From an uncultured Alphaproteobacteria bacterium (GTDB lineage Bacteria > Pseudomonadota > Alphaproteobacteria > RF32 > CAG-239): a stretch of DNA of 64,000 nt. This document shows positions 1 through 64,000 of this stretch, piece by piece; positions within the stretch are counted from its first letter, which is position 1; each line of letters begins with the position of its first letter. Under the pieces are notes generated by a model. It saw nothing but the letters and a program-made list of their open reading frames with translations. It did not search any database and had not been told where the DNA came from. The translations under genes and the position numbers were made by a program. The stretch spans positions 11,183 to 75,182 of the forward strand of contig CALXPK010000024.1 in the NCBI GenBank assembly GCA_944390265.1, given 5' to 3'.

Positions 1-1
1 G

Positions 2-154
2 GTGTCAATTTTTTCAACCTTAACCCCAATTCCGACGCTGATGTACATTTTGTTGCCTTTTTCTTTTTCCGGAATTGTCGGGCTTTTCTTCGGGCTTTAT
101 CCCGCCTACAAAGCGTCGCTGTTAAACCCGATTAATGCACTCCGCTACGAATAA
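2..154 (+). CDS. C-terminal end of an FtsX-family ABC transporter permease (MacB/LolE-like), 5'-partial
   Basis: Frame ending TAA at 152-154 translates to ...GIVGLFFGLYPAYKASLLNPINALRYE*, the characteristic FtsX C-terminal motif. Confidence 0.6.
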   Translation: MSIFSTLTPIPTLMYILLPFSFSGIVGLFFGLYPAYKASLLNPINALRYE

Positions 155-463
155 AATGGTTTCTACGGGGAACTAATACAGAAACTGCGAATAAAATTTT
201 TCGGTCATTTACTAATATGCACCAATTCCGACTAAGGCTTTGCTGCGAAAGCTGTCGCCTTCTTTCAAAGCCAAGTCTCATTGCGTCTCCTTAAAGAAAG
301 CACATTTAAGGTGCTTTCTTTGGCGGCCGTCCTCACAATTTTTTCTTGTTTCTTATTATTTCCCTCGTATAAACCATTTTCTTATTTATTATTTTCACAA
401 TTTTCCTTAAATCTTATTATCTTTCACATATAAAAAACTAACTTCAAATGGTTTCTACGGGGA
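154..463. repeat. Intergenic repeat element, copy A (conserved core 223..372) bounded by 18-bp direct repeats aaatggtttctacgggga at 154-171 and 446-463
   Basis: Core is roughly 85% identical by eye to 39446..39610; contains hairpin aagcac-N7-gtgctt followed by a T-run; flanks are copy-specific. Confidence 0.6.
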
Positions 464-521
464 TATCGCGATGCGATTTCCTTATCTCGGCGGGGCTTTG
501 CTCTTTGTTCAAAAAAAATAT

Positions 522-549
522 TTGCATTTTTCTTTATTATCTCTACAAT
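522..549 (+). promoter_or_regulatory. Candidate sigma70-type promoter (TTGCAT-N16-TACAAT) driving a structured leader or small RNA that ends at a hairpin+T7 (687-719) just upstream of the XRE gene
   Basis: Hexamer match and spacing read directly from the sequence; hairpin ccgcc...ggcgg followed by ttttttt. Confidence 0.3.
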
Positions 550-755
550 GCTCCTTGCAGGTTAGAGATAGCCTGTGGTGTCTGAAAAACATCACCATAA
601 TAAGTCCACTTTTAGGGTGGAGTATCCGATATAAGCACTTCGTGTCGAATAAGGATGACTGATATTATGGCAGTTTTTCAGCTCCACCGCCTTGAGATTC
701 TTCTCTCGGCGGTTTTTTTCAAGCTGTCATATAAACAGATAAAAGGAGTTGAAAT

Positions 756-995
756 ATGCTAAACAAAAAACAAGCTCGTCTTAATCTTAAACAGACCAAA
801 CTTACCCTTGCCGAACAAATTGTCGCGTTGAGACGCTTGCACCGTATGACTATTCTTGATTTGGCCACGCAAACAGGTGTGTCTTCCGCTTATTTGGAAA
901 AACTGGAACTCGGTCTTGCCGAGCTTCATCTCGGTAATTTGCACCAAATTGCACGGGCTTTTGATATGAAAATTGATGTCTCTTTGGAAATATAA
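756..995 (+). CDS. XRE-family helix-turn-helix transcriptional regulator (79 aa)
   Basis: RBS aaaaggag 8 nt upstream of the ATG; HTH-like segment LATQTGVSSAYLEKLELG. Confidence 0.8.
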   Translation: MLNKKQARLNLKQTKLTLAEQIVALRRLHRMTILDLATQTGVSSAYLEKLELGLAELHLGNLHQIARAFDMKIDVSLEI

Positions 996-1000
996 TCATT

Positions 1001-1036
1001 AAAAAAAAGGCTGTTTTTTGCAACAGCCTTTTTATC
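1001..1036. terminator. Bidirectional intrinsic terminator between the XRE gene (+) and trxB (-)
   Basis: aaggctgtt-ttttgc-aacagcctt stem with an A-run on the left and a T-run on the right. Confidence 0.7.
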
Positions 1037-1969
1037 TTATTTATTCAAAAACTTTTCGGCTTCCAGCGAGGCAATGCAACCTGAACCTGCGGCCACAACA
1101 GCTTGGCGGAAGTTGGGGTTTTGCACGTCGCCGGCGGCAAAAACGCCTTCAATGTTGGTTTGACAACTGTTCGGTTTGGTGATTAAATAGCCTTCCGCGT
1201 CAATATCCAAAATGCCTTTGAACAAATCGGTGTTGGGGTGGTGGCCGATGGCAATGAAGATGCCGTCAACTTTAATCTCTTTCTTTTCTCCGGTTTTGAC
1301 GTTTTTCAAAACCGCGCCGGTCACGCCTTTGGGCATTTCTCCCAAAACCTCATCAACCACGGAGTTCCACTCAACTTTGATTTTTTCATTTTTCAGAACA
1401 CGTTCCTGCATGACCTTATCGGCGCGCAGTTCATCGCGGCGGTGGATGAGGGTAACAGATTTGGCAATGTTTGACAGATACAGAGCTTCTTCAGCAGCCG
1501 TATTGCCGCCGCCAACCACAGCTACATCGCGGCCGCGATAGAAAAAGCCGTCGCAGGTGGCGCAACCTGATACACCAAAGCCCAAAAACTTCTTTTCACT
1601 TTCCAAACCCAACCAGCGGGCAGAGGCGCCGGTGGCAATGATGACCGTGTCTGCCACAAAAGTGTTGCCGTTTTCTGAGCTGCAAACAAACGGGCGGGTG
1701 CTGAAATCTACATGGCGGATGAGGTCAGAAACTAAAGTGACGCCCACATTTTGAGCTTGTTGCTTCATGCGTTGCATCAGCTCCAAACCGCCGATGGGTT
1801 CCGGAAAACCGGGGAAATTTTCAATTTCGGTGGTGATGGTTAACTGTCCGCCTTCCTGATTGCCAGATACCAAAATCGGGTTCAAACCCGAGCGGGCGGC
1901 ATAGATGCCCGCGGTATAGCCGGCCGGACCCGAGCCGATGATTAACATTTTGGTCTTATATTCGGTCAT
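1037..1969 (-). CDS. trxB: Thioredoxin-disulfide reductase
   Basis: 310 aa; GSGPAGYTAGIYAARSGL FAD motif, redox-active CATCDG, NAD(P)H GGGNTAAEEA motif. Confidence 0.95.
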   Translation of the reverse strand: MTEYKTKMLIIGSGPAGYTAGIYAARSGLNPILVSGNQEGGQLTITTEIENFPGFPEPIGGLELMQRMKQQAQNVGVTLVSDLIRHVDFSTRPFVCSSENGNTFVADTVIIATGASARWLGLESEKKFLGFGVSGCATCDGFFYRGRDVAVVGGGNTAAEEALYLSNIAKSVTLIHRRDELRADKVMQERVLKNEKIKVEWNSVVDEVLGEMPKGVTGAVLKNVKTGEKKEIKVDGIFIAIGHHPNTDLFKGILDIDAEGYLITKPNSCQTNIEGVFAAGDVQNPNFRQAVVAAGSGCIASLEAEKFLNK

Positions 1970-2052
1970 GTTTTTTCTCCAAAAATTTATCTTTGCGCCT
2001 AAAGTAGTGTTTTAATTTTGCTTTTGCAAGTGTTATGTCTGAGTTATAAAAA

Positions 2053-2088
2053 TAAAAAAAAGCTGCCTTGAAAGACAGCTTTTTTATC
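2053..2088. terminator. Intrinsic terminator downstream of greA, bidirectional A/T flanks
   Basis: agctgcc-ttgaaag-acagct hairpin flanked by A8 and T6. Confidence 0.6.
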
Positions 2089-2103
2089 TTTAGGTTTTGC
2101 TGA

Positions 2104-2577
2104 CTAAATATAATCAATTTCCAAAATTTCAAAAGATTTTTTGCCGCCGGGAGCCATATATTCGGCCACGTCACCGACTTCTTTGCCAATCAAGGCTTTG
2201 GCTAAAGGTGAAGACAGGGAGATTTTGTTTCTATCAATATCTGCTTCATAATCGCCAACGATTTGATATTTCTTTTCAGCATCGGTATCTTCATCGGCAA
2301 CCAAAACGGTGGCGCCAAAACGGACAACGTCACATTTGCTTTCTTTGGGGTCAATCACTTGTGCACGGCTGATGACAGCTTCCAAATCTTGGATGCGACC
2401 TTCAATAAAACTTTGTTTTTCTTTGGCGGCAGAATATTCGGCATTCTCTGACAAGTCACCATGTGAGCGAGCCTCGGCAATGGCGGCGATGATGTTCGGG
2501 CGGTCAACGGCTTTTAAGTGTTTTAATTCTGCTTCAAGCTCAATATAGCCCTGTTTGGTCAAAGGAAACTTTTCCAT
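2104..2577 (-). CDS. greA: Transcription elongation factor GreA
   Basis: 157 aa, typical GreA length; N-terminus MEKFPLTKQGYIELEAELKHLK. Confidence 0.95.
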   Translation of the reverse strand: MEKFPLTKQGYIELEAELKHLKAVDRPNIIAAIAEARSHGDLSENAEYSAAKEKQSFIEGRIQDLEAVISRAQVIDPKESKCDVVRFGATVLVADEDTDAEKKYQIVGDYEADIDRNKISLSSPLAKALIGKEVGDVAEYMAPGGKKSFEILEIDYI

Positions 2578-2625
2578 TTTCTCACCTCAACTAAAAATTA
2601 CGGATTGTGTATAAAATAAAAATTA

Positions 2626-2664
2626 AACTGCGACAGAGGCTCCGTCACAGCTTAATTTTTGTTT
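2626..2664 (-). promoter_or_regulatory. Intrinsic-terminator-like hairpin within the greA 5' leader (minus-strand sense); GraL-like leader attenuator
   Basis: Minus-strand reading gctgtgacggag-cc-tctgtcgcag (11-bp stem with 2 GU pairs) followed by tttaatttttatttta, 50-90 nt upstream of the greA start. Confidence 0.4.
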
Positions 2665-2811
2665 GTCTGCCTATCTATATAGCATCAATCTTTAAAGAAT
2701 GCAAGCGTTTTTCAATTTTGTTTGTTTTTCTGGGAAAAACTATAATTTGTACTATACAAAACTTTAGGCTATGCTATTTTATAAACGTTATTTTATATAC
2801 GGAGGTTTTTT

Positions 2812-3267
2812 ATGAAAAAAGTTGTTTTAGCATGCGCTGCCGCCGGAATGATGGCTTTGGCTTCCAATGCTCAGGCCATTGACAGTACCGGTTGCGGTTT
2901 GGGTTCTATGGCTTGGCGTGGTCAAAGCGGAATCGCTCCGCAGGTTTTGGCCGTTACCACCAACAATATTTTCTTTACCCAAACTTTCGGTATCACTTTC
3001 GGTACTTCAGGTTGCGACCCGAACGGTCGTGTGACCGGCGGTACCGGCAGAATGGTTTTGGCTTTTATGGAAAATAATATGGAGCAATATGCGCTTGATG
3101 CGGCGGCCGGTCGCGGTGAAACCATTGATACTTTGGCCGGTATCTTGAACATGGACAGCGCAAAACTCGGTGAAATCTCCAAACAAAATTTTGCTTATAT
3201 GTTTGAAGATGAAAATGTTGATGCCGTTAATGTTACTTTGAAATTGATGGAAGTGACCAAGGCTTAA
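2812..3267 (+). CDS. Secreted protein with signal peptide, tentatively DUF3015-like
   Basis: MKKVVLACAAAGMMALASNAQA signal peptide; RBS ggagg before the ATG; strong terminator follows. Confidence 0.6.
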   Translation: MKKVVLACAAAGMMALASNAQAIDSTGCGLGSMAWRGQSGIAPQVLAVTTNNIFFTQTFGITFGTSGCDPNGRVTGGTGRMVLAFMENNMEQYALDAAAGRGETIDTLAGILNMDSAKLGEISKQNFAYMFEDENVDAVNVTLKLMEVTKA

Positions 3268-3283
3268 GACTTTGTTTGTCCCG

Positions 3284-3325
3284 AAAAGCGGTTCGGAATT
3301 ATCTTTTTCGAGCCGCTTTTTGTTT
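3284..3325 (+). terminator. Intrinsic terminator
   Basis: aaaagcggttcg...cgagccgctttt stem followed by tgttt. Confidence 0.7.
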
Positions 3326-3330
3326 AGGAG

Positions 3331-5145
3331 TTGATGCGGTTGAAAAAAATTGTCTGTTTTGGGTTGTTGCTTATGTCGGCAACGCCGGCTTATGCCGGAT
3401 TTGAAAGCTCGCCCGAGTGGCTGGCCGTGGTGCATTATCAGGAAGAAAACGGGGAATATGTCAGCACGATTGACTCCGAGCCTTTTTTCTTATCAAAGGA
3501 AGGTAAAACCAATCCGCAAGCCGAATTGCAAGCCACGATTAATTTGTTTGAAAATACCGAGGATACCGAAAAGAAATGCCTCTTTCCGGCACGTTATAAG
3601 CTTTTGCAAAAAAACGGGCTCGTTTCCAAACCTTATCCTAAATGCAAAGATTTAGAGCAATTTTATGATGATTTGCGCCCCGCCGGCGTAACACTTCTGT
3701 TTACCGATGCTTATATGAACAATCCGTCCTCACTTTTCGGGCATACGTTGCTTAGAATCGATACCGCACGCAAGGGAACGCAACTTCTGGCGCATGGTGC
3801 CAACTACGGTGCCTTCACGGCGGGACAAGAAAACAGCGTGCTGTTTGCGATTTGGGGTTTGACCGGCGGTTATTACGGCGGGGTTACCGTTAAGCCTTAT
3901 TATGACATCATCCATATCTATAACAACATTGAAAACCGCGATATTTGGGAATTTAACCTTGATTTTACGCCGCAAGAACTGGACTTTTTGGTGGCGCATT
4001 TGTGGGAAGTGGGGCACTCTCAAACCAGATATTATTTCTTTACGCAGAATTGCTCTTATATGCTGATGGAAGTGCTGGATGCGGTGCGCCCATCAATGCA
4101 ACTCTCTCAGCAGTTTCCGGTACAGACCATTCCGCTTGATACCATTAAAGCGGTGTTGCAACGTCAAGGTTTGGTCAAAGATATTCATTATCGTCCCTCT
4201 AGGCAAGCCAAAATCAGGTATCGTTACAAGATGATGAATGACAAGCAAAAAGAGCAATATTTGGAAATCATTCACGAGCAAGAATATGATTTAACCGATT
4301 TATCCGAGCCGGAAAAAGCCGATGTGTTGGAAACGGCTTACCAGTTTGTGCAATATCAATATGTGGCCAAAAATTTGGAGCTTGCCGATTATCGCAAGCA
4401 AAGTTTCAAGCTCCTGATGGCGCGCAACAAAGTGACAGAGCAGGGAAGTATTGCCGAGCTCGACAAGGGTAAAGAGCCATATCTTACCCATGATTCCATG
4501 CGCTCGGAAATCGGCACCGGTTTTAGAAACGGGGAGGCTTTTCAGGAAATATCCTACCGGCCGGCTTATCATTCTTTGACCGATGATAACTATGGTTTTT
4601 TGCGCGGGGCAGAAATTAATTTCCTCAACACAACTTTGCGCCACTATGACGAACAAAACAAAACCGTGTTGCAGAAGTTTGATATTGTCGGCATCAAATC
4701 CATCTCGCCGATGGATGCGATGTTTCGACCTTTTTCGTATGAAATCAGATGGGATGTGGCGCGCGAATATAATCCCGATACACAAGATGAGGGCTATGTG
4801 ACCAACCTCAAGGTTGGAACCGGCGTTAGCTATGCTTTGACTGATGAGGTTTGGACTTATGCGCAGCTCAACAGCTATGTGGCATATGGCGGATTTTTGC
4901 CGGATAATGCTTATCTCGGTATGGGCGGAGCGGTCGGTGTGTTTGCCGATTTTGATAAATGGCGCTTGTTTACCGAAGCCGAGCAAGTCTATGCCACCGA
5001 CAAATTCGGCGAAAAGACCAAGCTCAATGTTGAAGGGGCCTATACACTCAATCGAAACAATGCTTTGGCCTTGCGTTATGTCAAAGAATGGCGCAGCGGC
5101 AAGGATATGGAAGAGAGTTTGCTCTCTTGGCGGCATTATTTTTAG
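3331..5145 (+). CDS. Exported DUF4105 (Lnb-like N-terminal domain) family protein with a C-terminal beta-rich region
   Basis: Signal peptide ...MSATPAYAGF; LLFTDAYMNNPSSLFGHTLLRID motif typical of DUF4105; 604 aa. Confidence 0.7.
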   Translation: MMRLKKIVCFGLLLMSATPAYAGFESSPEWLAVVHYQEENGEYVSTIDSEPFFLSKEGKTNPQAELQATINLFENTEDTEKKCLFPARYKLLQKNGLVSKPYPKCKDLEQFYDDLRPAGVTLLFTDAYMNNPSSLFGHTLLRIDTARKGTQLLAHGANYGAFTAGQENSVLFAIWGLTGGYYGGVTVKPYYDIIHIYNNIENRDIWEFNLDFTPQELDFLVAHLWEVGHSQTRYYFFTQNCSYMLMEVLDAVRPSMQLSQQFPVQTIPLDTIKAVLQRQGLVKDIHYRPSRQAKIRYRYKMMNDKQKEQYLEIIHEQEYDLTDLSEPEKADVLETAYQFVQYQYVAKNLELADYRKQSFKLLMARNKVTEQGSIAELDKGKEPYLTHDSMRSEIGTGFRNGEAFQEISYRPAYHSLTDDNYGFLRGAEINFLNTTLRHYDEQNKTVLQKFDIVGIKSISPMDAMFRPFSYEIRWDVAREYNPDTQDEGYVTNLKVGTGVSYALTDEVWTYAQLNSYVAYGGFLPDNAYLGMGGAVGVFADFDKWRLFTEAEQVYATDKFGEKTKLNVEGAYTLNRNNALALRYVKEWRSGKDMEESLLSWRHYF

Positions 5146-5217
5146 ATAATTTGCCTTGCAATTTTGCGCCCATGTGTTTATTCTCAAAACAATTGTTTTA
5201 CCTTAAGGAGAAAAAAG

Positions 5218-5670
5218 ATGTTAAGAGATGATTTGCAAAACACTTTGAAAGAATCGATGAAAAATCGCGATATGACCACCGTGTCTGCCGTGCGTTTGAT
5301 TATTGCCGCCATGAAAGAAAAAGATGTTGATGCACGTGGCCGCGGTCAAGAAAAAGCGACCGATGCCGAACTCTTATCCATGATGCAAGGCATGATTAAA
5401 CAACGCAAAGATTCCATCAAAATGTATTTGGACGGCAATCGTCAGGATTTGGCAGATAAAGAACAATCCGAAATTGACATTATTGAAAAATTCTTGCCCA
5501 AACAATTAAGCGGTGCCGAAATGGAAAATGCCATTAAAGCCGTGATTGCCGAAACAGGAGCTCAATCGATGAAAGATATGGGCAAAGTTATGGGTGCTTT
5601 GAAAGCAAAATATGCCGGTCAAATGGATATGGGTGCCGCCAACGGTGTGATTAAAAATTTGCTTGGCTAA
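5218..5670 (+). CDS. yqeY: GatB/YqeY domain protein
   Basis: RBS aaggag 7 nt upstream; 150 aa; lies upstream of dnaG-rpoD. Confidence 0.85.
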   Translation: MLRDDLQNTLKESMKNRDMTTVSAVRLIIAAMKEKDVDARGRGQEKATDAELLSMMQGMIKQRKDSIKMYLDGNRQDLADKEQSEIDIIEKFLPKQLSGAEMENAIKAVIAETGAQSMKDMGKVMGALKAKYAGQMDMGAANGVIKNLLG

Positions 5671-5692
5671 TTGATTAAGTTTTCTATAATAA

Positions 5693-7564
5693 ATGGCTGA
5701 TTTACAAAAGTTTTGCGATGAATTGCGCGCGAAGGTGTCGATTGTTGATGTGGTCGGCGCCAAGGTTAAACTCGTGCGCAAAGGGCGTGAATATCAGGCT
5801 TGTTGTCCGTTTCATAATGAAAAGACACCGTCTTTTACCGTGAATGAAAGCAAAGGTTTTTACCATTGCTTTGGGTGCGGTGCGCATGGTGATATCATCA
5901 AATTTGAGATGGAAGCCAATAATCTGTCATTTATGGAAGCCTTGGAAAAACTGGCGGATAAAGCCGGTTTGCAAGTGCCGCGGGATTCTTATGCCAAGCC
6001 GGAAGAGGTGGAACGCCGTAACTCGCTCTATGATATTATGGAGCTGGCTTGCAAGTTTTTTGAAAAATCATTGCGGATGCCGGAAGGAGCACGGGCGCTG
6101 GATTATTTATCTTACCGTGGTTTCGGTGATGATATCATCCAAAAATTTCGCTTAGGTTACGCGCCGAACAATAATGGGCTGAAGACTTATCTTTCCTCTA
6201 AAGGGGTGAAAGAAAATGAGATGCACGAGCTTGGGCTTTTGACCATCCCCGAAGATAAAACCCGTCGTCCGCATGACTTTTTCCGCGATCGTGTGATGAT
6301 TCCGATTATGGATAAACGCGGCAAGGTGATTGCCTTTGGCGGGCGTATTATGGGTGACGGCCAGCCCAAGTATCTGAACTCGCCGGAAACACCGGTTTTT
6401 AACAAACGTCGCGTGCTTTATAACCTTAACAATGCCAAAGATGCCGGATATCAGGAGAAAAAACTCATCATCTGCGAGGGGTATATGGATGTTATCGGCA
6501 TGGATAAATACGGCATTCATTATGCCGTGGCGCCCCTCGGAACGGCTTTGACCGAAGACCAAATTCAAGAGGCTTGGCGGGTGGTGGATGTGCCGACCTG
6601 TTGCTTTGACGGCGATTTGGCGGGGCGACGTGCCGCGGTGCGTTCGGTGGACCGCGTGTTGCCGATTTTGAAAGCCGGAAATTCCCTGCAATATGTTTTT
6701 TTGACCGGCGCCAAAGACCCTGATGAATTTTTGAAAACACTCGGCAGAGAGGCTTTTGATAAGGCTATATCTGAAGTTGTTCCGCTTAAAGATTTGATTT
6801 GGCAAAAAAACATCGAAGGAAGAGACGTTTCGACGCCGGAACAAAAAGCCTTGATTGAAAAAAATATCAAGGAAGAAGTGGCCAAAATCAGCGACGAAAC
6901 GGTGCGCAATTATTATATTCAAGAAATGCAAGATAAAATCTACAACGAGCTCGGCAAGGGAGCCAGCTGGCGCAAGCGTCAACAGGCGGTGCAGAGCGGG
7001 GCGCCGACTTATACCAAAGAGTTTGGGCGCAATTATCTGCAAAAATCTCGTTATGCGGCTAAAAATGACAGTGTTTCCGTGCGTCAGGCTCAGCTCGCCA
7101 CACCCAAAGTGCATTTGGACGAGCTGGTGGCAAAATATGTGGTTTCGGCTTTGGTTTTGTATCCGAATCTTGTGGACGAATATGAGGAAAAAATATCTAA
7201 TTTCAATATAAAAAATCCGCAACTTAATGCCTTACTTGAAAATATTATCTCCCTTAATGAGGATGAAAAAGTTGAGGATTTTGCCGCTATGTATGACAAA
7301 CTCAAACAGCGTGGTTTGCAAAAAGATGTTGATACGCTGTTGGAGTTTAAAATGCTTAAATTGCAGAACCCTAACGATGCTCGTATGCGCGAGAATTTGG
7401 ATTTGCGGATTTTGGAATCTCAGCTCAAACAGCTTGATGCCGAAATTAAGGAATGTTTGCGGGTGATGGAAACTTCCGACTCGCTTTCCGACGAGGTCTA
7501 TAAACGCTACGAGTCGCTCAAAAAAGAAAAAGAAAATTTGCTCGCGGCACAAGAATTTGATTGA
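5693..7564 (+). CDS. dnaG: DNA primase
   Basis: Zinc ribbon CCPFHNEKTPSFTVNESKGFYHCFGCGAHG; TOPRIM segment LIICEGYMDVIGM; 623 aa. Confidence 0.95.
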   Translation: MADLQKFCDELRAKVSIVDVVGAKVKLVRKGREYQACCPFHNEKTPSFTVNESKGFYHCFGCGAHGDIIKFEMEANNLSFMEALEKLADKAGLQVPRDSYAKPEEVERRNSLYDIMELACKFFEKSLRMPEGARALDYLSYRGFGDDIIQKFRLGYAPNNNGLKTYLSSKGVKENEMHELGLLTIPEDKTRRPHDFFRDRVMIPIMDKRGKVIAFGGRIMGDGQPKYLNSPETPVFNKRRVLYNLNNAKDAGYQEKKLIICEGYMDVIGMDKYGIHYAVAPLGTALTEDQIQEAWRVVDVPTCCFDGDLAGRRAAVRSVDRVLPILKAGNSLQYVFLTGAKDPDEFLKTLGREAFDKAISEVVPLKDLIWQKNIEGRDVSTPEQKALIEKNIKEEVAKISDETVRNYYIQEMQDKIYNELGKGASWRKRQQAVQSGAPTYTKEFGRNYLQKSRYAAKNDSVSVRQAQLATPKVHLDELVAKYVVSALVLYPNLVDEYEEKISNFNIKNPQLNALLENIISLNEDEKVEDFAAMYDKLKQRGLQKDVDTLLEFKMLKLQNPNDARMRENLDLRILESQLKQLDAEIKECLRVMETSDSLSDEVYKRYESLKKEKENLLAAQEFD

Positions 7565-7701
7565 TATATTATTTTAAGTATAAAATTTGTCTTTTTTTGT
7601 TCTTTTTTTTCTTTCTTACCCTTGACAAATCGGTCAGAAATCTATAGATAGTTCTACAGCTAGCAATTTTATGAATTAAAATCGATTTTAGAGGAATATT
7701 C

Positions 7702-9771
7702 ATGTCAGATATAGATAGTCCGGACCTGTATGAAGGTACTGCCAATGACACACCTTTGATTGATAATCTCGGCAGTGCCGTCAAACGCCTGATTGATAAA
7801 GGTCGCGTCAGAGGCTTTATTACGGTTGAAGAACTGAACAGAGCTTTGCCTCCCGAAAAAGAGTCTTCCGAAAATATTGAAGATATTATGACCAGTATCT
7901 CCGATATGGGAATCAGCATTATCAACGAGTCGGATGCTGATGACTTCAATGGTGAAGAAGAGGAAGATGTTGAAGATTTTGACGATGAGGATGACAGCGG
8001 CAATTTTGATGAAAGAGAACTCGGCCGCAGTGATGATCCGGTCAGAATGTATCTGAAAGAAATGGGCACGGTTGAGCTTTTGTCCCGCGAAGGTGAAATT
8101 GCCATTGCCAAACGTATTGAAGCCGGCAAAACCGTGATGATTGACGGTTTGTGCTAAAGCCCGTTGACCCTGAAAGCCATTGCCGGTTGGCGCGATGATT
8201 TGGTTGAAGGCCGTATGCAACTTCGAGATATCGTCGATTTGGAAATGATGTACGGTGATGATGCCGATGCTCTGGCTTTTGAAGAAGATGTGGCTTCTGC
8301 CGCGGATGACGACTTTGAAAAAGTGGCCGAGGAAATTGAAGAAAAAGACAGCCTCGATGATATTGACGATGATTTGACCGACGATATTGAGCTCGAAGAT
8401 GCCGAAGATGATGTCGATGAAGCTGAAGATGATGCCGATGCCGACGGGCAAGGTGATGCTTCCGGCGACGGCGATGATGATGAAAACGGATCCGGTCGAA
8501 TTTCGGCTTCGGTTTCTTCTATGGAAGAGGCTTTGATGGAGCCGGTGTTGGAAATTTTGAACAAAATCTCCAGCTATTATGATGATTTGAAAAAAATTCA
8601 AAGCCAACGCGTGGCCGCCATTATTGCCGGTAAAAACGTTGCGCCTTCGGTTGAGAAAAAATATGTTCAGGTGAAAAAAGAGCTCGTGGAGTTGATGAGC
8701 TCAATTCACCTCAATGCCGTGCGCGTGGAGCAATTGGTGGAGCAACTTAACGAAATTAACCGCCGCTTGATGGGCTTGGAAGGCAAACTCTTGCGTTATG
8801 CTCTTTCTTGCAAAATTAAACGTGAAGATTTCTTGGCTGCATACCAAAAGTCGGAACTTGATCCGAACTGGCTTGAGAAAATTTCTAAGAAAACCGACAA
8901 ACACTGGAAAAACTTTGTCGAGAAATATGGTACGGAAATTAAAGAATTGCGCGAAAATATTGCGCAAATGGCCACTGAATGCGGTTTGCCCATCAGCGAA
9001 TATCGTCGCATGGTAGACACCATTAAAAAAGGTGAACGTGAGGCCGAGCGTGCTAAAAAAGAGATGATTGAAGCCAACTTGCGTTTGGTTATCTCCATTG
9101 CCAAGAAATATACCAACCGCGGTCTGCAGTTCTTGGATTTGATTCAGGAAGGTAACATCGGTTTGATGAAGGCCGTCGATAAGTTTGAATATCGCCGTGG
9201 TTATAAGTTTTCTACCTACGCCACATGGTGGATCAGACAAGCTATTACCCGTTCGATTGCCGATCAGGCACGCACCATTCGTATTCCGGTTCATATGATT
9301 GAAACGATTAATAAATTGGTTCGCACATCACGCCAAATGTTGGCCGAAATGGGCCGTGAGCCGGTGCCTGAGGAATTGGCCAAACGCTTGTCCATGCCGC
9401 TTGAAAAAGTGCGTAAGGTTATGAAAATTGCCAAAGAGCCGGTTTCTTTGGAAGCTCCGGTCGGTGATGAAGAAGATTCTTCTTTGGGCGATTTCATTGC
9501 TGATGAAAGCGCTTTGCAGCCGTTGGATTCTGCCATCCATTCCAACTTGAAAGAAACCTGCACCCGCATTTTGTCCTCGTTGACACCGCGTGAAGAGCGC
9601 GTGTTGCGTATGCGTTTCGGTATCGGTATGAACACCGACCATACTTTGGAAGAAGTTGGTCAGCAGTTCAACGTGACGCGTGAAAGTATTCGTCAGATTG
9701 AGGCCAAGGCCTTGCGTAAGCTCAAACACCCGAGCCGGTCACGTAAGCTGCGTTCTTTCTTGGATAACTAA
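7702..9771 (+). CDS. rpoD: RNA polymerase sigma-70 RpoD; single reading frame interrupted by an in-frame TAA at 8155-8157 (codon 152)
   Basis: Region 1.1 acidic N-terminus and the IAKRIEAG...DGLC segment, then TAA, then the same frame continues [15 protein letters not shown]... through the acidic insert and regions 2-4 ([30 protein letters not shown]). Confidence 0.85.
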
Positions 9772-9775
9772 AGCA

Positions 9776-9804
9776 AAAACCCTCCCAAACGGAGGGTTTT
9801 TTTA
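9776..9804 (+). terminator. rpoD intrinsic terminator
   Basis: ccctcc-caaac-ggaggg followed by T7. Confidence 0.7.
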
Positions 9805-9873
9805 TGTTGACTTCTGCTTCCGGCCTTTGTATCTTGCAGCCATAATTGTATTATTAATTTTAAATTTTTATAT

Positions 9874-10134
9874 ATGGAACTTAATGAATTTATTTGGAAA
9901 AGAGCAGAGCAATCTTTTGTCAATGCTTATGATCTCGGTGAAAGTGTTTTACGCGAAAATGTTTTTCTTTCTACGGCAGATAAGGAACGTTTGCATCAGA
10001 TTTTGAAGTTGTGGATTGAGGCATTGGAAAGAATGAGTGAACTTGCCAGTGATGTTGAAATGGCTAGAGATTATCAAACTTATTGGCAGGGTTTGAAAGA
10101 GATTTTGCTCAATTTTGAAAAAAAGTTTTGCTAA
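9874..10134 (+). CDS. Hypothetical small alpha-helical protein (86 aa)
   Basis: Candidate promoter TTGACT-N17-TATCTT at 9808-9836; strong terminator immediately downstream. Confidence 0.5.
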   Translation: MELNEFIWKRAEQSFVNAYDLGESVLRENVFLSTADKERLHQILKLWIEALERMSELASDVEMARDYQTYWQGLKEILLNFEKKFC

Positions 10135-10176
10135 AAAAAAGAACACTCAGGCGATTTTGGATTGAGTGTTTTTTGA
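10134..10176 (+). terminator. Intrinsic terminator
   Basis: aacactcag...ttgagtgtt stem followed by ttttt. Confidence 0.7.
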
Positions 10177-10216
10177 TTTTAAATTATAAAAGCAAAAAAA
10201 ATTTAGGAGAAAAAGC

Positions 10217-10657
10217 ATGACACATTATACGGCACAAGATAAACATGACATGGAAGTGGCTTTTGATGCCAGAAATCCGTCTCGGTTGCAAGAACTGATT
10301 GATTTTTGCAAGATTTCCGGTTTCAAAAAAATCGGGGTGGCCAATTGCAAAGGGGTGCAGGAATATGCCGAAAAATTTGTAAAAAAATTGCAAGATGCCG
10401 GATTTGAGGTTTGTGCCATCAACTGCAAACAAAGTGGTTTGGACGGAGCTGAAATTTGTGAGAAAATGGCCGGTCCGAGTTGCGATCCGATTTCGCAAGC
10501 CAATTTTTTGAACGAATGTCAGACCGATTTTAACATCAATTTCGGTTTGTGTTTGGGACATGGCTTGTTGTTTCAAAAATATTCCAAAGTGCCGGTGACA
10601 ACGTTTTTGGTGAAATCTATGGGCAATAATCATAATATTTTGGAATTGCTTGATTAA
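10217..10657 (+). CDS. Cysteine-rich hypothetical protein (possible metal-binding; DUF1847-like is a guess)
   Basis: RBS taggag 7 nt upstream; 8 Cys in 146 aa. Confidence 0.55.
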   Translation: MTHYTAQDKHDMEVAFDARNPSRLQELIDFCKISGFKKIGVANCKGVQEYAEKFVKKLQDAGFEVCAINCKQSGLDGAEICEKMAGPSCDPISQANFLNECQTDFNINFGLCLGHGLLFQKYSKVPVTTFLVKSMGNNHNILELLD

Positions 10658-10748
10658 TTTTTTGTTTGACAAAAAAAATAATCGGATTAATGTCTTTTCT
10701 TATGCGATTATTTTTTATATATTATTGTTTAACCAAAATTTTTGTCCT

Positions 10749-11189
10749 ATGAAGAAAAGAGAATTGATTGTAGACAATGCCGAAAAAGCATTAAAGTCTA
10801 TGTTGGCTATGTTGGCTGCAAATATGATTGACAATGAGTTGGATAATTGTGAGGCAACCGAGAAAGGGGTTGAGTTGCAAGGAGTTAAATATCCGGTCAA
10901 ATTGGTTTGGTTGGAAAGAGGCGATAATGATTTGGTTGGTTGTCCTTGCTTTGCTTGCAATTTTAACGGAATGTTGCCTACGGGAGCTCATATTAAAGCA
11001 GTGGTTTATGTGAAGGCATTTGCGGCTCGGACTTTTACCATGTGCAAAATGCATATGTTAAAAGATGAAGGTAATGTAAAATGTCGAGAAATTGCTGACG
11101 GAGATTCGTTTGTGATGAACGACAACAGTAAGGGATACGGCGAAGAGACGTATCTTTACAAAAATGGCAAGATTTCTTTTGTGAAATAG
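10749..11189 (+). CDS. Hypothetical protein with CPCFAC and C-X-C zinc-ribbon-like motifs
   Basis: ORF followed by a terminator; the start position is uncertain. Confidence 0.45.
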   Translation: MKKRELIVDNAEKALKSMLAMLAANMIDNELDNCEATEKGVELQGVKYPVKLVWLERGDNDLVGCPCFACNFNGMLPTGAHIKAVVYVKAFAARTFTMCKMHMLKDEGNVKCREIADGDSFVMNDNSKGYGEETYLYKNGKISFVK

Positions 11190-11203
11190 GCTTTTTGATA
11201 GAT

Positions 11204-11238
11204 CTCGATAGATGGAATGTCTATCGGGATTTTTTTTG
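11204..11238 (+). terminator. Intrinsic terminator
   Basis: cgataga-tggaatg-tctatcg followed by ggattttttttt. Confidence 0.6.
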
Positions 11239-11305
11239 TTCAGGCGTTGAAAATAGGGCTTGACTATATGGTATGAATCGCCTATTTTCATAGCTGTCAA
11301 CTGGC

Positions 11306-11382
11306 GGGCCCATAGCTCAGTTGGTTAGAGCAGGCCGCTCATAACGGTCTGGTCGTTGGTTCGAGTCCATCTGGGCCCACCA
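11306..11382 (+). tRNA. tRNA with CAU anticodon, strongly resembling the lysidine-type tRNA-Ile2 (ileX); elongator Met is the alternative
   Basis: Cloverleaf folded by hand: acceptor GGGCCCA/TGGGCCC, D-arm GCTC-AGTTGGTTA-GAGC, anticodon arm GGCCG-CTCATAA-CGGTC, T-arm GTTGG-TTCGAGT-CCATC, ACCA end. Confidence 0.9.
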
Positions 11383-11383
11383 T

Positions 11384-11420
11384 AAAAAAATCCCCTCCCA
11401 AAGCGGAGGGGATTTTTTTA
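11384..11420 (+). terminator. Terminator directly after the tRNA
   Basis: atcccctcc-caaagc-ggaggggat followed by T7. Confidence 0.6.
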
Positions 11421-11619
11421 TGGTGAGAAGAAAGACAGCTCGAACCAACGAGGTCGTCGGGCTCGCAGGAACAAAAAATGTTTGGGAAACATTTTTTGCC
11501 GAGAGCTATAGCAGCGGTTAGGCGGCGACTTGCCGACAGGCAATTAAGCCGGTGTTACCGCTGGCTTGCCCGAAGCGGAGTTGTTGAGCGCTTTAAAAAG
11601 CGCGAAATTTACGAAGCAA

Positions 11620-11696
11620 GAAGAGTCCATCTGGGCCCACCATAAAAAAATCCCCTCCCAAAGCGGAGGGGATTTTTTTTATGGTGAGAAGAAAGA
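11620..11696 (+). repeat. Direct repeat of the tRNA 3' end (gagtccatctgggcccacca) plus terminator plus atggtgagaagaaagaca, a second copy of 11362..11437; att-like duplication
   Basis: About 76-bp near-identical direct repeat bracketing about 182 bp that includes an inverted partial T-arm copy (11441-11460, cgaaccaacgag). Confidence 0.7.
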
Positions 11697-11781
11697 CATT
11701 TTTTTTATGGTGAGAAGAAAGACATTTTTTTTATGGTGAGAAGAAAGACATTTTTTTTATGATGAGAAGAAAGATATTTTT
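11681..11781. repeat. Tandem repeat, 26-bp unit atggtgagaagaaagacatttttttt, 4 copies (last one degenerate)
   Basis: Read directly from the sequence; no unique spacers between units. Confidence 0.8.
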
Positions 11782-11865
11782 GGCGTGAGGGAAAAGATAT
11801 GATTGACAGCAGAACAAAAATGAATTTTACTCATCTGCAGATTTTATTTATGCGGTGGAGATAAT

Positions 11866-13026
11866 ATGAAAAAAATATTTTTGGCTTTGTTTTTCTTATT
11901 GTGCTCGGCAAACGCTGCCTCAGCCATGCAGATTTTTATTTTCACTTTGAACTCAAAACATATCACTCTGGAAGTTGAGCCTACGGATAAAGTGGAAGAT
12001 ATTAAACTGAAAATTTTGGATAAAGAAGGGGTGCCGGTCGATCAACAGCAATTAACTTTTGACGGCAAGGTGTTGAAAGATGGCTATACTTTGCAAGATT
12101 ATAGCATTCAAAAAGATTTTACTCTGAATTTGGTTTTGAAAAGTGAACTTAATATTGAGGCTTATCAGCTCAACTTTAATCCGGTTAATGTTGTCAGACA
12201 GAATACAGATATGTTGTTGAATACCATATCTTCTCGCACCACCGGCGGTATTCAGGCCTCAGCGGGCGGGGAGCAGATAAACCCCAAGGATAATTCATCT
12301 CTTTGGGTGAACAGCTTGACCGGACATTCCGAATATGCGGGAACAAATAGTAATGGTTTGGTCATGGGTTTTGAGAAAAAAACTTCGGCTTTTAAATATG
12401 GTTTGGGATATGGTTATTTGGAAAATGATATTGACGGCTTAAACTATGGTGCAGAAGCCAAAACACATTCCGGTTTTGTTTATGGTGAATATAAGCCTTC
12501 TTCTTGGTATGCTCATGCCATGCTGACCTATTCTCATTCGCGGTTTGAGGAAAATGATTTGAGCAAATATAATTTTCAGGCCGTCAGTTCTCAGATTATG
12601 AGCGGATATGATTTTGGCAATATAACGCCGGAAGCCGGTTTTAGATATATGCATATTTGGAATGATGATTATAGAGATGCAAAAAATGTTTATCTGTTTG
12701 AAAATGACGAAAATTTTTTGACGGGAATTGTCAGTGCCAAAGCGGACAAAGAGATAAAACTTGATAATGGATATCTCCTTGTGCCGCAGATTAAGGTTTC
12801 TGCCTTGTATGACTTGATGCAGGCAAATACTGATACGGGAGTTTTGATTTATGGGAATTATTATCAAATCAATACCGACAAAATTTCAAAATATGGTACG
12901 GAAATCAACCTCGGCGTTGAGCTGGCCAAGCAGAATCTTTGGTCCGCATATCTGGGTTATTACGGCCAGTTGAGAAATAATTATAATATGCATTCTGCGG
13001 TTTTGAATTTTCAATATGATTTTTAA
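11866..13026 (+). CDS. Autotransporter whose passenger is a eukaryote-like ubiquitin domain (signal peptide + Ubl + linker + C-terminal autotransporter beta-barrel)
   Basis: Signal peptide [20 protein letters not shown]; residues 21-92 [72 protein letters not shown], about 46/72 identical to ubiquitin by hand alignment; C-terminal about 250 aa with [13 protein letters not shown]... and terminal NFQYDF typical of autotransporter beta-domains. Confidence 0.85.
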
Positions 13027-13258
13027 TTGCTTTTGGATTAAATTCAACTTTGATAAATTGGAACATTGTGAAAAGCATCGGAGATTAATTTAAAGTCAAC
13101 AGTTTTCGGAAGAAGTCGGTGTTTATATGATTTGGTGCTTGTGTTTTGCGGCAATAGATATATTTGATGTTTCTAATATTCAATTATAAAAAATAAGTGC
13201 ACAAAAGGCAAAAAAACTATTTTCTTTTATAAAATTTGTGTTATAACGCTGTCGTTAT

Positions 13259-13335
13259 GGGCGTGTAGCTCAGGTGGTTAGAGCGCTACGTTCACATCGT
13301 AGAGGTCACAAGTTCGAGTCTTGTCACGGCTACCA
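13259..13335 (+). tRNA. tRNA-Val (anticodon CAC)
   Basis: Cloverleaf folded by hand: D-arm GCTC-AGGTGGTTA-GAGC, anticodon arm CTACG-TTCACAT-CGTAG, T-arm ACAAG-TTCGAGT-CTTGT, ACCA end; one G-G mismatch at pair 3-70. Confidence 0.85.
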
Positions 13336-13340
13336 ATTTA

Positions 13341-13378
13341 TAAAACGGACTCCAAATTTTCGGAGCCCGTTTTTTTTG
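13341..13378 (+). terminator. Terminator-like hairpin after the tRNA
   Basis: acggactcc...ggagcccgt followed by T8. Confidence 0.5.
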
Positions 13379-13738
13379 AGCCTTTATTCAATGGCGAAAA
13401 ATATACATTTATCGACAGATGTTTAAAGTTTGTAATACATAACTTATTGTTACTTATAATTCTTTGTTTTTTTTAGTGTTTTTTACAAAATAAAAGTTGA
13501 CTTTGTGTTTTGTGTTGCTACTATTGTGGTCAACCATTAACCAAGACTTTTGTATTGTGAATATCATATGTCTGAATGCCTGTTCAAAATGTTACAACTG
13601 ACGGAGTTTGCCTGTGATTGATACCAAAATTGCCGCTTGTTGTCCTTTGTTTTGTTTTGAAACGTGGCAGAATTTATCTCCTACTGCAACTATTTGCAAA
13701 AATTGTCAAAAAATCTTCAGAAGACAAAGGAAAAATCA

Positions 13739-15037
13739 ATGAAAATCGGAATTATCGGAACAGGCTACGTGGGGCTGCCGACCGGTGTCGGTTTGGCCGA
13801 ACTTGGCAACGAGGTGATGTGTATTGACCGAGAACCAACCAAAATCAACGCTTTGAAAGCCGGCAAAATTACTCTCTATGAGGCCGGATTGGAAGACTTG
13901 TTCCACAAAAATGTCAATGAAGGGCGTTTGCATTTTACCACCTCCATGAAAGAGGGTGTGGAAAATGCCGATATAGTGATTATTGCCGTCGGAACCCCGC
14001 CGCATCCGGTGACAAAAGAGGCTGATATGAAATATATTCATGCGGCCGCTACCGAACTGGCCGAATATTTGACCGGATATACCGTGGTGGCCGTGAAATC
14101 GACCGTGCCCGTCGGTACCGGTGATGATGTCGAGGCTCTTATTGCCAAAAAGAATCCGCATGCCGATTTTGATGTGATTTCTTTGCCTGAGTTTTTGCGC
14201 GAAGGTTTTGCCGTGCATGACTTTTATCATCCCGACAGGGTTGTGGTCGGTGCCGATAGCCCCAAAGCCAGACAACTTATTCAGAAATTGTATCAGCCGT
14301 TTGAAGGTCAGACTTCCGTTTTGTTTGTTAAACGTCGTTCCAGCGAAACCATTAAATATGCCTCCAATGCCTTTTTGGCGATGAAAATTCATTATATCAA
14401 CGAAATGGCTGATTTTTGCGAAAAAACCGGCGCCGATATTTATGAAGTGGCCAAAGGAATGGGCTTGGACAGCCGAATCGGGCCAAAATTTTTGAATCCG
14501 GGGCCGGGGTATGGCGGTAGTTGTTTTCCCAAAGATACTATGGCGATGTCTTATATGGCTCGGCAAAACGGCGTTAATATGACGCTGATTAATGCCGCTA
14601 TTGAAGGGAATCGGAACCGCAAAAAACAGATGGCAAAACGGATTTTGGATGCGGCTAAAGGAATTGAAAAACCGCGAATCGGCGTTTTGGGTTTGGCTTT
14701 CAAAAACGGAACCGATGATTGTCGGGAGAGTCCGGCCATTGAAATCGTGAGTGAGCTGATTAATCACGGGGCTTTGGTGACGGCTTATGACCCCAAAGCC
14801 ATGAATACGGCGCAAAAACTGCTCGGAGATAAGATAAGCTATGCTTCGGATATGTATCAAGCACTTGAAAAAGCCGACGTCTTGGCTGTTTTGACCGAAT
14901 GGGATGAGTTCAGAACTTTGGATTTGACCAAAGCGGCGCAGGTTATGAATCATAAAAATATTGTAGATTGCCGAAATTTGATTTGTCCCGATGAGGCCAA
15001 AAAATCAGGCTTTGCATATGAGGGAATCGGTCGATGA
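13739..15037 (+). CDS. ugd: UDP-glucose 6-dehydrogenase (nucleotide-sugar dehydrogenase family)
   Basis: RBS aaagga 7 nt upstream; MKIGIIGTGYVGLPTG Rossmann motif; GYGGSCFPKD active site. Confidence 0.9.
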   Translation: MKIGIIGTGYVGLPTGVGLAELGNEVMCIDREPTKINALKAGKITLYEAGLEDLFHKNVNEGRLHFTTSMKEGVENADIVIIAVGTPPHPVTKEADMKYIHAAATELAEYLTGYTVVAVKSTVPVGTGDDVEALIAKKNPHADFDVISLPEFLREGFAVHDFYHPDRVVVGADSPKARQLIQKLYQPFEGQTSVLFVKRRSSETIKYASNAFLAMKIHYINEMADFCEKTGADIYEVAKGMGLDSRIGPKFLNPGPGYGGSCFPKDTMAMSYMARQNGVNMTLINAAIEGNRNRKKQMAKRILDAAKGIEKPRIGVLGLAFKNGTDDCRESPAIEIVSELINHGALVTAYDPKAMNTAQKLLGDKISYASDMYQALEKADVLAVLTEWDEFRTLDLTKAAQVMNHKNIVDCRNLICPDEAKKSGFAYEGIGR

Positions 15038-15897
15038 ACAAAAAAATTGTTTATACTTGCATTTGCGGCGATTATGATAGCTTGGTCAAACAAAAATATG
15101 TGGCCGAAGATTATACTTATGTTTGTTTTACCGATAATCCGGATTATTTGAAAAAAGGTAGGGTTTTCAACTGGATTATTCGGCCGCTGGTTTTTGACAA
15201 ACTTGATGCTACCCACAACAATCGGTGGCACAAACTGCATCCGCATCTCTTGTTTCCCGACTGCGAAATCAGCATTTATATTGATGCCAATATCAATATT
15301 CTTTCACCTTATCTTTTTGAAAAAATTGAGGCCACCGATAAAGATTTGCTTATCCATAAACATTATGACCGAGATTGCGTTTTTGATGAAGCGCAAAAGA
15401 TTAAAAGTTTGCACAAAGACAGTGATGAAAATATTGATAAGATGCTGGCCTTTTTGGAGCAAGAGAAAATGCCCAGACATTACGGCCTGACCGAAAATAA
15501 TGTTTTGTGTCGCAAAAATACGCCGCTGTGCCGCAAAATTATGGAAGAATGGTGGTATTTTGTTCTCAACTATACCAAACGTGACCAAATGTCTTTGATG
15601 TATGTGTTGTGGAAAAACGGTCTCAAAGCTACCGATGTTTATTGGGAAGGCGACCGCAAAAATATTTATCGCTCCCAAAATCATGTAACTTATATTCCCA
15701 ATAATATGAAAATTTTCAACTTCGTGAAGCAAAAAGAATATGATATTTTTTATTTGTTGCGGGTTCCGGTTTTTAAAATTCGCAATAAGCCAAACAAAAA
15801 ATATGTATATCTTTTGGGTGTGAAAGTTTTATCCATTTCACCAAAGAAGGTTATGTTGTTTGGCATGATTCCACTCTATTATAAAATATTCAAATGA
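15034..15897 (+). CDS. DUF616-type (TOD1/MUCI70-like) glycosyltransferase
   Basis: 4-nt overlap with ugd; family call based on my recollection of the DUF616 architecture. Confidence 0.65.
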   Translation: MNKKIVYTCICGDYDSLVKQKYVAEDYTYVCFTDNPDYLKKGRVFNWIIRPLVFDKLDATHNNRWHKLHPHLLFPDCEISIYIDANINILSPYLFEKIEATDKDLLIHKHYDRDCVFDEAQKIKSLHKDSDENIDKMLAFLEQEKMPRHYGLTENNVLCRKNTPLCRKIMEEWWYFVLNYTKRDQMSLMYVLWKNGLKATDVYWEGDRKNIYRSQNHVTYIPNNMKIFNFVKQKEYDIFYLLRVPVFKIRNKPNKKYVYLLGVKVLSISPKKVMLFGMIPLYYKIFK

Positions 15898-15907
15898 GGA
15901 AAAGACA

Positions 15908-16852
15908 ATGAAAGCATTGATAACAGGCGGCGCCGGTTTTATCGGTTCAACCCTTGCGGATAAACTTTTGGCCGAAGGTCACGAGGTGATTGTTGTTGAT
16001 AACTTCAGCGACTATTATGATGTGAAACTCAAATGGCAAAATGTGGCGGCCAATATGAATAATCCGCATTATAAACTTTATGTGACCGATATTGAAAATA
16101 AGACGGCGTTGCGCAAGGTTTTTGAAGAAAACAACATAGATTGCGTTGTCCATTTTGCCGGAAGAGCCGGGGTCAGACCTTCTATTGAAATGCCGGAAGA
16201 ATATGTGAAGGCAAATATTTTGGGGGCGGTTCATGTTTTTGAACTGATGAAAGATTTTGGGGTGAAAAAAATTGTTTTTGCCTCTTCTTCTTCCGTTTAC
16301 GGAAATTGCAAGGCAGAAAAATTTTCCGAAGATTTAAATGTGCGTGAGCCCATTTCTCAATATGCGGCCAGCAAATCGGCCGATGAGCAATTTGCCTATA
16401 CTTATTCAAAATTGTATGGAATCAACGTTGTTTGTTTGCGCTTTTTTACGGTATACGGCCCGCGTCAGAGACCGGATTTGGCCATTAGAAAATTTATTGA
16501 ACTGATTGAACAGGACAAGCCTATCCAGATGTATGGCGATGGCAGCAGTATGCGCGATTATACCTATGTGGATGATATTGTGGCCGGTGTTCGTGCCGCT
16601 ATGGATTATGACAAAACGGCTTATGAAATTATTAATATCGGGGGAAGCTCTCCGGTGACTTTGCGCCAAATGATTGCCACGATTGAAAAAGTTTTGGGTA
16701 AAAAAGCCAAAATTGAACAACTCCCGATGCAAAAAGGCGATGTTGACAAAACCGTTTCCGACATATCCAAAGCCGCCAGACTTTTGGGTTATGCCCCACA
16801 AACCAGTTTTGAAGAAGGTATACAAAAGTTTGTTAAATGGAGAAAGCAATGA
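15908..16852 (+). CDS. NAD-dependent nucleotide-sugar epimerase, probably UDP-glucuronate 4-epimerase
   Basis: MKALITGGAGFIGSTL motif; YAASK catalytic pair; follows ugd. Confidence 0.85.
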   Translation: MKALITGGAGFIGSTLADKLLAEGHEVIVVDNFSDYYDVKLKWQNVAANMNNPHYKLYVTDIENKTALRKVFEENNIDCVVHFAGRAGVRPSIEMPEEYVKANILGAVHVFELMKDFGVKKIVFASSSSVYGNCKAEKFSEDLNVREPISQYAASKSADEQFAYTYSKLYGINVVCLRFFTVYGPRQRPDLAIRKFIELIEQDKPIQMYGDGSSMRDYTYVDDIVAGVRAAMDYDKTAYEIINIGGSSPVTLRQMIATIEKVLGKKAKIEQLPMQKGDVDKTVSDISKAARLLGYAPQTSFEEGIQKFVKWRKQ

Positions 16853-17922
16853 GCTTTTTTCAAAAAATAAGATATCCTAACGGGAAAAGAAAAGTCTTAT
16901 TCTTGGGTAAGAAAATTTTTTCTTATAGGGTCAAAAAAAATGAAAATGCAAAAGTTTTTTTACCTGATAGTTGCTTTGAAAAAAACGATATTTCCGCGGA
17001 ATCAATAAAGGTGGTTTATAAGCCTTTTATTAGTTTAAGTTTAGTTCCTGATTTTATTGCAAATAAAGATATTTATTATAATGAAGATAAACCCAATTTA
17101 TTAGCTAATTTGGACTCAGAATCCTATCGTACAATAATGACGGTATTAAATAAATATGAATATTTGTCCAATGGAGGAAGTAAAGATTTATTAGAAACAT
17201 CGGCGCAAATTCGATATAATAATACAGTTGTTAAGTCGTTTCTAAATAGCATTGAAAAACAAAAAGATGGAACTTATAAGTATAAAGATTTTATCTTGCC
17301 CGAAAATCATTTTGAAACTTCGGTTTTTTTAGATGAACATGGTTTGAATAAAATAAACAAAAAGTTTGTAAATGGTATAATTATTGACGTTGGTAGTTAT
17401 ATTGGTGATTCTATTCTAATTTTTAGAAAACATTTTCCGGATAATCAGATTATTGGTTTTGAAGCAACGACATGTAATTATGAGATGGCTTTGCAAACTC
17501 TAAAGTTAAATAATCTTAAAAATGTTCTGGTAGAAAATTTAGCACTTGGAGATAAAGAAGGAAGTTTAACTTTATCAACCGATCAAGGAAGCGGTAATAG
17601 TTGGGAATTTTCGTATTTATCTGAAAAAGTTGAACATTGTAAAATGGAGACATTTGATAATTATGTTAAAAAGCACAAGATAAAAAAAGTTGGTTTGATA
17701 AAAGTTGATATTGAAGGTGCGGAACAACTTTTTATTCGAGGGGCATTAGAAACAATTAAACGAGATAAGCCCATTATATTGATGAGTATTTATCATAATT
17801 ATGATGATTTGATGCATATTAAACCTTTTTTTGAAAAATTGAATCTTGGCTATACATTCAAAATTCACAAGCCGATAGATACTATTTTTAATGAAATATT
17901 GCTTATATGCCTACCTTTATAA
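16849..17922 (+). CDS. FkbM-family SAM-dependent methyltransferase with an N-terminal extension that begins with a shared leader motif
   Basis: GIIIDVGSYIGDS methyltransferase motif I; N-terminus MSFFQKIRYPNGKRKVLFLGKKIFSY aligns with the N-terminus of 21367..23853; very AT-rich. Confidence 0.8.
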   Translation: MSFFQKIRYPNGKRKVLFLGKKIFSYRVKKNENAKVFLPDSCFEKNDISAESIKVVYKPFISLSLVPDFIANKDIYYNEDKPNLLANLDSESYRTIMTVLNKYEYLSNGGSKDLLETSAQIRYNNTVVKSFLNSIEKQKDGTYKYKDFILPENHFETSVFLDEHGLNKINKKFVNGIIIDVGSYIGDSILIFRKHFPDNQIIGFEATTCNYEMALQTLKLNNLKNVLVENLALGDKEGSLTLSTDQGSGNSWEFSYLSEKVEHCKMETFDNYVKKHKIKKVGLIKVDIEGAEQLFIRGALETIKRDKPIILMSIYHNYDDLMHIKPFFEKLNLGYTFKIHKPIDTIFNEILLICLPL

Positions 17923-17940
17923 ATGCTAAAAAAATTTTAA

Positions 17941-18636
17941 TTGGAAAAGTTGATGAAAAAAATTTTTGTTGAGACAGATTTTGCAAAATTGGATGTTGCT
18001 CGAAAACAACGAACCGGTTTTCCTGAGACGGTTTTTTGTTTGGGAAAGAGTAAAGAGCAAGTTGCTGATATCTTGCAGAATTTTGCATCGGTCGGGCAAA
18101 ATGTTTTGGGAACAAAATGTTCTCCTGAACAATTTGATTTTGCTTTGAAAAAAGGCTTGCCGGTTAAATATGATTCTTTATCACGAGTGATAAGCCTCGG
18201 GCAAAAAGAGACTAATCCTTTTAGGGGAAACATTGCCGTGTGCTGTGCAGGTACATCTGATTTGCCGATTTTGGAAGAAGCTGCTCAAGTTGCCGAATTT
18301 TTTGGAGCTGTTGTTGAAAGGTATGTTGATATCGGTGTTGCCGGAATCCAGCGTTTGTTTGCACAAATTGATAATATTCAAAAGGCTGACGTTGTTATTG
18401 CCGTGGCCGGAATGGAAGGGGCTTTGGCCAGCGTGTTGGCCGGTTTGGTCAGAACTCCGGTGATTGCCGTTCCGACATCGGTGGGATATGGCGCCTCTTT
18501 TCATGGTTTGGCGGCCATGCTTGCCATGCTTAATTCATGTGCCGAAGGCGTGTCGGTTGTTAATATTGATAATGGGTTTGGCGCTGCGGTTCAGGCTTGT
18601 CGAATCTTAGCACTAAAAGGAAGGATGAATGACTAA
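17941..18636 (+). CDS. larB: LarB, nickel-pincer nucleotide biosynthesis carboxylase/hydrolase (PurE-like)
   Basis: AVAGMEGALASVLAGLVRTPVIAVPTSVGYGASFHGLAAMLAMLNSCAEGVSVVNIDNGFGAA matches the LarB/PurE-like core. Confidence 0.85.
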   Translation: MEKLMKKIFVETDFAKLDVARKQRTGFPETVFCLGKSKEQVADILQNFASVGQNVLGTKCSPEQFDFALKKGLPVKYDSLSRVISLGQKETNPFRGNIAVCCAGTSDLPILEEAAQVAEFFGAVVERYVDIGVAGIQRLFAQIDNIQKADVVIAVAGMEGALASVLAGLVRTPVIAVPTSVGYGASFHGLAAMLAMLNSCAEGVSVVNIDNGFGAAVQACRILALKGRMND

Positions 18637-19855
18637 ATATTTATATTTTGACGGGTCTTGCGGTATTGCAGGAGATATGACAGTGGCGGCTCTGTTGGAT
18701 TTGGGTGCTCGTCGTGAAAAGTTGCAACAGGTTTTGGAAAGCCTAAAGTTGGATGGTGTGCATTATCATATTTCTCAAAAGTCTTCTTATAGTATTTTCG
18801 GGTGCGATTTTGATGTCCATCTTCTGCAGAAAACAGATTCTCATGAAGAAGAATATCTTATGAATGCACATCATCATGAACATCGTCATCATGAACATCG
18901 TCATTTGTCTGATGTGTATGAAATTATTGACCGTGGAAAAATGAGCGAAAGGGCACGCCTTTTGGCTAAAAAAATATTTGAAATAGTGGCACAGGCCGAA
19001 GCTAAAGCTCATGGCGTGAAGGTTGAAGATGTGCATTTTCATGAAGTGGGGGCTTTAGATTCAATTGTTGATATTGTTTCGGTTGCCGTGTTGATTGATG
19101 ATTTGGGTATTGAAAACTGTATTGTTACCGGTTTAAATGAAGGGCATGGCTTTGTTACTTGTCAGCATGGAAGTCTGCCGGTTCCGGTTCCTGCTGTTTT
19201 GAATATTGCCGAAAAATATGGCTTGATTTTGCGGCCGACCTCGGTTGAAGGTGAGATGGTGACACCTACCGGTATTGCCGTTGTTGCCGCTTTGAAAACA
19301 GATGCAAAACTTCCTCCTGCTTATAAAATTTTGAAGTCTGGTGTCGGGTTGGGAAAAAGAGATTTTGGTCGAGCTAATTTTTTGCGAGTTCAAATTATTG
19401 AAGATGTGGCTGACGAGAAACAAATTTTTGTAATTGAGAGTAATATTGATTATACCAGTGCCTAAGAATTGGGCTTTGCTCAAGAAAAACTGTTTGCTGC
19501 AAGTGCTTTGAATGTGCAGTTTGATCAAAAAAAAAAAAAAAAATGCCGACCGGCTTATCTGTTACGAATCATTTGCTCGGCTGATAAAGTTTCTGCTTTG
19601 GAAAAAGTTCTTTTTGAAAATACCTCGTCTATCGGTTGTCGGAAATATGTCGTGGAAAGAACAGTTATGACGCGTGAAAATATTTTAGTGCAGCTTGATT
19701 ACGGTCAAGTTAGCGTAAAAAAGTGTTGCTATTTGGATTTGGTGCGTTTTTATCCAGAATTTGAAAGTGTTAGACAATTGGCTTTGCAAACAGGTTTGTC
19801 TTTTCGAAAAATTTTTGATGATGCAAAATTGAAAGCTGAAGAAAACAAATGTTAG
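18629..19855 (+). CDS. larC: LarC nickel insertase (DUF111): the N- and C-terminal parts are in the same frame, separated by a single TAA at 19463-19465; an A17 tract lies at 19527-19543
   Basis: N-terminal part MTKYLYFDGSCGIAGDM... with His-rich HHHEHRHHEHRH; C-terminal part ...GCRKYVVERTVMTRENILVQLDYGQVSVKK... typical of the LarC C-terminal domain; both parts in frame 2. Confidence 0.75.
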
Positions 19856-20667
19856 ATAAGCTACAAAATTATCTGAAAAAAATGTCTGATGACGGAATTG
19901 CTTTGGCATATTCCGGTGGTGTCGATAGTTCTTTATTGCTAAAAATTTTGGCAGATTTGCATCGACAGAAAGATTTTCCTTTGGCCATATTGACCATGAA
20001 AACGGTTTTGCAAAGTTCCGAAGAAATTTCTGAGGCGGAATGTTTTGCCCGTACTTTAGGACTCAATATCAAAATATTGGTTTTTAATCCACTTTCTATA
20101 TCAGAAGTACACCATAATTCAGCTGATCGTTGTTATTTTTGTAAAAAAGCAATGTTTCAAAAATTTGCAGATTATGCCAAAGAGAATAACCTTCGTTATT
20201 TGATTGACGGAACCAATGCCGATGATGGAGACGAATATCGTCCGGGGTTGCGAGCTTTGTATGAGTTGGGTGTAATTTCTCCTCTGGCGGAACTTGGTAT
20301 TAATAAAGCCAATATTCGTCAAATGTCTCAAATTTTGGGACTAGCTTCGGCAACAAAGCCTTCCGTGCCATGTTTGGCTACAAGATTTGAATACGGAACT
20401 TGTTTGAATGAGATGCTGATTCAGCGTGTGGCGCAGGGAGAAGCTCTTATTAGACAAATGTTTCCCAATATGAAAAATTTGCGATTGCGTGTTCATTGCT
20501 GTGGTCGCTTAGCACGAATTGAGGTTGCTAATGAATATATAGGCGAGGTTTGTTCTTTGGCTCAAAATTTGGTTTTGAAATTGAAAAATTTGGGTTTTGA
20601 ATTTGTAACACTGGATTTGGAAGGATTTCGTTCCGGAAGTTTTGATGGACAGAAAAAGGGAAAATAA
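19849..20667 (+). CDS. larE: LarE, ATP-dependent sulfur transferase (PP-loop ATPase)
   Basis: PP-loop SGGVDSS; 272 aa. Confidence 0.85.
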   Translation: MLDKLQNYLKKMSDDGIALAYSGGVDSSLLLKILADLHRQKDFPLAILTMKTVLQSSEEISEAECFARTLGLNIKILVFNPLSISEVHHNSADRCYFCKKAMFQKFADYAKENNLRYLIDGTNADDGDEYRPGLRALYELGVISPLAELGINKANIRQMSQILGLASATKPSVPCLATRFEYGTCLNEMLIQRVAQGEALIRQMFPNMKNLRLRVHCCGRLARIEVANEYIGEVCSLAQNLVLKLKNLGFEFVTLDLEGFRSGSFDGQKKGK

Positions 20668-21329
20668 TGATGACTACAACAATTTTTATGCTCTGGACAA
20701 CAGCTTTTTTGACCGCGGTTATTCATACAATTGCCGGACCGGACCACTATTTGCCGTTTATTGCCATTGCTAAAAGTAAAAATTTTAGCCTTAAAAAGAC
20801 GTTGGTTTGGACGTTTGTTTGTGGACTCGGACATATCGGCAGTGCTTTGCTAATTGCTTTAGCTTTTATTTATTTTTCTCATTGGCTGAGCCAAGAAAAT
20901 TTTGAATGGATTGAGAAAAATCGCGGAGATGTGGCCGCATATGCCCTTATCGGTTTAGGTGCTGCTTATCTTTTGTGGGCTTTGCGGCATCGCTGGCAGC
21001 ATCGGCACGGCTTGGCTCATCAGCATCATTATTTGCCCGATGGTGACCAGCCAAATGTTACCGTTTGGGTCGTTTTTATTATATTCGTGTTTGGTCCTTG
21101 TGAAGCCTTGTTGCCGATTTTGACTGCTTCTAGTGTGTTGGGTGCTTCAGCTATTATTTCCAGCACGATTATTTTTTCATTGGCCACTATCGGTACAATG
21201 ATGCTGACTGTCACTCTTGGCTTGTTGGGAATGAAGGCTTTTCATTTTCAAAAAATGGAAAAATATGCTCATGAAATTGCCGGCGGAACAATCATGACTT
21301 GCGGTATGGCAATTTTGTGTGGACTGTGA
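20667..21329 (+). CDS. Putative nickel/cobalt transporter (NicO/HoxN-like membrane protein)
   Basis: 6-7 TM segments; HTIAGPDH motif in TM1; adjacent to larBCE. Confidence 0.55.
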   Translation: MMTTTIFMLWTTAFLTAVIHTIAGPDHYLPFIAIAKSKNFSLKKTLVWTFVCGLGHIGSALLIALAFIYFSHWLSQENFEWIEKNRGDVAAYALIGLGAAYLLWALRHRWQHRHGLAHQHHYLPDGDQPNVTVWVVFIIFVFGPCEALLPILTASSVLGASAIISSTIIFSLATIGTMMLTVTLGLLGMKAFHFQKMEKYAHEIAGGTIMTCGMAILCGL

Positions 21330-21366
21330 CTTTTGGGTTATTGTTATATAGATGAGGGGACAATAA

Positions 21367-23853
21367 ATGAAACTTATTGAAAAGAAAAAATATTCAGACG
21401 GTCGTCGCAAAGTTTATGTCTTGGGCAAAAAAGTTTTGAGTTATAAACGCAAAAAAGCTCAAGAGGTGCTTGGCGCCGAAGAGAACGGCAAACCCAGTGA
21501 ATATGATATGATTTTTGCCAAAAGATTTTCAGGGCTGAATTTGTCTGAAAAGAGATTTATTTTGGAAAAACAATTTCGTTTTTATGCCGGTTATGATTTA
21601 AACCTCAATAATCCGCAGACCTTTAATGAGAAAACTCAATGGTATAAACTTTATTATTGTCATCCCTTAATGAAAGTTTGTGCTGATAAAGTTTTGGTTA
21701 GGGATTATGTTAAAGAAAAAATCGGCGAGAAATATTTGGTAGACATCATTGGGGTTTATGATGATGTGGAAAAAATTGACTGGGACAAACTTCCAGACCA
21801 GTTTGTTTTGAAAGTTAATCACGGCAGCGGGCAAAATCTTATTTGCAAAGATAAGAAACAGTTTGATATTGCTCAGGCCAAGGCCAAACTTGCCGAGTGG
21901 ATGGATCCGAAAAATAATCATGCATATAATTATTTGGAATATGCTTATAAAAATATTGAACCGAAAATTGTGGCTGAAAAATATATCAAACAAATGGATG
22001 GCAATTTGCTCGACTATAAATTTTTCTGTTTTGACGGCAAAGCCCAATATGTGCAGATTGATCTTGACCGATATACGCATCATACACGTTGCTTTTATGA
22101 TATGGATTTTAAAAAACAAGAATTTACAACTTGTTATCCTTTTTATACCGGTGAGGTTGAAAAGCCAGAAGCCTTTGATGAAATGAGAAAAATTGCTGAG
22201 ACTTTGGCGCATGGCTTTCCTTTTGTGCGGGTTGATTTGTATAATTTGGACGGAAAAGTTAAGTTTGGGGAGATGACTTTTTATCACGGAAACGGAACCG
22301 AACATTTTGAACCCCAAGAATGGGATTTGAAATTGGGCAAACTTTTCAAACTCCCAAAATTTCCCTATATGGCTGATGATGCAACCAAGCGTTCAGTTGG
22401 GGTTTATTATCGCGATGTTTTTACTTATCCTGACAAAAAATATAATTTTCGCCCCTCAAAGGCTTATCCGGAATATCCGTTTCAGAATGAAATTTCTTCC
22501 GAACCTAATGAGGTTTATGATATGGTCAGAGAGAATTTTCATTTGATGAAAATGGATGAAGAAAATTTTGGAACAGCAAAATGGAACCCTCTGAAAGAGA
22601 TTGTTCATCCCGGAGATAAGGTCTTGCTTAAGCCCAATCTGGTTTTGCATCACAATCTTTTGGGCTTGGGCGAGGATTGTCTCTATACACAGCCTTCGGT
22701 GACGGCGGCCGTGATTGATTATGTGCTGATTGCTCTGCAGGGAAAAGGGTCTATCATTGTCGGCGATGCGCCTTTGCAAGAATGTGTCTTTGACACTTTG
22801 GTCCAAGAAAGCGGCTATGATCAGTTGATTGCATATTATCAAAACAAAGGTGTGGATATTCAGCTTAAAGATTTTAGAAACGTGAAAACTTATGTCGGAA
22901 AAGACGGTATTCACTATACGCAAGATGACAGCCAAAACCATAAAGATGAAGGTTTGGTAGTGCATTTGGATGCTTATAGCAGTTTTTATGGTTTGGATGA
23001 GGAAAGAATATCGCGAATGCGCATTACCAACTATGATCCGCGTATTTTGCAAAAACACCATTCTTCGCAAAAACATGAATATAAGGTTTCAAAATATATT
23101 CTTGAGGCAGATGTGATTATCAATCTTCCCAAACCCAAAACACACCGAAAAGCCGGTGCTACTTCTGCCTTAAAAAACTTGGTCGGAATTAATGCCAATA
23201 AAGAATTTTTGCCTCATCATACCAATTTGAGCAAGCAAGAAGGCGGTGATGCCTATTTTCATAAGTCACAAGCCTTGCAAATTGCAAATGAATGGTTAGA
23301 TAAAATGAATATCTTTACCGCAGAAGGTAAGGTTGAAGAGGCACAGAAAGCAAAAGCAATGTATTATCAATATTCAGATTTTGGCAAAGCTGAGTCCGGT
23401 GAGATTTATTGGGAAGGAAGTTGGTATGGTAATGATACCATTTGGAGAACTTTGTTCGATTTGAACAAAATTCTGTTCCATGCCGATAAAAACGGAATCA
23501 TCAGAGCCAATAAGCAAAGAAGATATTTTGTGGTGGCTGACATGATTGTTTCCGGCGAAAAAGAAGGCCCTCTTGAGCCGACACCCAGACCGGTCGGAAT
23601 GATTGCCATGGGCTATGATCCTTGTTGCTTTGATCAGGCCATTGTTTCTATGATGGGGTTTGATTATCGGCTTTTGCCTTCCGTTTATGAGATAAAAAAC
23701 AGAAAAGGCGGTGTTTGCGAGATTACGTCCGGTGCAGAACCTTTGTTGTTGAGCAATGTTCCGCAATGGCAAGGAAAAAGCGTTGATGAAATTAAGCAAA
23801 CTTGTTCTTTGCAATTTTATCCAACCAACGGATGGAAAAAAGTTTTATGGTAA
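21367..23853 (+). CDS. 828-aa fusion protein: shared N-terminal leader motif + TupA-like ATP-grasp amidoligase + C-terminal DUF362-like domain
   Basis: RBS gagggga before the ATG; N-terminus MKLIEKKKYSDGRRKVYVLGKKVLSY; ATP-grasp-like middle; C-terminal region with the PKPKTHRKAGATSALKNLVG motif. Confidence 0.75.
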   Translation: MKLIEKKKYSDGRRKVYVLGKKVLSYKRKKAQEVLGAEENGKPSEYDMIFAKRFSGLNLSEKRFILEKQFRFYAGYDLNLNNPQTFNEKTQWYKLYYCHPLMKVCADKVLVRDYVKEKIGEKYLVDIIGVYDDVEKIDWDKLPDQFVLKVNHGSGQNLICKDKKQFDIAQAKAKLAEWMDPKNNHAYNYLEYAYKNIEPKIVAEKYIKQMDGNLLDYKFFCFDGKAQYVQIDLDRYTHHTRCFYDMDFKKQEFTTCYPFYTGEVEKPEAFDEMRKIAETLAHGFPFVRVDLYNLDGKVKFGEMTFYHGNGTEHFEPQEWDLKLGKLFKLPKFPYMADDATKRSVGVYYRDVFTYPDKKYNFRPSKAYPEYPFQNEISSEPNEVYDMVRENFHLMKMDEENFGTAKWNPLKEIVHPGDKVLLKPNLVLHHNLLGLGEDCLYTQPSVTAAVIDYVLIALQGKGSIIVGDAPLQECVFDTLVQESGYDQLIAYYQNKGVDIQLKDFRNVKTYVGKDGIHYTQDDSQNHKDEGLVVHLDAYSSFYGLDEERISRMRITNYDPRILQKHHSSQKHEYKVSKYILEADVIINLPKPKTHRKAGATSALKNLVGINANKEFLPHHTNLSKQEGGDAYFHKSQALQIANEWLDKMNIFTAEGKVEEAQKAKAMYYQYSDFGKAESGEIYWEGSWYGNDTIWRTLFDLNKILFHADKNGIIRANKQRRYFVVADMIVSGEKEGPLEPTPRPVGMIAMGYDPCCFDQAIVSMMGFDYRLLPSVYEIKNRKGGVCEITSGAEPLLLSNVPQWQGKSVDEIKQTCSLQFYPTNGWKKVLW

Positions 23854-23865
23854 GAAAGGAAAAAA

Positions 23866-24888
23866 ATGCAAACGAAAACTTCTATAGTTGTTAATTCTGA
23901 TAATAATTTAGCTTTTGCCGTAGCTACATTATTTGTTAATTTGTTGGAAACTAAGAAAAATGAAAATTTTCTGGATTTGAACGTTTTGGTTACTCCGGAT
24001 TTTGATGATGAGTATATCAAAAAAATAAAGTCCATAGAGCAACAATATGAGGGGCAGTGTTCGGTTAATGTTATAAAAATGGATCACCGATTTGACAATA
24101 TTCGCAATAAGACAGGATATATTACAAATTGTGCTGCCTATAGAATGTGTGTTGCAGAGATGTTTCCCTCGCATCATAAAATGTTGTATATTGACACGGA
24201 TGTCGTCGTCTTTGATGATTTGTACGAGCTCTTTAATACGGATATTAACGGATATTATATTGGAGGCGTGTTTAGTATTGAGCATTATATTTATAGAAAT
24301 GAATTGATAGAAAAATTATCCATTCCCGATTTATCTCAATATGTTAATTCCGGAGTTCTTTTATTGAATTTGGATGAGATAAGAAAAGATAATGTTGAAG
24401 CTAAATTGCACGCGTTGCTCGGCTCATATGATGATTCTGTTGATCAACATATTTTTAATAAGGTTTGTTACGGGCATATAAAGCTGTTGCCTTTTAAATA
24501 TAATGTTTTTCAATCTTCAGAATGGATGTATGAAAGCAAAAAAGCGTTGGTTGAGATGACTGAAGCGGAGTTGGAAGAAGTTATTAAAAGGCCGGTAATT
24601 TATCATTATACGGGAACTGTTAAGCCGTGGCTTGTGGCGGATAAAAAATATGCCTTAAGATGGATGAGATATTATAAAAAATCGCCGTTTGCAACAGAAA
24701 AATTACCACTACATTTCATGGATGAACATGTGTATCTTATGCCCAAATTGACTTTTTGGCAAAAAATATTTTCTATTAATTTAATTTCCAATAAAAATAA
24801 TACTAAGAGCAAATATAAAGTTTTTCTATTGGGTATGCAAATAAATTACAGAAAAAAGAAGAAACAGAAACAGCAAGGAGAAAATTAA
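23866..24888 (+). CDS. Family 8 glycosyltransferase (LgtC/RfaJ-like)
   Basis: YIDTDVVVFDD DxD motif; GYITNCAAYRM. Confidence 0.85.
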   Translation: MQTKTSIVVNSDNNLAFAVATLFVNLLETKKNENFLDLNVLVTPDFDDEYIKKIKSIEQQYEGQCSVNVIKMDHRFDNIRNKTGYITNCAAYRMCVAEMFPSHHKMLYIDTDVVVFDDLYELFNTDINGYYIGGVFSIEHYIYRNELIEKLSIPDLSQYVNSGVLLLNLDEIRKDNVEAKLHALLGSYDDSVDQHIFNKVCYGHIKLLPFKYNVFQSSEWMYESKKALVEMTEAELEEVIKRPVIYHYTGTVKPWLVADKKYALRWMRYYKKSPFATEKLPLHFMDEHVYLMPKLTFWQKIFSINLISNKNNTKSKYKVFLLGMQINYRKKKKQKQQGEN

Positions 24889-25877
24889 TGATTCCAATAG
24901 TTGCAATATCTGATGCCAAGCAGGCATTTGCTTTGGCAACATTGTTTGTTAATTTGATGGAAACTAAGGCAAAAGAAACTGTTTATGAACTCAATGCTTT
25001 GGTCGCACCGGATTTTACCGATGAGGATGTGGCAAAAATAAAATCTCTTGAGCATAGTTATCAGGATTGCAAAATCAATATTATCAAGATGGATAATCGC
25101 TTTGATCATATCAAAAACGGAACCGGTTATATTGCCAATTGTTGTGCTTATAAAATGTGTATGGCGGAGATGTTTCCGCAATATGATAAAATTTTGTATC
25201 TGGATACGGATATGCTTGTTTTTGAAGATTTGAGCCCGCTTTATAATACGGATATGTCCGATAATTATATCGGTGGGGTCTTTTCTATTGATCATTATCT
25301 TAATCGGCGTGAGTTGATTGAAAAACTTAATATTCCCGATATGACGGACTATGTGAATGCCGGAATGCTGTTGATGAATTTGGCGGAAATCAGAAAAAAC
25401 AGAATTGAAGAAAAATTGCAAGCCTTAATCGGCTCGTATAATGATTCGGTTGATCAGCATATTTTTAACAAGGTTTGCTATGGGCATATTAAGCATTTGC
25501 CTTTCAAATATAATGTCTTTAAATCTTCCGAGTGGATGTATGATAACAAGGAGGCTTTGGTCTGCATGACCGGAGAAGAGCTTGATGAAATAATCAACAG
25601 TCCGGCTATTTATCATTATACCGGTAAAGAAAAGCCTTGGAACACACTGAAAATTAAATATGGTGTGCGGTGGATTTGGTATTATAAAAAGACGGCTTAC
25701 AAAGATTTAAAGTTGATTTTGGCCGAAGTCAAAAAAATAGAAACGACAACACCGCAAAAAGTTAAAATGCGTTTAATCGACTATGTTTTTTCAATTAAAA
25801 AATATAAAAAACAAGGTAAATCTTTTAAACAATTGACCATTTTAGGGCTTAAGCTGAAATTGCAAAAAAATAAATAA
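24888..25877 (+). CDS. Family 8 glycosyltransferase, tandem paralog of the preceding gene (about 70% aa identity by eye)
   Basis: YLDTDMLVFED DxD motif; colinear similarity to 23866..24888. Confidence 0.85.
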   Translation: MIPIVAISDAKQAFALATLFVNLMETKAKETVYELNALVAPDFTDEDVAKIKSLEHSYQDCKINIIKMDNRFDHIKNGTGYIANCCAYKMCMAEMFPQYDKILYLDTDMLVFEDLSPLYNTDMSDNYIGGVFSIDHYLNRRELIEKLNIPDMTDYVNAGMLLMNLAEIRKNRIEEKLQALIGSYNDSVDQHIFNKVCYGHIKHLPFKYNVFKSSEWMYDNKEALVCMTGEELDEIINSPAIYHYTGKEKPWNTLKIKYGVRWIWYYKKTAYKDLKLILAEVKKIETTTPQKVKMRLIDYVFSIKKYKKQGKSFKQLTILGLKLKLQKNK

Positions 25878-25901
25878 TTTGCTTTTGAGGAAATGTGAAA
25901 A

Positions 25902-26873
25902 TTGATTAAAATAAATTTTATTGTTTTATCTTCTGCAGATCGAGGATCAACCCGAATCAGAGTGTTTAATCTGGTTAATGCTTTGAAACGCTATGACGTT
26001 GATGTCAGAATCAATGCGCCGCTTTATTGGGGTGATATTTGTGCTTTTCATAAAGAGTTAAAACCCAACAAACTGGAACGGCGTTTGCGTCTTGCCAATT
26101 TGCTGGGAAAATTTACTTGTTTTGATATTGATGACTATTTTGAGGATTATAAAAAGGTTGTTAAGGCGGCGGATTTGTGCATTAACAGTACCGCATATTT
26201 GCAGAAGATAAACAGTCAATATAATCTGCATGATATTGTGGTGGACAATAGTCTTGACGTGGATGATGTCAATATCAAACTCAAACAAGATTGTTCTGCG
26301 CATCAAAAGGTTTGTTGGTACGGTTGCCATGTTAATGCTTATATTTTGGATAAGTTTAATATCAAAAACGTGACCATTATTTCTGAAAAAGGAGATATTA
26401 TTTGGCACAAAGAAACCATAGACCAAGATTTGCAAAAATTTGATTTGACGATTATTCCGCAAGAAAAAACACCGCATACTCTGGCTAAGACACATTGCCG
26501 AATGTTGAAGGCTTTGTATTTGGGCGTGCCGGTGATGGTTACGGATATGCCGGAATATGTGGACTTGGCTCAATATCTCAATTATCCCAAAGAATTTATT
26601 GTGACCAATTCGCAAGATTGGAATCAAAAAATTGAAGATTTTAAGTCCGGAAAGTTGAAATTTAGCTTTGATTTTGAACAGGCACGCAAGAAAATATTGC
26701 AGAGATACGCGCCTGCTGTTATTGCCGATAGCTGGATTAAACAAGTGAAAGCTGAATATTTGCAGTATCAAAAACACAAAATCAGAAATTGGTTTAAGAA
26801 AAACAGCCTTAAAAATCTATATAGATTGCTTAAAATAACAATACGTATCAGACATGGAAAGCACGCCAGATAA
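25902..26873 (+). CDS. Putative glycosyltransferase-like protein (TTG start)
   Basis: Long AT-rich ORF in line with the glycan locus; family is uncertain. Confidence 0.45.
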   Translation: MIKINFIVLSSADRGSTRIRVFNLVNALKRYDVDVRINAPLYWGDICAFHKELKPNKLERRLRLANLLGKFTCFDIDDYFEDYKKVVKAADLCINSTAYLQKINSQYNLHDIVVDNSLDVDDVNIKLKQDCSAHQKVCWYGCHVNAYILDKFNIKNVTIISEKGDIIWHKETIDQDLQKFDLTIIPQEKTPHTLAKTHCRMLKALYLGVPVMVTDMPEYVDLAQYLNYPKEFIVTNSQDWNQKIEDFKSGKLKFSFDFEQARKKILQRYAPAVIADSWIKQVKAEYLQYQKHKIRNWFKKNSLKNLYRLLKITIRIRHGKHAR

Positions 26874-26948
26874 AAGTTTAAGGGTTTAATGACACAAAAA
26901 ACAGGTGCCAAAATTTTGACACCTGTTTTTTGTTGGCCTAAAGGTTTG

Positions 26949-28423
26949 TCAGATTTTGACAATGCCATGGGCAAAGGCATAAATGGCCCAAAGTGAAAGA
27001 ATAATAAAGATGGTTACAGCGGCATATTCACGAGCCGTAAAGAGCTTCTCATTTGGCTCAGACTCTTTTCTGGCCCAGATATAAACCGGAATACCCAAGG
27101 TGACAATCACAACCGCCATCAGCAAATAATTTAAGCCGGCGGCATAAATCAGCCAAAGAGCATAGATTGAGCCGAAAACCGAGGTAAACAAAGCCGAAGA
27201 GCGTTTGACCGGTAAGCCGCTCGGATATTCGCCGTCTTCACAAAGTTTCCATAAATAAGCGCAGGAGGCAAAATAGGCCGGCAATACCATGACGCTGGTG
27301 ATGCTCAACATGGTGTTCCAGGCGTTGTTGGAGAAATAGACCAACAAGATGAAAATTTGCATCATGGCTGAGGTGACCCAAAGTGAAACGCTCGGTGAAC
27401 CGGCTTCATTCTCTTTGGTGAAGGCTTTGGGAAAAGTACCGTTTTCAGCAGCAGCTTGCGGAATTTGTGCGGTGACGATTGTCCAGGCCAGCCAGCTGGT
27501 CAACACCGAAAGAACCAAGCCGATGTTCATAATCCAAGCGCCCCAAGGTCCGACAACTTTTTCCAAAATGCCGGCGGTGGACGGAGGTGGAACAGCAGCG
27601 AGTTCGGGTTGTGACATCAATCCATAAGGCAGTAATGAGAGCAACAGATAAATGACTAAGCAACCGATGAAGCCCAAAAACGTTGCTTTGCCGATTTCTT
27701 GAACATTTTTGGCGCGGTTAGACATGACAACGGCACCTTCAATACCAATAAATGCCCACAAGGTGACCAACATGGTCGATTTGATTTGGGTTTCCAAACC
27801 GCCGAGTTTGGCTTTGGTTTCAATGGCTTCGCCCCAGAAGTCAAAGTCAAAATGAGCAAATTTGAACACAAACAGCATTATCAAAATGAACAAAACCAAC
27901 GGGACAACCTTAACAACCGTGCCGATGGTGTTGATGACGGAGGCTTGTTTGATGCCTTTCAAGACCAAAAAGTTGAAGCCCCAAATGATGATTGAGCCCC
28001 GATGATGGAGGCGAGGTTGTTGCCGCCGGCAAAGTAGGGCGGAAAGAAGTAGTTCAACGCATCCATCGTGATGACGGCATAACCGACATTGCCGCAAACC
28101 TGACAAAGCCAATAGGACCAGCCGATGGTGAATCCGGCAAAGGGGCCGAAACCTTCACGGCTGTACATATAAATACCGGTGGTTAAATCCGGCTTGGCCA
28201 TGGACAAGATGCTGAAGGTGTTGGCAATGAAATAGATACCGATACCGGTGATGACCCAAGCCAGCAAAACGGCTCCGGCAGAAGCATGCGAGGCCATGTT
28301 TTGCGGCAAGGAATAAATGCCGCCGCCAATCATGGAGCTGACAACAATCGCGGCTAAGGCCAGAACACCCAAGCCGTTGGGGTTGTTTTTCAGCGGTGCG
28401 GCAGAAGTTTTTTTATCAGCCAT
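26949..28423 (-). pseudogene. APC-family basic amino acid antiporter (arginine:agmatine or arginine:ornithine, AaxC/ArcD-like) disrupted by a -1 frameshift at a C4 (minus-strand G4) tract 27996-27999
   Basis: N-part [11 protein letters not shown]...GGNNLASII in one frame, C-part [19 protein letters not shown]... in another; adding one G gives a contiguous ...[19 protein letters not shown]. Confidence 0.8.
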
Positions 28424-28499
28424 AATTTTTTTTCCTTAATTAACAAAATAAAACAAAACTTGCCCCTTTACTCAAAGAGGCAAGTCTTTTGTCTGAAAA

Positions 28500-29111
28500 T
28501 TACAATTTTTTAGGCGGAACTGGCGTGAATTTTGCCGGTTCGGCGTGTTCAAAATTGAGGAAGCCCAAAGCAGTTAAGCAATAGCCAAACTGTTGGGTGA
28601 TGTTAATGTAATTGTGCCACATTTGAAATTCGGAGTGTTTTTCAACACCACGGAGGGACAATTCATGGTTTAAAGATTTTTTGAGCCACATTTCAGCGTG
28701 ACCTTGAGCGATTTCATCATCAATAAAGGTGTCAAAATATTCAACATATTCTGCGGCCCAACCGCCAATCAGTTCACCTTTTTTGTTTTTGCCCCAGCAA
28801 ATGCCCAAGCCGGTGGCAATGGCTTTGTAATCATCGCGGCTGGCGCCGTTGCCGGCCATAATCACTTCCAAAACCGCACCGTGGTGGAACTGTTTGACGA
28901 TTTTATCATCAAGCGGAACGATGTTGCCGTAAATTTCTTTGGGCAAAACTGAAGTGTAGGGAATGACGTTGAAGTTTTCAATGCGGGCTTGCATTAAAGC
29001 CGAATCATAGCAGAAGGTTTCAAATGGTTGCGGGGGAATGCCCTCATCTGCTTGGCCGGCACCGCCGGTGATGAAAGCCATGGTTGGGTAACGTACACCT
29101 TGAGTTGTCAT
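28500..29111 (-). CDS. pdaD: Pyruvoyl-dependent arginine decarboxylase (PdaD/AaxB family)
   Basis: RBS aaaggag 8 nt upstream of the ATG giving [33 protein letters not shown]...; about 203 aa. Confidence 0.8.
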
Positions 29112-29291
29112 ATTTTTTTCTCCTTTTATTTTGTTAGACATAACAAACAACTGAGATGTAATCTTAAAAGTTGTATTTTCAACGGGTATAGGTATAAATA
29201 TTTTTTGTTTTTCACAGAGGAAAAAATAGAGCTATAAAATTTGGAAAAAAGAAACTATATATAAAGTAGTTATATTTTGAGGAGAACGGAT

Positions 29292-29687
29292 ATGAAAAAA
29301 CTTTTATCTCTTATGTTGGCTTTAACTTTGACGGCGGCTTGCTCATCGTCCGAAAATTCTTTCAAAGGCAAAGAATATAAAATGCAAGATGCTGCTAACA
29401 ACGCCGAGATTACTTTGGGTTTTGACGAGGCAGAAAATAATTATCACGGCCAAATCGTCAATAATTATTTCGGACAATATGAAGTTGATGGCAACAACAT
29501 TAAATTCGGCCCTGCCGGTGCAACCATGATGGCCGGACCGGAAAATTTGATGAAAGCCGAAAGCCAATATTTGCTGACTTTGCCGACCATTACCAGTTTT
29601 ACATTGGATGGCAAAAAACTTACCTTCAAAACCGCTGAAGGAAAAGAGTTGGTTTTTGAAGAAGTTGAAACAGCTCAAGAAAAATAG
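29292..29687 (+). CDS. META/HslJ-like lipoprotein
   Basis: RBS gaggag; lipobox LTAAC; NNIKFGP...MMAGPE pattern. Confidence 0.65.
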   Translation: MKKLLSLMLALTLTAACSSSENSFKGKEYKMQDAANNAEITLGFDEAENNYHGQIVNNYFGQYEVDGNNIKFGPAGATMMAGPENLMKAESQYLLTLPTITSFTLDGKKLTFKTAEGKELVFEEVETAQEK

Positions 29688-29695
29688 GCCCAAAT

Positions 29696-30028
29696 ATGCT
29701 GAAACTTTTGTCGGTCTTTTGCATTTTGTTTGCTTTTGAGGCGCAGGCGTTGGTTAATACCAGCACGCTTAAGGGAAAAATGCGGCAGTTGGATAAAATT
29801 TGCTGGGAAATCGGGCGGACGGCCTCTTTTCCGTCTATGTGCAAAAGCCCGACAAGGGTGGTCTATAAAAATGTGCTTTGCTGGGGGTGTCCGGAAGCCA
29901 CACGTTGTAATCCGGCTTGCAAAGGCGGCAAAGTTTGCATGAACCAAAAATGCGTTTGTCCGCCCAACCAACTTTTGTATGATTGCAACGGACGTTGTCT
30001 TCCGCCAACGGTGCCTTGTACAAAATAA
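29696..30028 (+). CDS. Small secreted cysteine-rich protein (110 aa, 12 Cys)
   Basis: Signal peptide MLKLLSVFCILFAFEAQA; CNPACKGGKVCMNQKCVCPPNQLLYDCNGRCLPPTVPC; locally GC-richer than its neighbours. Confidence 0.55.
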   Translation: MLKLLSVFCILFAFEAQALVNTSTLKGKMRQLDKICWEIGRTASFPSMCKSPTRVVYKNVLCWGCPEATRCNPACKGGKVCMNQKCVCPPNQLLYDCNGRCLPPTVPCTK

Positions 30029-30118
30029 AAAATAGTTGACAAAAGGTTAAAATGAGAATATGCCATTAGTCATCAAGTGAATTATTTTCTTTTTTATTAA
30101 CTATTAAATTATTAAGTT

Positions 30119-31297
30119 ATGGAAACAGTTGTATTGTCCAATGGAATGCGAGTTGCTGTAGCTCAGGTTAGAGCAAGTGTATGTACCGTATCGGTTACCG
30201 TAAATGTAGGGCATATTAATGAGCCTAAGTTAGGCATTGCCGCTCTTTATGAGAAAATGTTGTTAAAGAAAGTGCCGTTTGTACAGGCTATCTATGGCGG
30301 AACGATTACCTCTTTTTTAACGGATTGTCCTAAAGAGGAGCTTGCCGCAACTATGGAAAAAATGGCAAATTTAATCAAAACGCCGGAGTTGTCTGAGCTT
30401 TTGCTTGATGTTGCCAAAAAGGAGATTGTTGAGAGAACGCTGCAGTCGGCTGATATGCCTTCAAGACAATCTAAATTGGCTTATAAGCATACGGCTTTTT
30501 CTCAAAACAATGTTGTTTGGGATACGCAAAAATATATTGATTCCGTGAAGTCTATTTCGCTTGAAGATTTGAAATCTTTGCGGGAGAAATATTATACCGG
30601 TAAAAATTTGGTGCTTTGCGTGGCGGCTCAAAATCTGGATGCTTCGGAAATTGAGGCTTTGGCCAAAAAATATTTTGAAGATATTCCGGACGGGATTTTC
30701 CATAGAGTAAAACAGGAACTTTATACCGGTGGGTATACGCATATTCCGGCTGTGGTTGACTATCAGCGGGTTATATTCGGTTGGGATGTTACTTCTTTGT
30801 CCAATGTGGCCGAGGCTAATGTATTGATGTCGGCTTTGAACGGACGTTTGGAACATGCTTTTGCTTCAACCTCCTGCACGGCAGCCTTGAAAATTGCCGG
30901 ATATTTCGGTGGTATGCGGACATTGCGAATTTCGGTGGAGACGTTGTCTTCTCAGAAAAGTTTGAATGATATCATTCAAACCGTGGCCGCTATTGTGAAA
31001 AATTTGCAAACCGAGAAACTGGACAACAATGCTCTGGAATCGGCTCGCCAATGGGCTATGACCGAAAAACTGTTCAAATTTGCCTCGCCTAACGATGCTT
31101 CGGTTGAAGCGGCATGGCAAATTTTGGGTCGGGAACATATGTATAACATTGATGAAAGAATCATCGCAACATGGCGTGTTTCTGCGCGTGATGTGCAAGA
31201 GATTGCGCAAGAGATTTTCTCAACACCGTTAACTTATGTGACTTATACCAATCAGCCGCATTATTCTTATAATGAAGTTGTGGCCATGATGCATTGA
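30119..31297 (+). CDS. M16 (pitrilysin) family pseudo-peptidase with the HxxEH zinc site replaced by AxxEK
   Basis: GIAALYEKMLLKK aligns to the canonical GIAHFLEHMLFKG with both His ligands lost. Confidence 0.65.
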   Translation: METVVLSNGMRVAVAQVRASVCTVSVTVNVGHINEPKLGIAALYEKMLLKKVPFVQAIYGGTITSFLTDCPKEELAATMEKMANLIKTPELSELLLDVAKKEIVERTLQSADMPSRQSKLAYKHTAFSQNNVVWDTQKYIDSVKSISLEDLKSLREKYYTGKNLVLCVAAQNLDASEIEALAKKYFEDIPDGIFHRVKQELYTGGYTHIPAVVDYQRVIFGWDVTSLSNVAEANVLMSALNGRLEHAFASTSCTAALKIAGYFGGMRTLRISVETLSSQKSLNDIIQTVAAIVKNLQTEKLDNNALESARQWAMTEKLFKFASPNDASVEAAWQILGREHMYNIDERIIATWRVSARDVQEIAQEIFSTPLTYVTYTNQPHYSYNEVVAMMH

Positions 31298-31305
31298 TAA
31301 TTGCC

Positions 31306-31345
31306 ATCGAAAGGTCTGTATTTGTGAAAATACAGGCCTTTTTTG
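31306..31345 (+). terminator. Intrinsic terminator
   Basis: aggtctgtatt-tgtgaaa-atacaggcct followed by T6. Confidence 0.6.
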
Positions 31346-31374
31346 TTGACAAAAGTTACAGACTTTCCTATCAA
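31346..31374 (+). promoter_or_regulatory. Candidate sigma70 promoter for rnhB (TTGACA-N17-TATCAA)
   Basis: Hexamers and spacing read directly from the sequence. Confidence 0.35.
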
Positions 31375-31404
31375 AAAAGGGGATAAAACAAAGAGAGACA
31401 AAGG

Positions 31405-32025
31405 ATGCCGGATTTTTCTTTTGAAGATAAATATGCCGAGGAAGTGGTCGGTATTGATGAGGCAGGACGCGGGCCTTGGGCCGGACCGGTGGTGGCCGGT
31501 GCGGTGGTTTTTCATAACCGCAACGAAAGTGCCGAACTTTTGCAAGAGCTGAATGACTCGAAAAAACTTTCTGCCAAAAAGCGTGAAAAACTCTATGCCC
31601 TGTTGCAGGAAGAGCAGGCTAAGGGCAATGTTTCTATCGGGATTGGCGAAGCCAGTGCGCAAGAGATTGATGATTTGAACATTTTGCAAGCCACTTTTTT
31701 GGCGATGAAGCGGGCTTATCAAAATTTGGATGCAAAACCCAAACATGCCCTGATTGACGGCAACCAAAAGCCCAAAGATTTTCCTTGTGCCACGCAAACC
31801 ATTATCAAGGGCGATGCTTTGTCCATGTCGGTTTCGGCAGCCTCAATTGCGGCCAAAGTTTATCGTGACCATTTGATGCAAAATTTGGCACAAAAATATC
31901 CGTATTACGGTTTTGAAAAAAATGCCGGTTATGGCACAAAGCTGCATATTGACGGTTTGAAAGCGCACGGAATCTGCCCTGAGCATCGGAAATCTTATAA
32001 GCCGATACAAGAGTTGCTCAAATGA
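31405..32025 (+). CDS. rnhB: Ribonuclease HII
   Basis: VVGIDEAGRGPWAGPVVAGAVVF catalytic motif. Confidence 0.9.
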   Translation: MPDFSFEDKYAEEVVGIDEAGRGPWAGPVVAGAVVFHNRNESAELLQELNDSKKLSAKKREKLYALLQEEQAKGNVSIGIGEASAQEIDDLNILQATFLAMKRAYQNLDAKPKHALIDGNQKPKDFPCATQTIIKGDALSMSVSAASIAAKVYRDHLMQNLAQKYPYYGFEKNAGYGTKLHIDGLKAHGICPEHRKSYKPIQELLK

Positions 32026-32037
32026 GCCAAAATTGTT

Positions 32038-32072
32038 AACAAAAAGCATTCTTTGGAATGCTTTTTTTGTAT
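32038..32072 (+). terminator. Intrinsic terminator
   Basis: aaagcattc-tttg-gaatgcttt followed by T7. Confidence 0.6.
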
Positions 32073-32226
32073 TTTATTCTGAAAAAATTGTCTAAAAACG
32101 AAAAATACCATATTTTATCTACTTGATTTTACGTAGTTTTTAAAATATTTTTTAAAATTGTGCACTTTTTTTGTCAATGTTAATAATTTTATAACTAAAT
32201 TCGCCGATACTGTCTTCATCAGATAA

Positions 32227-33351
<1,125 letters not shown>

Positions 33352-33360
33352 TTTGAAAAA

Positions 33361-33392
33361 AAGTCGGGGTGTTGCCCCGATTTTTTTTACAA
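33361..33392 (+). terminator. Intrinsic terminator
   Basis: aagtcggggtg-ttg-ccccgatt followed by T8. Confidence 0.6.
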
Positions 33393-33481
33393 AAATCTTA
33401 AAAAAATGCTTGCTCTTGAAACAAAAATTGGACATTATGAAAGCAATAGTATTTTATAATTAACTAATGAATTGAAAATTA

Positions 33482-34591
33482 ATGCAAAAATGGCGAAAAA
33501 AACAAAATAATACAAAGCCATACAGCGATAGAAAAAATAGCCCGTCTTTTTTGGAACCCAAAAATTATGCGGCTATTGATTTGGGAACAAACTCTTGTCG
33601 ATTGGTGATTGCCACGCCGACGCCCAGTTCTTTCAGAATTGTGGAAACTTTCTCTCGAATCACTCGTTTGGGTGAGGGCATCATCAAAGATAACGAACTT
33701 TCCCGTCCGGCCATCAAACGCACCATCGGTGCTTTGAAAGTTTGTGCCGGTGTGTTGGCGGAATATGCGCCGATTTATAAAGGACGCTATGTGGCAACGG
33801 CAGCTTGCCGTAGGGCGGTGAACTGCAAAGAGTTTATTGATGCGGTCAAACGCGAAACCGGCTTGAATATTGAGATTATTTCTTCCAAGGAAGAATCTCG
33901 ACTGGCGGTTGTCGGCTGTATTCCGCTCTTAAACCGCAATATTAAACGTGCTTTGGTGTTTGATATCGGCGGCGGTTCTTCGGAAATTTCTTTGGCAAGG
34001 GTGACCAACAGCGGCAAAACTTTTATTGAAGGTTTTGTCTCTCTGCCCTATGGTGTGGTGACCATTTCCGAGGCTTTTCCGGCTCAAGAAATGACCGATT
34101 TGGCTTATGATACCATTATTGAACGCACGCATAAGATTTTGTCTGAATTTGAAGAAAAATATCAGATTACCGATGCCATTCGCAATCAAGAGATTCAGGT
34201 TATCGGAACTTCCGGCACGGTTACGGTTTTGGGTGCCGTTCACCTCAATTTGCCGCGTTATAATCGCTCCGCCGTGGATGGTTTGTCTATCAGCCGACAA
34301 GATATTGAACGCGCCATTGCCAAAATCAAACGCATGGGGGATGAGGGCCGGCGCAAACATGCTTGTATCGGTGCACAAAAGGCCGATTTGACTATGGCCG
34401 GTTGCGCCATTATTGAGGCACTTTGTTCTTTTTGGCCGATTGCCGAAATTACTGTTGCCGACAGAGGAATCAGAGAGGGAATTTTGCTTGATTTGATGCA
34501 TGCGCAAAATGCAAACCGCAAACCGATGAACAAGAAAAGACGTTATCCTTTTGCAAGAAAGGGAAGGAAGTATAATCATGAGCAGAAATAA
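33482..34591 (+). CDS. Ppx/GppA-family phosphatase (exopolyphosphatase / pppGpp phosphohydrolase)
   Basis: AAIDLGTNSCRLVIA; second phosphate motif VFDIGGGSSE. Confidence 0.85.
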   Translation: MQKWRKKQNNTKPYSDRKNSPSFLEPKNYAAIDLGTNSCRLVIATPTPSSFRIVETFSRITRLGEGIIKDNELSRPAIKRTIGALKVCAGVLAEYAPIYKGRYVATAACRRAVNCKEFIDAVKRETGLNIEIISSKEESRLAVVGCIPLLNRNIKRALVFDIGGGSSEISLARVTNSGKTFIEGFVSLPYGVVTISEAFPAQEMTDLAYDTIIERTHKILSEFEEKYQITDAIRNQEIQVIGTSGTVTVLGAVHLNLPRYNRSAVDGLSISRQDIERAIAKIKRMGDEGRRKHACIGAQKADLTMAGCAIIEALCSFWPIAEITVADRGIREGILLDLMHAQNANRKPMNKKRRYPFARKGRKYNHEQK

Positions 34592-35603
34592 GTGTTTTGC
34601 CGCTATTGATTTGGGAACAAACTCTTGCCGGTTGCTGATTGCCAATCAACACAAAAAATATTTGTTCAGCGAGGCTTATTCGGTCAAACTCGGCGAGGGT
34701 ATGTATGAACATATGAAATTTACGCCCGAAGCCATTGAGCGGGGTTTGGAGTGTTTTTATAAACTCAAACAGATTATGGACAGATTTCATATTGTCAAAA
34801 CGCGTGCCATTGCCACGGCCTCTTGCCGCATGGCCAAAAATGCGCAGGAGTTTATTGATAAAGTTTATCATGAATCGATGATAAAACTGGAAGTGATTGA
34901 CGGCTATGAAGAAGCACGCCTCAATTTGAAAGGTGCTTTGGAGCATGTGTGCGGCAAAACCGAATATGTGGTTTTGTATGATTTGGGCGGCGGTTCGACC
35001 GAAATCACTTTGGCTACCAATACCAAAGACCCAAAAATCATTCATACCATATCTATTCCGTGGGGGGCGCGCAATGCTTCCGAAGCCTTTGATTTGGTGG
35101 AATATGAGCCGGAAAAAGCGCAAAAACTGCATGATGAGATTGCCCGCTATGCCAACGACTTTGTCAAAGATTCTCATTTGAAAGAGATTAAGGACAAGGT
35201 TTGTTTTGTGGCCACATCCAGCACGCCGCTGCGCTATGTTTCCATGATTGAAAAATTTGGCAAATATGACCGCGATAAGGCGGACGGTCATGTTATTCAA
35301 TGCAAGGATATTGACGCGCAAATAGAAGGTGTTTATAAGCTCACCCGTGCACAGATGATGGAAAATTTGTATATCGGACAAAAACGCTCCTCTATTTTTA
35401 CGGCGGCCTGCGTCATTTTCAAAACCATTTATGATTGTTTGGGCGCCAAAGAAATTACCGCTTCGCTTAAAAGCGCCAAAGACGGCATTGTTTCTGAATT
35501 GATTGATGAATATTATAAAGAACATAATAGGGAAAATAATGGGCAAATTAACAAAATCAGCCAAAGAAATCCGCGGACGCCATCAATTGACCGTTCGCGT
35601 TAA
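34578..35603 (+). CDS. Ppx/GppA-family phosphatase, tandem paralog
   Basis: AAIDLGTNSCRLLIA; LYDLGGGSTE. Confidence 0.8.
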   Translation: MSRNKCFAAIDLGTNSCRLLIANQHKKYLFSEAYSVKLGEGMYEHMKFTPEAIERGLECFYKLKQIMDRFHIVKTRAIATASCRMAKNAQEFIDKVYHESMIKLEVIDGYEEARLNLKGALEHVCGKTEYVVLYDLGGGSTEITLATNTKDPKIIHTISIPWGARNASEAFDLVEYEPEKAQKLHDEIARYANDFVKDSHLKEIKDKVCFVATSSTPLRYVSMIEKFGKYDRDKADGHVIQCKDIDAQIEGVYKLTRAQMMENLYIGQKRSSIFTAACVIFKTIYDCLGAKEITASLKSAKDGIVSELIDEYYKEHNRENNGQINKISQRNPRTPSIDRSR

Positions 35604-36240
35604 AACGGCAAAATATCGAGATAAATCATCCAATCGTTGGCTGGCTCGTCAGCTCAATGACCCGTATGTGGCTGAATCTAAACGCTTGGGATATCGTTCT
35701 CGCGCGGCATTTAAGCTGATTCAGCTGGATGAAAAATTTCATTTTTTAGGCAAGGGAAAAACCATTGTCGATTTGGGTTGTGCCCCCGGTGGTTGGACCC
35801 AAGTTGCGGTGGAACGCAACAAAGGCACCGGTAAGGTTGTGGGTATAGATATTTTGGAAGCAGAACCGATTAAAGGCGCCACACTTATTTGTCAAGATTT
35901 TACCGAACCGGAAGCGGCAGACCGCTTGAAAGAGCTTTTGAACGGCGAGGCGGATATTGTGATGAGCGATATGGCGGCCAACACTACCGGACATCAGCAA
36001 ACCGACCATTTACGCACGATTGCTTTGGTGGAAATTGCTTATGACTTTGCCAAAGAAGTTCTGTCTGAAGGTGGTATTTTTATTGCCAAAGTGTTCAAAG
36101 GCGGGGCGGAATCAGGCTTGCTCAATGATATTAAAAAACGCTTCAAAAAAGTTTCTCATGCCAAGCCGGATGCCAGCCGTCAGGGATCGCCGGAGGAATA
36201 TTTGGTGGCTATCGGTTTCAAAAAAGATGTTGAGGAGTGA
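35539..36240 (+). CDS. rlmE: 23S rRNA 2'-O-ribose U2552 methyltransferase RlmE (FtsJ)
   Basis: RBS agggaaaa 6 nt upstream; SSNRWLARQLNDPYV; VVDLGCAPGGWTQV SAM motif. Confidence 0.9.
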   Translation: MGKLTKSAKEIRGRHQLTVRVKTAKYRDKSSNRWLARQLNDPYVAESKRLGYRSRAAFKLIQLDEKFHFLGKGKTIVDLGCAPGGWTQVAVERNKGTGKVVGIDILEAEPIKGATLICQDFTEPEAADRLKELLNGEADIVMSDMAANTTGHQQTDHLRTIALVEIAYDFAKEVLSEGGIFIAKVFKGGAESGLLNDIKKRFKKVSHAKPDASRQGSPEEYLVAIGFKKDVEE

Positions 36241-36246
36241 AAAATT

Positions 36247-36453
36247 ATGGTACATCGCGGGCAAATTTATAAGCACTATAAAGGCAACCTCTATTTGGTT
36301 TTGGAGGTGGCTACGCATACCGAAACCAAAGAAGAGTTGGTTATCTATTGCAATGTTAAAAACAAAGCCCAAATTTGGGCGCGTCCTTTGGTCATGTTTG
36401 AAGATACGCTTCCCAACGGCAAACCGCGTTTTGAGCTTTGGGAAGACAGATAG
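36247..36453 (+). CDS. DUF1653 family protein
   Basis: YKHYKGNLYLVLEVATHTETKEELVIY...WARPLVMF pattern. Confidence 0.65.
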   Translation: MVHRGQIYKHYKGNLYLVLEVATHTETKEELVIYCNVKNKAQIWARPLVMFEDTLPNGKPRFELWEDR

Positions 36454-36464
36454 GAGCTATCTCT

Positions 36465-37688
36465 ATGCAACAAGGGGCGCGCTATCAAGCCGTTTTGGAA
36501 CTTATCAGCGAGATTTTTAAAGACCTCAAGCCGGCGGATGGGATTATTGACGCTTACTTGAAAGCTCGTAAATATATCGGTTCCAAAGACCGTCGTTTTA
36601 TTACCGATACGGTCTGGACGATTATTCGCAATCGGATGAAGTTGGAATTTGACGCGCGCTCCAAAGAATATCGCAAAATTTTGCTGACCTATCTCAAGCA
36701 CAAAGGCGAAAATGTGGATGAAATTTTCAGCGGCTTGCAATATTGTCCGTCAGCTTTGACCGAAGAAGAAAAGGCTTGGCTGAAAGAAGACAATGACGAA
36801 GTTTATCCGCCCTTTGTCGAAGCAGAAACGCCGGAGTGGCTTTATAAAAAAGTGCAAGACGTGCGGTTGCTCAAATCTTTAAATGAGCCGGCAGAAGCTG
36901 ATTTTCGCATCAATGTCAAAAATCGGGATATGGTTTTAGAAAAACTCAAAGCCGAAGGGTTCGAGGTGGTGCCGACGCCTTATTCGCCTTACGGCATCCG
37001 CTCGCTCAAACGTATTCCCTTGGGCAACTGCATTGCCTATCAAGAAGGCGAGATTGAGGTTCAAGACGAGGCTTCGCAAATTGCGGCGATTTTATGTGAT
37101 GTGAAGCCCGAACATAAAATTATTGACTATTGTTGCGGGGCAGGCGGCAAAAGTTTGGCTATGGCCTATATGTTGCAAAACAAAGGTCATATTTTGGCGC
37201 ATGATATTGAAAAAAAGCGCTTAATGGCCATCAAACCCCGTATGGAACGCTTGCATATCAACAATATTGAGCTGCTTGATTTTGTGGCAACCTCGGATAA
37301 CAATTTTGACCGCTTTGTGGTGGATGCGCCATGCTCGGGAACCGGCACATGGCGGCGCGCTCCCGATGCCAAATTCCGCCTTAATCAAAACATGGTGGAC
37401 AAGCTCAACTGCATTCAGATTGACATTTTGCAAACCGCTTTTGAAAAGACTAAAGTTGGCGGACGAATCATCTATATCACTTGCTCGATTTTGAATGAGG
37501 AAAATGAGGAAATTATTGCCGCTTTTCTGCAAAACAACCCCAGCATGCAAACGGTGAACATGAAAAAACTTTGGGAGAGCAAAATTGAGGCGCCGTATCC
37601 GTATCATTCGGAAAAATATTTGCGACTTTCACCCTTGACCACCGGAACTGACGGATTTTTTATCTGCGTGATGGAAAAACTGGCTTAA
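36465..37688 (+). CDS. rsmB: 16S rRNA m5C methyltransferase of the RsmB/Sun family
   Basis: RBS aggag 7 nt upstream; DYCCGAGGKS SAM motif; catalytic DAPCSGTG...TCS. Confidence 0.85.
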   Translation: MQQGARYQAVLELISEIFKDLKPADGIIDAYLKARKYIGSKDRRFITDTVWTIIRNRMKLEFDARSKEYRKILLTYLKHKGENVDEIFSGLQYCPSALTEEEKAWLKEDNDEVYPPFVEAETPEWLYKKVQDVRLLKSLNEPAEADFRINVKNRDMVLEKLKAEGFEVVPTPYSPYGIRSLKRIPLGNCIAYQEGEIEVQDEASQIAAILCDVKPEHKIIDYCCGAGGKSLAMAYMLQNKGHILAHDIEKKRLMAIKPRMERLHINNIELLDFVATSDNNFDRFVVDAPCSGTGTWRRAPDAKFRLNQNMVDKLNCIQIDILQTAFEKTKVGGRIIYITCSILNEENEEIIAAFLQNNPSMQTVNMKKLWESKIEAPYPYHSEKYLRLSPLTTGTDGFFICVMEKLA

Positions 37689-38008
37689 TCTTTGTTTATC
37701 TCTTTGCCGTTTTGCTTGTAAATATAAGAAATGATTTCGGCCACGGCAGAAAAAGCCTCAATCGGAATTTCGCTATCAATATCCACGGCTTTCAAAATTT
37801 GCAACAAATCGGCATCTTTTCTGATTTCAATGCCTTCATCAATGGCAATTTGGATGATTTTTTGCGCCACATGACCTTGCCCTTTGGCCAAAACTTTCGG
37901 TGCGTTGTCTTTTTCCGGCTCATAACCCAAAGCAACAGCATAATCTGTGGACAAGCTGTTTTCTTGATTGCTATTTGTTAATCTTTCATTAATATCTTTT
38001 TCAGACAT
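37685..38008 (-). CDS. FlhB C-terminal-domain-like small protein (EscU/YscU family); the ORF can extend to 38068
   Basis: AVALGYEPEKDNAPKVLAKGQGHVAQKIIQIAIDEGIEI...IPIEAFSAVAEII matches the FlhB C-terminal fold pattern. Confidence 0.55.
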   Translation of the reverse strand: MSEKDINERLTNSNQENSLSTDYAVALGYEPEKDNAPKVLAKGQGHVAQKIIQIAIDEGIEIRKDADLLQILKAVDIDSEIPIEAFSAVAEIISYIYKQNGKEINKD

Positions 38009-38146
38009 GGGCTTTGCCTTTTTTGTGGTTTCTTGCTTGAGTATAAACTTTTGGGGAAAAGTTGGCAAGAACTTTATAATTAAGGCACGGTTTTTGCATT
38101 AGATTTTTGTATGGGAAACAAAATCTTCATGTTTGGGGAATGAAAA

Positions 38147-38572
38147 ATGGATTTAAATAATCTGCAAGTTGTTGATTTAATTAAGAAAAACATGCGTTAT
38201 CAAACAGCTAAAGAACGCGTGATTTCTGAGAATCTGGCCAACTCGACCACCCCGAATTATTTGGCCAAAGATGTGGCTTTGCCCGATTTTAAAAATGCGC
38301 TGGCTGCAGAACAGACGCCAAAACTGGAGATGGTGACCACCAATCCCAAACATTTGACCCATGATGATGCTGTGAAAAAATCTGCCGATGGCGAGTTTGT
38401 TGTCTATACGCCAAAGCCGACATCGCCGCTCACCATAGACGGCAACGGCGTGATTGTGGAAGACCAACTCAACCAAGCCAGCAAGGCCAGTGGCGAATAT
38501 AACCGCATGATTACCATTTATGGCAAATATATGGACATGCTCAAACTTGCCAATACAAAAATCAATGCGTGA
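38147..38572 (+). CDS. flgB: Flagellar basal-body rod protein FlgB
   Basis: ISENLANSTTPNY rod-protein motif. Confidence 0.85.
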   Translation: MDLNNLQVVDLIKKNMRYQTAKERVISENLANSTTPNYLAKDVALPDFKNALAAEQTPKLEMVTTNPKHLTHDDAVKKSADGEFVVYTPKPTSPLTIDGNGVIVEDQLNQASKASGEYNRMITIYGKYMDMLKLANTKINA

Positions 38573-38587
38573 CGGAGTTTTTAACTG

Positions 38588-38998
38588 ATGAGTGATTTGT
38601 CTGTAACATCTGATATTGCCGTTTCCGGTATGAAAGCACAAAGCGAGCGTTTGCGCATCATCTCCGAAAATATGGCTAATGCCGAATCGGTCGGCATCCG
38701 CCCTGGAGAGGAGCCGTATCGCCGTCAGGTTGTCACTTTCAAAAACTATGTTGATAAACAGACCGGTGCCGAAATGGTCAAGGTGGACAAGGTGGTTAAA
38801 GATCAATCGCCGTTTGTTAAAAAATATGCTCCCAATCATCCGGCGGCTGACGCTCAGGGCTATGTTTCCATGCCCAATGTCAACACCCTTGTCGAGATGA
38901 TGGATATGAAAGAAGCCCAACGCGCCTATGAAGCAAATCTTACCATGGTGCAAACCGCGCGTGACATGAATTCTAAGGTTTTGGATATTTTGAAATAA
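38588..38998 (+). CDS. flgC: Flagellar basal-body rod protein FlgC
   Basis: SGMKAQSERLRIISENMANAES; C-terminal EMMDMKEAQRAYEANL. Confidence 0.9.
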   Translation: MSDLSVTSDIAVSGMKAQSERLRIISENMANAESVGIRPGEEPYRRQVVTFKNYVDKQTGAEMVKVDKVVKDQSPFVKKYAPNHPAADAQGYVSMPNVNTLVEMMDMKEAQRAYEANLTMVQTARDMNSKVLDILK

Positions 38999-39013
38999 TA
39001 AGGAGTTATAATC

Positions 39014-39334
39014 GTGGTTAGTAATATTTCAAGTGCTCTCAATGCTTATCAAGCCGCTCTCAGCAGAATAGGGGCGCCAACTCCTGCCAAAGAATCGGCT
39101 CCGGTTCAGGTGACCGGTTCTACTTTTTCCGATATGGTCAAGTCCAGCATTGAAGAAGCTCAAGATTTGGGCACCAAAGCTGAGCAAACAACGCTTGCCG
39201 CCATTCAAGGCAAAGCCAGTGCGCAAGATGTTGTCTTGGCCGTTTCCAACGCCGAGCTTGCTCTTGATACGGTCGTTGCTTTCCGCGACACCGCGATAAA
39301 GGCTTATCAGTCTATATTTAATATGCAAATCTAA
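39014..39334 (+). CDS. fliE: Flagellar hook-basal body protein FliE
   Basis: 106 aa; C-terminal LALDTVVAFRDTAIKAYQSI; completes the flgB-flgC-fliE order. Confidence 0.8.
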   Translation: MVSNISSALNAYQAALSRIGAPTPAKESAPVQVTGSTFSDMVKSSIEEAQDLGTKAEQTTLAAIQGKASAQDVVLAVSNAELALDTVVAFRDTAIKAYQSIFNMQI

Positions 39335-39343
39335 ATTTAAAAT

Positions 39344-39645
39344 GTGTATAATGGAAATCAGAAAAGATTATGCGTCGGCTCGAAAAATTCATGTACTTCT
39401 ATGTACATTAGGATTTTTCTCGCTCCTAAAATCACTCTATCTTCCCAATTCCGACTAGGCTTTGTTACGAAAGCTATCGCATTCTGCCAAAGCCAAGTCT
39501 CATTGCGTCTCCTTAAAAAAAGCACATTTAGGTGCTTTTTTTTGCGGCCGTCTCCGAACTTTTATACACTCTCTCATATTTTTGCTGGTTTCTTATTATT
39601 ACGCTCATAAAAAAGAAATTTGTGAAAGTTCGTATAATGGAAAGC
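39344..39645. repeat. Intergenic repeat element copy B (core 39446..39610) flanked by direct repeats gtataatggaaa at 39346-39357 and 39634-39645
   Basis: Core aligns to 223..372, including the aagcacattta(a)ggtgctt hairpin; the flanking repeats differ from those of copy A. Confidence 0.6.
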
Positions 39646-39801
39646 TGTTGGTTCATTTTAGTTTGGTGCAAATCCATGTTGATGTAATAAGAGCCTTGTT
39701 TGGGCTCTTTTTTTGTGCTATAATCATCTTGTTAAAAAAATTATTAAGAGGCTATTATTCACGCGGTATTTGCCTCATACTGCACTTAAAATATTTTATT
39801 T

Positions 39802-40008
39802 ATGGGATGGTTAGAGTTAATCATTGCCGTGATACTTTTTATTATCCTTGCCGCTATTTTTATTAAAATAATAGCTATTGCTGTTATCTTAATATTCGCC
39901 GCCGCAGTTTGCTGGCTGCTTTGGTGGGGAATCTCATCATTGTTTGCCTATATCGGCTGGTGGGTCATTTTGGTGATTGTAATTGTTATAATAATATTAA
40001 AAAAATAG
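39802..40008 (+). CDS. Putative small hydrophobic membrane peptide (68 aa)
   Basis: Two predicted TM helices; sits between the repeat element and a terminated downstream gene. Confidence 0.3.
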   Translation: MGWLELIIAVILFIILAAIFIKIIAIAVILIFAAAVCWLLWWGISSLFAYIGWWVILVIVIVIIILKK

Positions 40009-40011
40009 CGT

Positions 40012-40365
40012 ATGGAACTAATAATTAGTATCATCACAGTCATACTTTGCTTGGTATACTGTATCTTTATGCTTGCTTTCTATCTTCAACTCATTGGAGT
40101 TGTTCTTGGGGCAACAAAAGGCAAATATCTGTGGATTCCGGCAATCATCGGTTTGTCAATTTATGCCATTCTGATGTGCTCTGAAGATTCTTGGATGTGG
40201 GTTTTCCCTAAAACTCTGGGATTTATCCTTGATTGGGGCGGCGGTTTATTCTGTATGGTCGCCGGAATTTATTTGACCTGGAAAACTTTCACCAGTTGGA
40301 AGTTTTTCTTAGGTATGACAGGCGTAAGCGCGGTTATCTTCTTGATTGCATTTATGCTTGGCTAA
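40012..40365 (+). CDS. Putative membrane protein (117 aa, about 4 TM)
   Basis: Strong intrinsic terminator immediately downstream. Confidence 0.4.
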   Translation: MELIISIITVILCLVYCIFMLAFYLQLIGVVLGATKGKYLWIPAIIGLSIYAILMCSEDSWMWVFPKTLGFILDWGGGLFCMVAGIYLTWKTFTSWKFFLGMTGVSAVIFLIAFMLG

Positions 40366-40398
40366 GGCAATAGTTTTCAGACTATTGCCTTTTTTTTG
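40365..40398 (+). terminator. Intrinsic terminator
   Basis: ggcaatagt-tttcag-actattgcc followed by T8. Confidence 0.7.
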
Positions 40399-40460
40399 TG
40401 GCATATCTGATAAAATTGGATTATATTCTGATAAAAATTTTTTACAAAAAGGATATGTCC

Positions 40461-42050
40461 ATGCTCAGAATTAATAATATCAAAGTGCCGTTGTCGGTTT
40501 CTTTGTCTGATTTGCCCGAATATGTCAAAAAAGAAATCGGCTATTCCGGAGTGTGGCTTTCTTTTAAAATCATCAAACAGGCGATAGATGCCCGCCGCAA
40601 GTCTGATGTGCATTACGTCTATGGTTTTGATGTTGAAGTAGAAGATGAACAAAAATTTTTATCTCATTATAAATCAAAAGATATTTTTGTTTTAGATGTG
40701 GAAGAAAAATATATCTTGCCAAAAACAAAATCACGCCTCAGACCGGTGATTGTCGGGAGTGGGCCGGCCGGAATGCTCGCCGGAATTGCGCTGGCCGAAG
40801 CCGGTTTAAAACCGATTATTCTCGAGCGCGGGCGCAAGGTGCCGGAGCGGCAAAAAGATGTGCAGGCTTTTTGGCAAGGCGGCGAACTTAATCCGGAATC
40901 TAACGTTCAGTTTGGGGAAGGCGGTGCCGGCACTTTTTCCGACGGTAAGCTGATGAGTGGTATCAAAAAAGACAAATACACCGCCAAAGTGTTGCAAGAG
41001 CTGGTTTCTGCCGGTGCACCGGAAGAGATTACATATTTAGCCAAACCCCATGTCGGTACCGATATTTTGGCGCGCGTGGTGCAAAATATTCGCTATAAGA
41101 TAGAAAGTTTGGGCGGTGAATATCGCTTTGAAAACAAACTTGAACATATTGTCATTAAAAATCAGCAAATTAGCGCGCTTAAAATTCGTGATGCACAAGG
41201 TCAAATCTATGAGCAAGCGGCGGATTCCGTTATTTTGGCGATTGGACACAGCGCGCGCGATACGTTTGAAATGCTTTATCGCGCCGGCTTTATGATAGAG
41301 CCCAAGCCTTTTGCTGTCGGAGTTCGTGTGGAACATAAACAAAGTCTGATAAGTACTGCACAATACGGAAAATTTTCAGCGAAACTCGGCGCGGCAGATT
41401 ATAAAATGGCGTACCATGCCGCCAACGGTCGCTCGGCTTTTACCTTCTGTATGTGTCCGGGCGGTGAGGTGATTGCCGCGGCTTCCGAGAAAAATCGGGT
41501 TGTGACCAATGGTATGAGCGAACATGCCCGCAACAAAGAAAATGCCAATGCCGCGCTTCTGGTTGGGGTTACGCCGCAAGATTTTGGCGGCAGCCATCCT
41601 CTGCAAGGAATGTATTGGCAGCGCGAACTTGAGGAAAAAGCCTTTACCGCCGGCGGGCGCAACTATCATGCACCGGCGCAACTGGTCGGCGATTTCTTGA
41701 AAAACAAAGATTCCAAACAAGCTGGCGATGTCAAACCCAGCTATACCCCAGGGGTGACCTTTGGTAACATGGCCGCGGTTTTGCCGCCATATATTCTGGA
41801 AACCATGCGCTTGGCGATTGTCGATATGGATAAAAAGCTCCATGGCTTTGCATCATATGATGCCGTGATGACCGGTGTGGAAAGCCGCAGTTCTTCTCCC
41901 ATTCGCATTTATCGCGATGCCACTTTGCAAAGCTCGGTTAAAGGCCTTTATCCTTGCGGCGAAGGTGCCGGTTATGCCGGCGGAATTATGTCGGCGGCAG
42001 TGGATGGGCTGAAATGTGCCGAAAAAATTGCAAACACATATAAATCGTAA
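40461..42050 (+). CDS. FAD-dependent oxidoreductase (COG2509-type uncharacterised dehydrogenase)
   Basis: VIVGSGPAGMLAGIALAEAG dinucleotide motif; C-terminal PCGEGAGYAGGIMSAAVDG. Confidence 0.8.
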   Translation: MLRINNIKVPLSVSLSDLPEYVKKEIGYSGVWLSFKIIKQAIDARRKSDVHYVYGFDVEVEDEQKFLSHYKSKDIFVLDVEEKYILPKTKSRLRPVIVGSGPAGMLAGIALAEAGLKPIILERGRKVPERQKDVQAFWQGGELNPESNVQFGEGGAGTFSDGKLMSGIKKDKYTAKVLQELVSAGAPEEITYLAKPHVGTDILARVVQNIRYKIESLGGEYRFENKLEHIVIKNQQISALKIRDAQGQIYEQAADSVILAIGHSARDTFEMLYRAGFMIEPKPFAVGVRVEHKQSLISTAQYGKFSAKLGAADYKMAYHAANGRSAFTFCMCPGGEVIAAASEKNRVVTNGMSEHARNKENANAALLVGVTPQDFGGSHPLQGMYWQRELEEKAFTAGGRNYHAPAQLVGDFLKNKDSKQAGDVKPSYTPGVTFGNMAAVLPPYILETMRLAIVDMDKKLHGFASYDAVMTGVESRSSSPIRIYRDATLQSSVKGLYPCGEGAGYAGGIMSAAVDGLKCAEKIANTYKS

Positions 42051-42106
42051 ATTCAAATGATAAAATTATTATGTTAAATAAAAACTTTAACTTTAAGGAG
42101 AGAGAT

Positions 42107-42964
42107 ATGGAAGAAAAAAAGACTTGTTCTTGCGGTCCCGATTGCACTTGCGGATGTAATGAAGGCAAGCCTTGCACTTGCGGATGTTCAGATGAAAAAA
42201 ATTGTTCATGCGGTTGTAAATGCGGTGAAAATTGCAAATGTGGTAAAGGAATGACACGCATCTTTTCCGCTTTGCTGATTGGTGCCGGTTTGTGTGCCGG
42301 TGGCTTTTTTCCGGGATATTATTACTATCAAACCAAGATGAACTCAAACTATGTAACGGTTAAAGGTTTGTCCGAAATGCCGGTGCGGGCTGATTTGGCG
42401 GTTTGGGATTTGAAGTTTGTGGTGACTAATAACGATTTGTCGATTGCGCAGCAGGAAATTGCCCAAAAAGCGCAAACCATTATTGCTTTTTTGAAAGAGC
42501 AAGGCTTCACCGATGACGAGATTGTGGCTGAATCTATCAACACCAACGATTTGATGGCTAATCCGTATCGTAGTGATGGTGCGGCAACCTCGCGTTATAT
42601 TTTGAACCAAACAATTAAAGTTCGGTCGCAAAAGGTTGATTTGGTGGCGCAAAGTTTGGGTAAAACCGGAAGTTTGATTGCGCGAGGCGTTGTTTTTGAT
42701 AATCAATATGGTTCACCGGTTTCATACGTTTTTACCAAACTTAATGAAATTAAGCCGAAGATGTTGCAAGAAGCCACTGAAAATGCTGAGGCTTCGGCGC
42801 AAGAATTTGCCAAAAGTTCAAATTCTGCCGTTGGCAAGATTAAATATGCCAATCAGGGTGTCTTTTCCATTTTGCCGGCCGAACAAACCGGCGGAGATTC
42901 CGAGGCATCGCAAATTGAAAAGAAAGTCAGAGTGGTTTCGACTATTGAATATTGGTTGAAATAG
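42107..42964 (+). CDS. Fusion of a metallothionein-like Cys-rich N-terminus (16 Cys in about 42 aa), a TM helix and a periplasmic SIMPL/BP26-like domain
   Basis: RBS aaggagag 6 nt upstream; CSCGPDCTCGCNEGKPCTCGCSDEKNCSCGCKCGENCKCGKG; TM RIFSALLIGAGLCAGGFF; SIMPL-like remainder. Confidence 0.75.
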   Translation: MEEKKTCSCGPDCTCGCNEGKPCTCGCSDEKNCSCGCKCGENCKCGKGMTRIFSALLIGAGLCAGGFFPGYYYYQTKMNSNYVTVKGLSEMPVRADLAVWDLKFVVTNNDLSIAQQEIAQKAQTIIAFLKEQGFTDDEIVAESINTNDLMANPYRSDGAATSRYILNQTIKVRSQKVDLVAQSLGKTGSLIARGVVFDNQYGSPVSYVFTKLNEIKPKMLQEATENAEASAQEFAKSSNSAVGKIKYANQGVFSILPAEQTGGDSEASQIEKKVRVVSTIEYWLK

Positions 42965-42979
42965 GCGATTTTGATAAAC

Positions 42980-43015
42980 AAAAAAAAGCTCTCGGTTTCG
43001 AGAGCTTTTTCTTTT
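42980..43015. terminator. Bidirectional intrinsic terminator (SIMPL gene + / nagB -)
   Basis: agctctcg-gttt-cgagagct with A8 on the left and T5 on the right. Confidence 0.7.
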
Positions 43016-43030
43016 GCCTTATATCCAAAA

Positions 43031-43828
43031 CTATTTTCTCATTTTGGAGCCTTCAATCTCTTTGAAATATTTGACCGTGTCGGCTTTGAGCTCGCTGGTG
43101 GCATCGTCATCGCAGACAATGATGCCGTGTTGGTGCATTTGCAAAATGCTGACCGGCCACATGTGGTTGATGCTGCCTTCTATGGCATGATGTATGGCGC
43201 GGGCTTTGTTGGAGCCGCTGGCAACAATCATGACTTCTTCCGCATCCATAATGGTGCCGATGCCTACCGTTAAGGTGGTTCCGGGGACTTTGCTGACGTC
43301 ATTGTCAAAAAAGCGCGAGTTGGCTTTGATGGTTTCTTGCGTTAAGGTTTTGATTCGGGTGCGAGAGCTCAAAGATGACCCCGGTTCGTTGAAGGCAATG
43401 TGCCCATCCGAGCCAACCCCGCCCAAGAACAAATGAACGCGGCCATAGCTTTTGATGGCATCTTCATAATCTTGGCATTCTTTGACATAGTTTTTGGTCA
43501 TGCCGTCCAGCATATGAACATTGGCTTTTTTGATGTCAATATGCGAGAAAAAATTGTCCCACATATAGCGATGATAGCTCTGCGGATGTTTGGCATCCAG
43601 CCCGATATATTCATCCATGCTGAAGGTGACCACATTGGCAAATGAAACTTTGCCTTTTTTGAACATTTCTATCAGTTCTTTATATATACCCAAAGGGGTG
43701 GAACCGCTCGGCAAGCCCAAGACAAAAGGTCTTTCCGCCGTGGGGCGAAAGCGTTTGATTTTGTCGGCAATGTAGATGGCTGCCCATTTGGCACATTCTT
43801 CATAATTTTTTTTGATGATAACGCGCAT
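43031..43828 (-). CDS. nagB: Glucosamine-6-phosphate deaminase
   Basis: 265 aa; [24 protein letters not shown]; [19 protein letters not shown]. Confidence 0.95.
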
Positions 43829-44997
43829 TATTTTTCTCCCTCATAGAGTTTTCCGTTGATGATGGTGTTGATGTTACTGAAATCTTCGTTAAAAATTATT
43901 AAATCGGCATCAAAGCCGGGGGCAACATAGCCCTTGTTTGGAATCTTTAATATTTCGGCCGGACTTGGGGCGGAAACATGAATGGCTTCTTCCAGACTTA
44001 GCCCCCAATCAACCAGATTTTTTACACTTTCTATCATGGTCATGGCTGAGCCGGCGATTACATTGTCTGATTTGCGATAAAAACATTTGTCAAAGTATAC
44101 TTCTTCATTGTTGGCATATAGCTTTGTGGCCTTTTGTTTGGTCGGCTTGAGCGAATCGGTCACCATAACCAATTTATCCAGCGGTTTGAACTGGAACAAA
44201 AGTTTGATTAAGTTGGGGTCAATATGGATGCCGTCGGCAATAAACTCACAAGACATTTCCGGATGAATGAACACGGCGCCAACGGCTCCGGGGTCGCGGT
44301 GGTGCATGCAACTCATGGCATTGAACAGGTGTGTGGTGTGCATGATTCTGGTTTGCATCCCTTCAAGCATTTGGGCATAGGTGGCGTTGGTGTGTCCGGC
44401 TTGCAAGATGATGCCTTTGGCTATGCACCAAAGCGCCAGTCCGCGCATGGACGGAAGCTCGGGGGCGACCGTCATGTTGATGATGTGACCTTTGGAGGCA
44501 GCGTATAATTTTTCCATGAGTTTGATATCTACCGGACTGGCGGCGTTTTTGTTTTGGGCGCCCAATCTTTCCGGTGAGATGAACGGGCCTTCAAGGTGCA
44601 TTCCCAAAATGTGAGCGCCTTTTTCTTTGCCCATGGCTTTGACAATGGCTTTGATGTTTTTTATCATCTCGTCGGGTTTGGCGGCATAAATGGTGGGGAT
44701 GAACGAGGTGACACCGTAGCGGGGCAAAATTTCCGACATTTTTAATATCGAATCGGTTTGTCCGTCATCAGTGCCGAATCCGCCAATGCCGTGAATGTGG
44801 GTGTCTATCAACCCCGGGGCGATGTAGGAGCCGTTGACGTTGATGATTTGTACCTTGCGAGAAAATTGTTTTTCTTGAAAGCGATTTTCACTGAAAACAT
44901 CTGCTATCTTGTTGTTTTTTATATAGACCGCACAATTTTCCATGACCGAAAAACCGGTCAAAATTGTTGCATTGTGAAGACAAATTCCACTGTCCAT
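43828..44997 (-). CDS. nagA: N-acetylglucosamine-6-phosphate deacetylase
   Basis: 389 aa; amidohydrolase [11 protein letters not shown] metal motif. Confidence 0.95.
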
Positions 44998-45140
44998 TTA
45001 AGCATTCCTTAAGTTTTGTTTTGTATGGCACATAGTCTAAAAACAAAAAGTAAAGATAGTGTATAAATCAAAAGTTTTTATACACTTATTATACATATCT
45101 TGTATTTTTTGAAAAGACAAATTTGTTTAAGGATTGAAAA

Positions 45141-46766
45141 ATGCGCTTTTTTTCTAAAATATCATCTTTGTTTGCCAAAGATTTTTGGTGGCAGATAAAG
45201 TCTTATCAATTCAACGCTATTTTTTCTTTGTTCACGTTGTTTGCCTATAACAAACTTTTTTTTGAAAAACTTTGGAATATCTATCCGAGCTTGCTGTTTG
45301 TGAGCCTGCTCACCTTGGTGTTGTTTTTGCTCTTGAATGCGGCTTGTGCTCTTTTGTTTTGGCCGAGAATGACCAAGTTTTTGGCAATTGTTCTCACGCT
45401 TATCAACGGCGGCGTTTTTTATTTTATGTACGTTTATAACGTGGCATTTGATAAAGTGATGTTGATGAACGTTTTGGAAACAGATGTGCAGGAAGTGGCC
45501 GCTTTGCTCAGCTGGGATATGGTTTGGATGTATTTTCTGTTGGCGATTTTGCCCTCAATTTTGATTTATAAAACCAAAATTGTTTATAATACGCCCAAAA
45601 AATTAATCTTGCACAAAATCGGGTTGATTTTGGGGGCGTTTCTTATCTCGGCCGCCATTATCGCGGGCGGCTATAAAGAAACGGCTCAATTCTTGCGCAA
45701 CAATAAGCCGATTAAATATTTGTTGGTGCCGGTCAACTATTTCAGTGCCGTGATTTCGGTTGCCAAAAAACAATTGCGCTCCCGCCCCAAAGAGTTGATA
45801 AAAGTTGGGAAAGATGCCGTGCTTCAGCCTTATTGGCAAAACAACGGCAAGCCCAACTTGTTTGTTTTTGTGGTGGGAGAAACCGCCCGTGCCGCCAATT
45901 TTTCTCTCAACGGCTATGAACGCGATACTAACGCGCCCTTAAAGCCTTTTAAGGCTGATTTGCTCAGCTACAAGAATGTTTATTCTTGCGGAACGTCTAC
46001 CGCAATCTCGCTTCCGTGCATTTTTTCTGCTCGGGGAAGAAATGATTTTGACAAGGTGGAATCCCGCTATCATGAAAATCTTTTAGATGTTGTGCAACGC
46101 GCCGGATACAAAGTTTGGTGGCGCGGCAATGTGACCGGTTGTAAGGGAATTTGCACCCGCGTGGAAACGCAGATGCTTTGTGACAAAGATACCTGCTTTG
46201 ATGATATTTTGAACAAAGGTTTGAATGAGCGTGCCTTAAAAGAAAACAAAGATATGTTTGTGGTTTTGCATCAGCTCGGCAGTCACGGCCCGACTTATTA
46301 TAAACGCTATCCTAAGTCGGCCGAAAAGTTTGCGCCGAATTGCATGACCGAACGCTTGGATAAATGCTCGCGCGAAGAGATTGTGAATGTGTATGATAAC
46401 ACCATTTATTATACTTCTGACAATTTGGCCGATTTAATTAAACAACTTGAGTCTTTGAAGGGAAAATATAACACCTTTATGCTCTATGTTTCCGACCATG
46501 GCGAATCTTTGGGCGAAAACAACATTTATCTGCATGCCGCGCCTTATATGGTGGCGCCGGATGAGCAAATCCACGTGCCGATGATTGTGTGGTTTGATGA
46601 TGAATTTGCGCAAAAATTTCATCTCGACAGAAACTGTCTGAAAACAAAACTTGAAAACGAATATTCTCATGATAATTTGTTTCATTCGTTTTTGGGGCTG
46701 ATGGGTATTAAAACTTCCGTCTATAATGCGGAGCTGGATATTTTTAATCAATGTCAACAAAAATAA
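45141..46766 (+). CDS. eptA: Phosphoethanolamine transferase (EptA/LptA family, lipid A/LOS)
   Basis: N-terminal 5-TM region followed by a sulfatase domain; FVFVVGETARAANFSLNGY and CGTSTAISLPC motifs. Confidence 0.9.
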   Translation: MRFFSKISSLFAKDFWWQIKSYQFNAIFSLFTLFAYNKLFFEKLWNIYPSLLFVSLLTLVLFLLLNAACALLFWPRMTKFLAIVLTLINGGVFYFMYVYNVAFDKVMLMNVLETDVQEVAALLSWDMVWMYFLLAILPSILIYKTKIVYNTPKKLILHKIGLILGAFLISAAIIAGGYKETAQFLRNNKPIKYLLVPVNYFSAVISVAKKQLRSRPKELIKVGKDAVLQPYWQNNGKPNLFVFVVGETARAANFSLNGYERDTNAPLKPFKADLLSYKNVYSCGTSTAISLPCIFSARGRNDFDKVESRYHENLLDVVQRAGYKVWWRGNVTGCKGICTRVETQMLCDKDTCFDDILNKGLNERALKENKDMFVVLHQLGSHGPTYYKRYPKSAEKFAPNCMTERLDKCSREEIVNVYDNTIYYTSDNLADLIKQLESLKGKYNTFMLYVSDHGESLGENNIYLHAAPYMVAPDEQIHVPMIVWFDDEFAQKFHLDRNCLKTKLENEYSHDNLFHSFLGLMGIKTSVYNAELDIFNQCQQK

Positions 46767-46782
46767 AAGAATAGGAAAAATA

Positions 46783-47742
46783 ATGGAAAAACTACAATAT
46801 TTATTTACGCATCATGCGGTTTTGCCCGAATCTTGGCTTTGGGTGATTTTTGGCATTGCCGTGATTGTGCTCTTGATGTGGGATTTGCTCTTTTTTAACC
46901 GCAAAAACGAAGTGCCGAATTTTATGCATACGCTTATTTTGTGCATTATTTACATTCTGGCGGCTTTGCTTTTCGGTGTGTTTGTGATGTATGAAGAGGG
47001 CGTGGACAAAGGAATGCTCTTCTTTACCGGATTTTTGGTGGAGAAAAGTTTGTCTTTGGATAATATTTTCATCATGTCTATCATCTTCACTTCTCTCGGG
47101 GTGCCGCGTATGTATCAACACCGTGTGTTGTTCTGGGGTATTTTAGGGGCTCTTATCATGCGCGCCATCCTTATCTTCCTCGGTGAAGCCTTGATTTCAA
47201 ACTTCCACTGGATTTTGTATATTTTCTCGGCATTTTTGGTTTATACCGGTGCCAAGATGGTTTTGCCCGAAAAAGAAATTAAAAAAGAACTGAAAGACAC
47301 CAAACTTTATGCCGTGCTTTCTAAAATCTTTCATGTGACGCATGAGATTAGAGGCGAGCATTTCTTTGTTAAAGAAAACGGCAAGCACTATATCACGCCG
47401 CTCTTCTTTGCACTTTTGATTATTGAAACCATGGATGTGATTTTTGCTCTTGACAGCATTCCGGCCATTTTCTTGATTACGCAAGATGTGTTTATTGTTT
47501 ATACCAGTAACATTTTTGCCATTTTGGGCTTGCGTGCTTTGTATTTTCTGTTGGAAGCGGCCGTTCACAAGTTTGTATATTTGAAACAGGCCTTGTCGAT
47601 TATATTAATCTATATCGGCTTGAAGATTTTCTTGCCATATTGCGGCATCAATATTCAGCCATGGCACTCACTTTGCGTGACGTTCTCAATTTTGTTTATC
47701 GGAATTGCGGCATCATTAATCAAGTCAAGAAAGGCGGCTTAA
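46783..47742 (+). CDS. TerC/Alx-family integral membrane protein
   Basis: RBS aggaaaaa; FLVEKSLSLDNIFIMS TerC motif. Confidence 0.85.
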   Translation: MEKLQYLFTHHAVLPESWLWVIFGIAVIVLLMWDLLFFNRKNEVPNFMHTLILCIIYILAALLFGVFVMYEEGVDKGMLFFTGFLVEKSLSLDNIFIMSIIFTSLGVPRMYQHRVLFWGILGALIMRAILIFLGEALISNFHWILYIFSAFLVYTGAKMVLPEKEIKKELKDTKLYAVLSKIFHVTHEIRGEHFFVKENGKHYITPLFFALLIIETMDVIFALDSIPAIFLITQDVFIVYTSNIFAILGLRALYFLLEAAVHKFVYLKQALSIILIYIGLKIFLPYCGINIQPWHSLCVTFSILFIGIAASLIKSRKAA

Positions 47743-47758
47743 AAGGCACAAAAAAAAT

Positions 47759-47798
47759 CCCTCGGAAAAGTCCGAGGGATTTTTTTTGTGGGGGATAT
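47759..47798. terminator. Bidirectional intrinsic terminator
   Basis: atccctcgga-aaag-tccgagggat with A8 and T8 flanks. Confidence 0.7.
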
Positions 47799-48397
47799 TA
47801 TTTTATGATATGCTCAATCAGAACCGTGATGTTGGTGGTGAACAGTTTGACTGAGATGGCCAGCAAGATGATGCCAAAGAACTTTTGCAACATATAAATG
47901 ACCCCGTTGCCCAAAATGAGGTTGAGCTTTTTGGCCATTTTGATAACAGCATAAATAACCGCAATGTTGGCAACAATGGCAGTTAAAATGTTGATGTCAT
48001 CAAATTGGGCGCGAATGGAAAGCAGGGTGGTTAATGCGCCGGCGCCGGCAAAAAGCGGAAAAACAATCGGAATGAAGGTGGCATCTTTGGGCATATCCGG
48101 ACGCTCGTGAAAAATATCAATATCCAAAATCATTTCCAAAGCCATGATGAAGATGATTAATGAACCGGCCACGGCGAATGATGAAATGTCCAATTTGAAC
48201 AAGTTTAGAAAAGCCTCTCCGACATAGAAAAAGCCTAAAAACATGATGAGTGAGAGCAGGACTGCTTTTTCGGCATGGACGGTTTTGCCGCCGCGTTTTA
48301 ACTTCAAAATTACCGGAATCGAGCCTGGGGCATCAATCACCGCAAACAAAACGACAAAAGCACTGATAAACTGACGTAAGTTAAATTCTTCAAACAT
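47798..48397 (-). CDS. MarC-family (UPF0056) membrane protein
   Basis: 199 aa, 6 TM; FAVIDAPGSIP motif. Confidence 0.85.
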   Translation of the reverse strand: MFEEFNLRQFISAFVVLFAVIDAPGSIPVILKLKRGGKTVHAEKAVLLSLIMFLGFFYVGEAFLNLFKLDISSFAVAGSLIIFIMALEMILDIDIFHERPDMPKDATFIPIVFPLFAGAGALTTLLSIRAQFDDINILTAIVANIAVIYAVIKMAKKLNLILGNGVIYMLQKFFGIILLAISVKLFTTNITVLIEHIIK

Positions 48398-48570
48398 TTT
48401 TTCCTCTTTATATAATGAAGGGTTGGATAAAAAACTGCTTAGGTAGTAGCACGTTTTTTGTGCCTGTCAATCTAAAAAACATTATTGTTTTATGTCTTTA
48501 TAACTTGATTAGAACAAAAAAAGTTCCTATCTTATTTGTATGTTTGTAACTATCGCCAGAGGATTTGAAA

Positions 48571-48825
48571 ATGAGAAATATAAATGATTGGTTGGTCTTG
48601 GTTTTTTGGGCAGCATTGGGTATGTTTGCGATAGTTTTTGCTTTCTATGTGGCATCTATTCTTATTCCGATTTTGCTCTTTGTGATTGCCGTTTCCGGCT
48701 TGGCTAATTTTATTTTCGGATTAGTCAAACGCAACCGCGCAACCAAAGTAAAAATTGAAACGCATTCAACGCCGCGTCAATCTAAGATTATTGATGCCGA
48801 ATATGAAATTATTGATGAAAAATAA
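48571..48825 (+). CDS. Small membrane protein (84 aa, 2 TM)
   Basis: RBS agagga 8 nt upstream; ends 10 nt before the ROK gene. Confidence 0.45.
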   Translation: MRNINDWLVLVFWAALGMFAIVFAFYVASILIPILLFVIAVSGLANFIFGLVKRNRATKVKIETHSTPRQSKIIDAEYEIIDEK

Positions 48826-48834
48826 TAGAGAAAA

Positions 48835-49710
48835 ATGATGAAAATATTGTCTTTTGATATTGGCGGAACAAAAATTGCTTTTGCGCTTGTGGATGAAGCG
48901 GGAAAACTCCTTACGCAGCCGGTGAAATATTCAACACCGGCCAGCAAAGAGGCTATCGAATCCTTGTTGAAAAAGATTATTGCTCAACATGAAAACGAGA
49001 TTGATGCCGTTGCCATTTCTACCGCCGGAACGGTTGATATTTGTAACCAAAAAATCACCGGTTCGGTCGGAAATTTGCCGGAAGGTTATGGCAAAATTGA
49101 TTTCCAAGCGCTTTCCAAGAAAAAAGTTTTTGTGGTCAATGACGCCAATGCCGCAGTGTGGGCCGAATATAAGGTTGGGCATGCGCAGGGTATGGATAAT
49201 GTGGTGTTGTTGACGCTCGGTACCGGCGTTGGGGTCGGAATCATTATAGATGGGCATTTACTAAAAGGAAAATCCGGTGCGGCCGGAGAGGTGCATTTTC
49301 CGGTCAGACAAGATAATCATCGTCGTTGCGGGTGTGGAAATTATGATTGTTTGGAAGTCTATATGTCCGGAACGGCGCTTAATTTGGATGCTAAAGAAGC
49401 CTATAAAGATGATAATATGACTAGCCATGACATTATTGCCGGTTTAAAAGAAAATGATGCCAAAGCCTTGAGCGTTTTTGAGCGCTGGGAGAGTATGGTG
49501 GAGACAGGAGTTCGAATTTTTGCCAGTATTTTTGATCCGGATATTATTTTGCTCGGCGGATCGATGGCGCATTTTATCAATTATCCGATGATGGAAAAAC
49601 ATGTTAATGAGGCGATTGTGACTTCTCCAATCAAACTTAAAGAGGCTGAGTTTGAAAACAATGCCGGCATTATCGGCGGGGCTTTGCTTTGTGCCGAGAG
49701 TTTGAAGTGA
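48835..49710 (+). CDS. ROK-family sugar kinase (plausibly an N-acetylglucosamine kinase)
   Basis: ILSFDIGGTKIAFALV; zinc motif CGCGNYDCLEVYMSG. Confidence 0.85.
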   Translation: MMKILSFDIGGTKIAFALVDEAGKLLTQPVKYSTPASKEAIESLLKKIIAQHENEIDAVAISTAGTVDICNQKITGSVGNLPEGYGKIDFQALSKKKVFVVNDANAAVWAEYKVGHAQGMDNVVLLTLGTGVGVGIIIDGHLLKGKSGAAGEVHFPVRQDNHRRCGCGNYDCLEVYMSGTALNLDAKEAYKDDNMTSHDIIAGLKENDAKALSVFERWESMVETGVRIFASIFDPDIILLGGSMAHFINYPMMEKHVNEAIVTSPIKLKEAEFENNAGIIGGALLCAESLK

Positions 49711-49713
49711 GTG

Positions 49714-49790
49714 CAAATCCCTACGTGACTTTTAAAATGAAAAAAGACAGCTTTCGCTGTCTTTTTTGTATGGTAGCGAGAGAGGGATGG
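49714..49790. repeat. Direct repeat of 49909..49985: caaatccctacgtgac + terminator hairpin + an 18-nt copy of the tRNA-Met 3' end (tggtagcgagagagggat)
   Basis: Two near-identical roughly 77-bp units about 195 bp apart; an inverted partial T-arm copy at 49897-49916. Confidence 0.6.
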
Positions 49791-49970
49791 GCTAAAAACT
49801 TTTTATATAAAAAGTTTTCTTAACGCCGACCTTGAAAGATTTTGCCTAAAGGCAAAACCGGCATACTCCCGTCTGCCTTCTTTCAGCGGTTCAAACCCAC
49901 GCCTCGTGGGTTCAAATCCCTACGTGACTTTTAAATATGAAAAAGGCGGTAAGAATACCGCCTTTTTGTA

Positions 49971-50046
49971 TGGTAGCGAGAGAGGGATTCGAACCCACGA
50001 CACAAGGATTATGATTCCTCTGCTCTACCGACTGAGCTATCCCGCC
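49971..50046 (-). tRNA. tRNA-Met (CAU), elongator-like
   Basis: Reverse complement GGCGGGATAGCTCAGTCGGTAGAGCAGAGGAATCATAATCCTTGTGTCGTGGGTTCGAATCCCTCTCTCGCTACCA folds as a cloverleaf with a CAT anticodon. Confidence 0.9.
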
Positions 50047-50207
50047 ATCAAATTCATGTCTTTAATAATCTTTATTCCCTCATTTGTCAATCATTATTTT
50101 GCTTGTTGATTATTTTTTTTATTTTATCCCAAATATAGGAATAAATTCCTTGACAAGGGGTTTTATTTTTGTTAAATGTTCAATATCACTTGGGATAAGT
50201 GTATTTA

Positions 50208-50283
50208 AAAAGAGCTTCTCTGCAGAGAGGCTCTTTTTTTTGTTTTAACAATCTCATTGCACAAAAGCAGTGAGATTTTTTTT
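50208..50283 (+). terminator. Two tandem terminator-like hairpins immediately upstream of the tail-fibre gene
   Basis: gagcttctctgcagagaggctc followed by T8; ctcattgcacaaaagcagtgag followed by T10. Confidence 0.5.
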
Positions 50284-50298
50284 TTGGAGATTTAATCT

Positions 50299-52056
50299 AT
50301 GGTTGAAAATGCCAGACAAACTACGGTTGTACATTTTATTGCCGACGGAGAAGTGAAAGAATTTAACTTTAACTTCCAAATTTTTGAGGCCGGCGATGTG
50401 GATGTCTACCTTGATGAAACGTTGACCGATACCGGTTATAACGTATCGATTGATGAAAATATCGGCGGTAAGGTGATTTTTAGTCAGCCGCCGGTTAACG
50501 GAACGCGAATCACCATTATTCGCAATTTGGATATCAAAAGAACTTCTGATTTTCAGGAAGGCGGAGCTTTTCGGGCTAAAGTGATTAATCATGAATTGGA
50601 CTATCAGGTGGCTACGCTCCAACAGTTGGATGAAAAAATCGGCCGCTCCATGATTTATCCGCCCTATGTGCAAGACGGGGTCAGTATGCAACTTCCGCTT
50701 CCGTCTGCCGGAAAAGCTCTGGTTTGGAATCAGCAGGCAACGGCATTGGAAAATTCTTCGGCTGTTGTGGATGATTTGCAAAATGTTACGCAACAATATC
50801 GCGATGCGGCCAAACAAGCTCAAATTGCGGCGGAAAGCAGCAAAAATGAGGCAGCTCAGGCGGCTTTGGCTTCGTCTGACAGTGCCGGACAAGCCGAAAC
50901 TTTTGCACAATTGGCTCAAGATTGGGCGAATAAGTTGGGCGATACGGTCGATGGAATTGAATATTCTGCCAAAAAATATGCTCAAGAGGCTAAATCTTAT
51001 GCTCGGCAGGCAAATGTTGCCTCCATTCAGGCCAACTGCATTACGGCCATACCTCAAGACATAAACCTTGAGTTAAACAACGGCACACTGACACTTAAAG
51101 CTGGTAGCAAGGTCTATGTGCCAAACGGTGTTGGTGTGTTTGATGAATATGTTGTCGAAAGCGATATTTCAAGAGATGCTTGGAGCTCTATAAACGGTAG
51201 CTATTTGGTTCTTTTACAGCCTACAGACTCTGGTTATGCGTTTGGTTTTAGCAATAATGCGACATCTGGAACAACTCCTCCTCAAAGCGGTGTTTTTTTT
51301 AACACGGAGACAAATATTATATCAAACTATTCCGGTGGTTCTATCTCAACTCAAGGTTGGAGTTTGCCCCTCTGTGTCGGTACTTTCAGTAACGGTGTTA
51401 TCACTTCAATCGACCAAGTCTTTAACGGATTTGGTTATATCGGAAGTACGATTTTTGCTTTGCCGGGGGTTGAAGGTTTGATTCCTAACGGCAGAAATGC
51501 TGATGGGAGCCTGAATAATACCAAGTTTGTGACAACAAGCATTCTCAGTAAAACATATCCTATAAATGTAAAAACAGGTACAGTATTTTTAACATCAATT
51601 AGTATTGGTGCTGTCCCTGAATGGTATTATGATTCAGACAAGAATATAATTACAGATGGCTCAGATGTTTATGAATATGTTGAGGCGGGATATTGCATTG
51701 TCGACTCAACCGGCAGAGTGACTTCGTTTAAGCCTAAGCAGGTGTTTCGTGCCGTTGATGTTAATGATTTGGATGATGTTAAATATGCTGTCGAAAGCGG
51801 AAATAATTATATTTACTTCCCGGATAAAACCCTCATCCAGTGGGGACAGGCGGGTGCAGGTTCAAGTGTTAACGTTACTTTGCCAAAACCGTTTGTAAAT
51901 ACAAGTTATTCCGTAACGGCTTTGTCAACAAATGATGGCGGAACTTCGAATCCTTATAGAATTTCTGTATATAACCGAACAGCAACAAACTTTAATCTTG
52001 TTTGCACGGCTGCAACTATCGGTAAAGATTGGATTGCCATTGGGAAAGGAGCATAA
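50299..52056 (+). CDS. Phage tail-fibre protein (585 aa)
   Basis: Conserved phage tail-fibre-like N-terminus TTVVHFIADGEVKEFNFNFQIF; coiled QAQIAAESSKNEAAQAALASS segment; Gly/Ser-rich beta-rich C-terminus. Confidence 0.75.
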   Translation: MVENARQTTVVHFIADGEVKEFNFNFQIFEAGDVDVYLDETLTDTGYNVSIDENIGGKVIFSQPPVNGTRITIIRNLDIKRTSDFQEGGAFRAKVINHELDYQVATLQQLDEKIGRSMIYPPYVQDGVSMQLPLPSAGKALVWNQQATALENSSAVVDDLQNVTQQYRDAAKQAQIAAESSKNEAAQAALASSDSAGQAETFAQLAQDWANKLGDTVDGIEYSAKKYAQEAKSYARQANVASIQANCITAIPQDINLELNNGTLTLKAGSKVYVPNGVGVFDEYVVESDISRDAWSSINGSYLVLLQPTDSGYAFGFSNNATSGTTPPQSGVFFNTETNIISNYSGGSISTQGWSLPLCVGTFSNGVITSIDQVFNGFGYIGSTIFALPGVEGLIPNGRNADGSLNNTKFVTTSILSKTYPINVKTGTVFLTSISIGAVPEWYYDSDKNIITDGSDVYEYVEAGYCIVDSTGRVTSFKPKQVFRAVDVNDLDDVKYAVESGNNYIYFPDKTLIQWGQAGAGSSVNVTLPKPFVNTSYSVTALSTNDGGTSNPYRISVYNRTATNFNLVCTAATIGKDWIAIGKGA

Positions 52057-52057
52057 A

Positions 52058-52546
52058 ATGCAAATAAACGATATTTTTGATTTGAGCCAATATGATGAGG
52101 CTTATAAATTTGTTCAAGAAAACTCAGGTGCAACGATTGTAGATTTGGGTGAGGGAAAATATCAAATTGTTGAATTGCCCAAGCCAAATCTTGATGAACT
52201 CAAACTTGCCAAGCGGACAGAGATTAATGCTGCACGCGATGCTGCCGAACAAGGCGGCTTTTTTTATATGGGGAAAACCTTTGACAGCGATATTGTTTCT
52301 TGTATCCGCATTCAAGGAGCGGCACAGTCCATGCAGGCGGCAACCATGGCCGAAGATGTGCCGACCATCACATGGACGTGTCAAGACAACACTACAATTG
52401 AACTCACGGCACAAGAATTATTGGGCTTGAGCGTGGCTCTTGCCGAATGGTCTAACACTTGCCACCAAAAAGCGACCGCACTTAAAGCTCAGATAGAATC
52501 AGTAACCTCAGAAGAAGAATTGGAGAAAATAAAATGGAACGCATAA
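52058..52546 (+). CDS. Phage tail-fibre assembly protein (Tfa, DUF4376-like)
   Basis: RBS gggaaagga; starts 1 nt after the tail-fibre stop; FDLSQYDEAYKF...KRTEINAARDAAEQGGFFYMGKTFDSD pattern. Confidence 0.7.
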   Translation: MQINDIFDLSQYDEAYKFVQENSGATIVDLGEGKYQIVELPKPNLDELKLAKRTEINAARDAAEQGGFFYMGKTFDSDIVSCIRIQGAAQSMQAATMAEDVPTITWTCQDNTTIELTAQELLGLSVALAEWSNTCHQKATALKAQIESVTSEEELEKIKWNA

Positions 52547-52896
52547 AAAGAAAATATACACGTCATAAGGTTTATGACTTTGCCGTAGAGGGTATTAATT
52601 ATATCACCTTAAGAGAGCAAACTTTTGAAAACATCACCGTGCCGAAAGATTTTGTTTTTGACGGGGTGACGGTGCCGGCGCCTTTTACGCTGCTTTTTTC
52701 TAACAAAGATTTGCGCCAGGGAATTAAGGCCGCTTGTTTTCATGACTATATGTGCCAAAACAAAAATCTTTATACCCGCAAGCAGGCAACCGATATTTTG
52801 ATGAAAATTTGGCAAGAAAACGGCCTTAACAAATTCAAAGCCGTGATTGCCAAGACAAGCGTGAATATCTATCAGATGCTCAAAGGCTGGAAATAA
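52534..52896 (+). CDS. DUF1353-family (phage-associated) protein
   Basis: VPKDFVFDGVTVPAPF and CFHDYMC motifs. Confidence 0.65.
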   Translation: MERIKRKYTRHKVYDFAVEGINYITLREQTFENITVPKDFVFDGVTVPAPFTLLFSNKDLRQGIKAACFHDYMCQNKNLYTRKQATDILMKIWQENGLNKFKAVIAKTSVNIYQMLKGWK

Positions 52897-52990
52897 TTAC
52901 TATGCAAATGTAACGAATTGGGTTTGACATCATTTTACCTTAATATTACTAATAAATTATTGTGTTTACCAAAAAAGAAAGATACAACCG

Positions 52991-54454
52991 ATGAGAAACT
53001 TATATAACAAAAATTTGCTCATATTCCTTTCAATACACTTCCTGGTATGGTTTATTGTGCCGTTGATGCGCCAAAGTTTGCCTTTGGACTCGGTTGAGGC
53101 TATTACTTGGGGCAGATATTGTGACTTTGGTACCAATAAACATCCGCCTTTGTCCGGTTTTCCGGCTGAGTGGTTTTATCAGCTTTTCGGACAGGCCGGT
53201 ATTTATCTGCTCAATCAAGTTCTGGTTCTCATCGGTTTTATCTTTATTTATAAACTTACCAAATGCTTTTTGAGTGAAGGCAAAGCCGTTTTATCGGTTA
53301 TGCTTTTGGAAGGCGTGATTTATTACGGTTTCAGCGCACAAGAATATAACGTCAATGTGGTGTCTTTGGCTTTGTGGCCGCTCACCGCTTATTATTTTTA
53401 CATCGCTTTGAGCAAAAACACCATGAGCGCTTGGGTCTTGACCGGTTTGTTTGCCGGTTTGAATATGCTCAACAAATATGTCGGCGGCATTGAGCTCTTG
53501 TGTATGGTTCTTTATTTGTTCTTTACCAAAGAGGGGAGAGCTCAGTTCAAAAAAGTCGGCCCTTATATCACCTTTATTTTGTTCCTTGTTGTTATAGCAC
53601 CGCACGTTTGGTGGCTCTATCAGCATGATTTTTATTCTTTTGAATATCTGATGGGGCGTGCCGGAAACGGAGCACAAACGCTGGGTGCTAAAATTTGGGC
53701 GCATTTCTTCTATCCCATTAAGTTTTTAGGCTCGCAGATTTTGTTTACCCTCATGGCAGTTTTGCTTTTTTATTTAAGCTATCGCCGTGATGCCAAAGAA
53801 GCTGATTATTTGACCAAAGATAAAAAACAATTTCTTTTCTATATGGGAATTTTGCCGGTATTTTTATTTGCGGCCGTGGCTCTTATCAGCGGAAGCAAAC
53901 TCAAGAGCATGTGGGGTTTTCCGACCATGTATATGCTCGGTATCGTTCTTTTTGCTTATTTTCCGTATAAACTTTCCGATATCAATTTCCGTAAGACTGT
54001 CAAGTCGGTTTATGTGGCCATGGTATTATTTGCCGTTGCGGCTTTGTCGATTATTGTCTTTGATAAGAGTGAAAAAATCAATTTTCCTTATCAGAAGTTT
54101 GCTCAAGATATGTCTTATGCTTGGAAACTCCATACCGACAAACCTTTCAAATATGCCGGCGGCGAGATTTGGTATGTGGCCAACTTGTCCATTTTTGCCG
54201 ATGCACAACCCAAACCGGTGGCCGGTATGAAACCCGAACACAGCCCGTGGTTTGATAAAGAAGATATTTTATCAAGCGGGGCGCTGGTGGTCTTTCCAGA
54301 CAAAGGCGCTTATATGGCTCTCAAAAATATTTATCCGAATATGAGCGAGCCGAGTGAATATAGGCTTGAATTTAAAAATCGAATTGGTAAGCTAAAGAGC
54401 AAGGTGATTTATTATGGCTTTTTTGAGCCGGTATCAGAGGTGAACCATGACTAA
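52991..54454 (+). CDS. ArnT/PMT-like (GT39/GT83) polytopic membrane glycosyltransferase
   Basis: About 11 TM helices; first-loop LPLDSVEAITWGRY resembling the DE-type motif of ArnT/PMT enzymes. Confidence 0.8.
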   Translation: MRNLYNKNLLIFLSIHFLVWFIVPLMRQSLPLDSVEAITWGRYCDFGTNKHPPLSGFPAEWFYQLFGQAGIYLLNQVLVLIGFIFIYKLTKCFLSEGKAVLSVMLLEGVIYYGFSAQEYNVNVVSLALWPLTAYYFYIALSKNTMSAWVLTGLFAGLNMLNKYVGGIELLCMVLYLFFTKEGRAQFKKVGPYITFILFLVVIAPHVWWLYQHDFYSFEYLMGRAGNGAQTLGAKIWAHFFYPIKFLGSQILFTLMAVLLFYLSYRRDAKEADYLTKDKKQFLFYMGILPVFLFAAVALISGSKLKSMWGFPTMYMLGIVLFAYFPYKLSDINFRKTVKSVYVAMVLFAVAALSIIVFDKSEKINFPYQKFAQDMSYAWKLHTDKPFKYAGGEIWYVANLSIFADAQPKPVAGMKPEHSPWFDKEDILSSGALVVFPDKGAYMALKNIYPNMSEPSEYRLEFKNRIGKLKSKVIYYGFFEPVSEVNHD

Positions 54455-55430
54455 AGATTCTATCAGTATTGTTGTTTCTGCCTATAATGAAGAAGGCAAT
54501 GTTGAGGCTTTGTACAAAGAGCTGAAAAAGGTTTTGAAAGAAACGAACGTCAAAGATTATGAGATTATCTATGTCGATGACGGTAGTACGGACAAAACCC
54601 ATGCCAAATGTCAGGCTTTGCAAAAGAAAGATGAACACGTCAAAATCGTGCATCTCAAACGCAATTTCGGGCATGAGATTGCCATGACCGCCGGTATGGA
54701 CTATGCCAAAGGAGAGGCCGTTATCTTTATGGATTCTGATTTGCAACATCCGCCGGTTTATATCAAACAAATGGTGGAAGAATGGCAGAACGGATATGAT
54801 ATTGTCTTAACTCGCCGTGTGGATAATGTGGATACTTCGGCTTTTTACAAATTCTGTGCCAAAAGTTTTTATAAGATTTTGAATCTGTTATCTGATACAA
54901 AAATCCCTGAAAAAACACCGGATTTTCGCCTGATTGACCGCAAATATATTGACTTTTTGAAAAACTTTAATGAACAAGACAGATTGTTTCGCGGGTTGCT
55001 GAGCTGGATTATGCCCAACGACAAGGTCAAGGTTTTGGACTTTGTGGCACCGCAGCGTCATGCCGGCGAATCGAAGTATAATTTCCGCAAGAGCTTGCAA
55101 CTGGCCGTTAACTCAATTATTCAATTTTCAGTCAAGCCGTTGCGTTTTTCAACTTATTTAGGCATTATCACGGCTTTTGTTGCCGGATTGCTTGGTTTGT
55201 GGGTTATCGGTGAGCATTTTATCATGCACAAACCAACCCCCGGTTATGCTACCATTATGGTAACAATGATTTTCCTTGGCTCGGTGCAACTGATTGTTTT
55301 GGGAATTATCGGTGAATATATCGGCAAAATCCATATGGAAGTGAAAAAACGTCCGCTCTATATGGCAGATTATGAAACACAAGAAGAAGTGAAACAGGTG
55401 GTGCGTCATGGCTCTAAAAAAGATATTTAA
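54447..55430 (+). CDS. GT2 polyprenyl-phosphate glycosyltransferase (ArnC/GtrB/LgmA-like)
   Basis: ISIVVSAYNEEGN; DDGSTD; FMDSDLQHPP; two C-terminal TM helices. Confidence 0.9.
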   Translation: MTKDSISIVVSAYNEEGNVEALYKELKKVLKETNVKDYEIIYVDDGSTDKTHAKCQALQKKDEHVKIVHLKRNFGHEIAMTAGMDYAKGEAVIFMDSDLQHPPVYIKQMVEEWQNGYDIVLTRRVDNVDTSAFYKFCAKSFYKILNLLSDTKIPEKTPDFRLIDRKYIDFLKNFNEQDRLFRGLLSWIMPNDKVKVLDFVAPQRHAGESKYNFRKSLQLAVNSIIQFSVKPLRFSTYLGIITAFVAGLLGLWVIGEHFIMHKPTPGYATIMVTMIFLGSVQLIVLGIIGEYIGKIHMEVKKRPLYMADYETQEEVKQVVRHGSKKDI

Positions 55431-56235
55431 TGCCGATGATTTCGGTATGACCCCGGGGGTGAATCAAGCTATAGCCAAGGCTTATCATGAGGGAATCTTG
55501 AACTCGACAAGCATCATGATTAACTTGAACTTTGTCAAAGAGGCGCTTGAGTTAAAGAAAGATATGCCGAACTTGGATGTGGGCTTGCACCTCAATCTGA
55601 CCAACCAATATGCACTTTCGGTTCCGGAAAATATTCCCTTGCTGGTTGACGGTAACGGTGAGTTTAAAAACGGGTTTGTCAGCTTGTTTTTGCTTTCCTT
55701 ACGCCACCCCAAAGAGCTGGCGCGGCAGGTGGAGTTGGAAGCCAGAGCCCAAATTGAAAAAGCCTTGAGTCTCGGAATTAAACTTTCGCATATTGACAGC
55801 CATCGTCATATCCACCATATTCCGGTGATTTTCAAAGTGGTGAAAAAGCTGGCGGAAGAATATAAAATCCCGAGAATCCGCGTGATGAACGAAAACATTT
55901 TTAACACGCTTAAATATAATGATGACAAGTGCTTTCTCCATGACGGCGGTTTGGTTAAATATTTGGTTTTGCGCTCGATGGTGATTTGGAATAATTATCC
56001 GACCGATACTTATTTTTACAGCATATTATATACATGCAAACTTTCAAAAAAACGCTTTAACGGTTTGAAAATGCCTGAAAAATATAAGGCGGTGGAAGTG
56101 GGTATCCATCCGGCAATGCCTGAGGTGGATAAAGAGCACATGGAAAATGTGTTTGATGAAAACGTGCTTTCTCCATGGCGTACCAAAGAGCTGGAAACCT
56201 TGCTTGACAAGAAAATAGCTGATGAAATTCAATGA
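55408..56235 (+). CDS. YdjC/ChbG/HpnK-family carbohydrate deacetylase
   Basis: NADDFGMTPGVNQAI family signature; HIDSHRHIHH. Confidence 0.8.
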   Translation: MALKKIFNADDFGMTPGVNQAIAKAYHEGILNSTSIMINLNFVKEALELKKDMPNLDVGLHLNLTNQYALSVPENIPLLVDGNGEFKNGFVSLFLLSLRHPKELARQVELEARAQIEKALSLGIKLSHIDSHRHIHHIPVIFKVVKKLAEEYKIPRIRVMNENIFNTLKYNDDKCFLHDGGLVKYLVLRSMVIWNNYPTDTYFYSILYTCKLSKKRFNGLKMPEKYKAVEVGIHPAMPEVDKEHMENVFDENVLSPWRTKELETLLDKKIADEIQ

Positions 56236-56651
56236 TAGTTGAGCTTTATAAAAAAATTGAGCGTATTTGGTTTACAATCAACCAAAAAATCCGCTTTCTT
56301 TTGGTGGGCGGATTTAATACCGTATTTGCCTACGGTGTGTTTGCGGCTTTGTTTGAACTTGTGAAAATTCCGTATAATCCGGCACTGATTTTGCAATATT
56401 TCATCACCGTCAACGTGTCTTTCATCACAATGCGGTATTATGTTTTTCAGAGCCACGGCAATATCAAAGCCGAATATTTTAAGGCTTGGACGGTTTATAT
56501 CGGGATGTATTTTTTCAATGCCTTTGCGCTTAATTTATTTGTGCGTGTGCTTGGCCTTTATCCTTTGGTCGGGCAGGCTGCATATTTGGTTATTTCTACC
56601 ATTTTGACCTATCTCTTGCATAAATATTTTTCTTTCCGCGAGAAAAAATAA
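56232..56651 (+). CDS. GtrA-family polyprenyl-phosphate-sugar flippase-like protein
   Basis: 139 aa, 4 TM; FLLVGGFNTVFAYGVF. Confidence 0.8.
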   Translation: MIVELYKKIERIWFTINQKIRFLLVGGFNTVFAYGVFAALFELVKIPYNPALILQYFITVNVSFITMRYYVFQSHGNIKAEYFKAWTVYIGMYFFNAFALNLFVRVLGLYPLVGQAAYLVISTILTYLLHKYFSFREKK

Positions 56652-56727
56652 TTTTTATTATATTTTAACTTGTATCTGCTAAAAAACATATCATATTAAT
56701 TTATATTATTTTTTTTCAGGAGAAAAA

Positions 56728-58620
56728 GTGATGCAAAAGCTGCTTTGTTTGTCTTGTTTGCTGATGTCCGGCACGGCTTTGGCTTTGGATGTGCCGTCCG
56801 GAACATCTAAAACGGGTCTGTCCGTTTCCAGCAACAATCCGTTGACGGTGGAAGGAACTGTGAGCAACACAACAGTTGGAACTTATGGCAAGATGACGGT
56901 GCAAAACGGTGGAACTGCCGATACCACAACGGTTGGCAGACGCGGCACATTGACGGTGACAGGAAGCGGAAGCTCTGCCGATAATACCATTCTTAACGGT
57001 GCGCAAATGAATGTGACTAATGCAGCTTCAGCAAACGGTATTGCCGTGAATTCTTCTTCCAAAGTTTATGTCGGGGATACCGCAACTATCAGTAATGCAA
57101 AAATAAACGGCGGCAACGTGGAAATTTTGAGCGGCGGCGAAGCAACCAACAGCGAAATTAATGACGGCTATATGTTTGTGGAAGATAAGGCTCTGATTAA
57201 TAACACAACCGTAAACGGTGGTTTGTTAGATGTTTTTGCCGGTGGTGCTGTCAGCGGTTTGACCTTGAACGGTGGAGAAACCGTTTTTGAAGGAGATATT
57301 GATGTTACCGGTATAACAGAGGTTAATGCCGGCAGTGCTTTATATTTGAACGGCGATACCAGTTTCGTTGAGCTGGATTTGAACGGCGGCGATATTTATT
57401 CGGTTTATAATGACGGATTTAAAAATATTGAGGTGACCAATTTAGACGGTAACGGAACTATTTATATGAACACAGATGTGGCTCAAAAAGGGCATGATAC
57501 CTTAAATGTGGAAAACGGCGGCAGCGGCAAAATCGGCTTGGCATTGACCGACTATAGTGCCACCCCCGTGTTTGCCCAAAATATGATTCTGATTGAAGGT
57601 TTGCCGGCAGAGAACTTTTATTTGGTTGGCGGTGCAGCTGATGTGGGCGCTTTTCACTATGATTTGCAAAAAGGAGCCGACGGTTGGTATTTGACCAAAA
57701 CCATGCAGCTCAGTGATACGGCGGTTCTGGCCAAAAATACATATTCAGCCATTCATTCGGTGATGTATGCGCATTTGGAAAATTTGAATAACCGATTGGG
57801 TGAAATTCATACCAACAAAAACGGCGGACTTTGGGTTAGGGGAATCCATCGTGAGCTGGATTTGGATTTTGATGATGCAAGTCAATCCGATGTGGATATG
57901 AACGGCGTGCAAGTTGGTTTTGACCATGCTTTGAAACAAAATATTTTCAACCGCTGGCTCATCGGTGTTTACGGCGGTTATTCCGACACCGACCAGAGCT
58001 TTGATCGCTCCGGTGACGGCTCGGCCGATACCTACAGCTTTGGTGCTTATACGACGATGATTGCACAAAACGGGCTTTATGCCGATGTGGCGATGGCTTA
58101 TTATCATCACAAACAAAAAATCACCAGCTATTTGCCGTTTGGGGCACAAGTTGACAGTGACTATGATGTGGACGGCTACACGCTTTCTTTGGAAGGCGGA
58201 AAACGCTTTGAACTTGACAACGGCTATTATGTCGAACCGCAAGCGCAAATCAGCTATCTTGATTTTGATAACGTTTCTTATCGCACTTCTTATAATACGC
58301 TGATTGATGCGGCCAATCAGGGAACATGGTTGGCAAGAGCCGGCATTATTTTGGGCAAAAGAATCGATGATTTTTACGATATGCCGTTGGATGTTTTTGT
58401 TCGCACCGATTTTTATTCGGAAATTGACAACGGGCATAAGGTGACCGTGGCCGGATATAAAATCGAAGAAGACCGGTCGGAAAATTTTGTGCGCTTGGGT
58501 ACCGGTTTTAACCTCAATACCAATGAAGGACAAGAGCTTTATTTTTCGCTTGGCACCATCATGGGCGGAAATGTTGAAATGCCTCTGGATTTGAGTTTGA
58601 ATGCGCGGTTTGAATTTTAA
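56728..58620 (+). CDS. Classical autotransporter (repetitive beta-helical passenger + C-terminal beta-barrel)
   Basis: Signal peptide MMQKLLCLSCLLMSGTALA; repeated TVxNGGxxxxTTV units; C-terminal barrel ending LSLNARFEF. Confidence 0.85.
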   Translation: MMQKLLCLSCLLMSGTALALDVPSGTSKTGLSVSSNNPLTVEGTVSNTTVGTYGKMTVQNGGTADTTTVGRRGTLTVTGSGSSADNTILNGAQMNVTNAASANGIAVNSSSKVYVGDTATISNAKINGGNVEILSGGEATNSEINDGYMFVEDKALINNTTVNGGLLDVFAGGAVSGLTLNGGETVFEGDIDVTGITEVNAGSALYLNGDTSFVELDLNGGDIYSVYNDGFKNIEVTNLDGNGTIYMNTDVAQKGHDTLNVENGGSGKIGLALTDYSATPVFAQNMILIEGLPAENFYLVGGAADVGAFHYDLQKGADGWYLTKTMQLSDTAVLAKNTYSAIHSVMYAHLENLNNRLGEIHTNKNGGLWVRGIHRELDLDFDDASQSDVDMNGVQVGFDHALKQNIFNRWLIGVYGGYSDTDQSFDRSGDGSADTYSFGAYTTMIAQNGLYADVAMAYYHHKQKITSYLPFGAQVDSDYDVDGYTLSLEGGKRFELDNGYYVEPQAQISYLDFDNVSYRTSYNTLIDAANQGTWLARAGIILGKRIDDFYDMPLDVFVRTDFYSEIDNGHKVTVAGYKIEEDRSENFVRLGTGFNLNTNEGQELYFSLGTIMGGNVEMPLDLSLNARFEF

Positions 58621-58673
58621 GCTTTTATAAAGCATATTTCTCTAAAATATCCATATTTTCGGGAGTGAAAAAT

Positions 58674-59252
58674 ATGGATATTTTTTTATTGTTGTTCGGT
58701 TGTGTTTTGGTGGTTCTTTGCCTTGCCTTTGAGCTTTATTTTCTTTATGCAATTTTTATTTCCAAAAACTGCAAATATCCGCCGGCTTTTCCTTCTTTCG
58801 GCAAGATGAAAAAAATTGCCTTAGCGGAAGCGGAGGCTTTTTTGACGCAAGCAGACCAACCCCTGACAATTGCTGATTTGGGCAGCGGAACCGGTGGCTT
58901 GCTGCTTCCTTTGGCCAAGAAATTTCCCGAGCATCAGTTTGTGGGCTATGATTGGGATTTTTTTGTTTGCAAAATTTTACAATGGCGGGCGCGCAAACTT
59001 TCTAATCTTTCGGTAGTTCATGGTGATTTTTTGAAAGCCGATTTAAGCAAATATGATTTGCTTTTGTGCTTTTTGGATACCAAAGCAGCCGAAGAATTAT
59101 CTTTGAAAGTGGCGCGAGAAATTAAGCCTGATGCCATGATTATTTCTTCGGCTTTTGAGCTCAAAGATTTGACACCGCAGAAGGTTTTTGATGCCAAGTC
59201 TTATGGTATGCCGTTGAAGGTTTTTGTTTATAAAAACCGTAATAATTTGTAA
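58674..59252 (+). CDS. Membrane-anchored class I SAM-dependent methyltransferase
   Basis: N-terminal TM; IADLGSGTGGLLLPLA motif I; a 16-bp inverted repeat spans its RBS and start. Confidence 0.6.
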   Translation: MDIFLLLFGCVLVVLCLAFELYFLYAIFISKNCKYPPAFPSFGKMKKIALAEAEAFLTQADQPLTIADLGSGTGGLLLPLAKKFPEHQFVGYDWDFFVCKILQWRARKLSNLSVVHGDFLKADLSKYDLLLCFLDTKAAEELSLKVAREIKPDAMIISSAFELKDLTPQKVFDAKSYGMPLKVFVYKNRNNL

Positions 59253-59325
59253 GTTTTTGTGTGTTTACATTAGAAATAAAAAAAATATTATATAAATAAA
59301 CTTAATTAACGAAAGGATTTTTACT

Positions 59326-60123
59326 ATGACAAATATTCACCCGACAGCTGTTATTGAAGATGGTGCTCAAATTGCCGCAAGTGCAAAAATCGGCCCTTTG
59401 TGCTGGATTAGTTCTCGAGCCAAAATCGGCGAAAACGTGCAACTTTTGGGTCGCGTTACCGTGATGGGCAATACCACCATCGGTGAAGGCACAATCGTTT
59501 TCCCCGGAGCTGTGTTGGGTGCCGGTCCGCAAGACCATGGTAATGAATTCAAAGAAGAAGCAAAACTCATTATCGGTAAACGTAATATCATCAGAGAAAA
59601 CGTGACCATGCATGCCGGAACTCCGAAAGAGCATTTTACAACCACGGTTGGTGATGACGGTATGTTTATGATTAACTCTCACATTGCTCATGACTGCGTG
59701 GTCGGCAATGGTGTGATTATGACCAACAATGCCGTTATCGGCGGTCACGTTCGTTTGGGTGATGGCGTTATCTTGGGTGGTAACTCAGCCGTTCACCAAT
59801 TCTGCCGTATCGGTCGCAAGGCCATGGTCGGCGGTTTGTCCGGTGTTGACCGCGATGTTATTCCGTTTGGTATTGTAACCGGTGACAGAGGCAAACTCCG
59901 CGGCTTGAACGTGGTTGGTTTGAAACGCAGCGGTTATGATGAACATACCATCAAATCCATTTCTCATGCTTTTATGTTCTTGTTCAAAGGCAAAGAAGGC
60001 ACTTTTGATGAGCGCTTGGCTCAAGCTAAAGAAAAGTTCAAAGACAATGAAATGGTTATGGAGCAATTGAAGTTCATTGATGAAGGACTTGAAGGCAGAC
60101 GCAAAATTATGATGGCTGACTAA
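59326..60123 (+). CDS. lpxA: UDP-N-acetylglucosamine O-acyltransferase
   Basis: MTNIHPTAVIEDGAQI hexapeptide repeats; 265 aa. Confidence 0.95.
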   Translation: MTNIHPTAVIEDGAQIAASAKIGPLCWISSRAKIGENVQLLGRVTVMGNTTIGEGTIVFPGAVLGAGPQDHGNEFKEEAKLIIGKRNIIRENVTMHAGTPKEHFTTTVGDDGMFMINSHIAHDCVVGNGVIMTNNAVIGGHVRLGDGVILGGNSAVHQFCRIGRKAMVGGLSGVDRDVIPFGIVTGDRGKLRGLNVVGLKRSGYDEHTIKSISHAFMFLFKGKEGTFDERLAQAKEKFKDNEMVMEQLKFIDEGLEGRRKIMMAD

Positions 60124-60226
60124 TTTGCCATAAGTTTTTATGTGATAACCGGCAAGGTTTTGCTTGAAAAAGTGGGCTTTGCCGGTTATTGTGATTTTAA
60201 GATAAACCAAAAAAGGATTTTGTTTG

Positions 60227-61081
60227 ATGTTTGAGCGCAAACTCGGTATTGTGGCCGGCGGCGGCGATATTCCCCAAATGTTGATTGAACATTGTCAACA
60301 ACAAAAACGTGATTTTTTTGTTTTGGCAATTGAGGGCAATGCCGATGAACATTTGGTTGATGATACCATTCCGCACGCGTGGATACGTTTGGGACAGGCC
60401 GGCAGCGGTTTTAAGCGCCTGAAAGATGAAAACGTGCAAGACGTGGTGATGATCGGCACCATCAAACGCCCGAGCTTCAAAGAGCTGGTGCCGGATTTGC
60501 GCACCACGGCTTTTTTTGCCAAAATCGGTATGAAATCATTGGGCGATGACGGCATTTTGCGTGCCGTGGTCAAAGAGTTTGAGCATGACGGTATGGTGGT
60601 GCGCGGAATCCACGAAGTGATGCCTGATTTGCTGGTTAAATCCGGCGTGTTGACCAAACATAAACCTGATAAAAAAGCGCTTGCCGATATTAAACGCGGT
60701 GTGGAAGTGGGCTTGGAGCTCGGCCGCTTGGATGTCGGACAATCGGTTGTTGTGCAACAAGGCTTGGTCTTGGGTGTGGAAGGCATTGAAGGAACCGACA
60801 AGCTCATCATTCGTTGCGGTGAATATAAACGCAAAGGTGAGGGCGGGGTTTTGGTCAAACTCAGAAAACCGCAACAAGATATGCGTATCGACTTGCCGAC
60901 GATTGGTATCCGGACCTTGCAAAATGCCAAAAATTCCGGTCTGCGCGGGGTGGCCGTCCATGCCGGCAATGCTTTGATTGTGGATGAAAAAAATGTGGTC
61001 GATTATGCCAACAAAGAAGGGCTGTTTATTATCGGAATCAATCCTGCCGATTATGTGAATGATGAGGGAGGAGAAAATTAA
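60227..61081 (+). CDS. lpxI: UDP-2,3-diacylglucosamine pyrophosphatase LpxI (DUF1009)
   Basis: LGIVAGGGDIPQML N-terminus; positioned between lpxA and lpxB as in alphaproteobacteria. Confidence 0.85.
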   Translation: MFERKLGIVAGGGDIPQMLIEHCQQQKRDFFVLAIEGNADEHLVDDTIPHAWIRLGQAGSGFKRLKDENVQDVVMIGTIKRPSFKELVPDLRTTAFFAKIGMKSLGDDGILRAVVKEFEHDGMVVRGIHEVMPDLLVKSGVLTKHKPDKKALADIKRGVEVGLELGRLDVGQSVVVQQGLVLGVEGIEGTDKLIIRCGEYKRKGEGGVLVKLRKPQQDMRIDLPTIGIRTLQNAKNSGLRGVAVHAGNALIVDEKNVVDYANKEGLFIIGINPADYVNDEGGEN

Positions 61082-62235
61082 TGAAAGTTTATTTGATTGC
61101 CGGAGAACCTTCGGGAGATTTATTGGGCTCACGTTTGATGCGTGCCATGCGCAAAAAAGACAAAAATGTTGAATTTTTCGGCGTGGGCGGAGATACGATG
61201 GAAGCCGAAGGTTTGCATTCGCTTTATGATATTTCCGATTTGGCCGTGATGGGCTTGACCGAGGTTATTCCAAGTATTCCGAAAATTTTGAAACATATCA
61301 AAGAAACCATTACCGACATTCAAAAAGTGCAGCCGGATGTGGTAGTAACCATTGATTCTTGGAGCTTTTCTTCTCGCATTCATAAGGCCTTGCGTAAGCT
61401 CAAAACAGGCATTCCGCAAGTGCATTATGTGGCGCCGCAAGTTTGGGCTTGGAAGAAAAAAAGAGCGCGCACCATGTATAAATATATTGATTGTTTGCTC
61501 ACACTTTTTCCCTATGAGCCAAAATATTTTACTCCTTACAAGCTTGATGCACGTTTTGTCGGGCATCCGGTGATTGAAAGCGAGGCGATTACGGCCAGCG
61601 GTGAGGCATTCCGCAAAAAATTCAATATTCCGGAAAGCAAAACCGTTATCACCATCTTGCCGGGGTCGCGCAAGAATGAGGTTTCGCGCCTTTTGCCGGT
61701 GTTTATGGAAGCTGCGGAAGAGCTGCACCAAGCTAATCAAGATTTTTATTTTGTTTTGCCAACCGTCAAAACCGTGGCTGATATGGTCAAAACTGAACTT
61801 AAAAATTATGAGCTTCCGGTGTTGGTGGTGGAAAATCAGCAAGATCGGTATGGGGCTTTTCGCGCCAGTTCGGCGGCCATTGCCGCTTCCGGTACGGTGG
61901 CTTTGGAATTGGCCATTTGCGATATTCCACATATTATTGCCTATAAAGTGGCGCCGTTAACCGCATTTTTGGCAAAAAGATTTTTGCATATTCAGTTTGT
62001 TAATCTTTCTAACATTTTGCTGGGGCGTGAGATTATTCCCGAGCTCCTTCAAGAGCGTTGTGTGAAGGGCAATATTCGTTCTTATATTTTGGAACTTTTA
62101 CGTCAGGGAGATTTGTATCATCGGCAGATGGACGGCTTTGTCAAGGTCCGCAAAATTTTAGGACAGGGCGAGCAAACCCCAAGCCAAAATGCCGCCGATA
62201 TCATTTTTGAGCTTATCAAAAACAAAAAAATGTAA
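61081..62235 (+). CDS. lpxB: Lipid-A-disaccharide synthase
   Basis: MKVYLIAGEPSGDLLGSRLMRAM N-terminus; 384 aa. Confidence 0.95.
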   Translation: MKVYLIAGEPSGDLLGSRLMRAMRKKDKNVEFFGVGGDTMEAEGLHSLYDISDLAVMGLTEVIPSIPKILKHIKETITDIQKVQPDVVVTIDSWSFSSRIHKALRKLKTGIPQVHYVAPQVWAWKKKRARTMYKYIDCLLTLFPYEPKYFTPYKLDARFVGHPVIESEAITASGEAFRKKFNIPESKTVITILPGSRKNEVSRLLPVFMEAAEELHQANQDFYFVLPTVKTVADMVKTELKNYELPVLVVENQQDRYGAFRASSAAIAASGTVALELAICDIPHIIAYKVAPLTAFLAKRFLHIQFVNLSNILLGREIIPELLQERCVKGNIRSYILELLRQGDLYHRQMDGFVKVRKILGQGEQTPSQNAADIIFELIKNKKM

Positions 62236-62459
62236 AAATTTGCTTGCAATTTAAGTTTTATGGTTATAGTCTGCTTCCACAATGTTATGTTTCTGGCTAT
62301 AATTATAAAACTTTCCGCACGTGAGTGTCGATTTTTTATGGTACGTTTATTGTACTTTATGTCTTTATAGTAAAAAAAGTTTTAACATGGTAGAAAACCG
62401 CCGTTGTGAAACGCTGGTTTTCTTTTTTTCTTTGCTGATGTCTTAAACTTTATATATAT

Positions 62460-62759
62460 ATGGAAAAAATTGACTTACAAAAGGTTGCCTCAATGATTGA
62501 CGGGGTAATCATTCGCGGTTGTTTGAATTATCAAATTAAAGGTATTACGGCGTTGGATTCGGCAAAAGCAAATGAGCTTTGTTTTTTGCGTAACGGTTTT
62601 GAAGCGCATCATCTTTCACCTGATGTGTGCGCCGTTGTTACCTTGCAAGAGTTGGGCCCGTATCTGAAAAGATATAATGTTCAAAACATTATTGTTGTTT
62701 CTGATATCAATGCGGCCGCAAAAAAATTGGAAAATGAGTTCACTCGTTTGAATTCATAA
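62460..62759 (+). pseudogene. lpxD: Fragment corresponding to the N-terminal (non-hexapeptide) domain of LpxD, ending where the beta-helix should begin
   Basis: LQKVASMIDGVIIRGCLNYQIKGITALDSAKANELCFLRN...CAVVT parallels the LpxD N-terminal domain; ORF stops at 99 aa and is followed by a terminator. Confidence 0.45.
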
Positions 62760-62769
62760 AATTATAAAA

Positions 62770-62812
62770 AAAATCCGTTACGTTCTGTTTGAACCTAACG
62801 GACTTTTTTTTA
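62770..62812. terminator. Bidirectional terminator
   Basis: tccgttacgttc...gaacctaacgga with A and T flanks. Confidence 0.55.
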
Positions 62813-63151
62813 TTTGCATTTTGAACAATGATAATTGCCGGGCTGAACCGCTATCGGACAATCTTTTAAGCTGAGGTCATAGCCCGGAGCACAAGGACTT
62901 TGTTCGCATTTGCGATATTCGGCGCAATTGGCCGCCTCGCAAGTCAAAAGCTCAAAACCTTCCGGACAATCGGTGACGGAAGAACTATATCCCGGACACA
63001 TTTGCAAACACATTTGATTTTCGGCGCTGCCGCTTCCGATGGCTTTGCCGAATTCATCAACCTTGCGGGCGGTGTTTTGAGCCAGTGCATTGTTGAGACC
63101 GCTCAAAAGCCCAAAACTCAAGGCTATGCTTAAAAAGAATATTTTTTTCAT
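62810..63151 (-). CDS. Small secreted cysteine-rich protein (113 aa, 12 Cys)
   Basis: Signal peptide MKKIFFLSIALSFGLLSGLNNALA; CPEGFELLTCEAANCAEYRKCEQSPCAPGY. Confidence 0.55.
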   Translation of the reverse strand: MKKIFFLSIALSFGLLSGLNNALAQNTARKVDEFGKAIGSGSAENQMCLQMCPGYSSSVTDCPEGFELLTCEAANCAEYRKCEQSPCAPGYDLSLKDCPIAVQPGNYHCSKCK

Positions 63152-63249
63152 CTTGTTGCTTCCTGTTTTTTTACTTTAATTTCTTTTATTTTAGTGGAAT
63201 AAAGATTAAATTTTTGCAAATATGCTAAAAATATTTTAGATTATCTTCC

Positions 63250-64000
63250 ATGATGAATAAGATTTTTGAATATATCAAAGCACAATTTGACGGAGAGCAA
63301 AATCGGTGGTTTTTGTGGATGCCGGTTTTGTTTGGTTTGGGTATTGCGCTTTATTTTCAACTGCCTGATGAGATTTCCATTTGGTGGACTTTGGGTATTT
63401 TGGAAACGCTTATCTTCCTTGCCATTTTGTTGCGGCATCATATCAAAGTTCTTATTTTTTTGATGATTGTCGGCGTGACGGTGCTCGGCTTTGCCAATAT
63501 TCAACTTAAAGCGACTTATCTCAACAAACAAAAAGAAATCAAAACACCGGAGCTGACCTATATCAGCGGGGTGATTAGCAAAATTGACTATAATTATCGC
63601 GGTTTTCAGCGCTTTTTGCTCAAAGATACTTCCAATTTTGAAGAGAATCGGAGCTTTGGCACGGTTAAAGTCAGCACCCGCATGAAGCAAAGCCACTTTA
63701 AGGTGGGGCAATGTGTGGAAATGGCGGCAAATTTGATGCCGGCGGGTAAGCCGGTGATTATCGGCGGGTATCAGTTTGACCGCAAAGCCTATTTTGAAGA
63801 GATTGATGCCAATGGTTTTGCCATGAGCTCGGTTTATGAAATTGATTGCAAAACCAAACCGAGTTTTGCCGAAAAATTTACTTTCTATATTGATGAGTTG
63901 CGGGCTAAAATCATCAACCATATTCGCAGCATCCTTCCTGCGGACGAAGCTTCAATTGCCGCGGCGATTGTGGCCGGAGAGCAGGGTGTTATCAGCCGCA
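63250..64000 (+). CDS. comEC: ComEC/Rec2-like competence membrane protein, N-terminal part (3'-partial)
   Basis: N-terminal TM helices followed by a DUF4131-like OB region; frame stays open to the window end. Confidence 0.6.
   Translation, partial: MMNKIFEYIKAQFDGEQNRWFLWMPVLFGLGIALYFQLPDEISIWWTLGILETLIFLAILLRHHIKVLIFLMIVGVTVLGFANIQLKATYLNKQKEIKTPELTYISGVISKIDYNYRGFQRFLLKDTSNFEENRSFGTVKVSTRMKQSHFKVGQCVEMAANLMPAGKPVIIGGYQFDRKAYFEEIDANGFAMSSVYEIDCKTKPSFAEKFTFYIDELRAKIINHIRSILPADEASIAAAIVAGEQGVISR

Follow-up and report, generated by a model that had tools for sequence, protein, structure and literature searches.

The 64-kb window (the whole stretch of DNA analysed) carried the genes for LarB, LarC and LarE together with that for a membrane protein, all lying within a run of glycan genes and immediately followed by a gene for an 828-aa protein in which a TupA-like ATP-grasp domain is fused to a DUF362 domain with a LarA-type fold. 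The reading that best accounts for this arrangement, although somewhat short of an even chance, regards DUF362 as a LarA-like nickel-pincer enzyme working with the uronate amidoligase fused to it. Such a protein may represent a new type of nickel enzyme whose target is a bacterial surface polysaccharide.

Gene content and organization of the lar region

All genes between 13.6 and 26.9 kb were located on the + strand with their ends overlapping or no more than 37 nt apart (Table 1), and a scan of the intergenic gaps in this region found no terminator-like sites on that strand. The region of ~13.5-26.9 kb is best explained as a single operon for a uronic-acid-containing surface polysaccharide, and the tRNA-Val gene immediately 5′ of the glycan/lar block is likely the boundary of an island. 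The first-pass annotation had placed larB, larC, larE and a membrane protein gene here, co-directional with overlapping or abutting ends and flanked by genes for an FkbM methyltransferase and an ATP-grasp/DUF362 fusion, and each of these genes was found at the position given. The low GC content that it had ascribed to the block was not uniform, GC being uneven among the genes (0.28-0.46).

Table 1. Positions of the features of the glycan/lar block within the 64-kb window
Feature	Position	Strand	Evidence
tRNA-Val (cac)	13259..13335	+	Rfam tRNA, 61 bits; ARAGORN
Ugd, UDP-glucose 6-dehydrogenase	13664..15037	+	Pfam UDPG_MGDP_dh N, central and C domains; NCBIfam TIGR03026, 460 bits
TOD1/MUCI70-like glycosyltransferase-like protein	15034..15897	+	PF04765, E=9e-14
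NAD-dependent SDR sugar-nucleotide epimerase/dehydratase	15908..16852	+	PF01370, PF16363
FkbM-family methyltransferase	16837..17922	+	TIGR01444, 92 bits
LarB	17941..18636	+	NF033503, 284 bits (cut-off 175)
LarC N-terminal part (LarC1)	18629..19465	+	TIGR00299, 202 bits (cut-off 90)
LarC C-terminal part (LarC2)	19469..19855	+	NF052512, 84 bits (cut-off 50)
LarE	19849..20667	+	TIGR00268, 250 bits (cut-off 150)
220-aa membrane protein, putative nickel permease	20667..21329	+	~6 helices; no Pfam or NCBIfam match
828-aa fusion, N-terminal half: TupA-like ATP-grasp	21367..22386	+	PF14305, E=1.6e-66, aa 88-328
828-aa fusion, C-terminal half (aa 341-828): DUF362	22387..23853	+	Pfam PF04015
DUF362 motif PKPKTH(593)RKAGATSALK(603)NLVGINANKEFLPH(617)H(618)	23128..23220	+	hhalign, same register in three runs
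GT8 glycosyltransferase, first	23866-24888	+	PF01501 (pair E=3e-38 and 3e-37)
GT8 glycosyltransferase, second	24888-25877	+	PF01501 (pair E=3e-38 and 3e-37)
323-aa protein, end of co-directional block	25902..26873	+	No Pfam match; kept in L078

The same gene order was observed in an independent metagenome contig (L078), which was 99.0% identical over 16.8 kb. Ugd, whose product is UDP-glucuronate, likely starts at ATG 13739, and its orthologue in L078 was called as 432 aa. The FkbM methyltransferase possessed the N-terminal motif KRKVLFLGKKIFSY, and a basic C-terminal motif was spotted by eye in both GT8 proteins. The TOD1/MUCI70 domain is found fused to DUF362 in other organisms.

LarB is the nicotinic acid adenine dinucleotide (NaAD) carboxylase/hydrolase catalysing the first step of nickel-pincer cofactor synthesis, whereas LarE is an ATP-dependent sulfur insertase. 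The products of the lar genes scored above the curated equivalog cut-offs, with both LarC pieces matching Pfam Ni_insertion and LarB sharing 61-64% identity with LarB of related operons. LarC had the His-rich run HHHEHRHHEHRH (aa 81-92, nt 18869-18904), in agreement with the earlier description of a His-rich segment, and its split was found to be caused by an in-frame TAA at 19463-19465 and not by a frameshift, LarC1 and LarC2 sharing one frame. In LarE, the motifs SGGVDS, CYFC and PCLA were located at aa 22, 95 and 174, respectively, and the resulting CxxC...C arrangement suggests a catalytic [4Fe-4S] type, the meaning of LarE cysteine motifs having been described (PMC9283937).

The 220-aa membrane protein contained HTIAGPDH at aa 20-27 (helix 1) and a His-rich loop, HRWQHRHGLAHQHH, at aa 108-121, both invariant across the operons compared. 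It had no match in Pfam or NCBIfam even at E<=5, and its single-sequence model was poor (pLDDT 52); a homologue with 72-79% identity followed larE in the related operons L068, L070, L071 and L072. The His-x5-Asp-His signature and the His-rich loop presumably reflect a resemblance to HupE/UreJ nickel permeases, and the protein is probably a nickel permease. The membrane gene annotated after larE as a putative Ni transporter was confirmed; its linkage to larE was conserved, and a match to a transporter family was absent.

The ATP-grasp/DUF362 fusion and its relation to LarA

In the 828-aa protein, the terminal motif RRKVYVLGKKVLSY precedes the ATP-grasp domain, which matched PF14305 over its full length (model positions 1-241 of 241). 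The TupA-like family includes the amidoligase Cj1438C of Campylobacter jejuni (PMC11800379, PMC11800397), and ATP-dependent amidation of a uronate carboxylate has been shown for Cj1438C only (PMC11800397). Because of this family match and the presence of Ugd in the operon, the ATP-grasp half is predicted to be a uronate amidoligase. In 53 of 65 loci a TupA-like ATP-grasp domain was either fused to DUF362 or linked to it, both domain orders occurring, and the DUF362/ATP-grasp module was widespread in gut and rumen bacteria.

DUF362 comprises thousands of uncharacterised proteins, many of which are reportedly joined to iron-sulfur domains. It shares Pfam clan CL0471 with DUF2088 (PMC11770544), the domain of the LarA superfamily of nickel-pincer-dependent 2-hydroxyacid racemases and epimerases. 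The first-pass annotation had singled out the C-terminal part of the fusion for comparison with LarA, and a LarA-type fold was indeed found there (aa 341-828), along with a His/Lys/His motif aligned to that of LarA; ~226 of the 488 residues superposed, at 10-15% identity and with low global TM-scores (0.22-0.34). With the sequence-verified 5HUQ chain as the LarA reference, three hhalign runs aligned the His-x9-Lys-x14/15-His of DUF362 with His174, Lys184 and His200 of LarA, pairing His593 with His174, Lys603 with Lys184, and His618 with His200. The roles of these LarA residues, including Lys184 as cofactor tether and His200 as nickel ligand, have been described (PMC12611868). By sequence alignment, Lys603 is the predicted equivalent of the tethering lysine and, like His617, it was invariant in alignment A1. 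The motif was near-universal in both the long and the short DUF362 subfamilies, being present in 120/120 top matches, 147/148 representatives and 119/120 short-type proteins, and its conservation suggests that DUF362 may bind the cofactor.

Other parts of the two domains corresponded less closely. The strand end GDAPLQEC, judged topologically to be the site of LarA His108 in a region of low alignment confidence, had no His; LarA homologues with one catalytic His exist (PMC12611868). Around LarA Asp72 and Arg75, which bind the ribose and the phosphate of the cofactor, respectively, the hhalign register was unreliable and no equivalents were assigned in DUF362; the invariant K-P-N with which the first strand ends is no more than a candidate. 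A DUF2088/LarA N-terminal model gave no match on aa 341-828, where PF04015 (DUF362) alone was hit, and LarA was not retrieved by PDB sequence searches with either the single sequence or the A1 profile of the DUF362 domain. The literature searched contained no report of DUF362 binding a nickel-pincer cofactor.

No DUF2088 or aldo-keto reductase (AKR; PF00248) domain was detected by Pfam among the ~50 ORFs of the 64-kb window, and neither L. plantarum LarA nor the AKR of L068 gave a tblastn match in it. The first-pass annotation was correct in that the window has no DUF2088/LarA gene, but a LarA-type fold does adjoin the lar genes, in the form of the LarA-clan domain DUF362.

Proposed pathway and alternative explanations

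In the pathway proposed, Ugd and the SDR epimerase would provide UDP-uronates, the TOD1-like and GT8 transferases would build the chain, the FkbM protein would methylate it, and the TupA-like half would amidate the uronate carboxylate as Cj1438C does in C. jejuni. A complete cofactor set, consisting of LarB, LarC, the [4Fe-4S]-type LarE and the His-rich, nickel-importing permease, would have been recruited into the operon in the source species and would supply the nickel-pincer nucleotide (NPN) to the C-terminal DUF362 half of the fusion. As a diverged LarA homologue, DUF362 would tether the cofactor through Lys603, ligate nickel through His617/618 and employ His593 as general base, catalysing a redox-neutral hydride-shuttle step, either an epimerisation or an isomerisation via a transient carbonyl, on the uronate residue or on the group attached by the amidoligase. 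It is conceivable, but rather doubtful, that DUF362 overall is a second LarA-clan nickel-pincer family, whose amidoligase-fused member in the window would bring organometallic nickel hydride-shuttle chemistry to the decoration of surface polysaccharide.

The main alternative, possible though less than probable, is an incidental adjacency, in which the lar genes, together with the permease gene, would have moved without their usual AKR-ferredoxin partner into a variable tRNA-side glycan island, the cofactor would serve an unlinked AKR-ferredoxin or DUF2088 protein, and DUF362 would fulfil its glycan role without it, as in the many loci where lar genes are not close by. In 65 other loci of this DUF362 subfamily, no gene for LarB, LarC, LarE or the permease was present within 10 kb. 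Locus L066, which encodes the closest fused homologue (66% identity) and is arranged TOD1-SDR-MT-MT-GT8-ATPgrasp/DUF362, was partly syntenic with the window, having the order of TOD1, SDR, GT8 and fusion genes in common and an SDR 87% identical to that of the window, and it too had no lar genes. In the closest lar operons, from gut Alphaproteobacteria (LarC 61-72% identical to that of the window), AKR-ferredoxin directly preceded larB in four of four distinct contexts (L068/69, L070, L071/72 and L073), so the client of the window's lar genes may be an AKR encoded at another site of the genome; the lar cluster of C. butyricum also had an AKR. In favour of DUF362 as client, a second, short DUF362 protein with a twin-arginine-like N-terminus (TAT_signal Pfam match weak, E=0.16, below the cut-off) adjoined the AKR-lar operon in L068/L069; against it, the short DUF362 was found away from lar genes in five further contexts. 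For AKRs, 427 instances of co-occurrence with lar genes have been counted, and the AKR NphT is a proven cofactor user (PMC13524815). Because related lar clusters were near integrase and resolvase genes and the island of the window abuts tRNA-Val, the region is considered mobile. Additionally, the DUF362 motif was intact in Saccharibacteria, Tenericutes and uncultured Bacilli MAGs, lineages in which small genomes are expected and cofactor biosynthesis is not.

Against an incidental adjacency, the chance of a relocated four-gene block landing 37 nt 5′ of a LarA-clan gene, of which a genome has very few, co-directionally and at operon-like spacing, was put by rough estimate at ~0.1-0.3%. Moreover, the AKR-larB linkage that is strictly kept elsewhere is broken in the window, neither an AKR nor a DUF2088 protein is encoded in the 64 kb, and the conservation in DUF362 of exactly those residues that tether the cofactor, ligate nickel and act as base in LarA would be left unexplained. 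The first-pass annotation had suggested an NPN-dependent racemisation or epimerisation step in surface-glycan synthesis, with a 2-hydroxyacid substituent or a sugar acid as possible substrate. This suggestion is supported in part: the operon packing and the adjoining LarA-like DUF362 favour it, whereas the 65 lar-less loci, L066 and the AKR-ferredoxin clients weigh against it.

It is improbable that the lar block is a remnant, the species having lost the AKR client while the lar genes persist as passengers of the operon and begin to decay, with the larC stop as the first sign. Such decay would agree with the lack of an AKR in the window, with the in-frame TAA, and with an A17 run (19527-19543) in LarC2 that the DNA alignment with L078 placed inside a ~100-nt patch of clustered substitutions, 10 of the 11 codons differing in LarC being non-synonymous. 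However, 99%-identical strains have GAA at the TAA site, LarC being intact in L078 and two further ENA members (403-408 aa), and LarB, LarE and the permease differed from L078 by 0-1 non-synonymous codons each, with motifs intact. The stop could be a sequence error, and the altered patch may stem from faulty assembly or consensus calling because its length is kept and the damage is sharply local. Use of the cofactor by another protein of the operon, such as the 323-aa protein or the TOD1-like protein, appears very improbable, for although cofactor users without a LarA fold exist (NphT and ornithine cyclodeaminase; PMC13524815) and the 323-aa protein has no family assignment, nothing points to either protein specifically, both are farther from the lar genes, and the LarA fold with its motif is found in DUF362 only.

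Returning to DUF362 as the client, the window offers a testable candidate for a further nickel-pincer family, in which a LarA fold with tether and nickel-ligand residues shares an operon with the genes for cofactor synthesis. If true, DUF362 would gain an assigned cofactor, the reach of nickel-pincer chemistry would widen beyond free hydroxyacids and sugars to the making of cell-surface glycans, and a function could be proposed for the DUF362/ATP-grasp module of gut and rumen bacteria. Were DUF362 overall a nickel-pincer family, this would help explain the many genomes possessing larBCE without larA. If refuted, the case would indicate that guilt by association with lar genes can mislead even where the neighbour is a LarA homologue.

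Comparison with known nickel-pincer and amidoligase systems

Only three scaffolds are known to use nickel-pincer cofactors, namely LarA, the AKR NphT and ornithine cyclodeaminase, yet hundreds of prokaryotes make the cofactor without having LarA; NphT was itself found through genome-context adjacency to larBCE (PMC13524815). As with NphT, the candidate client was recognised here by a His/Lys motif and by its position next to larBCE in a cluster that has no LarA, and the lar genes of the window are orthologous to those of operons carrying the AKR-ferredoxin fusion. Unlike the case of NphT-type AKRs, the window has no AKR, and the candidate has a LarA fold instead of a TIM barrel.

Like the L. 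plantarum lar operon, the window cluster combines larB, larC in two parts, larE and a gene for a putative nickel transporter in one co-directional cluster, but larA is absent from it. In the window, an in-frame stop interrupts LarC, versus a programmed frameshift in L. plantarum, and LarE shows the CxxC...C motif typical of [4Fe-4S] LarE proteins, versus a single sacrificial cysteine. The nickel transporter of L. plantarum is a multi-subunit ECF type, whereas that predicted in the window is a single six-helix protein without a family match.

The C. jejuni capsule system shares with the window a full-length TupA-like ATP-grasp, the likeness to Cj1438C being one of family; neither a DUF362 partner nor lar genes are described in two papers on that system (PMC11800397, PMC11800379). 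Since the window locus encodes Ugd, a uronate carboxylate would be available to an amidoligase of the Cj1438C type. Multidomain fusions with glycosyltransferases were found in relatives of the 828-aa protein. Compared with LarA (DUF2088; e.g. L. plantarum LarA, PDB 5HUQ), DUF362 has a three-helix insertion following the motif, is fused to an ATP-grasp domain in a glycan-operon setting and mostly occurs without lar genes nearby; nevertheless, it belongs to the same clan, possesses a motif that aligns with LarA residues and, in the window, adjoins larB, larC and larE.

Organization of the glycan/lar block

The + strand carried every gene from about 13.5 to 26.9 kb, with ends overlapping or separated by gaps of no more than 37 nt. 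A scan of the + strand revealed no terminator-like site in any intergenic gap of the block, and directly downstream the strand switched, the following genes lying on the other strand. Scores for LarB, LarC and LarE were all above the NCBI curated equivalog cut-offs. Neither DUF2088 nor an aldo-keto reductase (AKR) was found by Pfam searches of about 50 window ORFs or by tblastn with L. plantarum LarA and the AKR of a relative. Since gene assignments, packing and the missing DUF2088 all held, the first-pass annotation was correct in placing larB, larC and larE inside a co-directional, tightly packed glycan block and in seeing no LarA-type DUF2088 gene in the window. Rfam searches of the window returned tRNAs as the only matches and no riboswitches. 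For the 220-aa membrane protein (putative nickel permease) following larE, single-sequence structure prediction was poor (pLDDT 52).

Features of the glycan/lar block and of other regions of the window
Feature	Coordinates	Strand	Basis or position
tRNA-Met	11306-11382		upstream of ubiquitin-like gene
386-aa ubiquitin-like protein	11866-13026	+	
tRNA-Val	13259-13335	+	just upstream of glycan/lar block
Ugd	13664-15037	+	domain and family-model searches
TOD1/MUCI70-like glycosyltransferase-like protein	15034-15897	+	domain search
SDR sugar-nucleotide epimerase	15908-16852	+	domain and family-model searches
FkbM methyltransferase	16837-17922	+	domain and family-model searches
LarB	17941-18636	+	curated family model
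LarC, two pieces	18629-19465 and 19469-19855	+	domain and family-model searches
LarE	19849-20667	+	curated family model
220-aa membrane protein	20667-21329	+	domain and family-model searches
828-aa protein, TupA-like ATP-grasp and DUF362	21367-23853	+	domain search
Two GT8 transferases	23866-24888 and 24888-25877	+	domain search
323-aa protein, family unassigned	25902-26873	+	domain search
Amino-acid permease and pyruvoyl-dependent arginine decarboxylase	26949-29150	-	converging on glycan operon end
Tandem overlapping Ppx/GppA phosphatase paralogues	33482-34591 and 34551-35603	+	
tRNA gene	49974-50046	-	
585-aa protein, phage tail-fibre gp53-like C-terminal domain	50299-52056		following the tRNA gene

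The lipopolysaccharide genes in the window (LpxA-like, LpxI, LpxB and EptA), together with an autotransporter, indicated a Gram-negative host, and the named closest LarC homologues came from Alphaproteobacteria or Pseudomonadota MAGs. Variable genomic islands typically show a layout such as that seen here, with tRNA-Met and tRNA-Val upstream of the ubiquitin-like gene and the glycan/lar block, respectively. The 386-aa protein between these tRNAs had a signal peptide and then a ubiquitin domain; over 72 residues this domain matched human ubiquitin at 64% identity, with the C-terminal Gly-Gly missing; its C-terminal part of about 290 aa, ending in ...NFQYDF, resembled by eye an outer-membrane beta-barrel. 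This protein, kept in same-species contigs, may be a ubiquitin shown on the cell surface by an autotransporter-like protein. The amino-acid permease and decarboxylase pair may constitute an arginine/agmatine module.

At one terminus, five glycan enzymes of the operon had in common a short, basic peptide fitting (K/R)(K/R)KV..LGKK..SY, located N-terminally in FkbM (16885-16926) and the ATP-grasp/DUF362 protein (21403-21444) and, in looser versions, at the C-termini of TOD1 and both GT8s; the lar proteins were without it. The peptide may serve in docking or as a membrane tag; at comparable Lachnospiraceae loci the enzymes share a C2185-like domain instead.

The DUF362 domain and its relation to LarA

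The C-terminal 488 aa of the 828-aa protein, corresponding to DUF362, had more than 3,600 detectable homologues, with 787 clusters at 50% identity (E<1e-30). AlphaFold modelling with a 45-sequence alignment gave a pLDDT of 94.7. As modelled, this half of the protein is a LarA-fold protein; because only about 226 residues superposed, with 10-15% identity, it is a distant relative. DUF362 and DUF2088 belong to one Pfam clan, and DUF362 served as an outgroup in a 2024 study of LarA (PMC11770544). In sequence searches LarA was not recovered from the PDB with either the domain alone or the 45-sequence profile. The PDB matches that the profile did give were caused by a Rossmann-like C-terminal extension of Lachnospiraceae homologues. 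Many of the Lachnospiraceae DUF362 proteins (P0005-P0120) had this extension, which is about 100 aa long and by annotation of the C2185-like_N type. It weakly matched Rex as well as the UDP-D-quinovosamine 4-dehydrogenase N-terminal domain, and was lacking in the window protein.

Three profiles (the 45-sequence alignment, a diverse one of 126 sequences, and one of short-type DUF362) were aligned by hhalign with the single L. plantarum LarA sequence, checked to be identical to the 5HUQ chain, in which published residue numbers equal sequence position minus one. Probabilities were weak (0.2-4%), and only a His/Lys/His segment, whose register was the same in all three runs, was relied on: His593 corresponded to LarA His174, Lys603 to Lys184 and His618, adjacent to His617, to His200. 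In LarA enzymes these are a catalytic base, the cofactor tether and the nickel ligand, respectively (PMC12611868). The motif H-x9-K-[NS]-x12-15-H was present in 120/120 close homologues, 147 of 148 cluster representatives, 119/120 members of the quite different short DUF362 subfamily, and 16 of 17 taxonomically distant loci, the loose pattern falling on a nearby segment in the remaining one (L020). For His108, Asp72 and Arg75 no DUF362 counterparts were assignable. Judged from these alignments, the cofactor-holding residues of LarA appear to be conserved in DUF362.

Genomic contexts of DUF362 and of lar genes

In 65 DUF362 subfamily loci from 58 GTDB species genomes and metagenome contigs, genes within 10 kb included those for TupA-like ATP-grasp (53), SDR (30), Ugd (21) and TOD1 (15), and LarB, LarC, LarE or the permease in none. 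DUF362-ATP-grasp fusions occurred in both domain orders, and TOD1, GT2 and GT4 domains were other fusion partners. With this frequency, both fusion orders and no lar neighbors, DUF362 is a stable partner of amidoligase-type ATP-grasp in glycan assembly lines, normally away from lar genes. Cj1438C, a TupA-like ATP-grasp, acts on the elongating capsule chain of C. jejuni, where it amidates the carboxylate of glucuronate (PMC11800397, PMC11800379), and other such enzymes are predicted to attach amino-acid decorations (PMC13419641). The closest fused homologue (L066; 66% identity, SDR 87%) lies in the order TOD1-SDR-MT-MT-GT8-ATPgrasp/DUF362 without lar genes; hence, in the window's species, the lar block has the look of an insertion into a glycan gene order that already existed. 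Plasmid searches yielded no long-type DUF362 and six short or diverse matches, and no lar genes lay within 8 kb at the three of these loci inspected.

The closest LarC proteins (61-72% identity) were encoded in operons ordered AKR-ferredoxin, LarB, LarC, LarE, followed, where the contig extended, by the permease (72-79% identity). This order held in four distinct contexts (L068/69, L070, L071/72 and L073), and the AKR-ferredoxin orthologues of these relatives shared 75-82% identity; a metagenome scan with the LarC query gave one locus only. Since the AKR-ferredoxin protein just before larB in L068-L073 had a twin-arginine-like N-terminus and tatA/tatC adjoined the lar operon in L070-L072, these loci suggest that a nickel-pincer AKR with iron-sulfur clusters operates in the periplasm. 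Cofactor use has recently been demonstrated for the class of AKRs encoded next to lar genes, in the case of NphT; the co-occurrences number 427 (PMC13524815). The one annotated plasmid lar cluster inspected, from C. butyricum, had the order flavodoxin-larBCE-ECF transporter-AKR and no DUF362. No such AKR was present in the window. In L068/L069 the AKR was directly preceded by a short DUF362 whose N-terminus was twin-arginine-like; as short DUF362 elsewhere was not beside lar genes, this adjacency may be indirect. Selenomonas plasmid pSRC1 carried a short DUF362 among AKR, flavodoxin and DUF5131 genes.

Candidate users of the cofactor

A functional link between the lar genes and the DUF362 domain is put forward tentatively. 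It is favored by the homologous fold, the conservation of precisely the tether, nickel-ligand and base residues, and the operon-level adjacency seen again in a second assembly. It is also favored by a rough estimate: for a lar block that had moved, the chance of coming to lie next to one of the few LarA-clan genes of a genome would be about 0.1-0.3%. It is disfavored by the 0/65 lar association, the partly syntenic L066, the AKR as usual client in this lar lineage, and a motif intact in presumed small-genome lineages (Saccharibacteria, Tenericutes and Bacilli MAGs, loci L044 and L049-L054), where cofactor synthesis is presumably not expected; no report of DUF362 binding or using the nickel-pincer cofactor was found in the searched literature. 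An incidental adjacency has an appreciable, though lower, probability.

The damaged larC of the window copy also speaks against the link, and would suit a decaying remnant. An independent ENA contig (L078), 98.99% identical over 16.8 kb with the same genes and order, encoded LarC as a single 408-aa protein, and two more cluster members had an intact 403-aa LarC. Relative to L078, substitutions in larC were clustered in a patch of about 100 nt (about 19395-19545) of unchanged length, with GAA to TAA creating an in-frame stop at 19463-19465, and 'EPCYMKK' becoming 'DQKKKKK' through an A17 run (19527-19543); 10 of 11 differing LarC codons were non-synonymous. LarB, LarE and the permease were near-identical in the two strains, and synonymous and non-synonymous changes in the lar genes were few at strain level. 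Either a sequencing or assembly error confined to this spot or a larC knockout peculiar to the strain could account for the patch. The lar genes as a whole are not decaying, and a remnant is improbable. That the client is another protein of the operon is more improbable still; the 64 kb without any other client favor the DUF362 link.

Were DUF362 the client, nickel would be taken up via the putative His-rich permease, NaAD converted to the pincer nucleotide by LarB, LarE and LarC, and the cofactor tethered by Lys603. The domain might then perform a redox-neutral hydride shuttle via a transient carbonyl on the uronate amidated by the fused ATP-grasp domain, or on the group being attached. We infer this mechanism; speculatively, a sugar acid in furanuronic or open-chain form, whose free hydroxyl lies alpha to the carboxylate, would be one fit to LarA chemistry.

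Taken alone, the lar genes are unremarkable. LarE possesses the motifs SGGVDS and CYFC...PCLA, the latter agreeing with the CxxC...C signature that marks the catalytic [4Fe-4S]-type LarE (PMC9283937). The novelty lies in a lar operon being paired with a glycan enzyme of the DUF362/ATP-grasp kind, and in fold and motif data by which DUF362 could constitute a nickel-pincer family.

Follow-up and report, generated by a model that had tools for sequence, protein, structure and literature searches.

A putative aaxB-aaxC arginine:agmatine exchange operon with a probably recently broken aaxC in an uncultured gut alphaproteobacterium

Results

The locus lies on the minus strand of a 64,000-nucleotide stretch of DNA from an uncultured alphaproteobacterium of the RF32 lineage; the whole stretch is referred to as the window and all coordinates are positions within it. 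The upstream gene, aaxB (28500-29111), recognized from its open reading frame, its PF01862 match and its similarity to Chlamydia felis AaxB, is apparently intact and encodes a predicted pyruvoyl-dependent arginine decarboxylase proenzyme of 203 amino acids. The Shine-Dalgarno sequence AAGGAG can be read 8 nt 5' of its ATG (29120-29125, minus strand), in agreement with the good ribosome-binding site claimed in a preliminary description of this DNA. A 76-nt spacer (28424-28499) separates aaxB from the antiporter gene aaxC, which is present as two pieces in different frames. The N fragment (27959-28423, minus strand; ORF list and TIGR00905) encodes 154 amino acids, comprising 142 native residues and a 12-residue out-of-frame tail ending at TGA, and the C part (26949-27996, minus strand; TIGR00905 and alignments of the repaired protein) continues in the other frame for about 349 codons plus a stop, with no further stops or indels. 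Directly past the aaxC stop, folding identified a strong hairpin followed by a U-run (26891-26938, minus strand; MFE -26.9 kcal/mol, z -6.4, with 0 of 200 shuffles folding as well), an intrinsic terminator in common with the convergent upstream gene.

We examined the decarboxylase at the level of profile, motif and fold. A Pfam profile search matched residues 9-158 to PF01862 at 80.4 bits against a gathering cut-off of 22.7, and over 192 amino acids the protein was 71% identical to C. felis AaxB (CF0286), with 87% positives; CF0286 was found with an AaxB-like query sequence, only the real database proteins returned being used. The protein contains the self-cleavage motif NVIPYT53-S54VLP, and in a 36-sequence alignment Thr53 was invariant and Ser54, the conserved pyruvoyl-forming serine, nearly so; cleavage is accordingly predicted between these two residues. 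G116 and E121 are also conserved, the Gly116 column being invariant in the same alignment, where it is the counterpart of C. trachomatis AaxB Gly115, a residue required for proenzyme cleavage (PMC2720952). Together these data support the assignment of the 28500-29111 product as an AaxB-type decarboxylase, as had been proposed from the reading frame. Exact-protein look-ups returned no record for either version of the decarboxylase (203 aa or 216 aa) or for the aaxC C fragment (P0506).

The relationship to archaeal PdaD was more distant. A phmmer search against PDB sequences gave no meaningful match, so recognition of the PdaD relationship depended on the Pfam profile together with a fold search: the AF2 model (pLDDT 76) had Methanocaldococcus jannaschii PdaD (2qqd, 1n2m) as its best PDB fold matches in Foldseek (E ~4e-11, probability 1.0, target TM-score ~0.8), with pyruvoyl histidine decarboxylase next. 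The archaeal enzyme has in common with the window protein its fold, the PF01862 domain and the serine converted into the pyruvoyl group, but the two share only 18% identity and the window protein is about 40 residues longer. PdaD serves polyamine biosynthesis and is not known to have a dedicated antiporter. The window protein scored 27.3 and 27.4 bits on the PdaD equivalogs TIGR00286 and NF009064, below their cut-offs of 106.95 and 207, and was therefore filed in the AaxB clade rather than as a PdaD equivalog; C. felis AaxB likewise had no PdaD equivalog match at E <= 1e-10.

The window contains no uninterrupted aaxC reading frame, a 1-nt deletion leaving only the first 142 residues native. 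Both pieces hit one set of APC profiles, in neighboring regions that do not overlap, and in a TIGR00905 profile search the N fragment covered positions 5-134 and the C part positions 133-473. Insertion of a single base restored a 491-aa antiporter, including the 23-residue stretch spanning the site that had been predicted beforehand. The repaired protein aligned end to end with relatives, without gaps or stops and at up to 99.6% identity, the value reached with the intact conspecific protein P0504, and was 61% identical over 481 amino acids to C. felis AaxC, in keeping with the earlier view of the broken neighbor as the basic-amino-acid antiporter partner of the decarboxylase. It scored 567.7 on TIGR00905, the model of the basic amino acid/polyamine antiporter (APA) family (C. 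felis AaxC, 590.2; cut-off 409.05). The agreement of the fragments and the restored protein with a broken antiporter is far beyond chance.

Because AaxB and repaired AaxC are 71% and 61% identical to their C. felis counterparts and are encoded by adjacent genes, we interpret the locus as an aaxB-aaxC exchange operon. The comparison proteins are C. felis orthologues and not the characterized C. pneumoniae proteins themselves (AaxB/CPn1032 and AaxC/CPn1031), in which the arginine:agmatine exchange system was first described (PMC2720952). Arginine specificity, self-cleavage, antiport and a role in acid resistance are suggested by 61-71% identity to chlamydial orthologues. We considered whether the pair might instead act on another substrate, such as histidine/histamine, ornithine or lysine, given that the decarboxylase reaches only 27 bits on PdaD equivalogs (cut-offs 107 and 207) and the antiporter falls below the cut-offs for the ArcD (TIGR03810; 516.8 versus 591), AdiC (NF007929; 161.5 versus 574) and histidine-histamine antiporter (NF040512; 456 versus 725) equivalogs. 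However, C. felis AaxB and AaxC show the same sub-threshold pattern, the window proteins are 71% and 61% identical to these orthologues with invariant active-site columns, and biochemical work has demonstrated that the chlamydial system is specific for arginine/agmatine (PMC2720952). A different substrate is therefore very unlikely.

The aaxB-aaxC spacer contains a terminator-like site (28455-28488, minus strand), found by site search and folding and made up of a 15-bp hairpin and U-run; the ribosome-binding site of aaxC, AAGGA, comes after it. The hairpin had an MFE of -21.2 kcal/mol (z -3.2), and the spacers of 65 of the 78 relatives gave z <= -2 with differing stem sequences. It is likely to be an intercistronic partial terminator or attenuator.

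The frameshift site is CCCC on the plus strand (27997-28000), GGGG in the gene, where comparison with relatives showed one base to be deleted. The four-nucleotide tract and -1 shift of the preliminary description therefore stand, while its coordinates (27996-27999) are corrected by one position. The site falls within a segment predicted to span the membrane (residues ~137-158), at a motif, IIGGS, present in 75 of the 84 homologous loci. Relatives among these loci mostly have GGCGGY, with GGGGGT in one only, and an intact conspecific allele has GGCGGC, which together indicate that a C was deleted (GGCGGC to GGGGC) and that the deletion itself made the run of four Gs. We accordingly rejected a contracted homopolymer, and with it the earlier idea of a slip in a pre-existing tract. 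These data also bear on whether the tract is a phase-variable contingency switch of aaxC operated by slipped-strand mispairing, which a frameshift in a short G run and the coexistence of intact and broken alleles within one species might suggest. The run is only 4 nt long, though, the GGCGGY of the intact conspecific and nearly all relatives offers no homopolymer to slip, and the three broken copies described below are equal in length and belong to one haplotype. Phase switching, as raised in the preliminary description, has a negligible probability.

We found the same four-G allele on two metagenome contigs, L081 and L082, from two other samples (ENA samples SAMEA6814634 and SAMEA6814635; assemblies ERZ28614490 and ERZ28613692), and on both contigs ENA calls the exact 154-aa truncated product. 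Over 1379 bp, L081 aligned to the window without gaps and with three SNPs; L082 was identical to the window over 610 bp. The three broken copies have equal tract lengths and a linked TCC-to-TCA SNP in common, which indicates one inherited haplotype. The intact allele is carried by a conspecific contig (L085) that is syntenic with the window and 99.33% identical to it in nucleotides over 6.2 kb; it comes from the BRZ_FT sample (ERZ24773337) and has only ~2x coverage. Three other indels separate L085 from the window, all intergenic, leaving the aaxC deletion as the only coding indel over the 6.2 kb. The strain-specific site pattern, with GG-N(0,1)-GG allowed, was not found in a scan of JGI metagenome contigs.

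These comparisons were weighed against a sequencing or assembly error that would leave aaxC intact in the organism. The window belongs to a metagenome-assembled genome, its C fragment P0506 being recorded from an NCBI contig of 79.6 kb, the repaired gene is otherwise undamaged and under strong purifying selection, the gene is intact at each of the 80 other species-level loci, and the window and the L081 and L082 contigs may stem from one study, in which case a systematic error could be shared. Against this, independent assemblies of two other samples contain the allele, one contig representing a different haplotype (three SNPs); the deletion removed a C from GGCGGC rather than shortening a long homopolymer; it is the sole coding indel relative to a 99.3%-identical contig; and no other gene is split in the window stretches read. 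The last two observations led us to reject an error-prone long-read assembly. We consider the sequencing slip suggested earlier unlikely; most likely, the aaxC frameshift is a real, very recent within-species mutation and the gene an ordinary strain-level pseudogene.

Substitution patterns were examined alongside the lesion. The aaxC dN/dS between the window and a related locus (L001) was 0.026, with three amino-acid changes, all conservative, on the window branch and four on the L001 branch. No relaxed selection is visible in aaxC, a pattern equally compatible with an artefact and with a mutation of very recent date.

We also asked whether the split gene could still yield a working transporter, either through ribosomal frameshifting or through termination-reinitiation at TTGA, which would give two polypeptides. 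The TGA that ends the N fragment (27959-27961) overlaps an in-frame TTG of the C part, and an ORF from that TTG (P0506, 337 aa) is called in a public record. Yet neither a slippery heptamer nor a stimulatory structure occurs at the site, no Shine-Dalgarno sequence precedes the TTG, the break falls in a hydrophobic helix, 12 native residues are absent from both pieces, and the gene is split in none of 80 relatives. A functional split transporter is thus highly improbable.

In gut Alphaproteobacteria the decarboxylase is encoded at no fewer than 205 genome loci, so that a family described earlier as uncommon in proteobacteria is common in this gut clade. An intact antiporter gene lay directly downstream in 80 of 80 related loci examined. 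A tblastn search of the window with C. felis AaxA detected no homologue of aaxA (best E 0.48), and an aaxA homologue lay beside the cassette in one of the 80 related loci (L055). The cassette occupies the same chromosomal position in four relatives (L001, L002, L085 and L086), and a mobile cassette was therefore rejected. In the window, a variable glycan island has been inserted on one side of the cassette. Flanks differ between most of the related loci.

Discussion

We propose, with a probability of roughly 75%, that aaxB and aaxC form a two-gene arginine:agmatine exchange operon lacking aaxA, in which aaxC has recently been broken and is not under a programmed switch. In such a system AaxC would import arginine and export agmatine; AaxB, self-cleaved at Thr53-Ser54 to generate its pyruvoyl cofactor, would decarboxylate the arginine and consume a cytoplasmic proton; and the exchange cycle could provide acid tolerance and/or proton-motive force in the gut or during stomach passage. 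In this strain lineage a C appears to have been lost from the Gly-Gly codons midway along a transmembrane helix encoded by aaxC. AaxC is truncated after 142 native residues, so the exchange cycle is most likely disabled while aaxB is still intact.

The locus closely resembles the chlamydial AaxABC system. In both, aaxB and aaxC are adjacent and co-oriented with aaxB first, AaxB is ~195-203 amino acids long with a Thr-Ser cleavage site (Ser53 in C. pneumoniae) and a conserved glycine (Gly116 here, Gly115 in C. trachomatis D, where self-cleavage depends on it), AaxC shows the same NCBIfam score pattern, and some strains naturally carry frameshifted alleles of aaxC. The differences are that the window has no aaxA (an OprB-type porin gene), whereas the C. 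felis locus reads OprB porin, aaxB, aaxC; that the spacer is 76 nt with a terminator-like hairpin versus 9 nt in C. felis; that chlamydial Trp128 is Phe here; and that the host is a free-living gut commensal rather than an obligate intracellular pathogen. Frameshifts in aaxC occur naturally in C. trachomatis serovars A and B, with dN/dS not raised (PMC2720952). This is a direct precedent and, together with the broken allele in two other samples and the intact conspecific, favors the earlier suggestion that an arginine-agmatine module is being inactivated as in Chlamydia.

Other systems share the logic to a lesser degree. The arginine-dependent acid resistance system of E. coli, AdiA/AdiC (AR3), also couples a decarboxylase to an APC-superfamily arginine:agmatine antiporter, but its decarboxylase AdiA uses PLP and has no relationship to AaxB. 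Among solved structures, those of AdiC gave the best matches to the window antiporter (E ~5e-35), which is nevertheless only distantly related to AdiC (161 bits versus a cut-off of 574). Genes of the aaxB/aaxC type were described from gut bacteria by Mou et al. (2021), one example being the aaxB/antiporter/hdcA cluster in Bacteroides stercorirosoris, which shows that the AaxB family had already been noticed outside Chlamydia (PMC8465708). Their gut-commensal clusters likewise combine a decarboxylase of the AaxB type and an APC antiporter, but include a histidine decarboxylase as third component, where the present locus is a plain two-gene cassette in Alphaproteobacteria. A literature search on agmatine in RF32 Alphaproteobacteria found no paper.

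Chlamydial AaxB falls within a tight clade (>70% identity) of proteins from gut Rhodospirillales-like Alphaproteobacteria and some Elusimicrobia, the next relatives outside it being only ~50% identical. A tentative and rather doubtful extension is that these bacteria are a free-living reservoir for the aaxBC genes of Chlamydiaceae, and that the conserved hairpin is a regulated attenuator setting the antiporter/decarboxylase ratio. If the reservoir reading were true, the system would be decaying in parallel in a commensal and in C. trachomatis.

The broken aaxC is a natural within-species knock-out, with an intact allele 99.6% identical in protein available for comparison. It also illustrates that a short-homopolymer frameshift in a metagenome-assembled genome can be checked without reads, by finding the exact truncated product elsewhere and an intact conspecific allele. 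Beyond that, the locus is an ordinary recent pseudogene. More broadly, these data place the chlamydial AaxB/AaxC exchange system among uncultured gut Alphaproteobacteria, in a large clade in which the two genes almost always stay together and purifying selection on them is very strong. Such retention and selection suggest that acid or energy physiology based on arginine is important to these little-known commensals, which may add agmatine to the gut.

Identification of an aaxB-aaxC locus

The decarboxylase gene (aaxB) is a 203-codon ORF on the minus strand (28500-29111) with a Shine-Dalgarno motif, AAGGAG (29120-29125), 8 nt 5' of its ATG; a search of the upstream region found no convincing sigma-70 promoter. 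It is followed, after a 76-nt spacer, by an antiporter gene (aaxC) in two pieces on the same strand: an N-terminal fragment of 154 codons (27959-28423) and a long ORF in another frame that overlaps the fragment's end and stops at 26949. In profile searches the fragments covered adjoining stretches of the same permease profiles (TIGR00905 positions 5-134 and 133-473). The frame changes at a CCCC on the plus strand at 27997-28000, which the preliminary description had placed one base too far left. One added base yields a 491-aa antiporter with the sequence ...[23 protein letters not shown]... and zero further stops. Together with a decarboxylase match to Pfam PF01862 (80.4 bits, cut-off 22.7), this bears out the description of a decarboxylase ORF beside a frameshifted antiporter.

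Both NCBIfam equivalog models for PdaD gave the decarboxylase just 27 bits (cut-offs 107 and 207) and phmmer against PDB sequences returned zero matches; strictly speaking, it is not a PdaD of the archaeal type. Its close relatives (~650 proteins, 74-87% identity) were nearly all from gut metagenomes, the named sources being 'MAG: Alphaproteobacteria bacterium' or the elusimicrobium Candidatus Avelusimicrobium faecicola. Chlamydial proteins were reached with an AaxB-like query, and solely the real database entries returned were used. Among these, Chlamydia felis CF0286 (P0294, 195 aa) was 71% identical to the window protein, with 87% positives, over 192 residues. In a 36-sequence alignment window AaxB retained every invariant column, including Thr53-Ser54 and Gly116, and the pyruvoyl-forming serine is present as Ser54. 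Thr53-Ser54 corresponds to Ser53 of C. pneumoniae AaxB, where the proenzyme is cleaved and the pyruvoyl group forms, and Gly116 to Gly115 of C. trachomatis D AaxB, replacement of which stops self-cleavage (PMC2720952). The top structural matches of an AlphaFold2 model (mean pLDDT 76) were M. jannaschii PdaD 2qqd and 1n2m (E ~4e-11, probability 1.0, 18% identity, target TM-score ~0.8), followed by the pyruvoyl histidine decarboxylase 1pya. The identity to CF0286, PF01862 match, cleavage site and fold place the proposed PdaD/AaxB-type enzyme with the AaxB type.

AaxB identity stayed above 70% between Alphaproteobacteria, Elusimicrobia and Chlamydia, a similarity that reflects either exceptionally tight constraint or transfer on more than one occasion. 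One chlamydia-like AaxB (P0296, 191 aa) is missing four residues, SVLP, including the pyruvoyl-forming serine, in the alignment near residue 54; an in-frame deletion may have inactivated this enzyme naturally as well. AaxB-like domains (43-46% identity) were also found at the C-terminus of far longer proteins of 387-479 aa (P0136, P0138, P0139).

In the C. felis genome CF0286 has an OprB-family porin gene on one side and a gene for a 486-aa permease on the other, the published chlamydial order aaxA-aaxB-aaxC (PMC2720952). The repaired window antiporter was 61% identical to this permease over 481 residues. Both exceeded the cut-off of 409 for TIGR00905, the basic amino acid/polyamine antiporter subfamily (567.7 for the window, 590.2 for C. 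felis), and both fell below the cut-offs for ArcD, AdiC and histidine-histamine antiporters, so the broken neighbour is indeed the suggested basic-amino-acid antiporter partner. From the matches of both proteins to the C. felis pair, the conserved residues and the fold, we conclude that the locus is an aaxB-aaxC pair.

Chlamydial AaxABC is the closest known system, although it differs in three respects. The window has no aaxA homologue (best E 0.48 in a tblastn with C. felis AaxA), its host is a free-living gut organism, and its spacer contains a 15-bp hairpin and then a U-run (28455-28488, minus strand; MFE -21.2 kcal/mol, z -3.2), whereas that of C. felis spans only 9 nt and has no such hairpin. 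Strong hairpins (z <= -2) occupied the same spot in 65 of 78 relatives' spacers (median MFE -23 kcal/mol in 74 nt) with unrelated stem sequences. The element resembles a conserved partial terminator, one that would reduce antiporter relative to decarboxylase expression, and may be an attenuator setting the ratio of the two. A second hairpin, downstream of aaxC (26891-26938, minus strand; -26.9 kcal/mol, z -6.4), acts as the operon's terminator.

Distribution and genomic context

With one genome taken per species, a scan identified 205 loci encoding a relative of the decarboxylase; for this gut alphaproteobacterial clade, the preliminary view of the family as uncommon in proteobacteria is thus incorrect. 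Gut-bacterial genes of the AaxB and AaxC types have also been noted in the literature (PMC8465708). The best 80 of the 205 loci, retained for comparison, were all from gut MAGs (Alphaproteobacteria, Azospirillum, Rhodospirillales, Candidatus Scatocola and 'Proteobacteria CAG:495') of humans, ruminants, chickens, rabbits and mice. At every one of these 80 the antiporter lay directly 3' of the decarboxylase, intact in one frame over practically its whole length. One locus alone among the 80 had an OprB-family porin beside the cassette (L055, 4611-5642; 38% identical to C. felis AaxA), and may be a full aaxABC-like set in a non-chlamydial genome. In a rough neighbour-joining tree without bootstraps, chlamydial AaxB grouped within a tight gut clade whose next relatives were only ~50% identical; this placement fits the published view of horizontal acquisition of aax genes by Chlamydiaceae, and is compatible with transfer in either direction.

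Cassette flanks were unlike one another in most species, and the closest relatives carried the cassette at the identical chromosomal site. Two of them (L002 and the conspecific contig L085) share the side with the META-lipoprotein, M16 peptidase, RNase HII and methyltransferase. In the window the META-domain lipoprotein gene (29277-29687), divergent from aaxB, is followed by a cysteine-rich 110-aa ORF (29696-30028, plus strand) with an N-terminal hydrophobic signal-like segment and no Pfam match, conserved in L002 (90% identity) and L085. On the other side, ~13.5 kb of surface-glycan biosynthesis genes (13400-26900) separates aaxC from a tRNA-Val gene (13259-13335) at the opposite edge, and includes a UDP-glucose dehydrogenase (13664-15037), a TupA-like ATP-grasp/DUF362 protein (21367-23853) and two family-8 glycosyltransferases (23866-25877). 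This block is missing in L001 and L086, where aaxC abuts the tRNA-side DNA equivalent to window 6.5-13.4 kb; judged from this synteny, 13.4-26.9 kb is an insertion specific to the window lineage, and looks like a strain-variable island. Adjoining ORFs of 369 and 350 aa with a ~40-nt overlap (33482-35603, plus strand) look, by their sequences, like tandem Ppx/GppA-type paralogues.

Origin of the frameshift

Two ENA metagenome assemblies, each from a different sample, contain exactly this truncated product of 154 aa. One contig (L082) matches the window without a single difference across 610 bp. The other (L081) carries the same 4-G allele and aligns gap-free over 1379 bp with three substitutions, two of them in aaxB (N63I and a synonymous change) and the third, also synonymous, in aaxC; it is thus a distinct haplotype. 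An intact 491-aa antiporter (P0504), 99.6% identical to the repaired protein and in its 90% cluster, is encoded on L085, which is fully syntenic with the window at 99.33% identity over 6.2 kb; an intact allele therefore exists within the same species. The three other indels between L085 and the window are all intergenic.

At the site L085 reads ATC GGC GGC TCC, and the window, L081 and L082 read ATC GG- GGC TCA. The two glycine codons are GGCGGC or GGCGGT in 56 of 84 homologous loci and GGGGGT in one only. The lesion is thus loss of the C from GGCGGC, which itself made the G4 run: the 4-nt homopolymer previously described is present, but arose by this deletion and not by contraction. With no ancestral homopolymer to slip, the evidence speaks against both of the earlier alternatives, a homopolymer sequencing slip and a slipped-strand phase switch. 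An artefact common to the assemblies would have to recur in two other samples, one with a distinct haplotype, and we regard it as improbable. The truncating allele in other samples and the intact conspecific copy instead favour the proposal that an arginine-agmatine module is being inactivated, as in Chlamydia.

Age and predicted consequence of the lesion

Between the window and L001, which has the same cassette at 91% nucleotide identity, dS was 0.45 for aaxB and 0.51 for aaxC, with dN/dS of 0.005 and 0.026; at this divergence the two decarboxylase proteins remain 100% identical (tblastn). With L002 as outgroup, the window aaxC branch carried three conservative replacements (I170V, I173V, L385F) and the L001 branch four, and no second lesion was found in window aaxC. 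The low dN/dS, few replacements and single lesion indicate that inactivation was probably very recent. Chlamydial aax pseudogenes likewise show no dN/dS sign of relaxation (Giles et al., PMC2720952).

By homology to the characterised chlamydial system, AaxC would import arginine and export agmatine, and AaxB would consume one proton per decarboxylation; such an exchange cycle would raise internal pH and could generate membrane potential. In a gut organism the intact pair would most likely serve acid tolerance or energy gain. The frameshift, at residue 143, falls within a hydrophobic segment (~137-158) and leaves 142 native and 12 foreign residues; the sequence of aaxB, upstream, is unaffected, and the cycle would be expected to halt. 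A working transporter in two pieces is conceivable, as the TGA that ends the N fragment shares bases with a TTG in the frame of the C part (TTGA, 27958-27961), and a public ORF call of 337 aa (P0506) begins at this TTG, but is unlikely because the break destroys a transmembrane helix and no ribosome-binding site precedes the TTG. We conclude that window aaxC is an ordinary, recent, strain-level pseudogene in a chlamydial-type AaxB-AaxC system. AaxB without AaxC had no precedent among the 80 loci examined, and the intact pair in all of these relatives suggests that the broken allele is transient, or tolerated under some conditions only.

What the first reader, a model, noticed from the sequence alone, without database searches (positions are those of the whole stretch)
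42107..42964. Metallothionein-like cytoplasmic tail fused to a periplasmic SIMPL/BP26 domain
The first about 45 residues contain 16 cysteines in C-x-C / C-x-x-x-C repeats (CSCGPDCTCGCNEGKPCTCGCSDEKNCSCGCKCGENCKCGKG) in a pattern typical of metallothioneins. A single TM helix and a SIMPL domain follow (BP26/Omp28-like, an immunodominant periplasmic protein in Brucella; established). A membrane-tethered metal-thiolate cluster attached to a SIMPL domain suggests metal (Cu/Zn/Cd) buffering or sensing at the inner membrane. I am not aware of this domain combination being described.
Basis: partly seen in the sequence, partly recalled or inferred. Interest (0 to 1): 0.58.

Follow-up and report, generated by a model that had tools for sequence, protein, structure and literature searches.

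The report
Membrane-tethered cysteine-rich metal-binding tail on SIMPL
An uncultured gut alphaproteobacterium carries an envelope protein whose cytoplasmic tail is packed with cysteines, built around a conserved 20-residue, 7-cysteine unit that elsewhere sits on copper chaperones in copper-resistance operons, so it is most likely an uncatalogued membrane-anchored copper/zinc sponge.

Summary
ORF 42107-42964 (+) encodes 285 aa: a 48-residue tail with 14 Cys (not 16), one transmembrane helix and a SIMPL domain (Pfam E=1e-21; C. jejuni SIMPL-like 7C50 E=5e-38). The tail is translated and under selection. A conserved Shine-Dalgarno precedes its ATG. The downstream Met is F or A in relatives. Every Cys column is invariant despite TGT/TGC swaps, and pN/pS is 0.18.

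In related gut Alphaproteobacteria the tail ranges from 0 to 47 Cys through tandem 54-57 bp repeats, and differs even between proteins with 99.5% identical cores.

The new result is that the tail contains a conserved unit, C-x-C-G-P-D-C-x-C-G-C-[QN]-E-G-K-[PE]-C-T-C-G. A metagenome scan found it in 63 loci, 59 of them non-SIMPL. Seven are HMA (CopZ-like) proteins lying next to CsoR and/or a CopA-type ATPase. Others carry YHS, GrpE, HisRS, DeoC, YlbF or LytB domains, or are stand-alone 54-86 aa proteins.

No Pfam or NCBIfam model covers the unit, and no paper in the library prints it.

Best reading: a cytoplasmic, membrane-tethered metal-thiolate (probably Cu(I)) buffer. Metal binding itself is untested.

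The parts
42095..42100 (+). Shine-Dalgarno AAGGAG, 6 nt before the start codon
   Evidence: Read directly. AAAGGAG occupies the same position in 7 relatives.
42107..42964 (+). CDS, 285 aa plus stop: Cys-rich tail, TM helix, SIMPL domain
   Evidence: There are 1560 homologues at E<=1e-3.
42107..42250 (+). Cytoplasmic Cys-rich tail, residues 1-48, with 14 Cys, no aromatic residue and no His
   Evidence: AF2 pLDDT is below 50 for most of residues 1-47. pN/pS is 0.18, and the Cys columns are invariant.
42125..42184 (+). Conserved 7-Cys unit CSCGPDCTCGCNEGKPCTCG (residues 7-26)
   Evidence: The unit occurs in 40 of 51 long-tail SIMPL proteins. The same unit was found in 59 non-SIMPL metagenome loci, including CopZ-like proteins.
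42185..42250 (+). Degenerate CxC/Cx3C repeat region, residues 27-48. The 10-codon segment of residues 25-34 (CGCSDEKNCS), which begins inside the unit, is absent from five close relatives.
   Evidence: The alignment shows a 30-nt in-frame indel. TRF finds no recent DNA repeat in the window.
42260..42316 (+). Hydrophobic core of the single TM helix / signal-anchor (residues 52-70, IFSALLIGAGLCAGGFFPG)
   Evidence: Kyte-Doolittle maximum. AF2 helix 49-80.
42299..42331 (+). Juxtamembrane motif GGFFPGYYYYQ (residues 65-75), near-invariant in the family
   Evidence: G66, F68 and G70 are invariant, and P69 and Y72-74 are at least 90% conserved in 46 sequences.
42347..42961 (+). SIMPL domain (residues 81-285), predicted periplasmic, with no Cys
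   Evidence: Pfam PF04402. PDB 7c50 and 10am at E~5e-38. Foldseek 7c50 E=1e-17 with TM 0.80, and BP26 4hvz E=3e-12. Core Cys content is 0.0% across the family.
42983..43010 (.). Intrinsic-terminator-like hairpin (12-bp stem) between the convergent SIMPL and nagB genes

Best explanation
The gene encodes a bitopic inner-membrane protein. An uncleaved signal-anchor exports the SIMPL domain to the periplasm and leaves the 48-residue N-terminal tail in the reducing cytoplasm.

The tail consists of one conserved 7-Cys unit (C-x-C-G-P-D-C-x-C-G-C-N-E-G-K-P-C-T-C-G) followed by degenerate CxC repeats. It is disordered when metal-free and folds around soft metal ions as thiolate clusters. Cu(I) is the most likely metal; Zn(II) and Cd(II) are possible. 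It therefore acts as a metal sponge or buffer held at the inner face of the membrane.

Capacity is tuned quickly by tandem gain and loss of repeat units, from 0 to 47 Cys among orthologues. The SIMPL protein probably serves mainly as a membrane scaffold, possibly an abundant and oligomeric one. This parallels the metal-binding tails grafted onto housekeeping proteins elsewhere.

Shown: translation, selection, composition, domain identity, repeat dynamics, and reuse of the unit in copper operons. Inferred: topology, metal binding, which metal, and the scaffold role.
For: Translation and selection:
- A conserved SD-ATG precedes the tail; Met49 is not conserved; Cys columns are invariant with synonymous codon swaps; tail pN/pS is 0.18 against 0.09 for the rest of the protein.

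Composition over 51 long tails:
- Cys 27%, Gly 15%, Lys 17%, aromatics about 1%.
- His is enriched 7-fold over the core.
- Cys spacing: CxC 388, Cx3C 144, Cx5C 68, CC 32.
- Some orthologues carry His-rich N-termini instead of Cys, or alongside it (L048, L053, L066, P0070, P0099). Swapping one metal ligand for another fits metal binding.

Structure and topology:
- AF2 gives a tail with pLDDT below 50 over most of its length, a TM helix at 49-80 and a folded SIMPL domain.
- Tail-less orthologues begin 'MKK' followed by the hydrophobic segment, a classic signal-anchor. Flanking charge is biased to the N side (3.1 against 2.25 K+R). The closest solved relatives are the C. jejuni SIMPL-like protein 7c50 and 10am, which its depositors named 'Periplasmic protein'. 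The SIMPL core has 0.0% Cys.

The unit is specific, not merely compositional:
- Non-Cys positions are conserved: G10 in 45 of 46 distinct units, G14 in 42, K15 in 38, E13 in 36.

The unit is reused in copper handling:
- An exact DNA-pattern scan found 63 metagenome loci, of which only 4 are SIMPL, across about 25-73% GC.
- Seven loci encode 1-5 units followed by an HMA domain. Each has CsoR and/or a P1B ATPase alongside where the DNA extends.
- The ATPase in L117 carries the Cu(I) signature CPC / YN(x)4P / M(x)2SS.
- One locus has a YHS-like domain (E=3.7e-5, below Pfam's cut-off).

Rapid tuning of copy number:
- L012 has a 54-bp unit x7.5 and L038 a 57-bp unit x5.
- P0022 and P0027 have 99.5% identical cores but tails that differ by 38 aa.
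- L117 and L138 carry 4 and 5 units; their CsoR and HMA segments are 100% identical and CopA 99.7%.
Against: - No metal-binding measurement exists.
- The tail does not match any curated MT family: Pfam MT models give E=0.16-2.5, NCBIfam gives nothing, and no MT appears in PDB sequence searches.
- No metal-homeostasis gene is consistently linked to the SIMPL gene. Neighbours change between lineages. CorA or TerC appear in only a few of them, and the commonest neighbour is an FAD-dependent protein of unknown role.
- No copA, copZ or HMA gene lies in the 64-kb window.
- The unit also occurs behind signal peptides (L093, L099, L105, L109, P0164-P0166), so it is not confined to the cytoplasm.
- The charge bias across the TM is modest.
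- Cleavage of the hydrophobic segment by signal peptidase cannot be excluded from sequence alone.
Confidence: 0.6

Rival explanations
1. The tail is a sacrificial thiol buffer against oxidants or electrophiles (ROS, HOCl, reactive sulfur or carbonyl species) at the membrane, rather than a metal store.
For: The SIMPL family includes E. coli YggE, which NCBIfam annotates as 'oxidative stress defense protein'. The match here is weak (E=7e-6, 25 bits against a cut-off of 249). Metallothioneins in general also scavenge reactive species (abstracts of PMC10612145 and PMC10603854). A desulfoferrodoxin-like protein carries the unit (L124).
Against: The strongest contextual link of the unit is to HMA proteins next to CsoR and/or CopA, not to redox enzymes. 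The conserved non-Cys residues (G, E, G, K, P) and fixed spacing argue for a defined cluster geometry. Co-enrichment of His fits metal ligation better than thiol chemistry.
Confidence: 0.15
2. The tail is a sensor. Metal or redox loading of the cytoplasmic tail alters oligomerisation or activity of the periplasmic SIMPL domain, or the reverse, so that a signal crosses the membrane.
For: The TM and juxtamembrane motif GGFFPGYYYYQ is nearly invariant, which suggests that the helix is more than an anchor. BP26, a SIMPL protein, self-assembles into barrel-like oligomers (PMC12915080 abstract). PDB 10am holds 9 chains of a full-length homologue.
Against: Tail length varies from 0 to 47 Cys among close orthologues and even at 99.5% core identity. 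That is hard to reconcile with a tuned signalling input. The same unit is appended to unrelated housekeeping proteins (GrpE, HisRS, DeoC), which suggests an autonomous add-on.
Confidence: 0.1
3. The hydrophobic segment is a cleavable signal peptide. The tail is then an extended n-region released from the mature SIMPL protein, so the two parts are not tethered in the cell.
For: Tail-less orthologues look like ordinary secretory precursors (MKK followed by a hydrophobic stretch). SIMPL proteins such as BP26 are soluble periplasmic proteins (established knowledge).
Against: There is no small-x-small cleavage motif after the hydrophobic core. The segment GGFFPGYYYYQ is far more conserved than signal peptides usually are. 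AF2 models one continuous helix, 49-80, running into the domain.
Confidence: 0.1
4. The tail binds an iron-sulfur cluster rather than Cu or Zn. From memory, and not tested here, the Cys-rich N-terminal domain of Archaeoglobus fulgidus CopZ does this.
For: The unit is also fused to LytB/IspH (a 4Fe-4S enzyme) and to a desulfoferrodoxin-like protein. It forms an N-terminal Cys-rich extension of CopZ-like proteins.
Against: Dense CxC spacing, Gly/Lys-rich linkers, tandem copy-number variation and disorder are typical of thioneins, not of Fe-S folds. Tails of 0-47 Cys on one orthologue imply capacity, not a single cofactor site.
Confidence: 0.04
5. Annotation artefact: translation starts at Met49 and the Cys-rich stretch is untranslated leader.
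For: An in-frame ATG exists at 42251, and some automatic gene calls start there or further downstream (P0019, P0123).
Against: Met49 is F or A in relatives. The SD sits before the tail ATG. Cys codons are conserved through synonymous change, pN/pS is 0.18, and all indels are in frame.
Confidence: 0.01

Closest known systems
Campylobacter jejuni SIMPL-like protein (PDB 7C50; also 10am 'Periplasmic protein') and Brucella BP26 (4HVZ)
   Same: The C-terminal domain is shared: 40% identity and TM 0.80 to 7c50, and the same fold as BP26. 10am likewise has an N-terminal hydrophobic anchor.
   Different: None of these carries a Cys-rich N-terminal tail, and the GGFFPGYYYYQ juxtamembrane motif is absent from the C. 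jejuni protein. The function of the SIMPL domain itself is unknown.
Metallothioneins (operational class), e.g. plant type-1 and Drosophila MtnA CxC-rich thioneins, and bacterial SmtA/BmtA
   Same: About 29% Cys, CxC/Cx3C motifs, a Gly/Lys-rich sequence, no aromatics, predicted disorder without metal, and tandem-repeat evolution.
   Different: This is not a small free protein but the tail of a 285-aa membrane protein. It has no significant sequence match to any Pfam MT family (best E=0.16-2.5). It is unrelated to the zinc-finger-like SmtA/BmtA fold family. Reviews describe characterised bacterial MTs as few and mostly cyanobacterial (PMC13578184).
CopZ-type HMA copper chaperones in csoR-copZ-copA operons
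   Same: The identical 20-residue unit forms the N-terminal extension (1-5 copies) of HMA proteins lying between CsoR and a CPC-type P1B ATPase.
   Different: The window protein has no HMA domain (no GMTCxxC), and no cop genes lie nearby.
Metal-binding tails grafted onto housekeeping proteins (H. pylori HspA/GroES, SlyD, HypB, UreE; Cys/His-rich termini of P1B ATPases). Recalled from established literature, not tested here.
   Same: A lineage-specific, length-variable, ligand-rich terminal extension on a protein whose core function is unrelated. The unit is likewise found on GrpE, HisRS, DeoC, YlbF and LytB.
   Different: Those tails are mostly His-rich and Ni/Zn-oriented. Here there is a defined 7-Cys unit, and the carrier is a periplasmic-domain protein, so the tail is membrane-tethered.

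Membership tests
SIMPL / DUF541 (Pfam PF04402) | Sequence match to the family model above the gathering threshold | tested here: met
   E=1.2e-21, 78.4 bits against a cut-off of 25.2, residues 83-251.
SIMPL / DUF541 (Pfam PF04402) | SIMPL fold as in solved members (7C50, BP26 4HVZ) | tested here: met
   phmmer 7c50 E=5e-38 over residues 81-285. AF2 model against PDB: 7c50 E=1e-17 with TMt 0.80; 4hvz E=3e-12.
SIMPL / DUF541 (Pfam PF04402) | Extracytoplasmic (periplasmic) location | not testable with these tools
   Inferred from the N-terminal signal-anchor, the 'Periplasmic protein' label of 10am, and the Cys-free core.
Metallothionein (operational definition) | High Cys content (about 15-30%) with CxC / CxxC / CC motifs | tested here: met
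   14 of 48 residues, 29%. The family-wide figure is 27%. CxC is the dominant spacing.
Metallothionein (operational definition) | Few or no aromatic residues | tested here: met
   The window tail has 0 F/Y/W and 0 His. Across the family, aromatics make up about 1%.
Metallothionein (operational definition) | Small free protein (below about 10 kDa) | tested here: not met
   The Cys-rich region is the N-terminal 48 residues of a 285-aa membrane protein. Stand-alone proteins of 54-86 aa with the same unit exist elsewhere.
Metallothionein (operational definition) | Binds metal ions in thiolate clusters | not testable with these tools
   Only contextual support: the unit is fused to HMA proteins lying next to csoR and/or copA.
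Curated MT sequence families (Pfam Metallothio_2, Metallothio_5, Metallothio_Pro and others) | Significant match to a family model | tested here: not met
   Best are Metallothio_5 at E=0.16-2.5 and Metallothio_2 at E=0.74, all below cut-off. There is no hit to the SmtA-type model. NCBIfam gives none.
7-Cys unit C-x-C-x3-C-x-C-G-C-x-E-G-K-x-C-x-C-G (defined here; not in Pfam or NCBIfam) | Full spacing plus the conserved G10, E13, G14 and K15 | tested here: met
   Residues 7-26, CSCGPDCTCGCNEGKPCTCG. Consensus from 46 distinct units. In alignment A2, nine of 20 columns are invariant: seven Cys plus G10 and G14.
HMA / CopZ copper chaperone | HMA fold with a GMTCxxC metal site | tested here: not met
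   No HMA hit in the protein. No GM[TSH]CxxC motif anywhere in the window.

The most novel reading that the evidence does not exclude
The 20-residue unit C-x-C-G-P-D-C-x-C-G-C-[QN]-E-G-K-[PE]-C-T-C-G defines a previously uncatalogued, phylogenetically widespread family of modular bacterial Cu(I)/soft-metal thiolate mini-domains (host DNA of 25-73% GC). It would be a 'bacterial thionein repeat'. It exists as free small proteins, as periplasmic peptides, and as copy-number-variable tails grafted onto copper chaperones, chaperones/housekeeping enzymes and membrane proteins. The SIMPL fusion would be the first natural membrane-tethered metallothionein-like protein in bacteria, tuning metal capacity in gut Alphaproteobacteria by repeat expansion.
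Probability: 0.45. Interest if true: 0.75.

Novelty: new variant of a known kind. Interest (0 to 1): 0.62.

Why it matters
Characterised bacterial metallothioneins are few and mostly cyanobacterial (SmtA/BmtA type). If the unit found here binds metal, three things follow:

- It adds a new, widely distributed thionein module to the bacterial metal-handling repertoire. The module is easy to recognise in sequence.
- It shows how that module is grafted onto unrelated proteins.
- It gives a concrete, testable example of rapid capacity tuning by repeat expansion (0 to 47 Cys on one orthologue) in uncultured members of the human and animal gut microbiota, where dietary Cu and Zn loads are high.

It would also give unit-specific annotation to these tails, which the curated domain models tested here leave uncovered. 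It supplies short natural peptides for metal-capture applications.

Tried and rejected
- **Tail-only phmmer.** A search against 1.84 billion representatives returned only 8 hits and none of the SIMPL relatives. I suspect composition filtering, so it gave leads and not a census.
- **The search for homologous proteins.** A unit+HMA query yielded only 2 candidates. The third search was therefore not spent.
- **Curated families and structures.** Pfam MT families were sub-threshold only. NCBIfam gave nothing. A PDB sequence search with the tail found only chance cystine-knot and TET2 matches.
- **Conserved metal-related neighbour of the SIMPL gene.** None. Synteny (FAD-dependent gene upstream, nagBA downstream) holds only among close relatives. 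CorA or TerC adjacency is confined to a few lineages.
- **Metalloregulator operator or promoter upstream.** The 56-nt intergenic region gave nothing beyond chance.
- **Other Cys-rich genes in the roughly 90 related loci.** Only off-frame artefacts.
- **Neighbours of the single-TM Cys-tail proteins L118 and L119.** Not informative.
- **Literature.** No paper was found for PDB 10am. Nothing combines SIMPL with metallothionein. The five papers returned for a membrane-anchored bacterial MT-like protein were all off-topic. No paper prints the unit sequence.
- **TRF on the window tail.** No recent DNA repeat; the repeats there are old and degenerate.
- **Rejected: start at 42071 or at Met49**.

Full report
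**1. What is in the sequence**

The window is 41% GC. Between 42071 and 42964 on the + strand it holds one open frame. AAGGAG at 42095-42100 lies 6 nt before ATG 42107. From that start the product is 285 aa. It begins MEEKKTCSCGPDCTCGCNEGKPCTCGCSDEKNCSCGCKCGENCKCGKG, continues with the hydrophobic segment IFSALLIGAGLCAGGFFPG and the run YYYYQ, and ends in a 205-residue domain.

At the window's own Cys frequency of 1.0%, that has a probability of about 6e-17. The C-terminal domain matches Pfam SIMPL at E=1.2e-21. It also matches two solved proteins at E~5e-38: the C. jejuni SIMPL-like protein 7C50, and 10am, which its depositors called 'Periplasmic protein'.

An AlphaFold model built on 46 homologues gives a tail with pLDDT below 50 over most of residues 1-47, a single helix at 49-80 and a confident SIMPL domain. 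Foldseek returns 7C50 (E=1e-17, TM 0.80) and Brucella BP26 (E=3e-12). A 12-bp-stem terminator-like hairpin follows at 42983-43010, between this gene and the convergent nagB.

**2. Is the tail translated?**

Yes. Seven close relatives were recovered from uncultured gut Alphaproteobacteria MAGs. All of them show the following:

- AAAGGAG sits 6-8 nt before the tail ATG.
- The alternative start, Met49, is Phe or Ala in five of the seven.
- Every Cys column is invariant while the codons alternate between TGT and TGC.
- The only length difference is a 30-nt in-frame indel.
- Tail pN/pS is 0.18, against 0.09 for the rest of the protein, with the same pS of about 0.5.

The longer gene call from ATG 42071 is not supported. 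The upstream frame is unconserved and has no Met in relatives.

**3. Distribution within the SIMPL family**

The protein has 1560 homologues at E<=1e-3. Among the best 120 and among 80 species-level genome loci, the N-terminus before the invariant GGFFPGYYYY motif takes many forms:

- nothing, as in 'MKKIISAALL...';
- 2-4 Cys;
- 8-22 Cys;
- 32 Cys (L038) and 47 Cys (L012).

L012 carries a 54-bp unit 7.5 times at 89% identity, and L038 a 57-bp unit 5 times at 90%. P0022 and P0027 have 99.5% identical cores but differ by exactly two units, 38 aa.

On a neighbour-joining tree of the core, long tails fall in at least five clades interleaved with short or absent tails. One deep clade is entirely tail-less. 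A few orthologues have His-rich N-termini instead of Cys, or as well as Cys (L048, L053, L066, P0070, P0099).

Composition over 51 long tails is 27% Cys, 15% Gly, 17% Lys and about 1% aromatics. His is at 2.2%, against 0.3% in the core. The core contains no Cys at all.

**4. The tail contains a specific unit, not just a composition**

Forty of the 51 long-tail proteins carry C-x-C-x3-C-x-C-x-C-x5-C-x-C with strongly conserved non-Cys residues. The consensus is C-x-C-G-P-D-C-[KT]-C-G-C-[QN]-E-G-K-[PE]-C-T-C-G. In the window it is residues 7-26.

A tail-only phmmer search of 1.84 billion representative proteins gave only 8 hits. All of them were non-SIMPL proteins with this unit: DoxX, DUF1207, secreted peptides and an HMA fragment.

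I then scanned the metagenome collection for the exact back-translated second half of the unit. That pattern carries about 51 bits, so chance matches are not expected. There were 63 loci, and 55 of them have the complete unit in register. Only 4 are SIMPL genes.

Host domains of the other 59 loci were assigned by reading the ORFs, with Pfam run on representatives:

| Host | Loci |
|---|---|
| HMA-domain proteins with 1-5 units | 7 |
| YHS-like protein (E=3.7e-5, below Pfam's cut-off) | 1 |
| One 86-aa human-gut protein | 14 |
| Stand-alone Cys-only proteins of 54-68 aa (two are fragments) | about 7 |
| Signal-peptide peptides | 4 |
| Single-TM proteins with an N-terminal Cys tail and a His-rich C-terminus | 6 |
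| Multi-TM proteins | 5 |

The remaining loci carry the unit as a terminal or internal insertion in GrpE, HisRS, DeoC, YlbF, LytB/IspH, DUF1292, a T4SS coupling protein and a desulfoferrodoxin-like protein.

Host DNA ranges from 25% to 73% GC. The peptide is therefore conserved across very different codon usage and, presumably, across phyla.

**5. The link to copper**

In L117, a CsoR-family repressor gene, a gene encoding four Cys units plus HMA, and an HMA-bearing P1B ATPase gene lie head to tail on one strand. The ATPase carries CPC, YN(x)4P and M(x)2SS. By established knowledge this is the signature of Cu(I)-transporting P1B-1 pumps.

Each of the seven HMA loci shows CsoR and/or the ATPase alongside where the DNA extends. 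One of them, L150, is only 63-78% identical to L117 and so is a different organism. L117 and L138 carry 4 and 5 units; their CsoR and HMA segments are 100% identical and CopA 99.7%, the same copy-number polymorphism seen in the SIMPL tails.

This is the best available evidence that the unit handles Cu(I) in the cytoplasm. It is contextual, not biochemical.

**6. Topology and mechanism**

Tail-less orthologues begin with a textbook signal-anchor. The N-side flank is richer in K and R than the C-side (3.1 against 2.25; 67 of 120 sequences have more on the N side, 11 fewer). The closest solved homologues are 7c50 and 10am, the latter named 'Periplasmic protein' by its depositors. The core lacks Cys. 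With one helix, the tail must then be cytoplasmic, where thiols stay reduced.

I therefore read the protein as a membrane-tethered thionein. It would be disordered without metal and would wrap soft metal ions in thiolate clusters. Its capacity would be adjusted by repeat gain and loss.

The near-invariance of GGFFPGYYYYQ argues that the helix is retained in the mature protein and is functionally important. BP26 self-assembles into barrel-like oligomers (PMC12915080). If this protein does the same, the tails would be clustered; that is speculation.

The role of the SIMPL domain itself remains unknown. The variety of other carriers suggests that it may be mainly a scaffold.

**7. What argues against, and the rivals**

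- Nothing here measures metal binding.
- The tail is not a member of any curated MT family.
- The SIMPL gene has no conserved metal-related partner.
- The window has no cop genes.
- The unit also occurs in exported proteins.

The rivals are a thiol redox buffer, a sensor coupled to SIMPL, a cleaved signal peptide carrying the tail, and Fe-S binding. An untranslated leader is already refuted. Each is scored in the rivals section with its test.

**8. Comparison with what is known, and novelty**

The C-terminal domain is an ordinary SIMPL member. The tail works like a metallothionein, but it fails two membership criteria: it is not a small free protein, and it matches no curated MT family.

It resembles the metal-binding tails grafted onto housekeeping proteins and P1B ATPases; that comparison rests on established literature recalled from memory. 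It differs in having a defined 7-Cys unit and in being anchored to the membrane by a protein whose other domain is periplasmic.

No Pfam or NCBIfam model covers the unit. No paper in the library prints its sequence or links SIMPL with metallothionein. [quoted passage not shown]

I rate this a new variant of a known kind, and moderately to clearly interesting (0.62). The fusion is real, the module is widespread and uncatalogued, and the hypothesis can be tested directly. The function, however, rests on inference.

Noticed in passing
window 29696-30028 (+): A 110-aa ORF with a signal-peptide-like N-terminus (MLKLLSVFCILFAFEAQA) and 14 Cys in the presumed mature part. It has no Pfam match and lies directly after a META-domain gene (29277-29687). 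It could be a small secreted disulfide-rich protein.
   Followed up: partly
window 17941-20667 (+): A cluster resembling the lactate-racemase nickel-pincer cofactor genes. It comprises a LarB-like AIR carboxylase (17941-18636), a Ni_insertion (LarC) gene split into two ORFs (18629-19465, which carries a His-rich stretch HHHEHRHHEHRH, and 19469-19855), and a PP-loop LarE-like gene (19849-20667).
   Followed up: partly
window 42299-42331 (residues 65-75): The juxtamembrane motif GGFFPGYYYYQ is invariant or nearly so across 46 homologues at 54-89% identity. It is absent from the C. jejuni homologue. The anchor helix therefore probably has a role of its own, such as oligomerisation or a lipid or partner contact.
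   Followed up: no
L117 2161-5843 (-) and L138: A high-GC (about 70%) csoR / Cys-unit-HMA / copA gene trio. The chaperone carries 4 units in L117 and 5 in L138, while CsoR and the HMA segment are 100% identical and CopA 99.7%, which indicates strain-level repeat polymorphism.
   Followed up: yes
L100, L101, L108, L113, L120, L121, L125, L127, L131-L133, L136, L145, L153: Fourteen human-gut contigs (about 48% GC in the three measured) encode nearly the same 86-aa protein. Its N-terminal half is Cys-rich and includes the unit; its C-terminal half is Cys-poor (KEIAFELCRTLIEGRTYTAEGVAEAFRKIYDTVKSCK). It has no Pfam or NCBIfam family.
   Followed up: partly
L106, L118, L119, L129, L130, L149: A second family of single-TM proteins (about 41% GC in the three measured, similar to the window) has the same layout: an N-terminal Cys tail with the unit, a TM helix, then an external region that ends in a His-rich stretch. 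No Pfam match, and the neighbours are uninformative.
   Followed up: partly
L002-L081 (genome loci): All 18 or so long-tail SIMPL loci come from MAG sets with labels such as BRZ, E##, UMGS or HGUT, several of them human-gut sets. None comes from the ruminant sets (RUG, RGIG), which carry only short or absent tails. This is confounded by phylogeny and was not tested statistically.
   Followed up: no
window 39802-40365 (+): Two small, extremely hydrophobic ORFs (68 and 117 aa) lie between the flagellar flgC/fliE genes and the FAD-dependent gene. The 117-aa one has no Pfam match and was detected in 7 of the related loci at 35-100% identity.
   Followed up: no
window 40398-42050 (+) and loci L044, L052, L074, L090: The FAD-dependent protein (PF21688, function unknown) is the most frequent upstream neighbour of the SIMPL gene. 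It occurs in 21 of 81 loci, including a separate tail-bearing clade where the gap is only 10 nt. This may be ancestral gene order rather than a functional link.
   Followed up: partly

Follow-up and report, generated by a model that had tools for sequence, protein, structure and literature searches.

Does a four-gene cassette that lies directly downstream of phage tail-fibre genes and a tRNA-Met gene belong to a phage or to its bacterial host, and what do its products do? The window considered here, that is, the whole stretch of 64,000 nucleotides that was analysed, comes from an organism known from metagenome-assembled genomes only; members of its lineage turn up in gut metagenomes from humans, ruminants, rabbits and mice. 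Four co-directional open reading frames (ORFs) were confirmed at 52991-56651, all on the + strand and overlapping by 8, 23 and 4 nt:

52991-54454, + strand: GT-C membrane glycosyltransferase (PMT_2/GT39 type, ArnT-like fold), 487 aa, PF13231
54447-55430, + strand: GtrB/ArnC-type GT2, 327 aa, PF00535
55408-56235, + strand: YdjC-family deacetylase, 275 aa, PF04794
56232-56651, + strand: GtrA-family small membrane protein, 139 aa, PF04138

All four ORFs score well above their Pfam thresholds, bearing out the families (PMT_2, GT2, YdjC and GtrA) that an earlier note on this DNA had assigned. The GT-C protein matched PF13231 (PMT_2; E 1.7e-30, 106.8 bits, cut-off 26.1). The other profile proposed for it in that note, PF02366, was not matched in Pfam, whereas E. 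coli ArnT matches PF02366 at E 2.4e-62, and no sequence similarity to E. coli ArnT was detectable. The protein has 13 helices and is predicted to be a periplasmic transferase that passes an amino sugar from a lipid carrier to an acceptor. Along its entire length the GT2 (PF00535, E 5.5e-37) resembles both GtrB sll0501 (5ekp) and ArnC, at 254 and 128 bits respectively, and it also matched phrog_841, a "GtrB-like" family of O-antigen conversion, at 317 bits; its best NCBIfam match was PgfS of a protein-glycosylation system, under that model's cut-off. The GT2 motifs DDGSxD (45-49) and DSD (96-98) are kept in 78 orthologues, and the C-terminal part of the protein contains two transmembrane (TM) helices (237-255 and 270-288). 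A role as polyprenyl-phosphate N-acetylhexosamine synthase at the cytoplasmic face is predicted.

The third protein matched PF04794 (E 7e-59) and fell under the NCBIfam cut-offs for ChbG and HpnK. At least 97% of 76 sequences share its residues D10, D11, H61, H128, D130, H132 and H134; neither a TM helix nor a signal peptide was detected. It is predicted to deacetylate lipid-P-HexNAc to lipid-P-HexN on the cytoplasmic side, and the fourth protein (PF04138, E 2.3e-17) is a predicted translocator of lipid-linked sugar.

Bordetella lgmABCD, in which we take LgmC to be YdjC-like and LgmD to be GtrA-like, likewise combines an ArnC/GtrB-type GT2 and a deacetylase with an ArnT-fold GT-C, the GT-C of the cassette being ArnT-like in its modelled fold. 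This likeness holds at family level only, both for the GT2 (PF00535, GtrB/ArnC similarity, DxD motifs and two C-terminal TM helices) and for the deacetylase (PF04794, conserved residues and fusion to GtrA in 21 species). The gene order differs, being lgmA-lgmB-lgmC-lgmD in Bordetella and GT-C, GT2, YdjC, GtrA in the cassette and all 62 complete relatives; so does the host, here an uncultured gut alphaproteobacterium. The product of the Bordetella system is GlcN (+161 Da) on the 1- and 4'-phosphates of lipid A. Whereas lgmA, lgmB and lgmC are needed for GlcN on lipid A phosphates, the small gene lgmD is dispensable (PMC4993483, PMC11895810), and 9 of 71 cassette loci likewise lack a GtrA gene beside GT-C, GT2 and YdjC.

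In Francisella, the ArnC-like GT2 FlmF2 is needed for GalN and the ArnT homologue FlmK passes the sugar to lipid A (PMC2233673, PMC11279074, PMC8306577), with NaxD as the YdjC-superfamily deacetylase of Und-P-GalNAc (PMC11279074). The enzyme logic of FlmF2/NaxD/FlmK is that of the first three steps proposed for the cassette, although no GtrA-type component is described for Flm in these papers (PMC2233673, PMC11279074, PMC8306577). The enterobacterial Arn (Ara4N) pathway, arnBCADTEF, shares the strategy more broadly: a GT2 loads an N-acylated amino sugar, which is deacylated in the cytoplasm, flipped and transferred by a GT-C enzyme to a lipid A phosphate. However, Arn has ArnA/ArnB, which make UDP-Ara4N and have no homologue adjacent to the cassette, and its deacylase (ArnD) and flippase (ArnE/ArnF) stand in place of the YdjC-family and GtrA-type proteins; ArnT also differs from the cassette GT-C in Pfam family, the latter matching PF13231 only. 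A three-component architecture for extracytoplasmic glycosylation, in which a membrane GT-A enzyme works with a GtrA-type flippase and a GT-C, is known (PMC13390465); the cassette encodes these components side by side, with a deacetylase added.

The logic of an Lgm/Flm-like pathway of amino sugar transfer, which the earlier note had proposed after Lgm, is probably right and is supported by the conserved catalytic motifs, the ArnT-like fold, the fusions of YdjC to GtrA and two arrangements of lipid A genes near the cassette (both described below). With a nucleotide sugar as donor, the GT2 would attach an N-acetylhexosamine to undecaprenyl phosphate on the inner side of the membrane, after which the cytoplasmic YdjC metallo-deacetylase would strip the acetyl group to give undecaprenyl-P-hexosamine. 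The GtrA-type protein would take this lipid to the periplasmic face, where the GT-C enzyme would pass the hexosamine to an envelope acceptor, most likely a lipid A phosphate or the inner lipopolysaccharide (LPS) core, and thereby add positive charge. Because a YdjC deacetylase accompanies GtrA and GtrB, the donor is presumably HexNAc-derived, that is, an amino sugar and not glucose. Four elements of this scheme are inferred: the sugar, taken to be GlcN or GalN; the sequence of the steps; the GtrA-type protein as flippase; and the acceptor. Attachment of an amino sugar to the cell surface is the most likely overall function of the operon.

The relationship between the deacetylase and the GtrA-type protein can be followed across relatives. 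Of 71 assessable loci, 41 carry GtrA as a gene of its own, 21 have it joined to YdjC in one gene, and 9 lack it beside YdjC. The 21 related species with the fusion encode a single YdjC-GtrA protein with the deacetylase N-terminal, and about 78 protein clusters of such fusions exist at 90% identity. Since YdjC is N-terminal in the fusions and lacks a signal peptide, it is placed in the cytoplasm beside the translocator. A more tentative proposal, less likely than not, is that the fusion physically links the de-N-acetylation of undecaprenyl-P-HexNAc to translocation by GtrA, and that throughout this lineage of commensal gut Alphaproteobacteria the operon constitutively gives lipid A a cationic decoration. 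Such a decoration would be functionally analogous to LpxF, which gives antimicrobial-peptide resilience in gut Bacteroidetes. If the proposal is correct, the fusions support on genetic grounds that GtrA acts as a flippase, a role still unproven, and that its substrate is the free-amine lipid. They also offer a clean handle on what GtrA-family proteins transport.

To which acceptor the sugar goes may be reflected in the genes around the cassette, two sets of which are involved in lipid A or LPS:

45141-46766, + strand: EptA/EptB-type phosphoethanolamine transferase, LPS-phosphate modifying (Pfam: Sulfatase and EptA_B_N), 6.2 kb upstream
59326-62235, + strand: lpxA, lpxI and lpxB (Pfam: Hexapep/Acetyltransf_11, LpxI_N/LpxI_C and LpxB), 2.7-5.6 kb downstream

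The downstream lpxA/lpxI/lpxB genes are conserved in same-genus loci, and an eptA-like gene is likewise found upstream in three other loci (L009, L011 and L012). In a different sub-clade, lpxK-kdtA-DUF374 lies 4-8 kb downstream of the cassette. Lipid A genes thus occur near the cassette in 15 of 80 loci, in two independent arrangements; with about ten distinct neighbourhoods examined, this is a suggestive but not a statistically compelling link to lipid A. LPS in general is probably the acceptor, and for lipid A in particular the chance is slightly short of even.

The same pathway could instead serve another envelope glycan, such as O-antigen, capsule, periplasmic glucans or peptidoglycan, which we regard as improbable yet worth weighing. 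Analogies exist in Gtr-type O-antigen glucosylation, in Gram-positive GacI/GacL-type systems and in mycobacterial GalN on arabinogalactan, and a wide range of polymers is modified by systems of the GT-A, GtrA and GT-C type (PMC13390465). The GT2 is also nearer to GtrB than to ArnC, a glycan biosynthesis cluster is present at 13.6-26 kb of the window, and the flanks lack lipid A genes in 65 of 80 loci. On the other hand, conservation throughout the clade, with strong purifying selection, is easier to reconcile with an invariant acceptor such as lipid A or the core than with a variable O-antigen, two independent neighbourhoods contain lipid A genes and eptA is present here, and lipid A is the target in each characterised system that combines YdjC, GT2 and GT-C, namely Lgm and Flm/NaxD (PMC4993483, PMC11279074). 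Should hexosamine indeed be added to the LPS core or to lipid A, an entire and poorly known lineage of gut Alphaproteobacteria would have a built-in cationic LPS modification. The equivalent in Bordetella and Francisella alters TLR4 signalling and resistance to polymyxin and antimicrobial peptides (PMC11895810, PMC11279074), and a modification of this kind would bear on the tolerance of commensals to host defence peptides and on the sensing of commensal LPS.

Much less probable is that the GT-C enzyme is a PMT- or Pgf-type protein O-glycosyltransferase that decorates secreted or surface proteins, for example the product of the autotransporter gene that adjoins the cassette. Autotransporter neighbours are confined to the closest relatives. 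ArnT and Pmt4 were compared with the GT-C model as solved folds: ArnT, one of the two closest, is the top Foldseek match and aligns over 388 residues, as opposed to 319 for Pmt4. The model also has a periplasmic domain of only about 100 aa, with no MIR or other large lumenal acceptor-binding domain. De-N-acetylation of a donor on its lipid carrier is known from the modification of lipid A and of cell-wall glycans and is not known from protein O-glycosylation.

We now return to the origin of the operon. Among uncultured gut Alphaproteobacteria, 71 species-level genomes could be assessed; 62 of them carry all four genes in this order, with GT-C identities of 35% to 92%, and a further nine carry the first three (GT-C, GT2 and YdjC). 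These loci share the operon genes only; their flanks vary and contain housekeeping genes. Compared with its closest same-genus relatives, the cassette has omega values of 0.02-0.10 and dS values of 0.6-2.0, the same range as for lpxA/lpxI/lpxB (dS 0.7-1.4), and its codon usage is native, like that of these adjacent genes. The region 5' of the operon is conserved in part:

52897-52990, + strand: intergenic region, candidate promoter, with a conserved TTGACA box at 52924-52929

Across 10 aligned loci (GT-C identity 49% to 92%), conservation of the TGACA columns is at least 90%, and the box is kept in every upstream context examined, whether phage genes, tRNA or other genes. Since a generic promoter scan did not call it, we only infer that the box is a candidate promoter of the operon itself. 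The cassette is very probably a resident operon and not phage-borne. It is likely that this operon is old, chromosomal and vertically inherited in uncultured gut Alphaproteobacteria, and that it serves lipid-carrier-dependent extracytoplasmic addition of an amino sugar.

How, then, did phage genes come to lie beside it? The upstream features are as follows:

49971-50046, - strand: tRNA-Met
50299-52896, + strand: orphan phage tail-fibre module (fibre, DUF4376 and DUF1353 genes; Pfam, PHROGs), a neighbour outside the operon
50299-52056, within the module: tail-fibre-like protein TF585, 585 aa (Gp53-like_C; N-terminus matching phrog_1640, "tail protein")
51932-52546, within the module: DUF4376 protein, matching PHROG tail-fibre families
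52534-52896, within the module: DUF1353 chaperone-like protein (phrog_1158, "tail assembly chaperone")

The earlier note had described tail-fibre, Tfa and DUF1353 genes beside an att-like site at tRNA-Met. Pfam and PHROGs agree on the tail-fibre and DUF1353 neighbours, and the tRNA-Met does lie upstream, but the supposed Tfa gene encodes the DUF4376 protein and does not belong to the classical Tfa family. An att-like scar near the tRNA-Met is also present, as a 26-nt exact repeat (49763-49788 and 49963-49988) that includes 18 nt of the tRNA 3' end (49771-49788 and 49971-49988; 0.02 chance matches expected). However, seen from the minus-strand tRNA it lies 3', towards the ROK kinase and away from the cassette, and it brackets neither the tail-fibre genes nor the cassette. 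The module has only remote phage relatives, and TF585 is a codon-usage outlier. DUF4376 or DUF1353 genes adjoin the cassette only in loci with 76% GT-C identity or more; tail-fibre-like genes extend to the 70% group. In 14 of 58 loci, the 8 kb upstream of the cassette include a tRNA-Met. In three of the relatives (L023, L031 and L032), it abuts the operon (177-203 bp upstream) with no phage genes between, which indicates that the tail-fibre genes were inserted beside a resident operon. The module is hence a separate, later insertion into a tRNA-Met hotspot beside the operon, and not its vehicle.

The earlier note had read the cassette as temperate phage cargo, a gtrABC-like module for amino sugar seroconversion that had entered the tRNA-Met site together with the tail-fibre genes. 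Phage gtrABC modules do share with it a GtrA-family protein, a GtrB-type GT2 (phrog_841, 317 bits) and a membrane transferase, as well as a position near tRNA and phage tail genes. They differ in that the cassette has an extra YdjC deacetylase and a PMT_2 GT-C transferase, lies outside a prophage and is clade-wide rather than sporadic. A scan of the larger window ORFs turned up no integrase, capsid, terminase or further phage gene. The GT-C, YdjC and GtrA proteins matched no PHROG family, GT-C has no homologue in INPHARED or IMG/VR, and the phage-collection matches of YdjC are weak and in fragmentary records only. Given also the same-order cassette in dozens of species with no phage genes nearby (essentially the conservation among relatives that the note itself had named as counting against its reading), the dS and codon usage equal to those of the lpx neighbours, with TF585 as the compositional outlier, the misplaced repeat, the three loci in which tRNA-Met abuts the operon and the TTGACA box kept in all contexts, delivery by a phage is extremely unlikely, and the claim fails.

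Outside this lineage, a comparable locus is present in Variovorax paradoxus CP063167.1. Its GT39 is homologous to the GT-C protein over the full length (hhalign probability 99.7%, E 1e-25), its GT2 is 35% identical (E 9e-69) and its YdjC (ChbG/HpnK-family) protein 27% identical (E 4e-13) to those of the cassette. The GT39 gene is divergent from the GT2 and YdjC genes, GtrA is absent and a SnoaL-like gene follows YdjC. As this locus links homologous GT39, GT2 and YdjC genes, the three-enzyme module recurs in Betaproteobacteria.

All four open reading frames that the earlier note had assigned to the cassette were borne out, on the plus strand and with overlaps of 8, 23 and 4 nt:

52991-54454, plus strand, GT-C glycosyltransferase (PMT_2, PF13231, E 1.7e-30)
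54447-55430, plus strand, GT2 glycosyltransferase (PF00535, E 5.5e-37)
55408-56235, plus strand, YdjC-family protein (PF04794, E 7e-59)
56232-56651, plus strand, GtrA-like protein (PF04138, E 2.3e-17)

Each of these Pfam assignments lies far over the gathering score. The families proposed for the last three products were all matched, and the GT-C protein, for which two had been put forward, matched PF13231 and gave no match to PF02366. In this it differs from Escherichia coli ArnT, which matches PF02366, and an hhalign comparison with E. coli ArnT was not significant. Exact look-up of the GT-C protein returned no record, and its profile found zero matches among PDB chains, even at E 10 and with beta- and gammaproteobacterial relatives added. 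The GT2 enzyme, with conserved DxD motifs and two membrane helices at its C-terminus, has greater full-length similarity to GtrB (254 bits) than to ArnC (128 bits), both polyisoprenyl-phosphate glycosyltransferases. The YdjC Asp-Asp and His/Asp-x-His-x-His residues are retained across 76 orthologues, and neither a signal peptide nor a transmembrane helix was detected in this protein. A narrower identity as HpnK or ChbG was rejected, as the protein scores under both NCBIfam cut-offs and is without hopanoid or chitobiose gene context.

At the family level, the cassette follows the same pathway logic as lgmABC of Bordetella, which are needed for glucosamine on lipid A (lgmD being dispensable; PMC4993483), and FlmF2/NaxD/FlmK of Francisella, in which the YdjC-superfamily member NaxD deacetylates Und-P-GalNAc (PMC2233673, PMC11279074). 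It also has the components of a generic three-component system (GT-A enzyme, GtrA flippase and GT-C enzyme; PMC13390465), plus a deacetylase. Moreover, a Variovorax GT39 protein aligns over its full length with the cassette GT-C family, and its gene lies beside a GT2 gene (35% identity) and a gene for a YdjC-family deacetylase. The biochemical reading of the earlier note is supported, and we infer an Lgm/Flm-type amino-sugar pathway, now in a new lineage. The gene order is different, and an informative fusion is found among the relatives. In 21 species, YdjC forms the N-terminal part of a fusion with a GtrA domain, in proteins of 420-440 aa (PF04794 and PF04138; L023:12419-13690 and L037:12354-13682, in two of the loci from other genomes that encode GT-C relatives, and 19 other loci), and approximately 78 clusters in the protein collection (90% identity) combine both domains in one protein, annotated just as "ChbG/HpnK family deacetylase" or "hypothetical protein". 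The fusion links deacetylation with the small membrane protein and indicates that the deacetylase is cytoplasmic. No paper in the literature collection searched combines GtrA, YdjC and undecaprenyl.

The comparison among relatives suggested by the earlier note shows the cassette to be a conserved unit. When a single genome from each species was scanned, 133 stretches encoding GT-C relatives emerged, and the window proteins were compared by tblastn with the best 80 of these (35%-92% identity). Among the 71 of those 80 loci with enough sequence, 62 encode all four genes in identical order, and nine encode the first three (GT-C, GT2 and YdjC) but have no GtrA gene beside them. Clustering of neighboring open reading frames recovered the four cassette genes as the sole genes in common; the flanks vary by sub-clade and are housekeeping in nature (gatA, a CcrM-type methylase, Ppx/GppA, an RlmE-like methyltransferase and a dUTPase-like gene). 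The nearest GT-C relatives all come from metagenome-assembled genomes labelled uncultured Alphaproteobacteria or Proteobacteria and derived from the gut of humans, ruminants, rabbits and mice. The GtrA-less loci (L049, L055, L057, L059, L069, L079, L080, L083 and L085; GT-C ~40% identical) form a sub-clade, and in the three mapped (L055, L057 and L069) an aldo-keto reductase gene follows YdjC in place of GtrA, with a GT92-like gene also present after YdjC in L055.

The GT-C subfamily is large, with 1,257 matches at E ≤ 1e-30 and 3,570 at E ≤ 1e-10 among 1.84 billion representative proteins, under generic public names ("glycosyltransferase family 39 protein"; for the deacetylase, "ChbG/HpnK family deacetylase"). 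It extends to Gammaproteobacteria and Helicobacter fennelliae, where the gene can stand alone. In the latter, an enterohepatic species, the homologue (loci L093 and L094) scores 415 bits to the family profile and has no adjoining GT2, YdjC or GtrA gene; hence, the subfamily is broader than the cassette. The plasmid collection held just remote GT39 and YdjC relatives, and the GT39 genes on Pantoea and Pandoraea plasmids stand alone.

Genomic context is suggestive of lipopolysaccharide as the acceptor of the sugar. In the window, an EptA/EptB-type transferase gene lies 6.2 kb upstream of the cassette, and lpxA, lpxI and lpxB lie 2.7-5.6 kb downstream. In a distant sub-clade, lpxK-kdtA-DUF374 lies 4-8 kb downstream, and the same genes are convergent just past the cassette in eight of the nine GtrA-less loci. 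Overall, lipid A gene context was found at 15 of the best 80 of 133 loci, in two independent arrangements. Since this context is suggestive, the GT-C fold does not discriminate between lipid A, protein and glycan acceptors, and no sequence similarity to E. coli ArnT or any solved structure was detected, we consider lipopolysaccharide, whether at lipid A or elsewhere, the probable acceptor, and lipid A itself a candidate at slightly below an even chance. Another glycan is an unlikely acceptor, and a protein a very improbable one.

The earlier note had also proposed that the cassette was delivered by a phage at a tRNA-Met site. PHROG and Pfam matches confirmed the phage-tail genes upstream, near a tRNA-Met gene:

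49971-50046, minus strand, tRNA-Met (Rfam)
upstream of the cassette, plus strand, 585-aa protein (N-terminus, phrog_1640 tail protein; Gp53-like C-terminus)
second upstream gene, DUF4376 protein (matches PHROG tail-fibre families)
third upstream gene, DUF1353 protein (matches phrog_1158 "tail assembly chaperone")

Delivery of the cassette itself by a phage is not supported. GT-C homologues were found neither in 50,697 phage records nor in IMG/VR, and the YdjC protein gave weak matches, limited to fragmentary records. The GT-C, YdjC and GtrA proteins matched no PHROG family; GT2 alone did, hitting GtrB-like families, which family-level homology would predict. Cassette genes show omega values of 0.02-0.10 against same-genus relatives and dS of 0.6-2.0 against the closest four, in the same range as lpxA, lpxI and lpxB (0.7-1.4). 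Their codon usage and GC3 (0.45-0.50) fall within the core-gene range, and the tail-fibre gene is a codon-usage outlier (GC3 0.367). The larger open reading frames elsewhere in the window are typical chromosomal genes (trxB, greA, dnaG, rpoD, a glycan cluster, ccrM, ppx, a flagellar rod gene, nagA/nagB-like and eptA-like genes, terC, marC and a ROK kinase gene), and no integrase, capsid or terminase gene was found among those scanned. The att-like repeat is real: a 26-nt sequence recurs exactly at a distance of 200 bp and includes 18 nt from the 3' end of the tRNA, where chance alone would give 0.02 matches. The repeat is located 3' of the minus-strand tRNA-Met, towards the ROK gene, and no copy flanks the cassette. 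Rfam found nothing in the window beyond three tRNAs.

In the simplest history, the operon and tRNA-Met already stood side by side when the tail-fibre module was inserted between them, in one genus. At L023, L031 and L032 (GT-C ~50% identical), tRNA-Met directly precedes the GT-C gene, at a distance of 177-203 bp. DUF4376 or DUF1353 adjoins the cassette only where GT-C is at least 76% identical; a tail-fibre-like gene is also present in the 70% identity group. All ten aligned loci share a conserved TTGACA box ahead of the GT-C gene, irrespective of what is found further upstream; in a promoter and terminator scan, sites were no more numerous than in shuffled sequence.

The tail-fibre module (50299-52896 in the window) is an orphan that has kept its position in roughly eight species-level genomes (the window, L009, L011-L014, L016 and L017), with no other phage genes nearby. 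Strong purifying selection acts on its DUF1353 gene (omega 0.04-0.06 at dS 1.0-1.6), the fibre gene is diverging rapidly (dN 0.55-0.66), and an IMG/VR scan found no relatives of the DUF1353 protein. The module may have been domesticated to serve, for instance, a tailocin or a gene-transfer-agent-like particle encoded elsewhere. At 49700-49990, a unit of ~80 bp is duplicated, with copies 200 bp apart. In each copy, the 3' end of tRNA-Met is accompanied by a hairpin carrying a T-run and by a fragment (GGTTCAAATCCCTACG...) similar to the T-arm and 3' end of a different tRNA. The units resemble scars left by earlier integrations at this hotspot.

Directly 3' of the operon is an autotransporter gene (56728-58620, plus strand) with a pertactin/AIDA-type passenger, conserved at this position only within the same genus. 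Its repeats match TIGR04415 (O_hepto_targRPT, a strand-loop-strand repeat model; E 1.3e-13). A 386-aa protein (11866-13026, plus strand) has a signal peptide followed by an eukaryote-like ubiquitin domain (PF00240, E 8e-21) and ~290 aa ending in ...NFQYDF. This C-terminal part looks like an outer-membrane beta-barrel, and it aligns with the autotransporter beta-domain only weakly and locally (E 0.002). Its gene is in a GC dip between tRNA-Met (11306-11382) and tRNA-Val (13259-13335), and its product may be a surface-displayed or secreted ubiquitin. A glycan biosynthesis cluster follows (13664-25877, plus strand), with genes for UDP-glucose dehydrogenase, an epimerase, two GT8 enzymes and a TupA-like ATP-grasp protein, and an FkbM methyltransferase gene of very low GC (0.276). 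Embedded in it at 17941-20667 are genes with AIR carboxylase, nickel-insertion protein and PP-loop family matches, which we take to be LarB/LarC/LarE-like.
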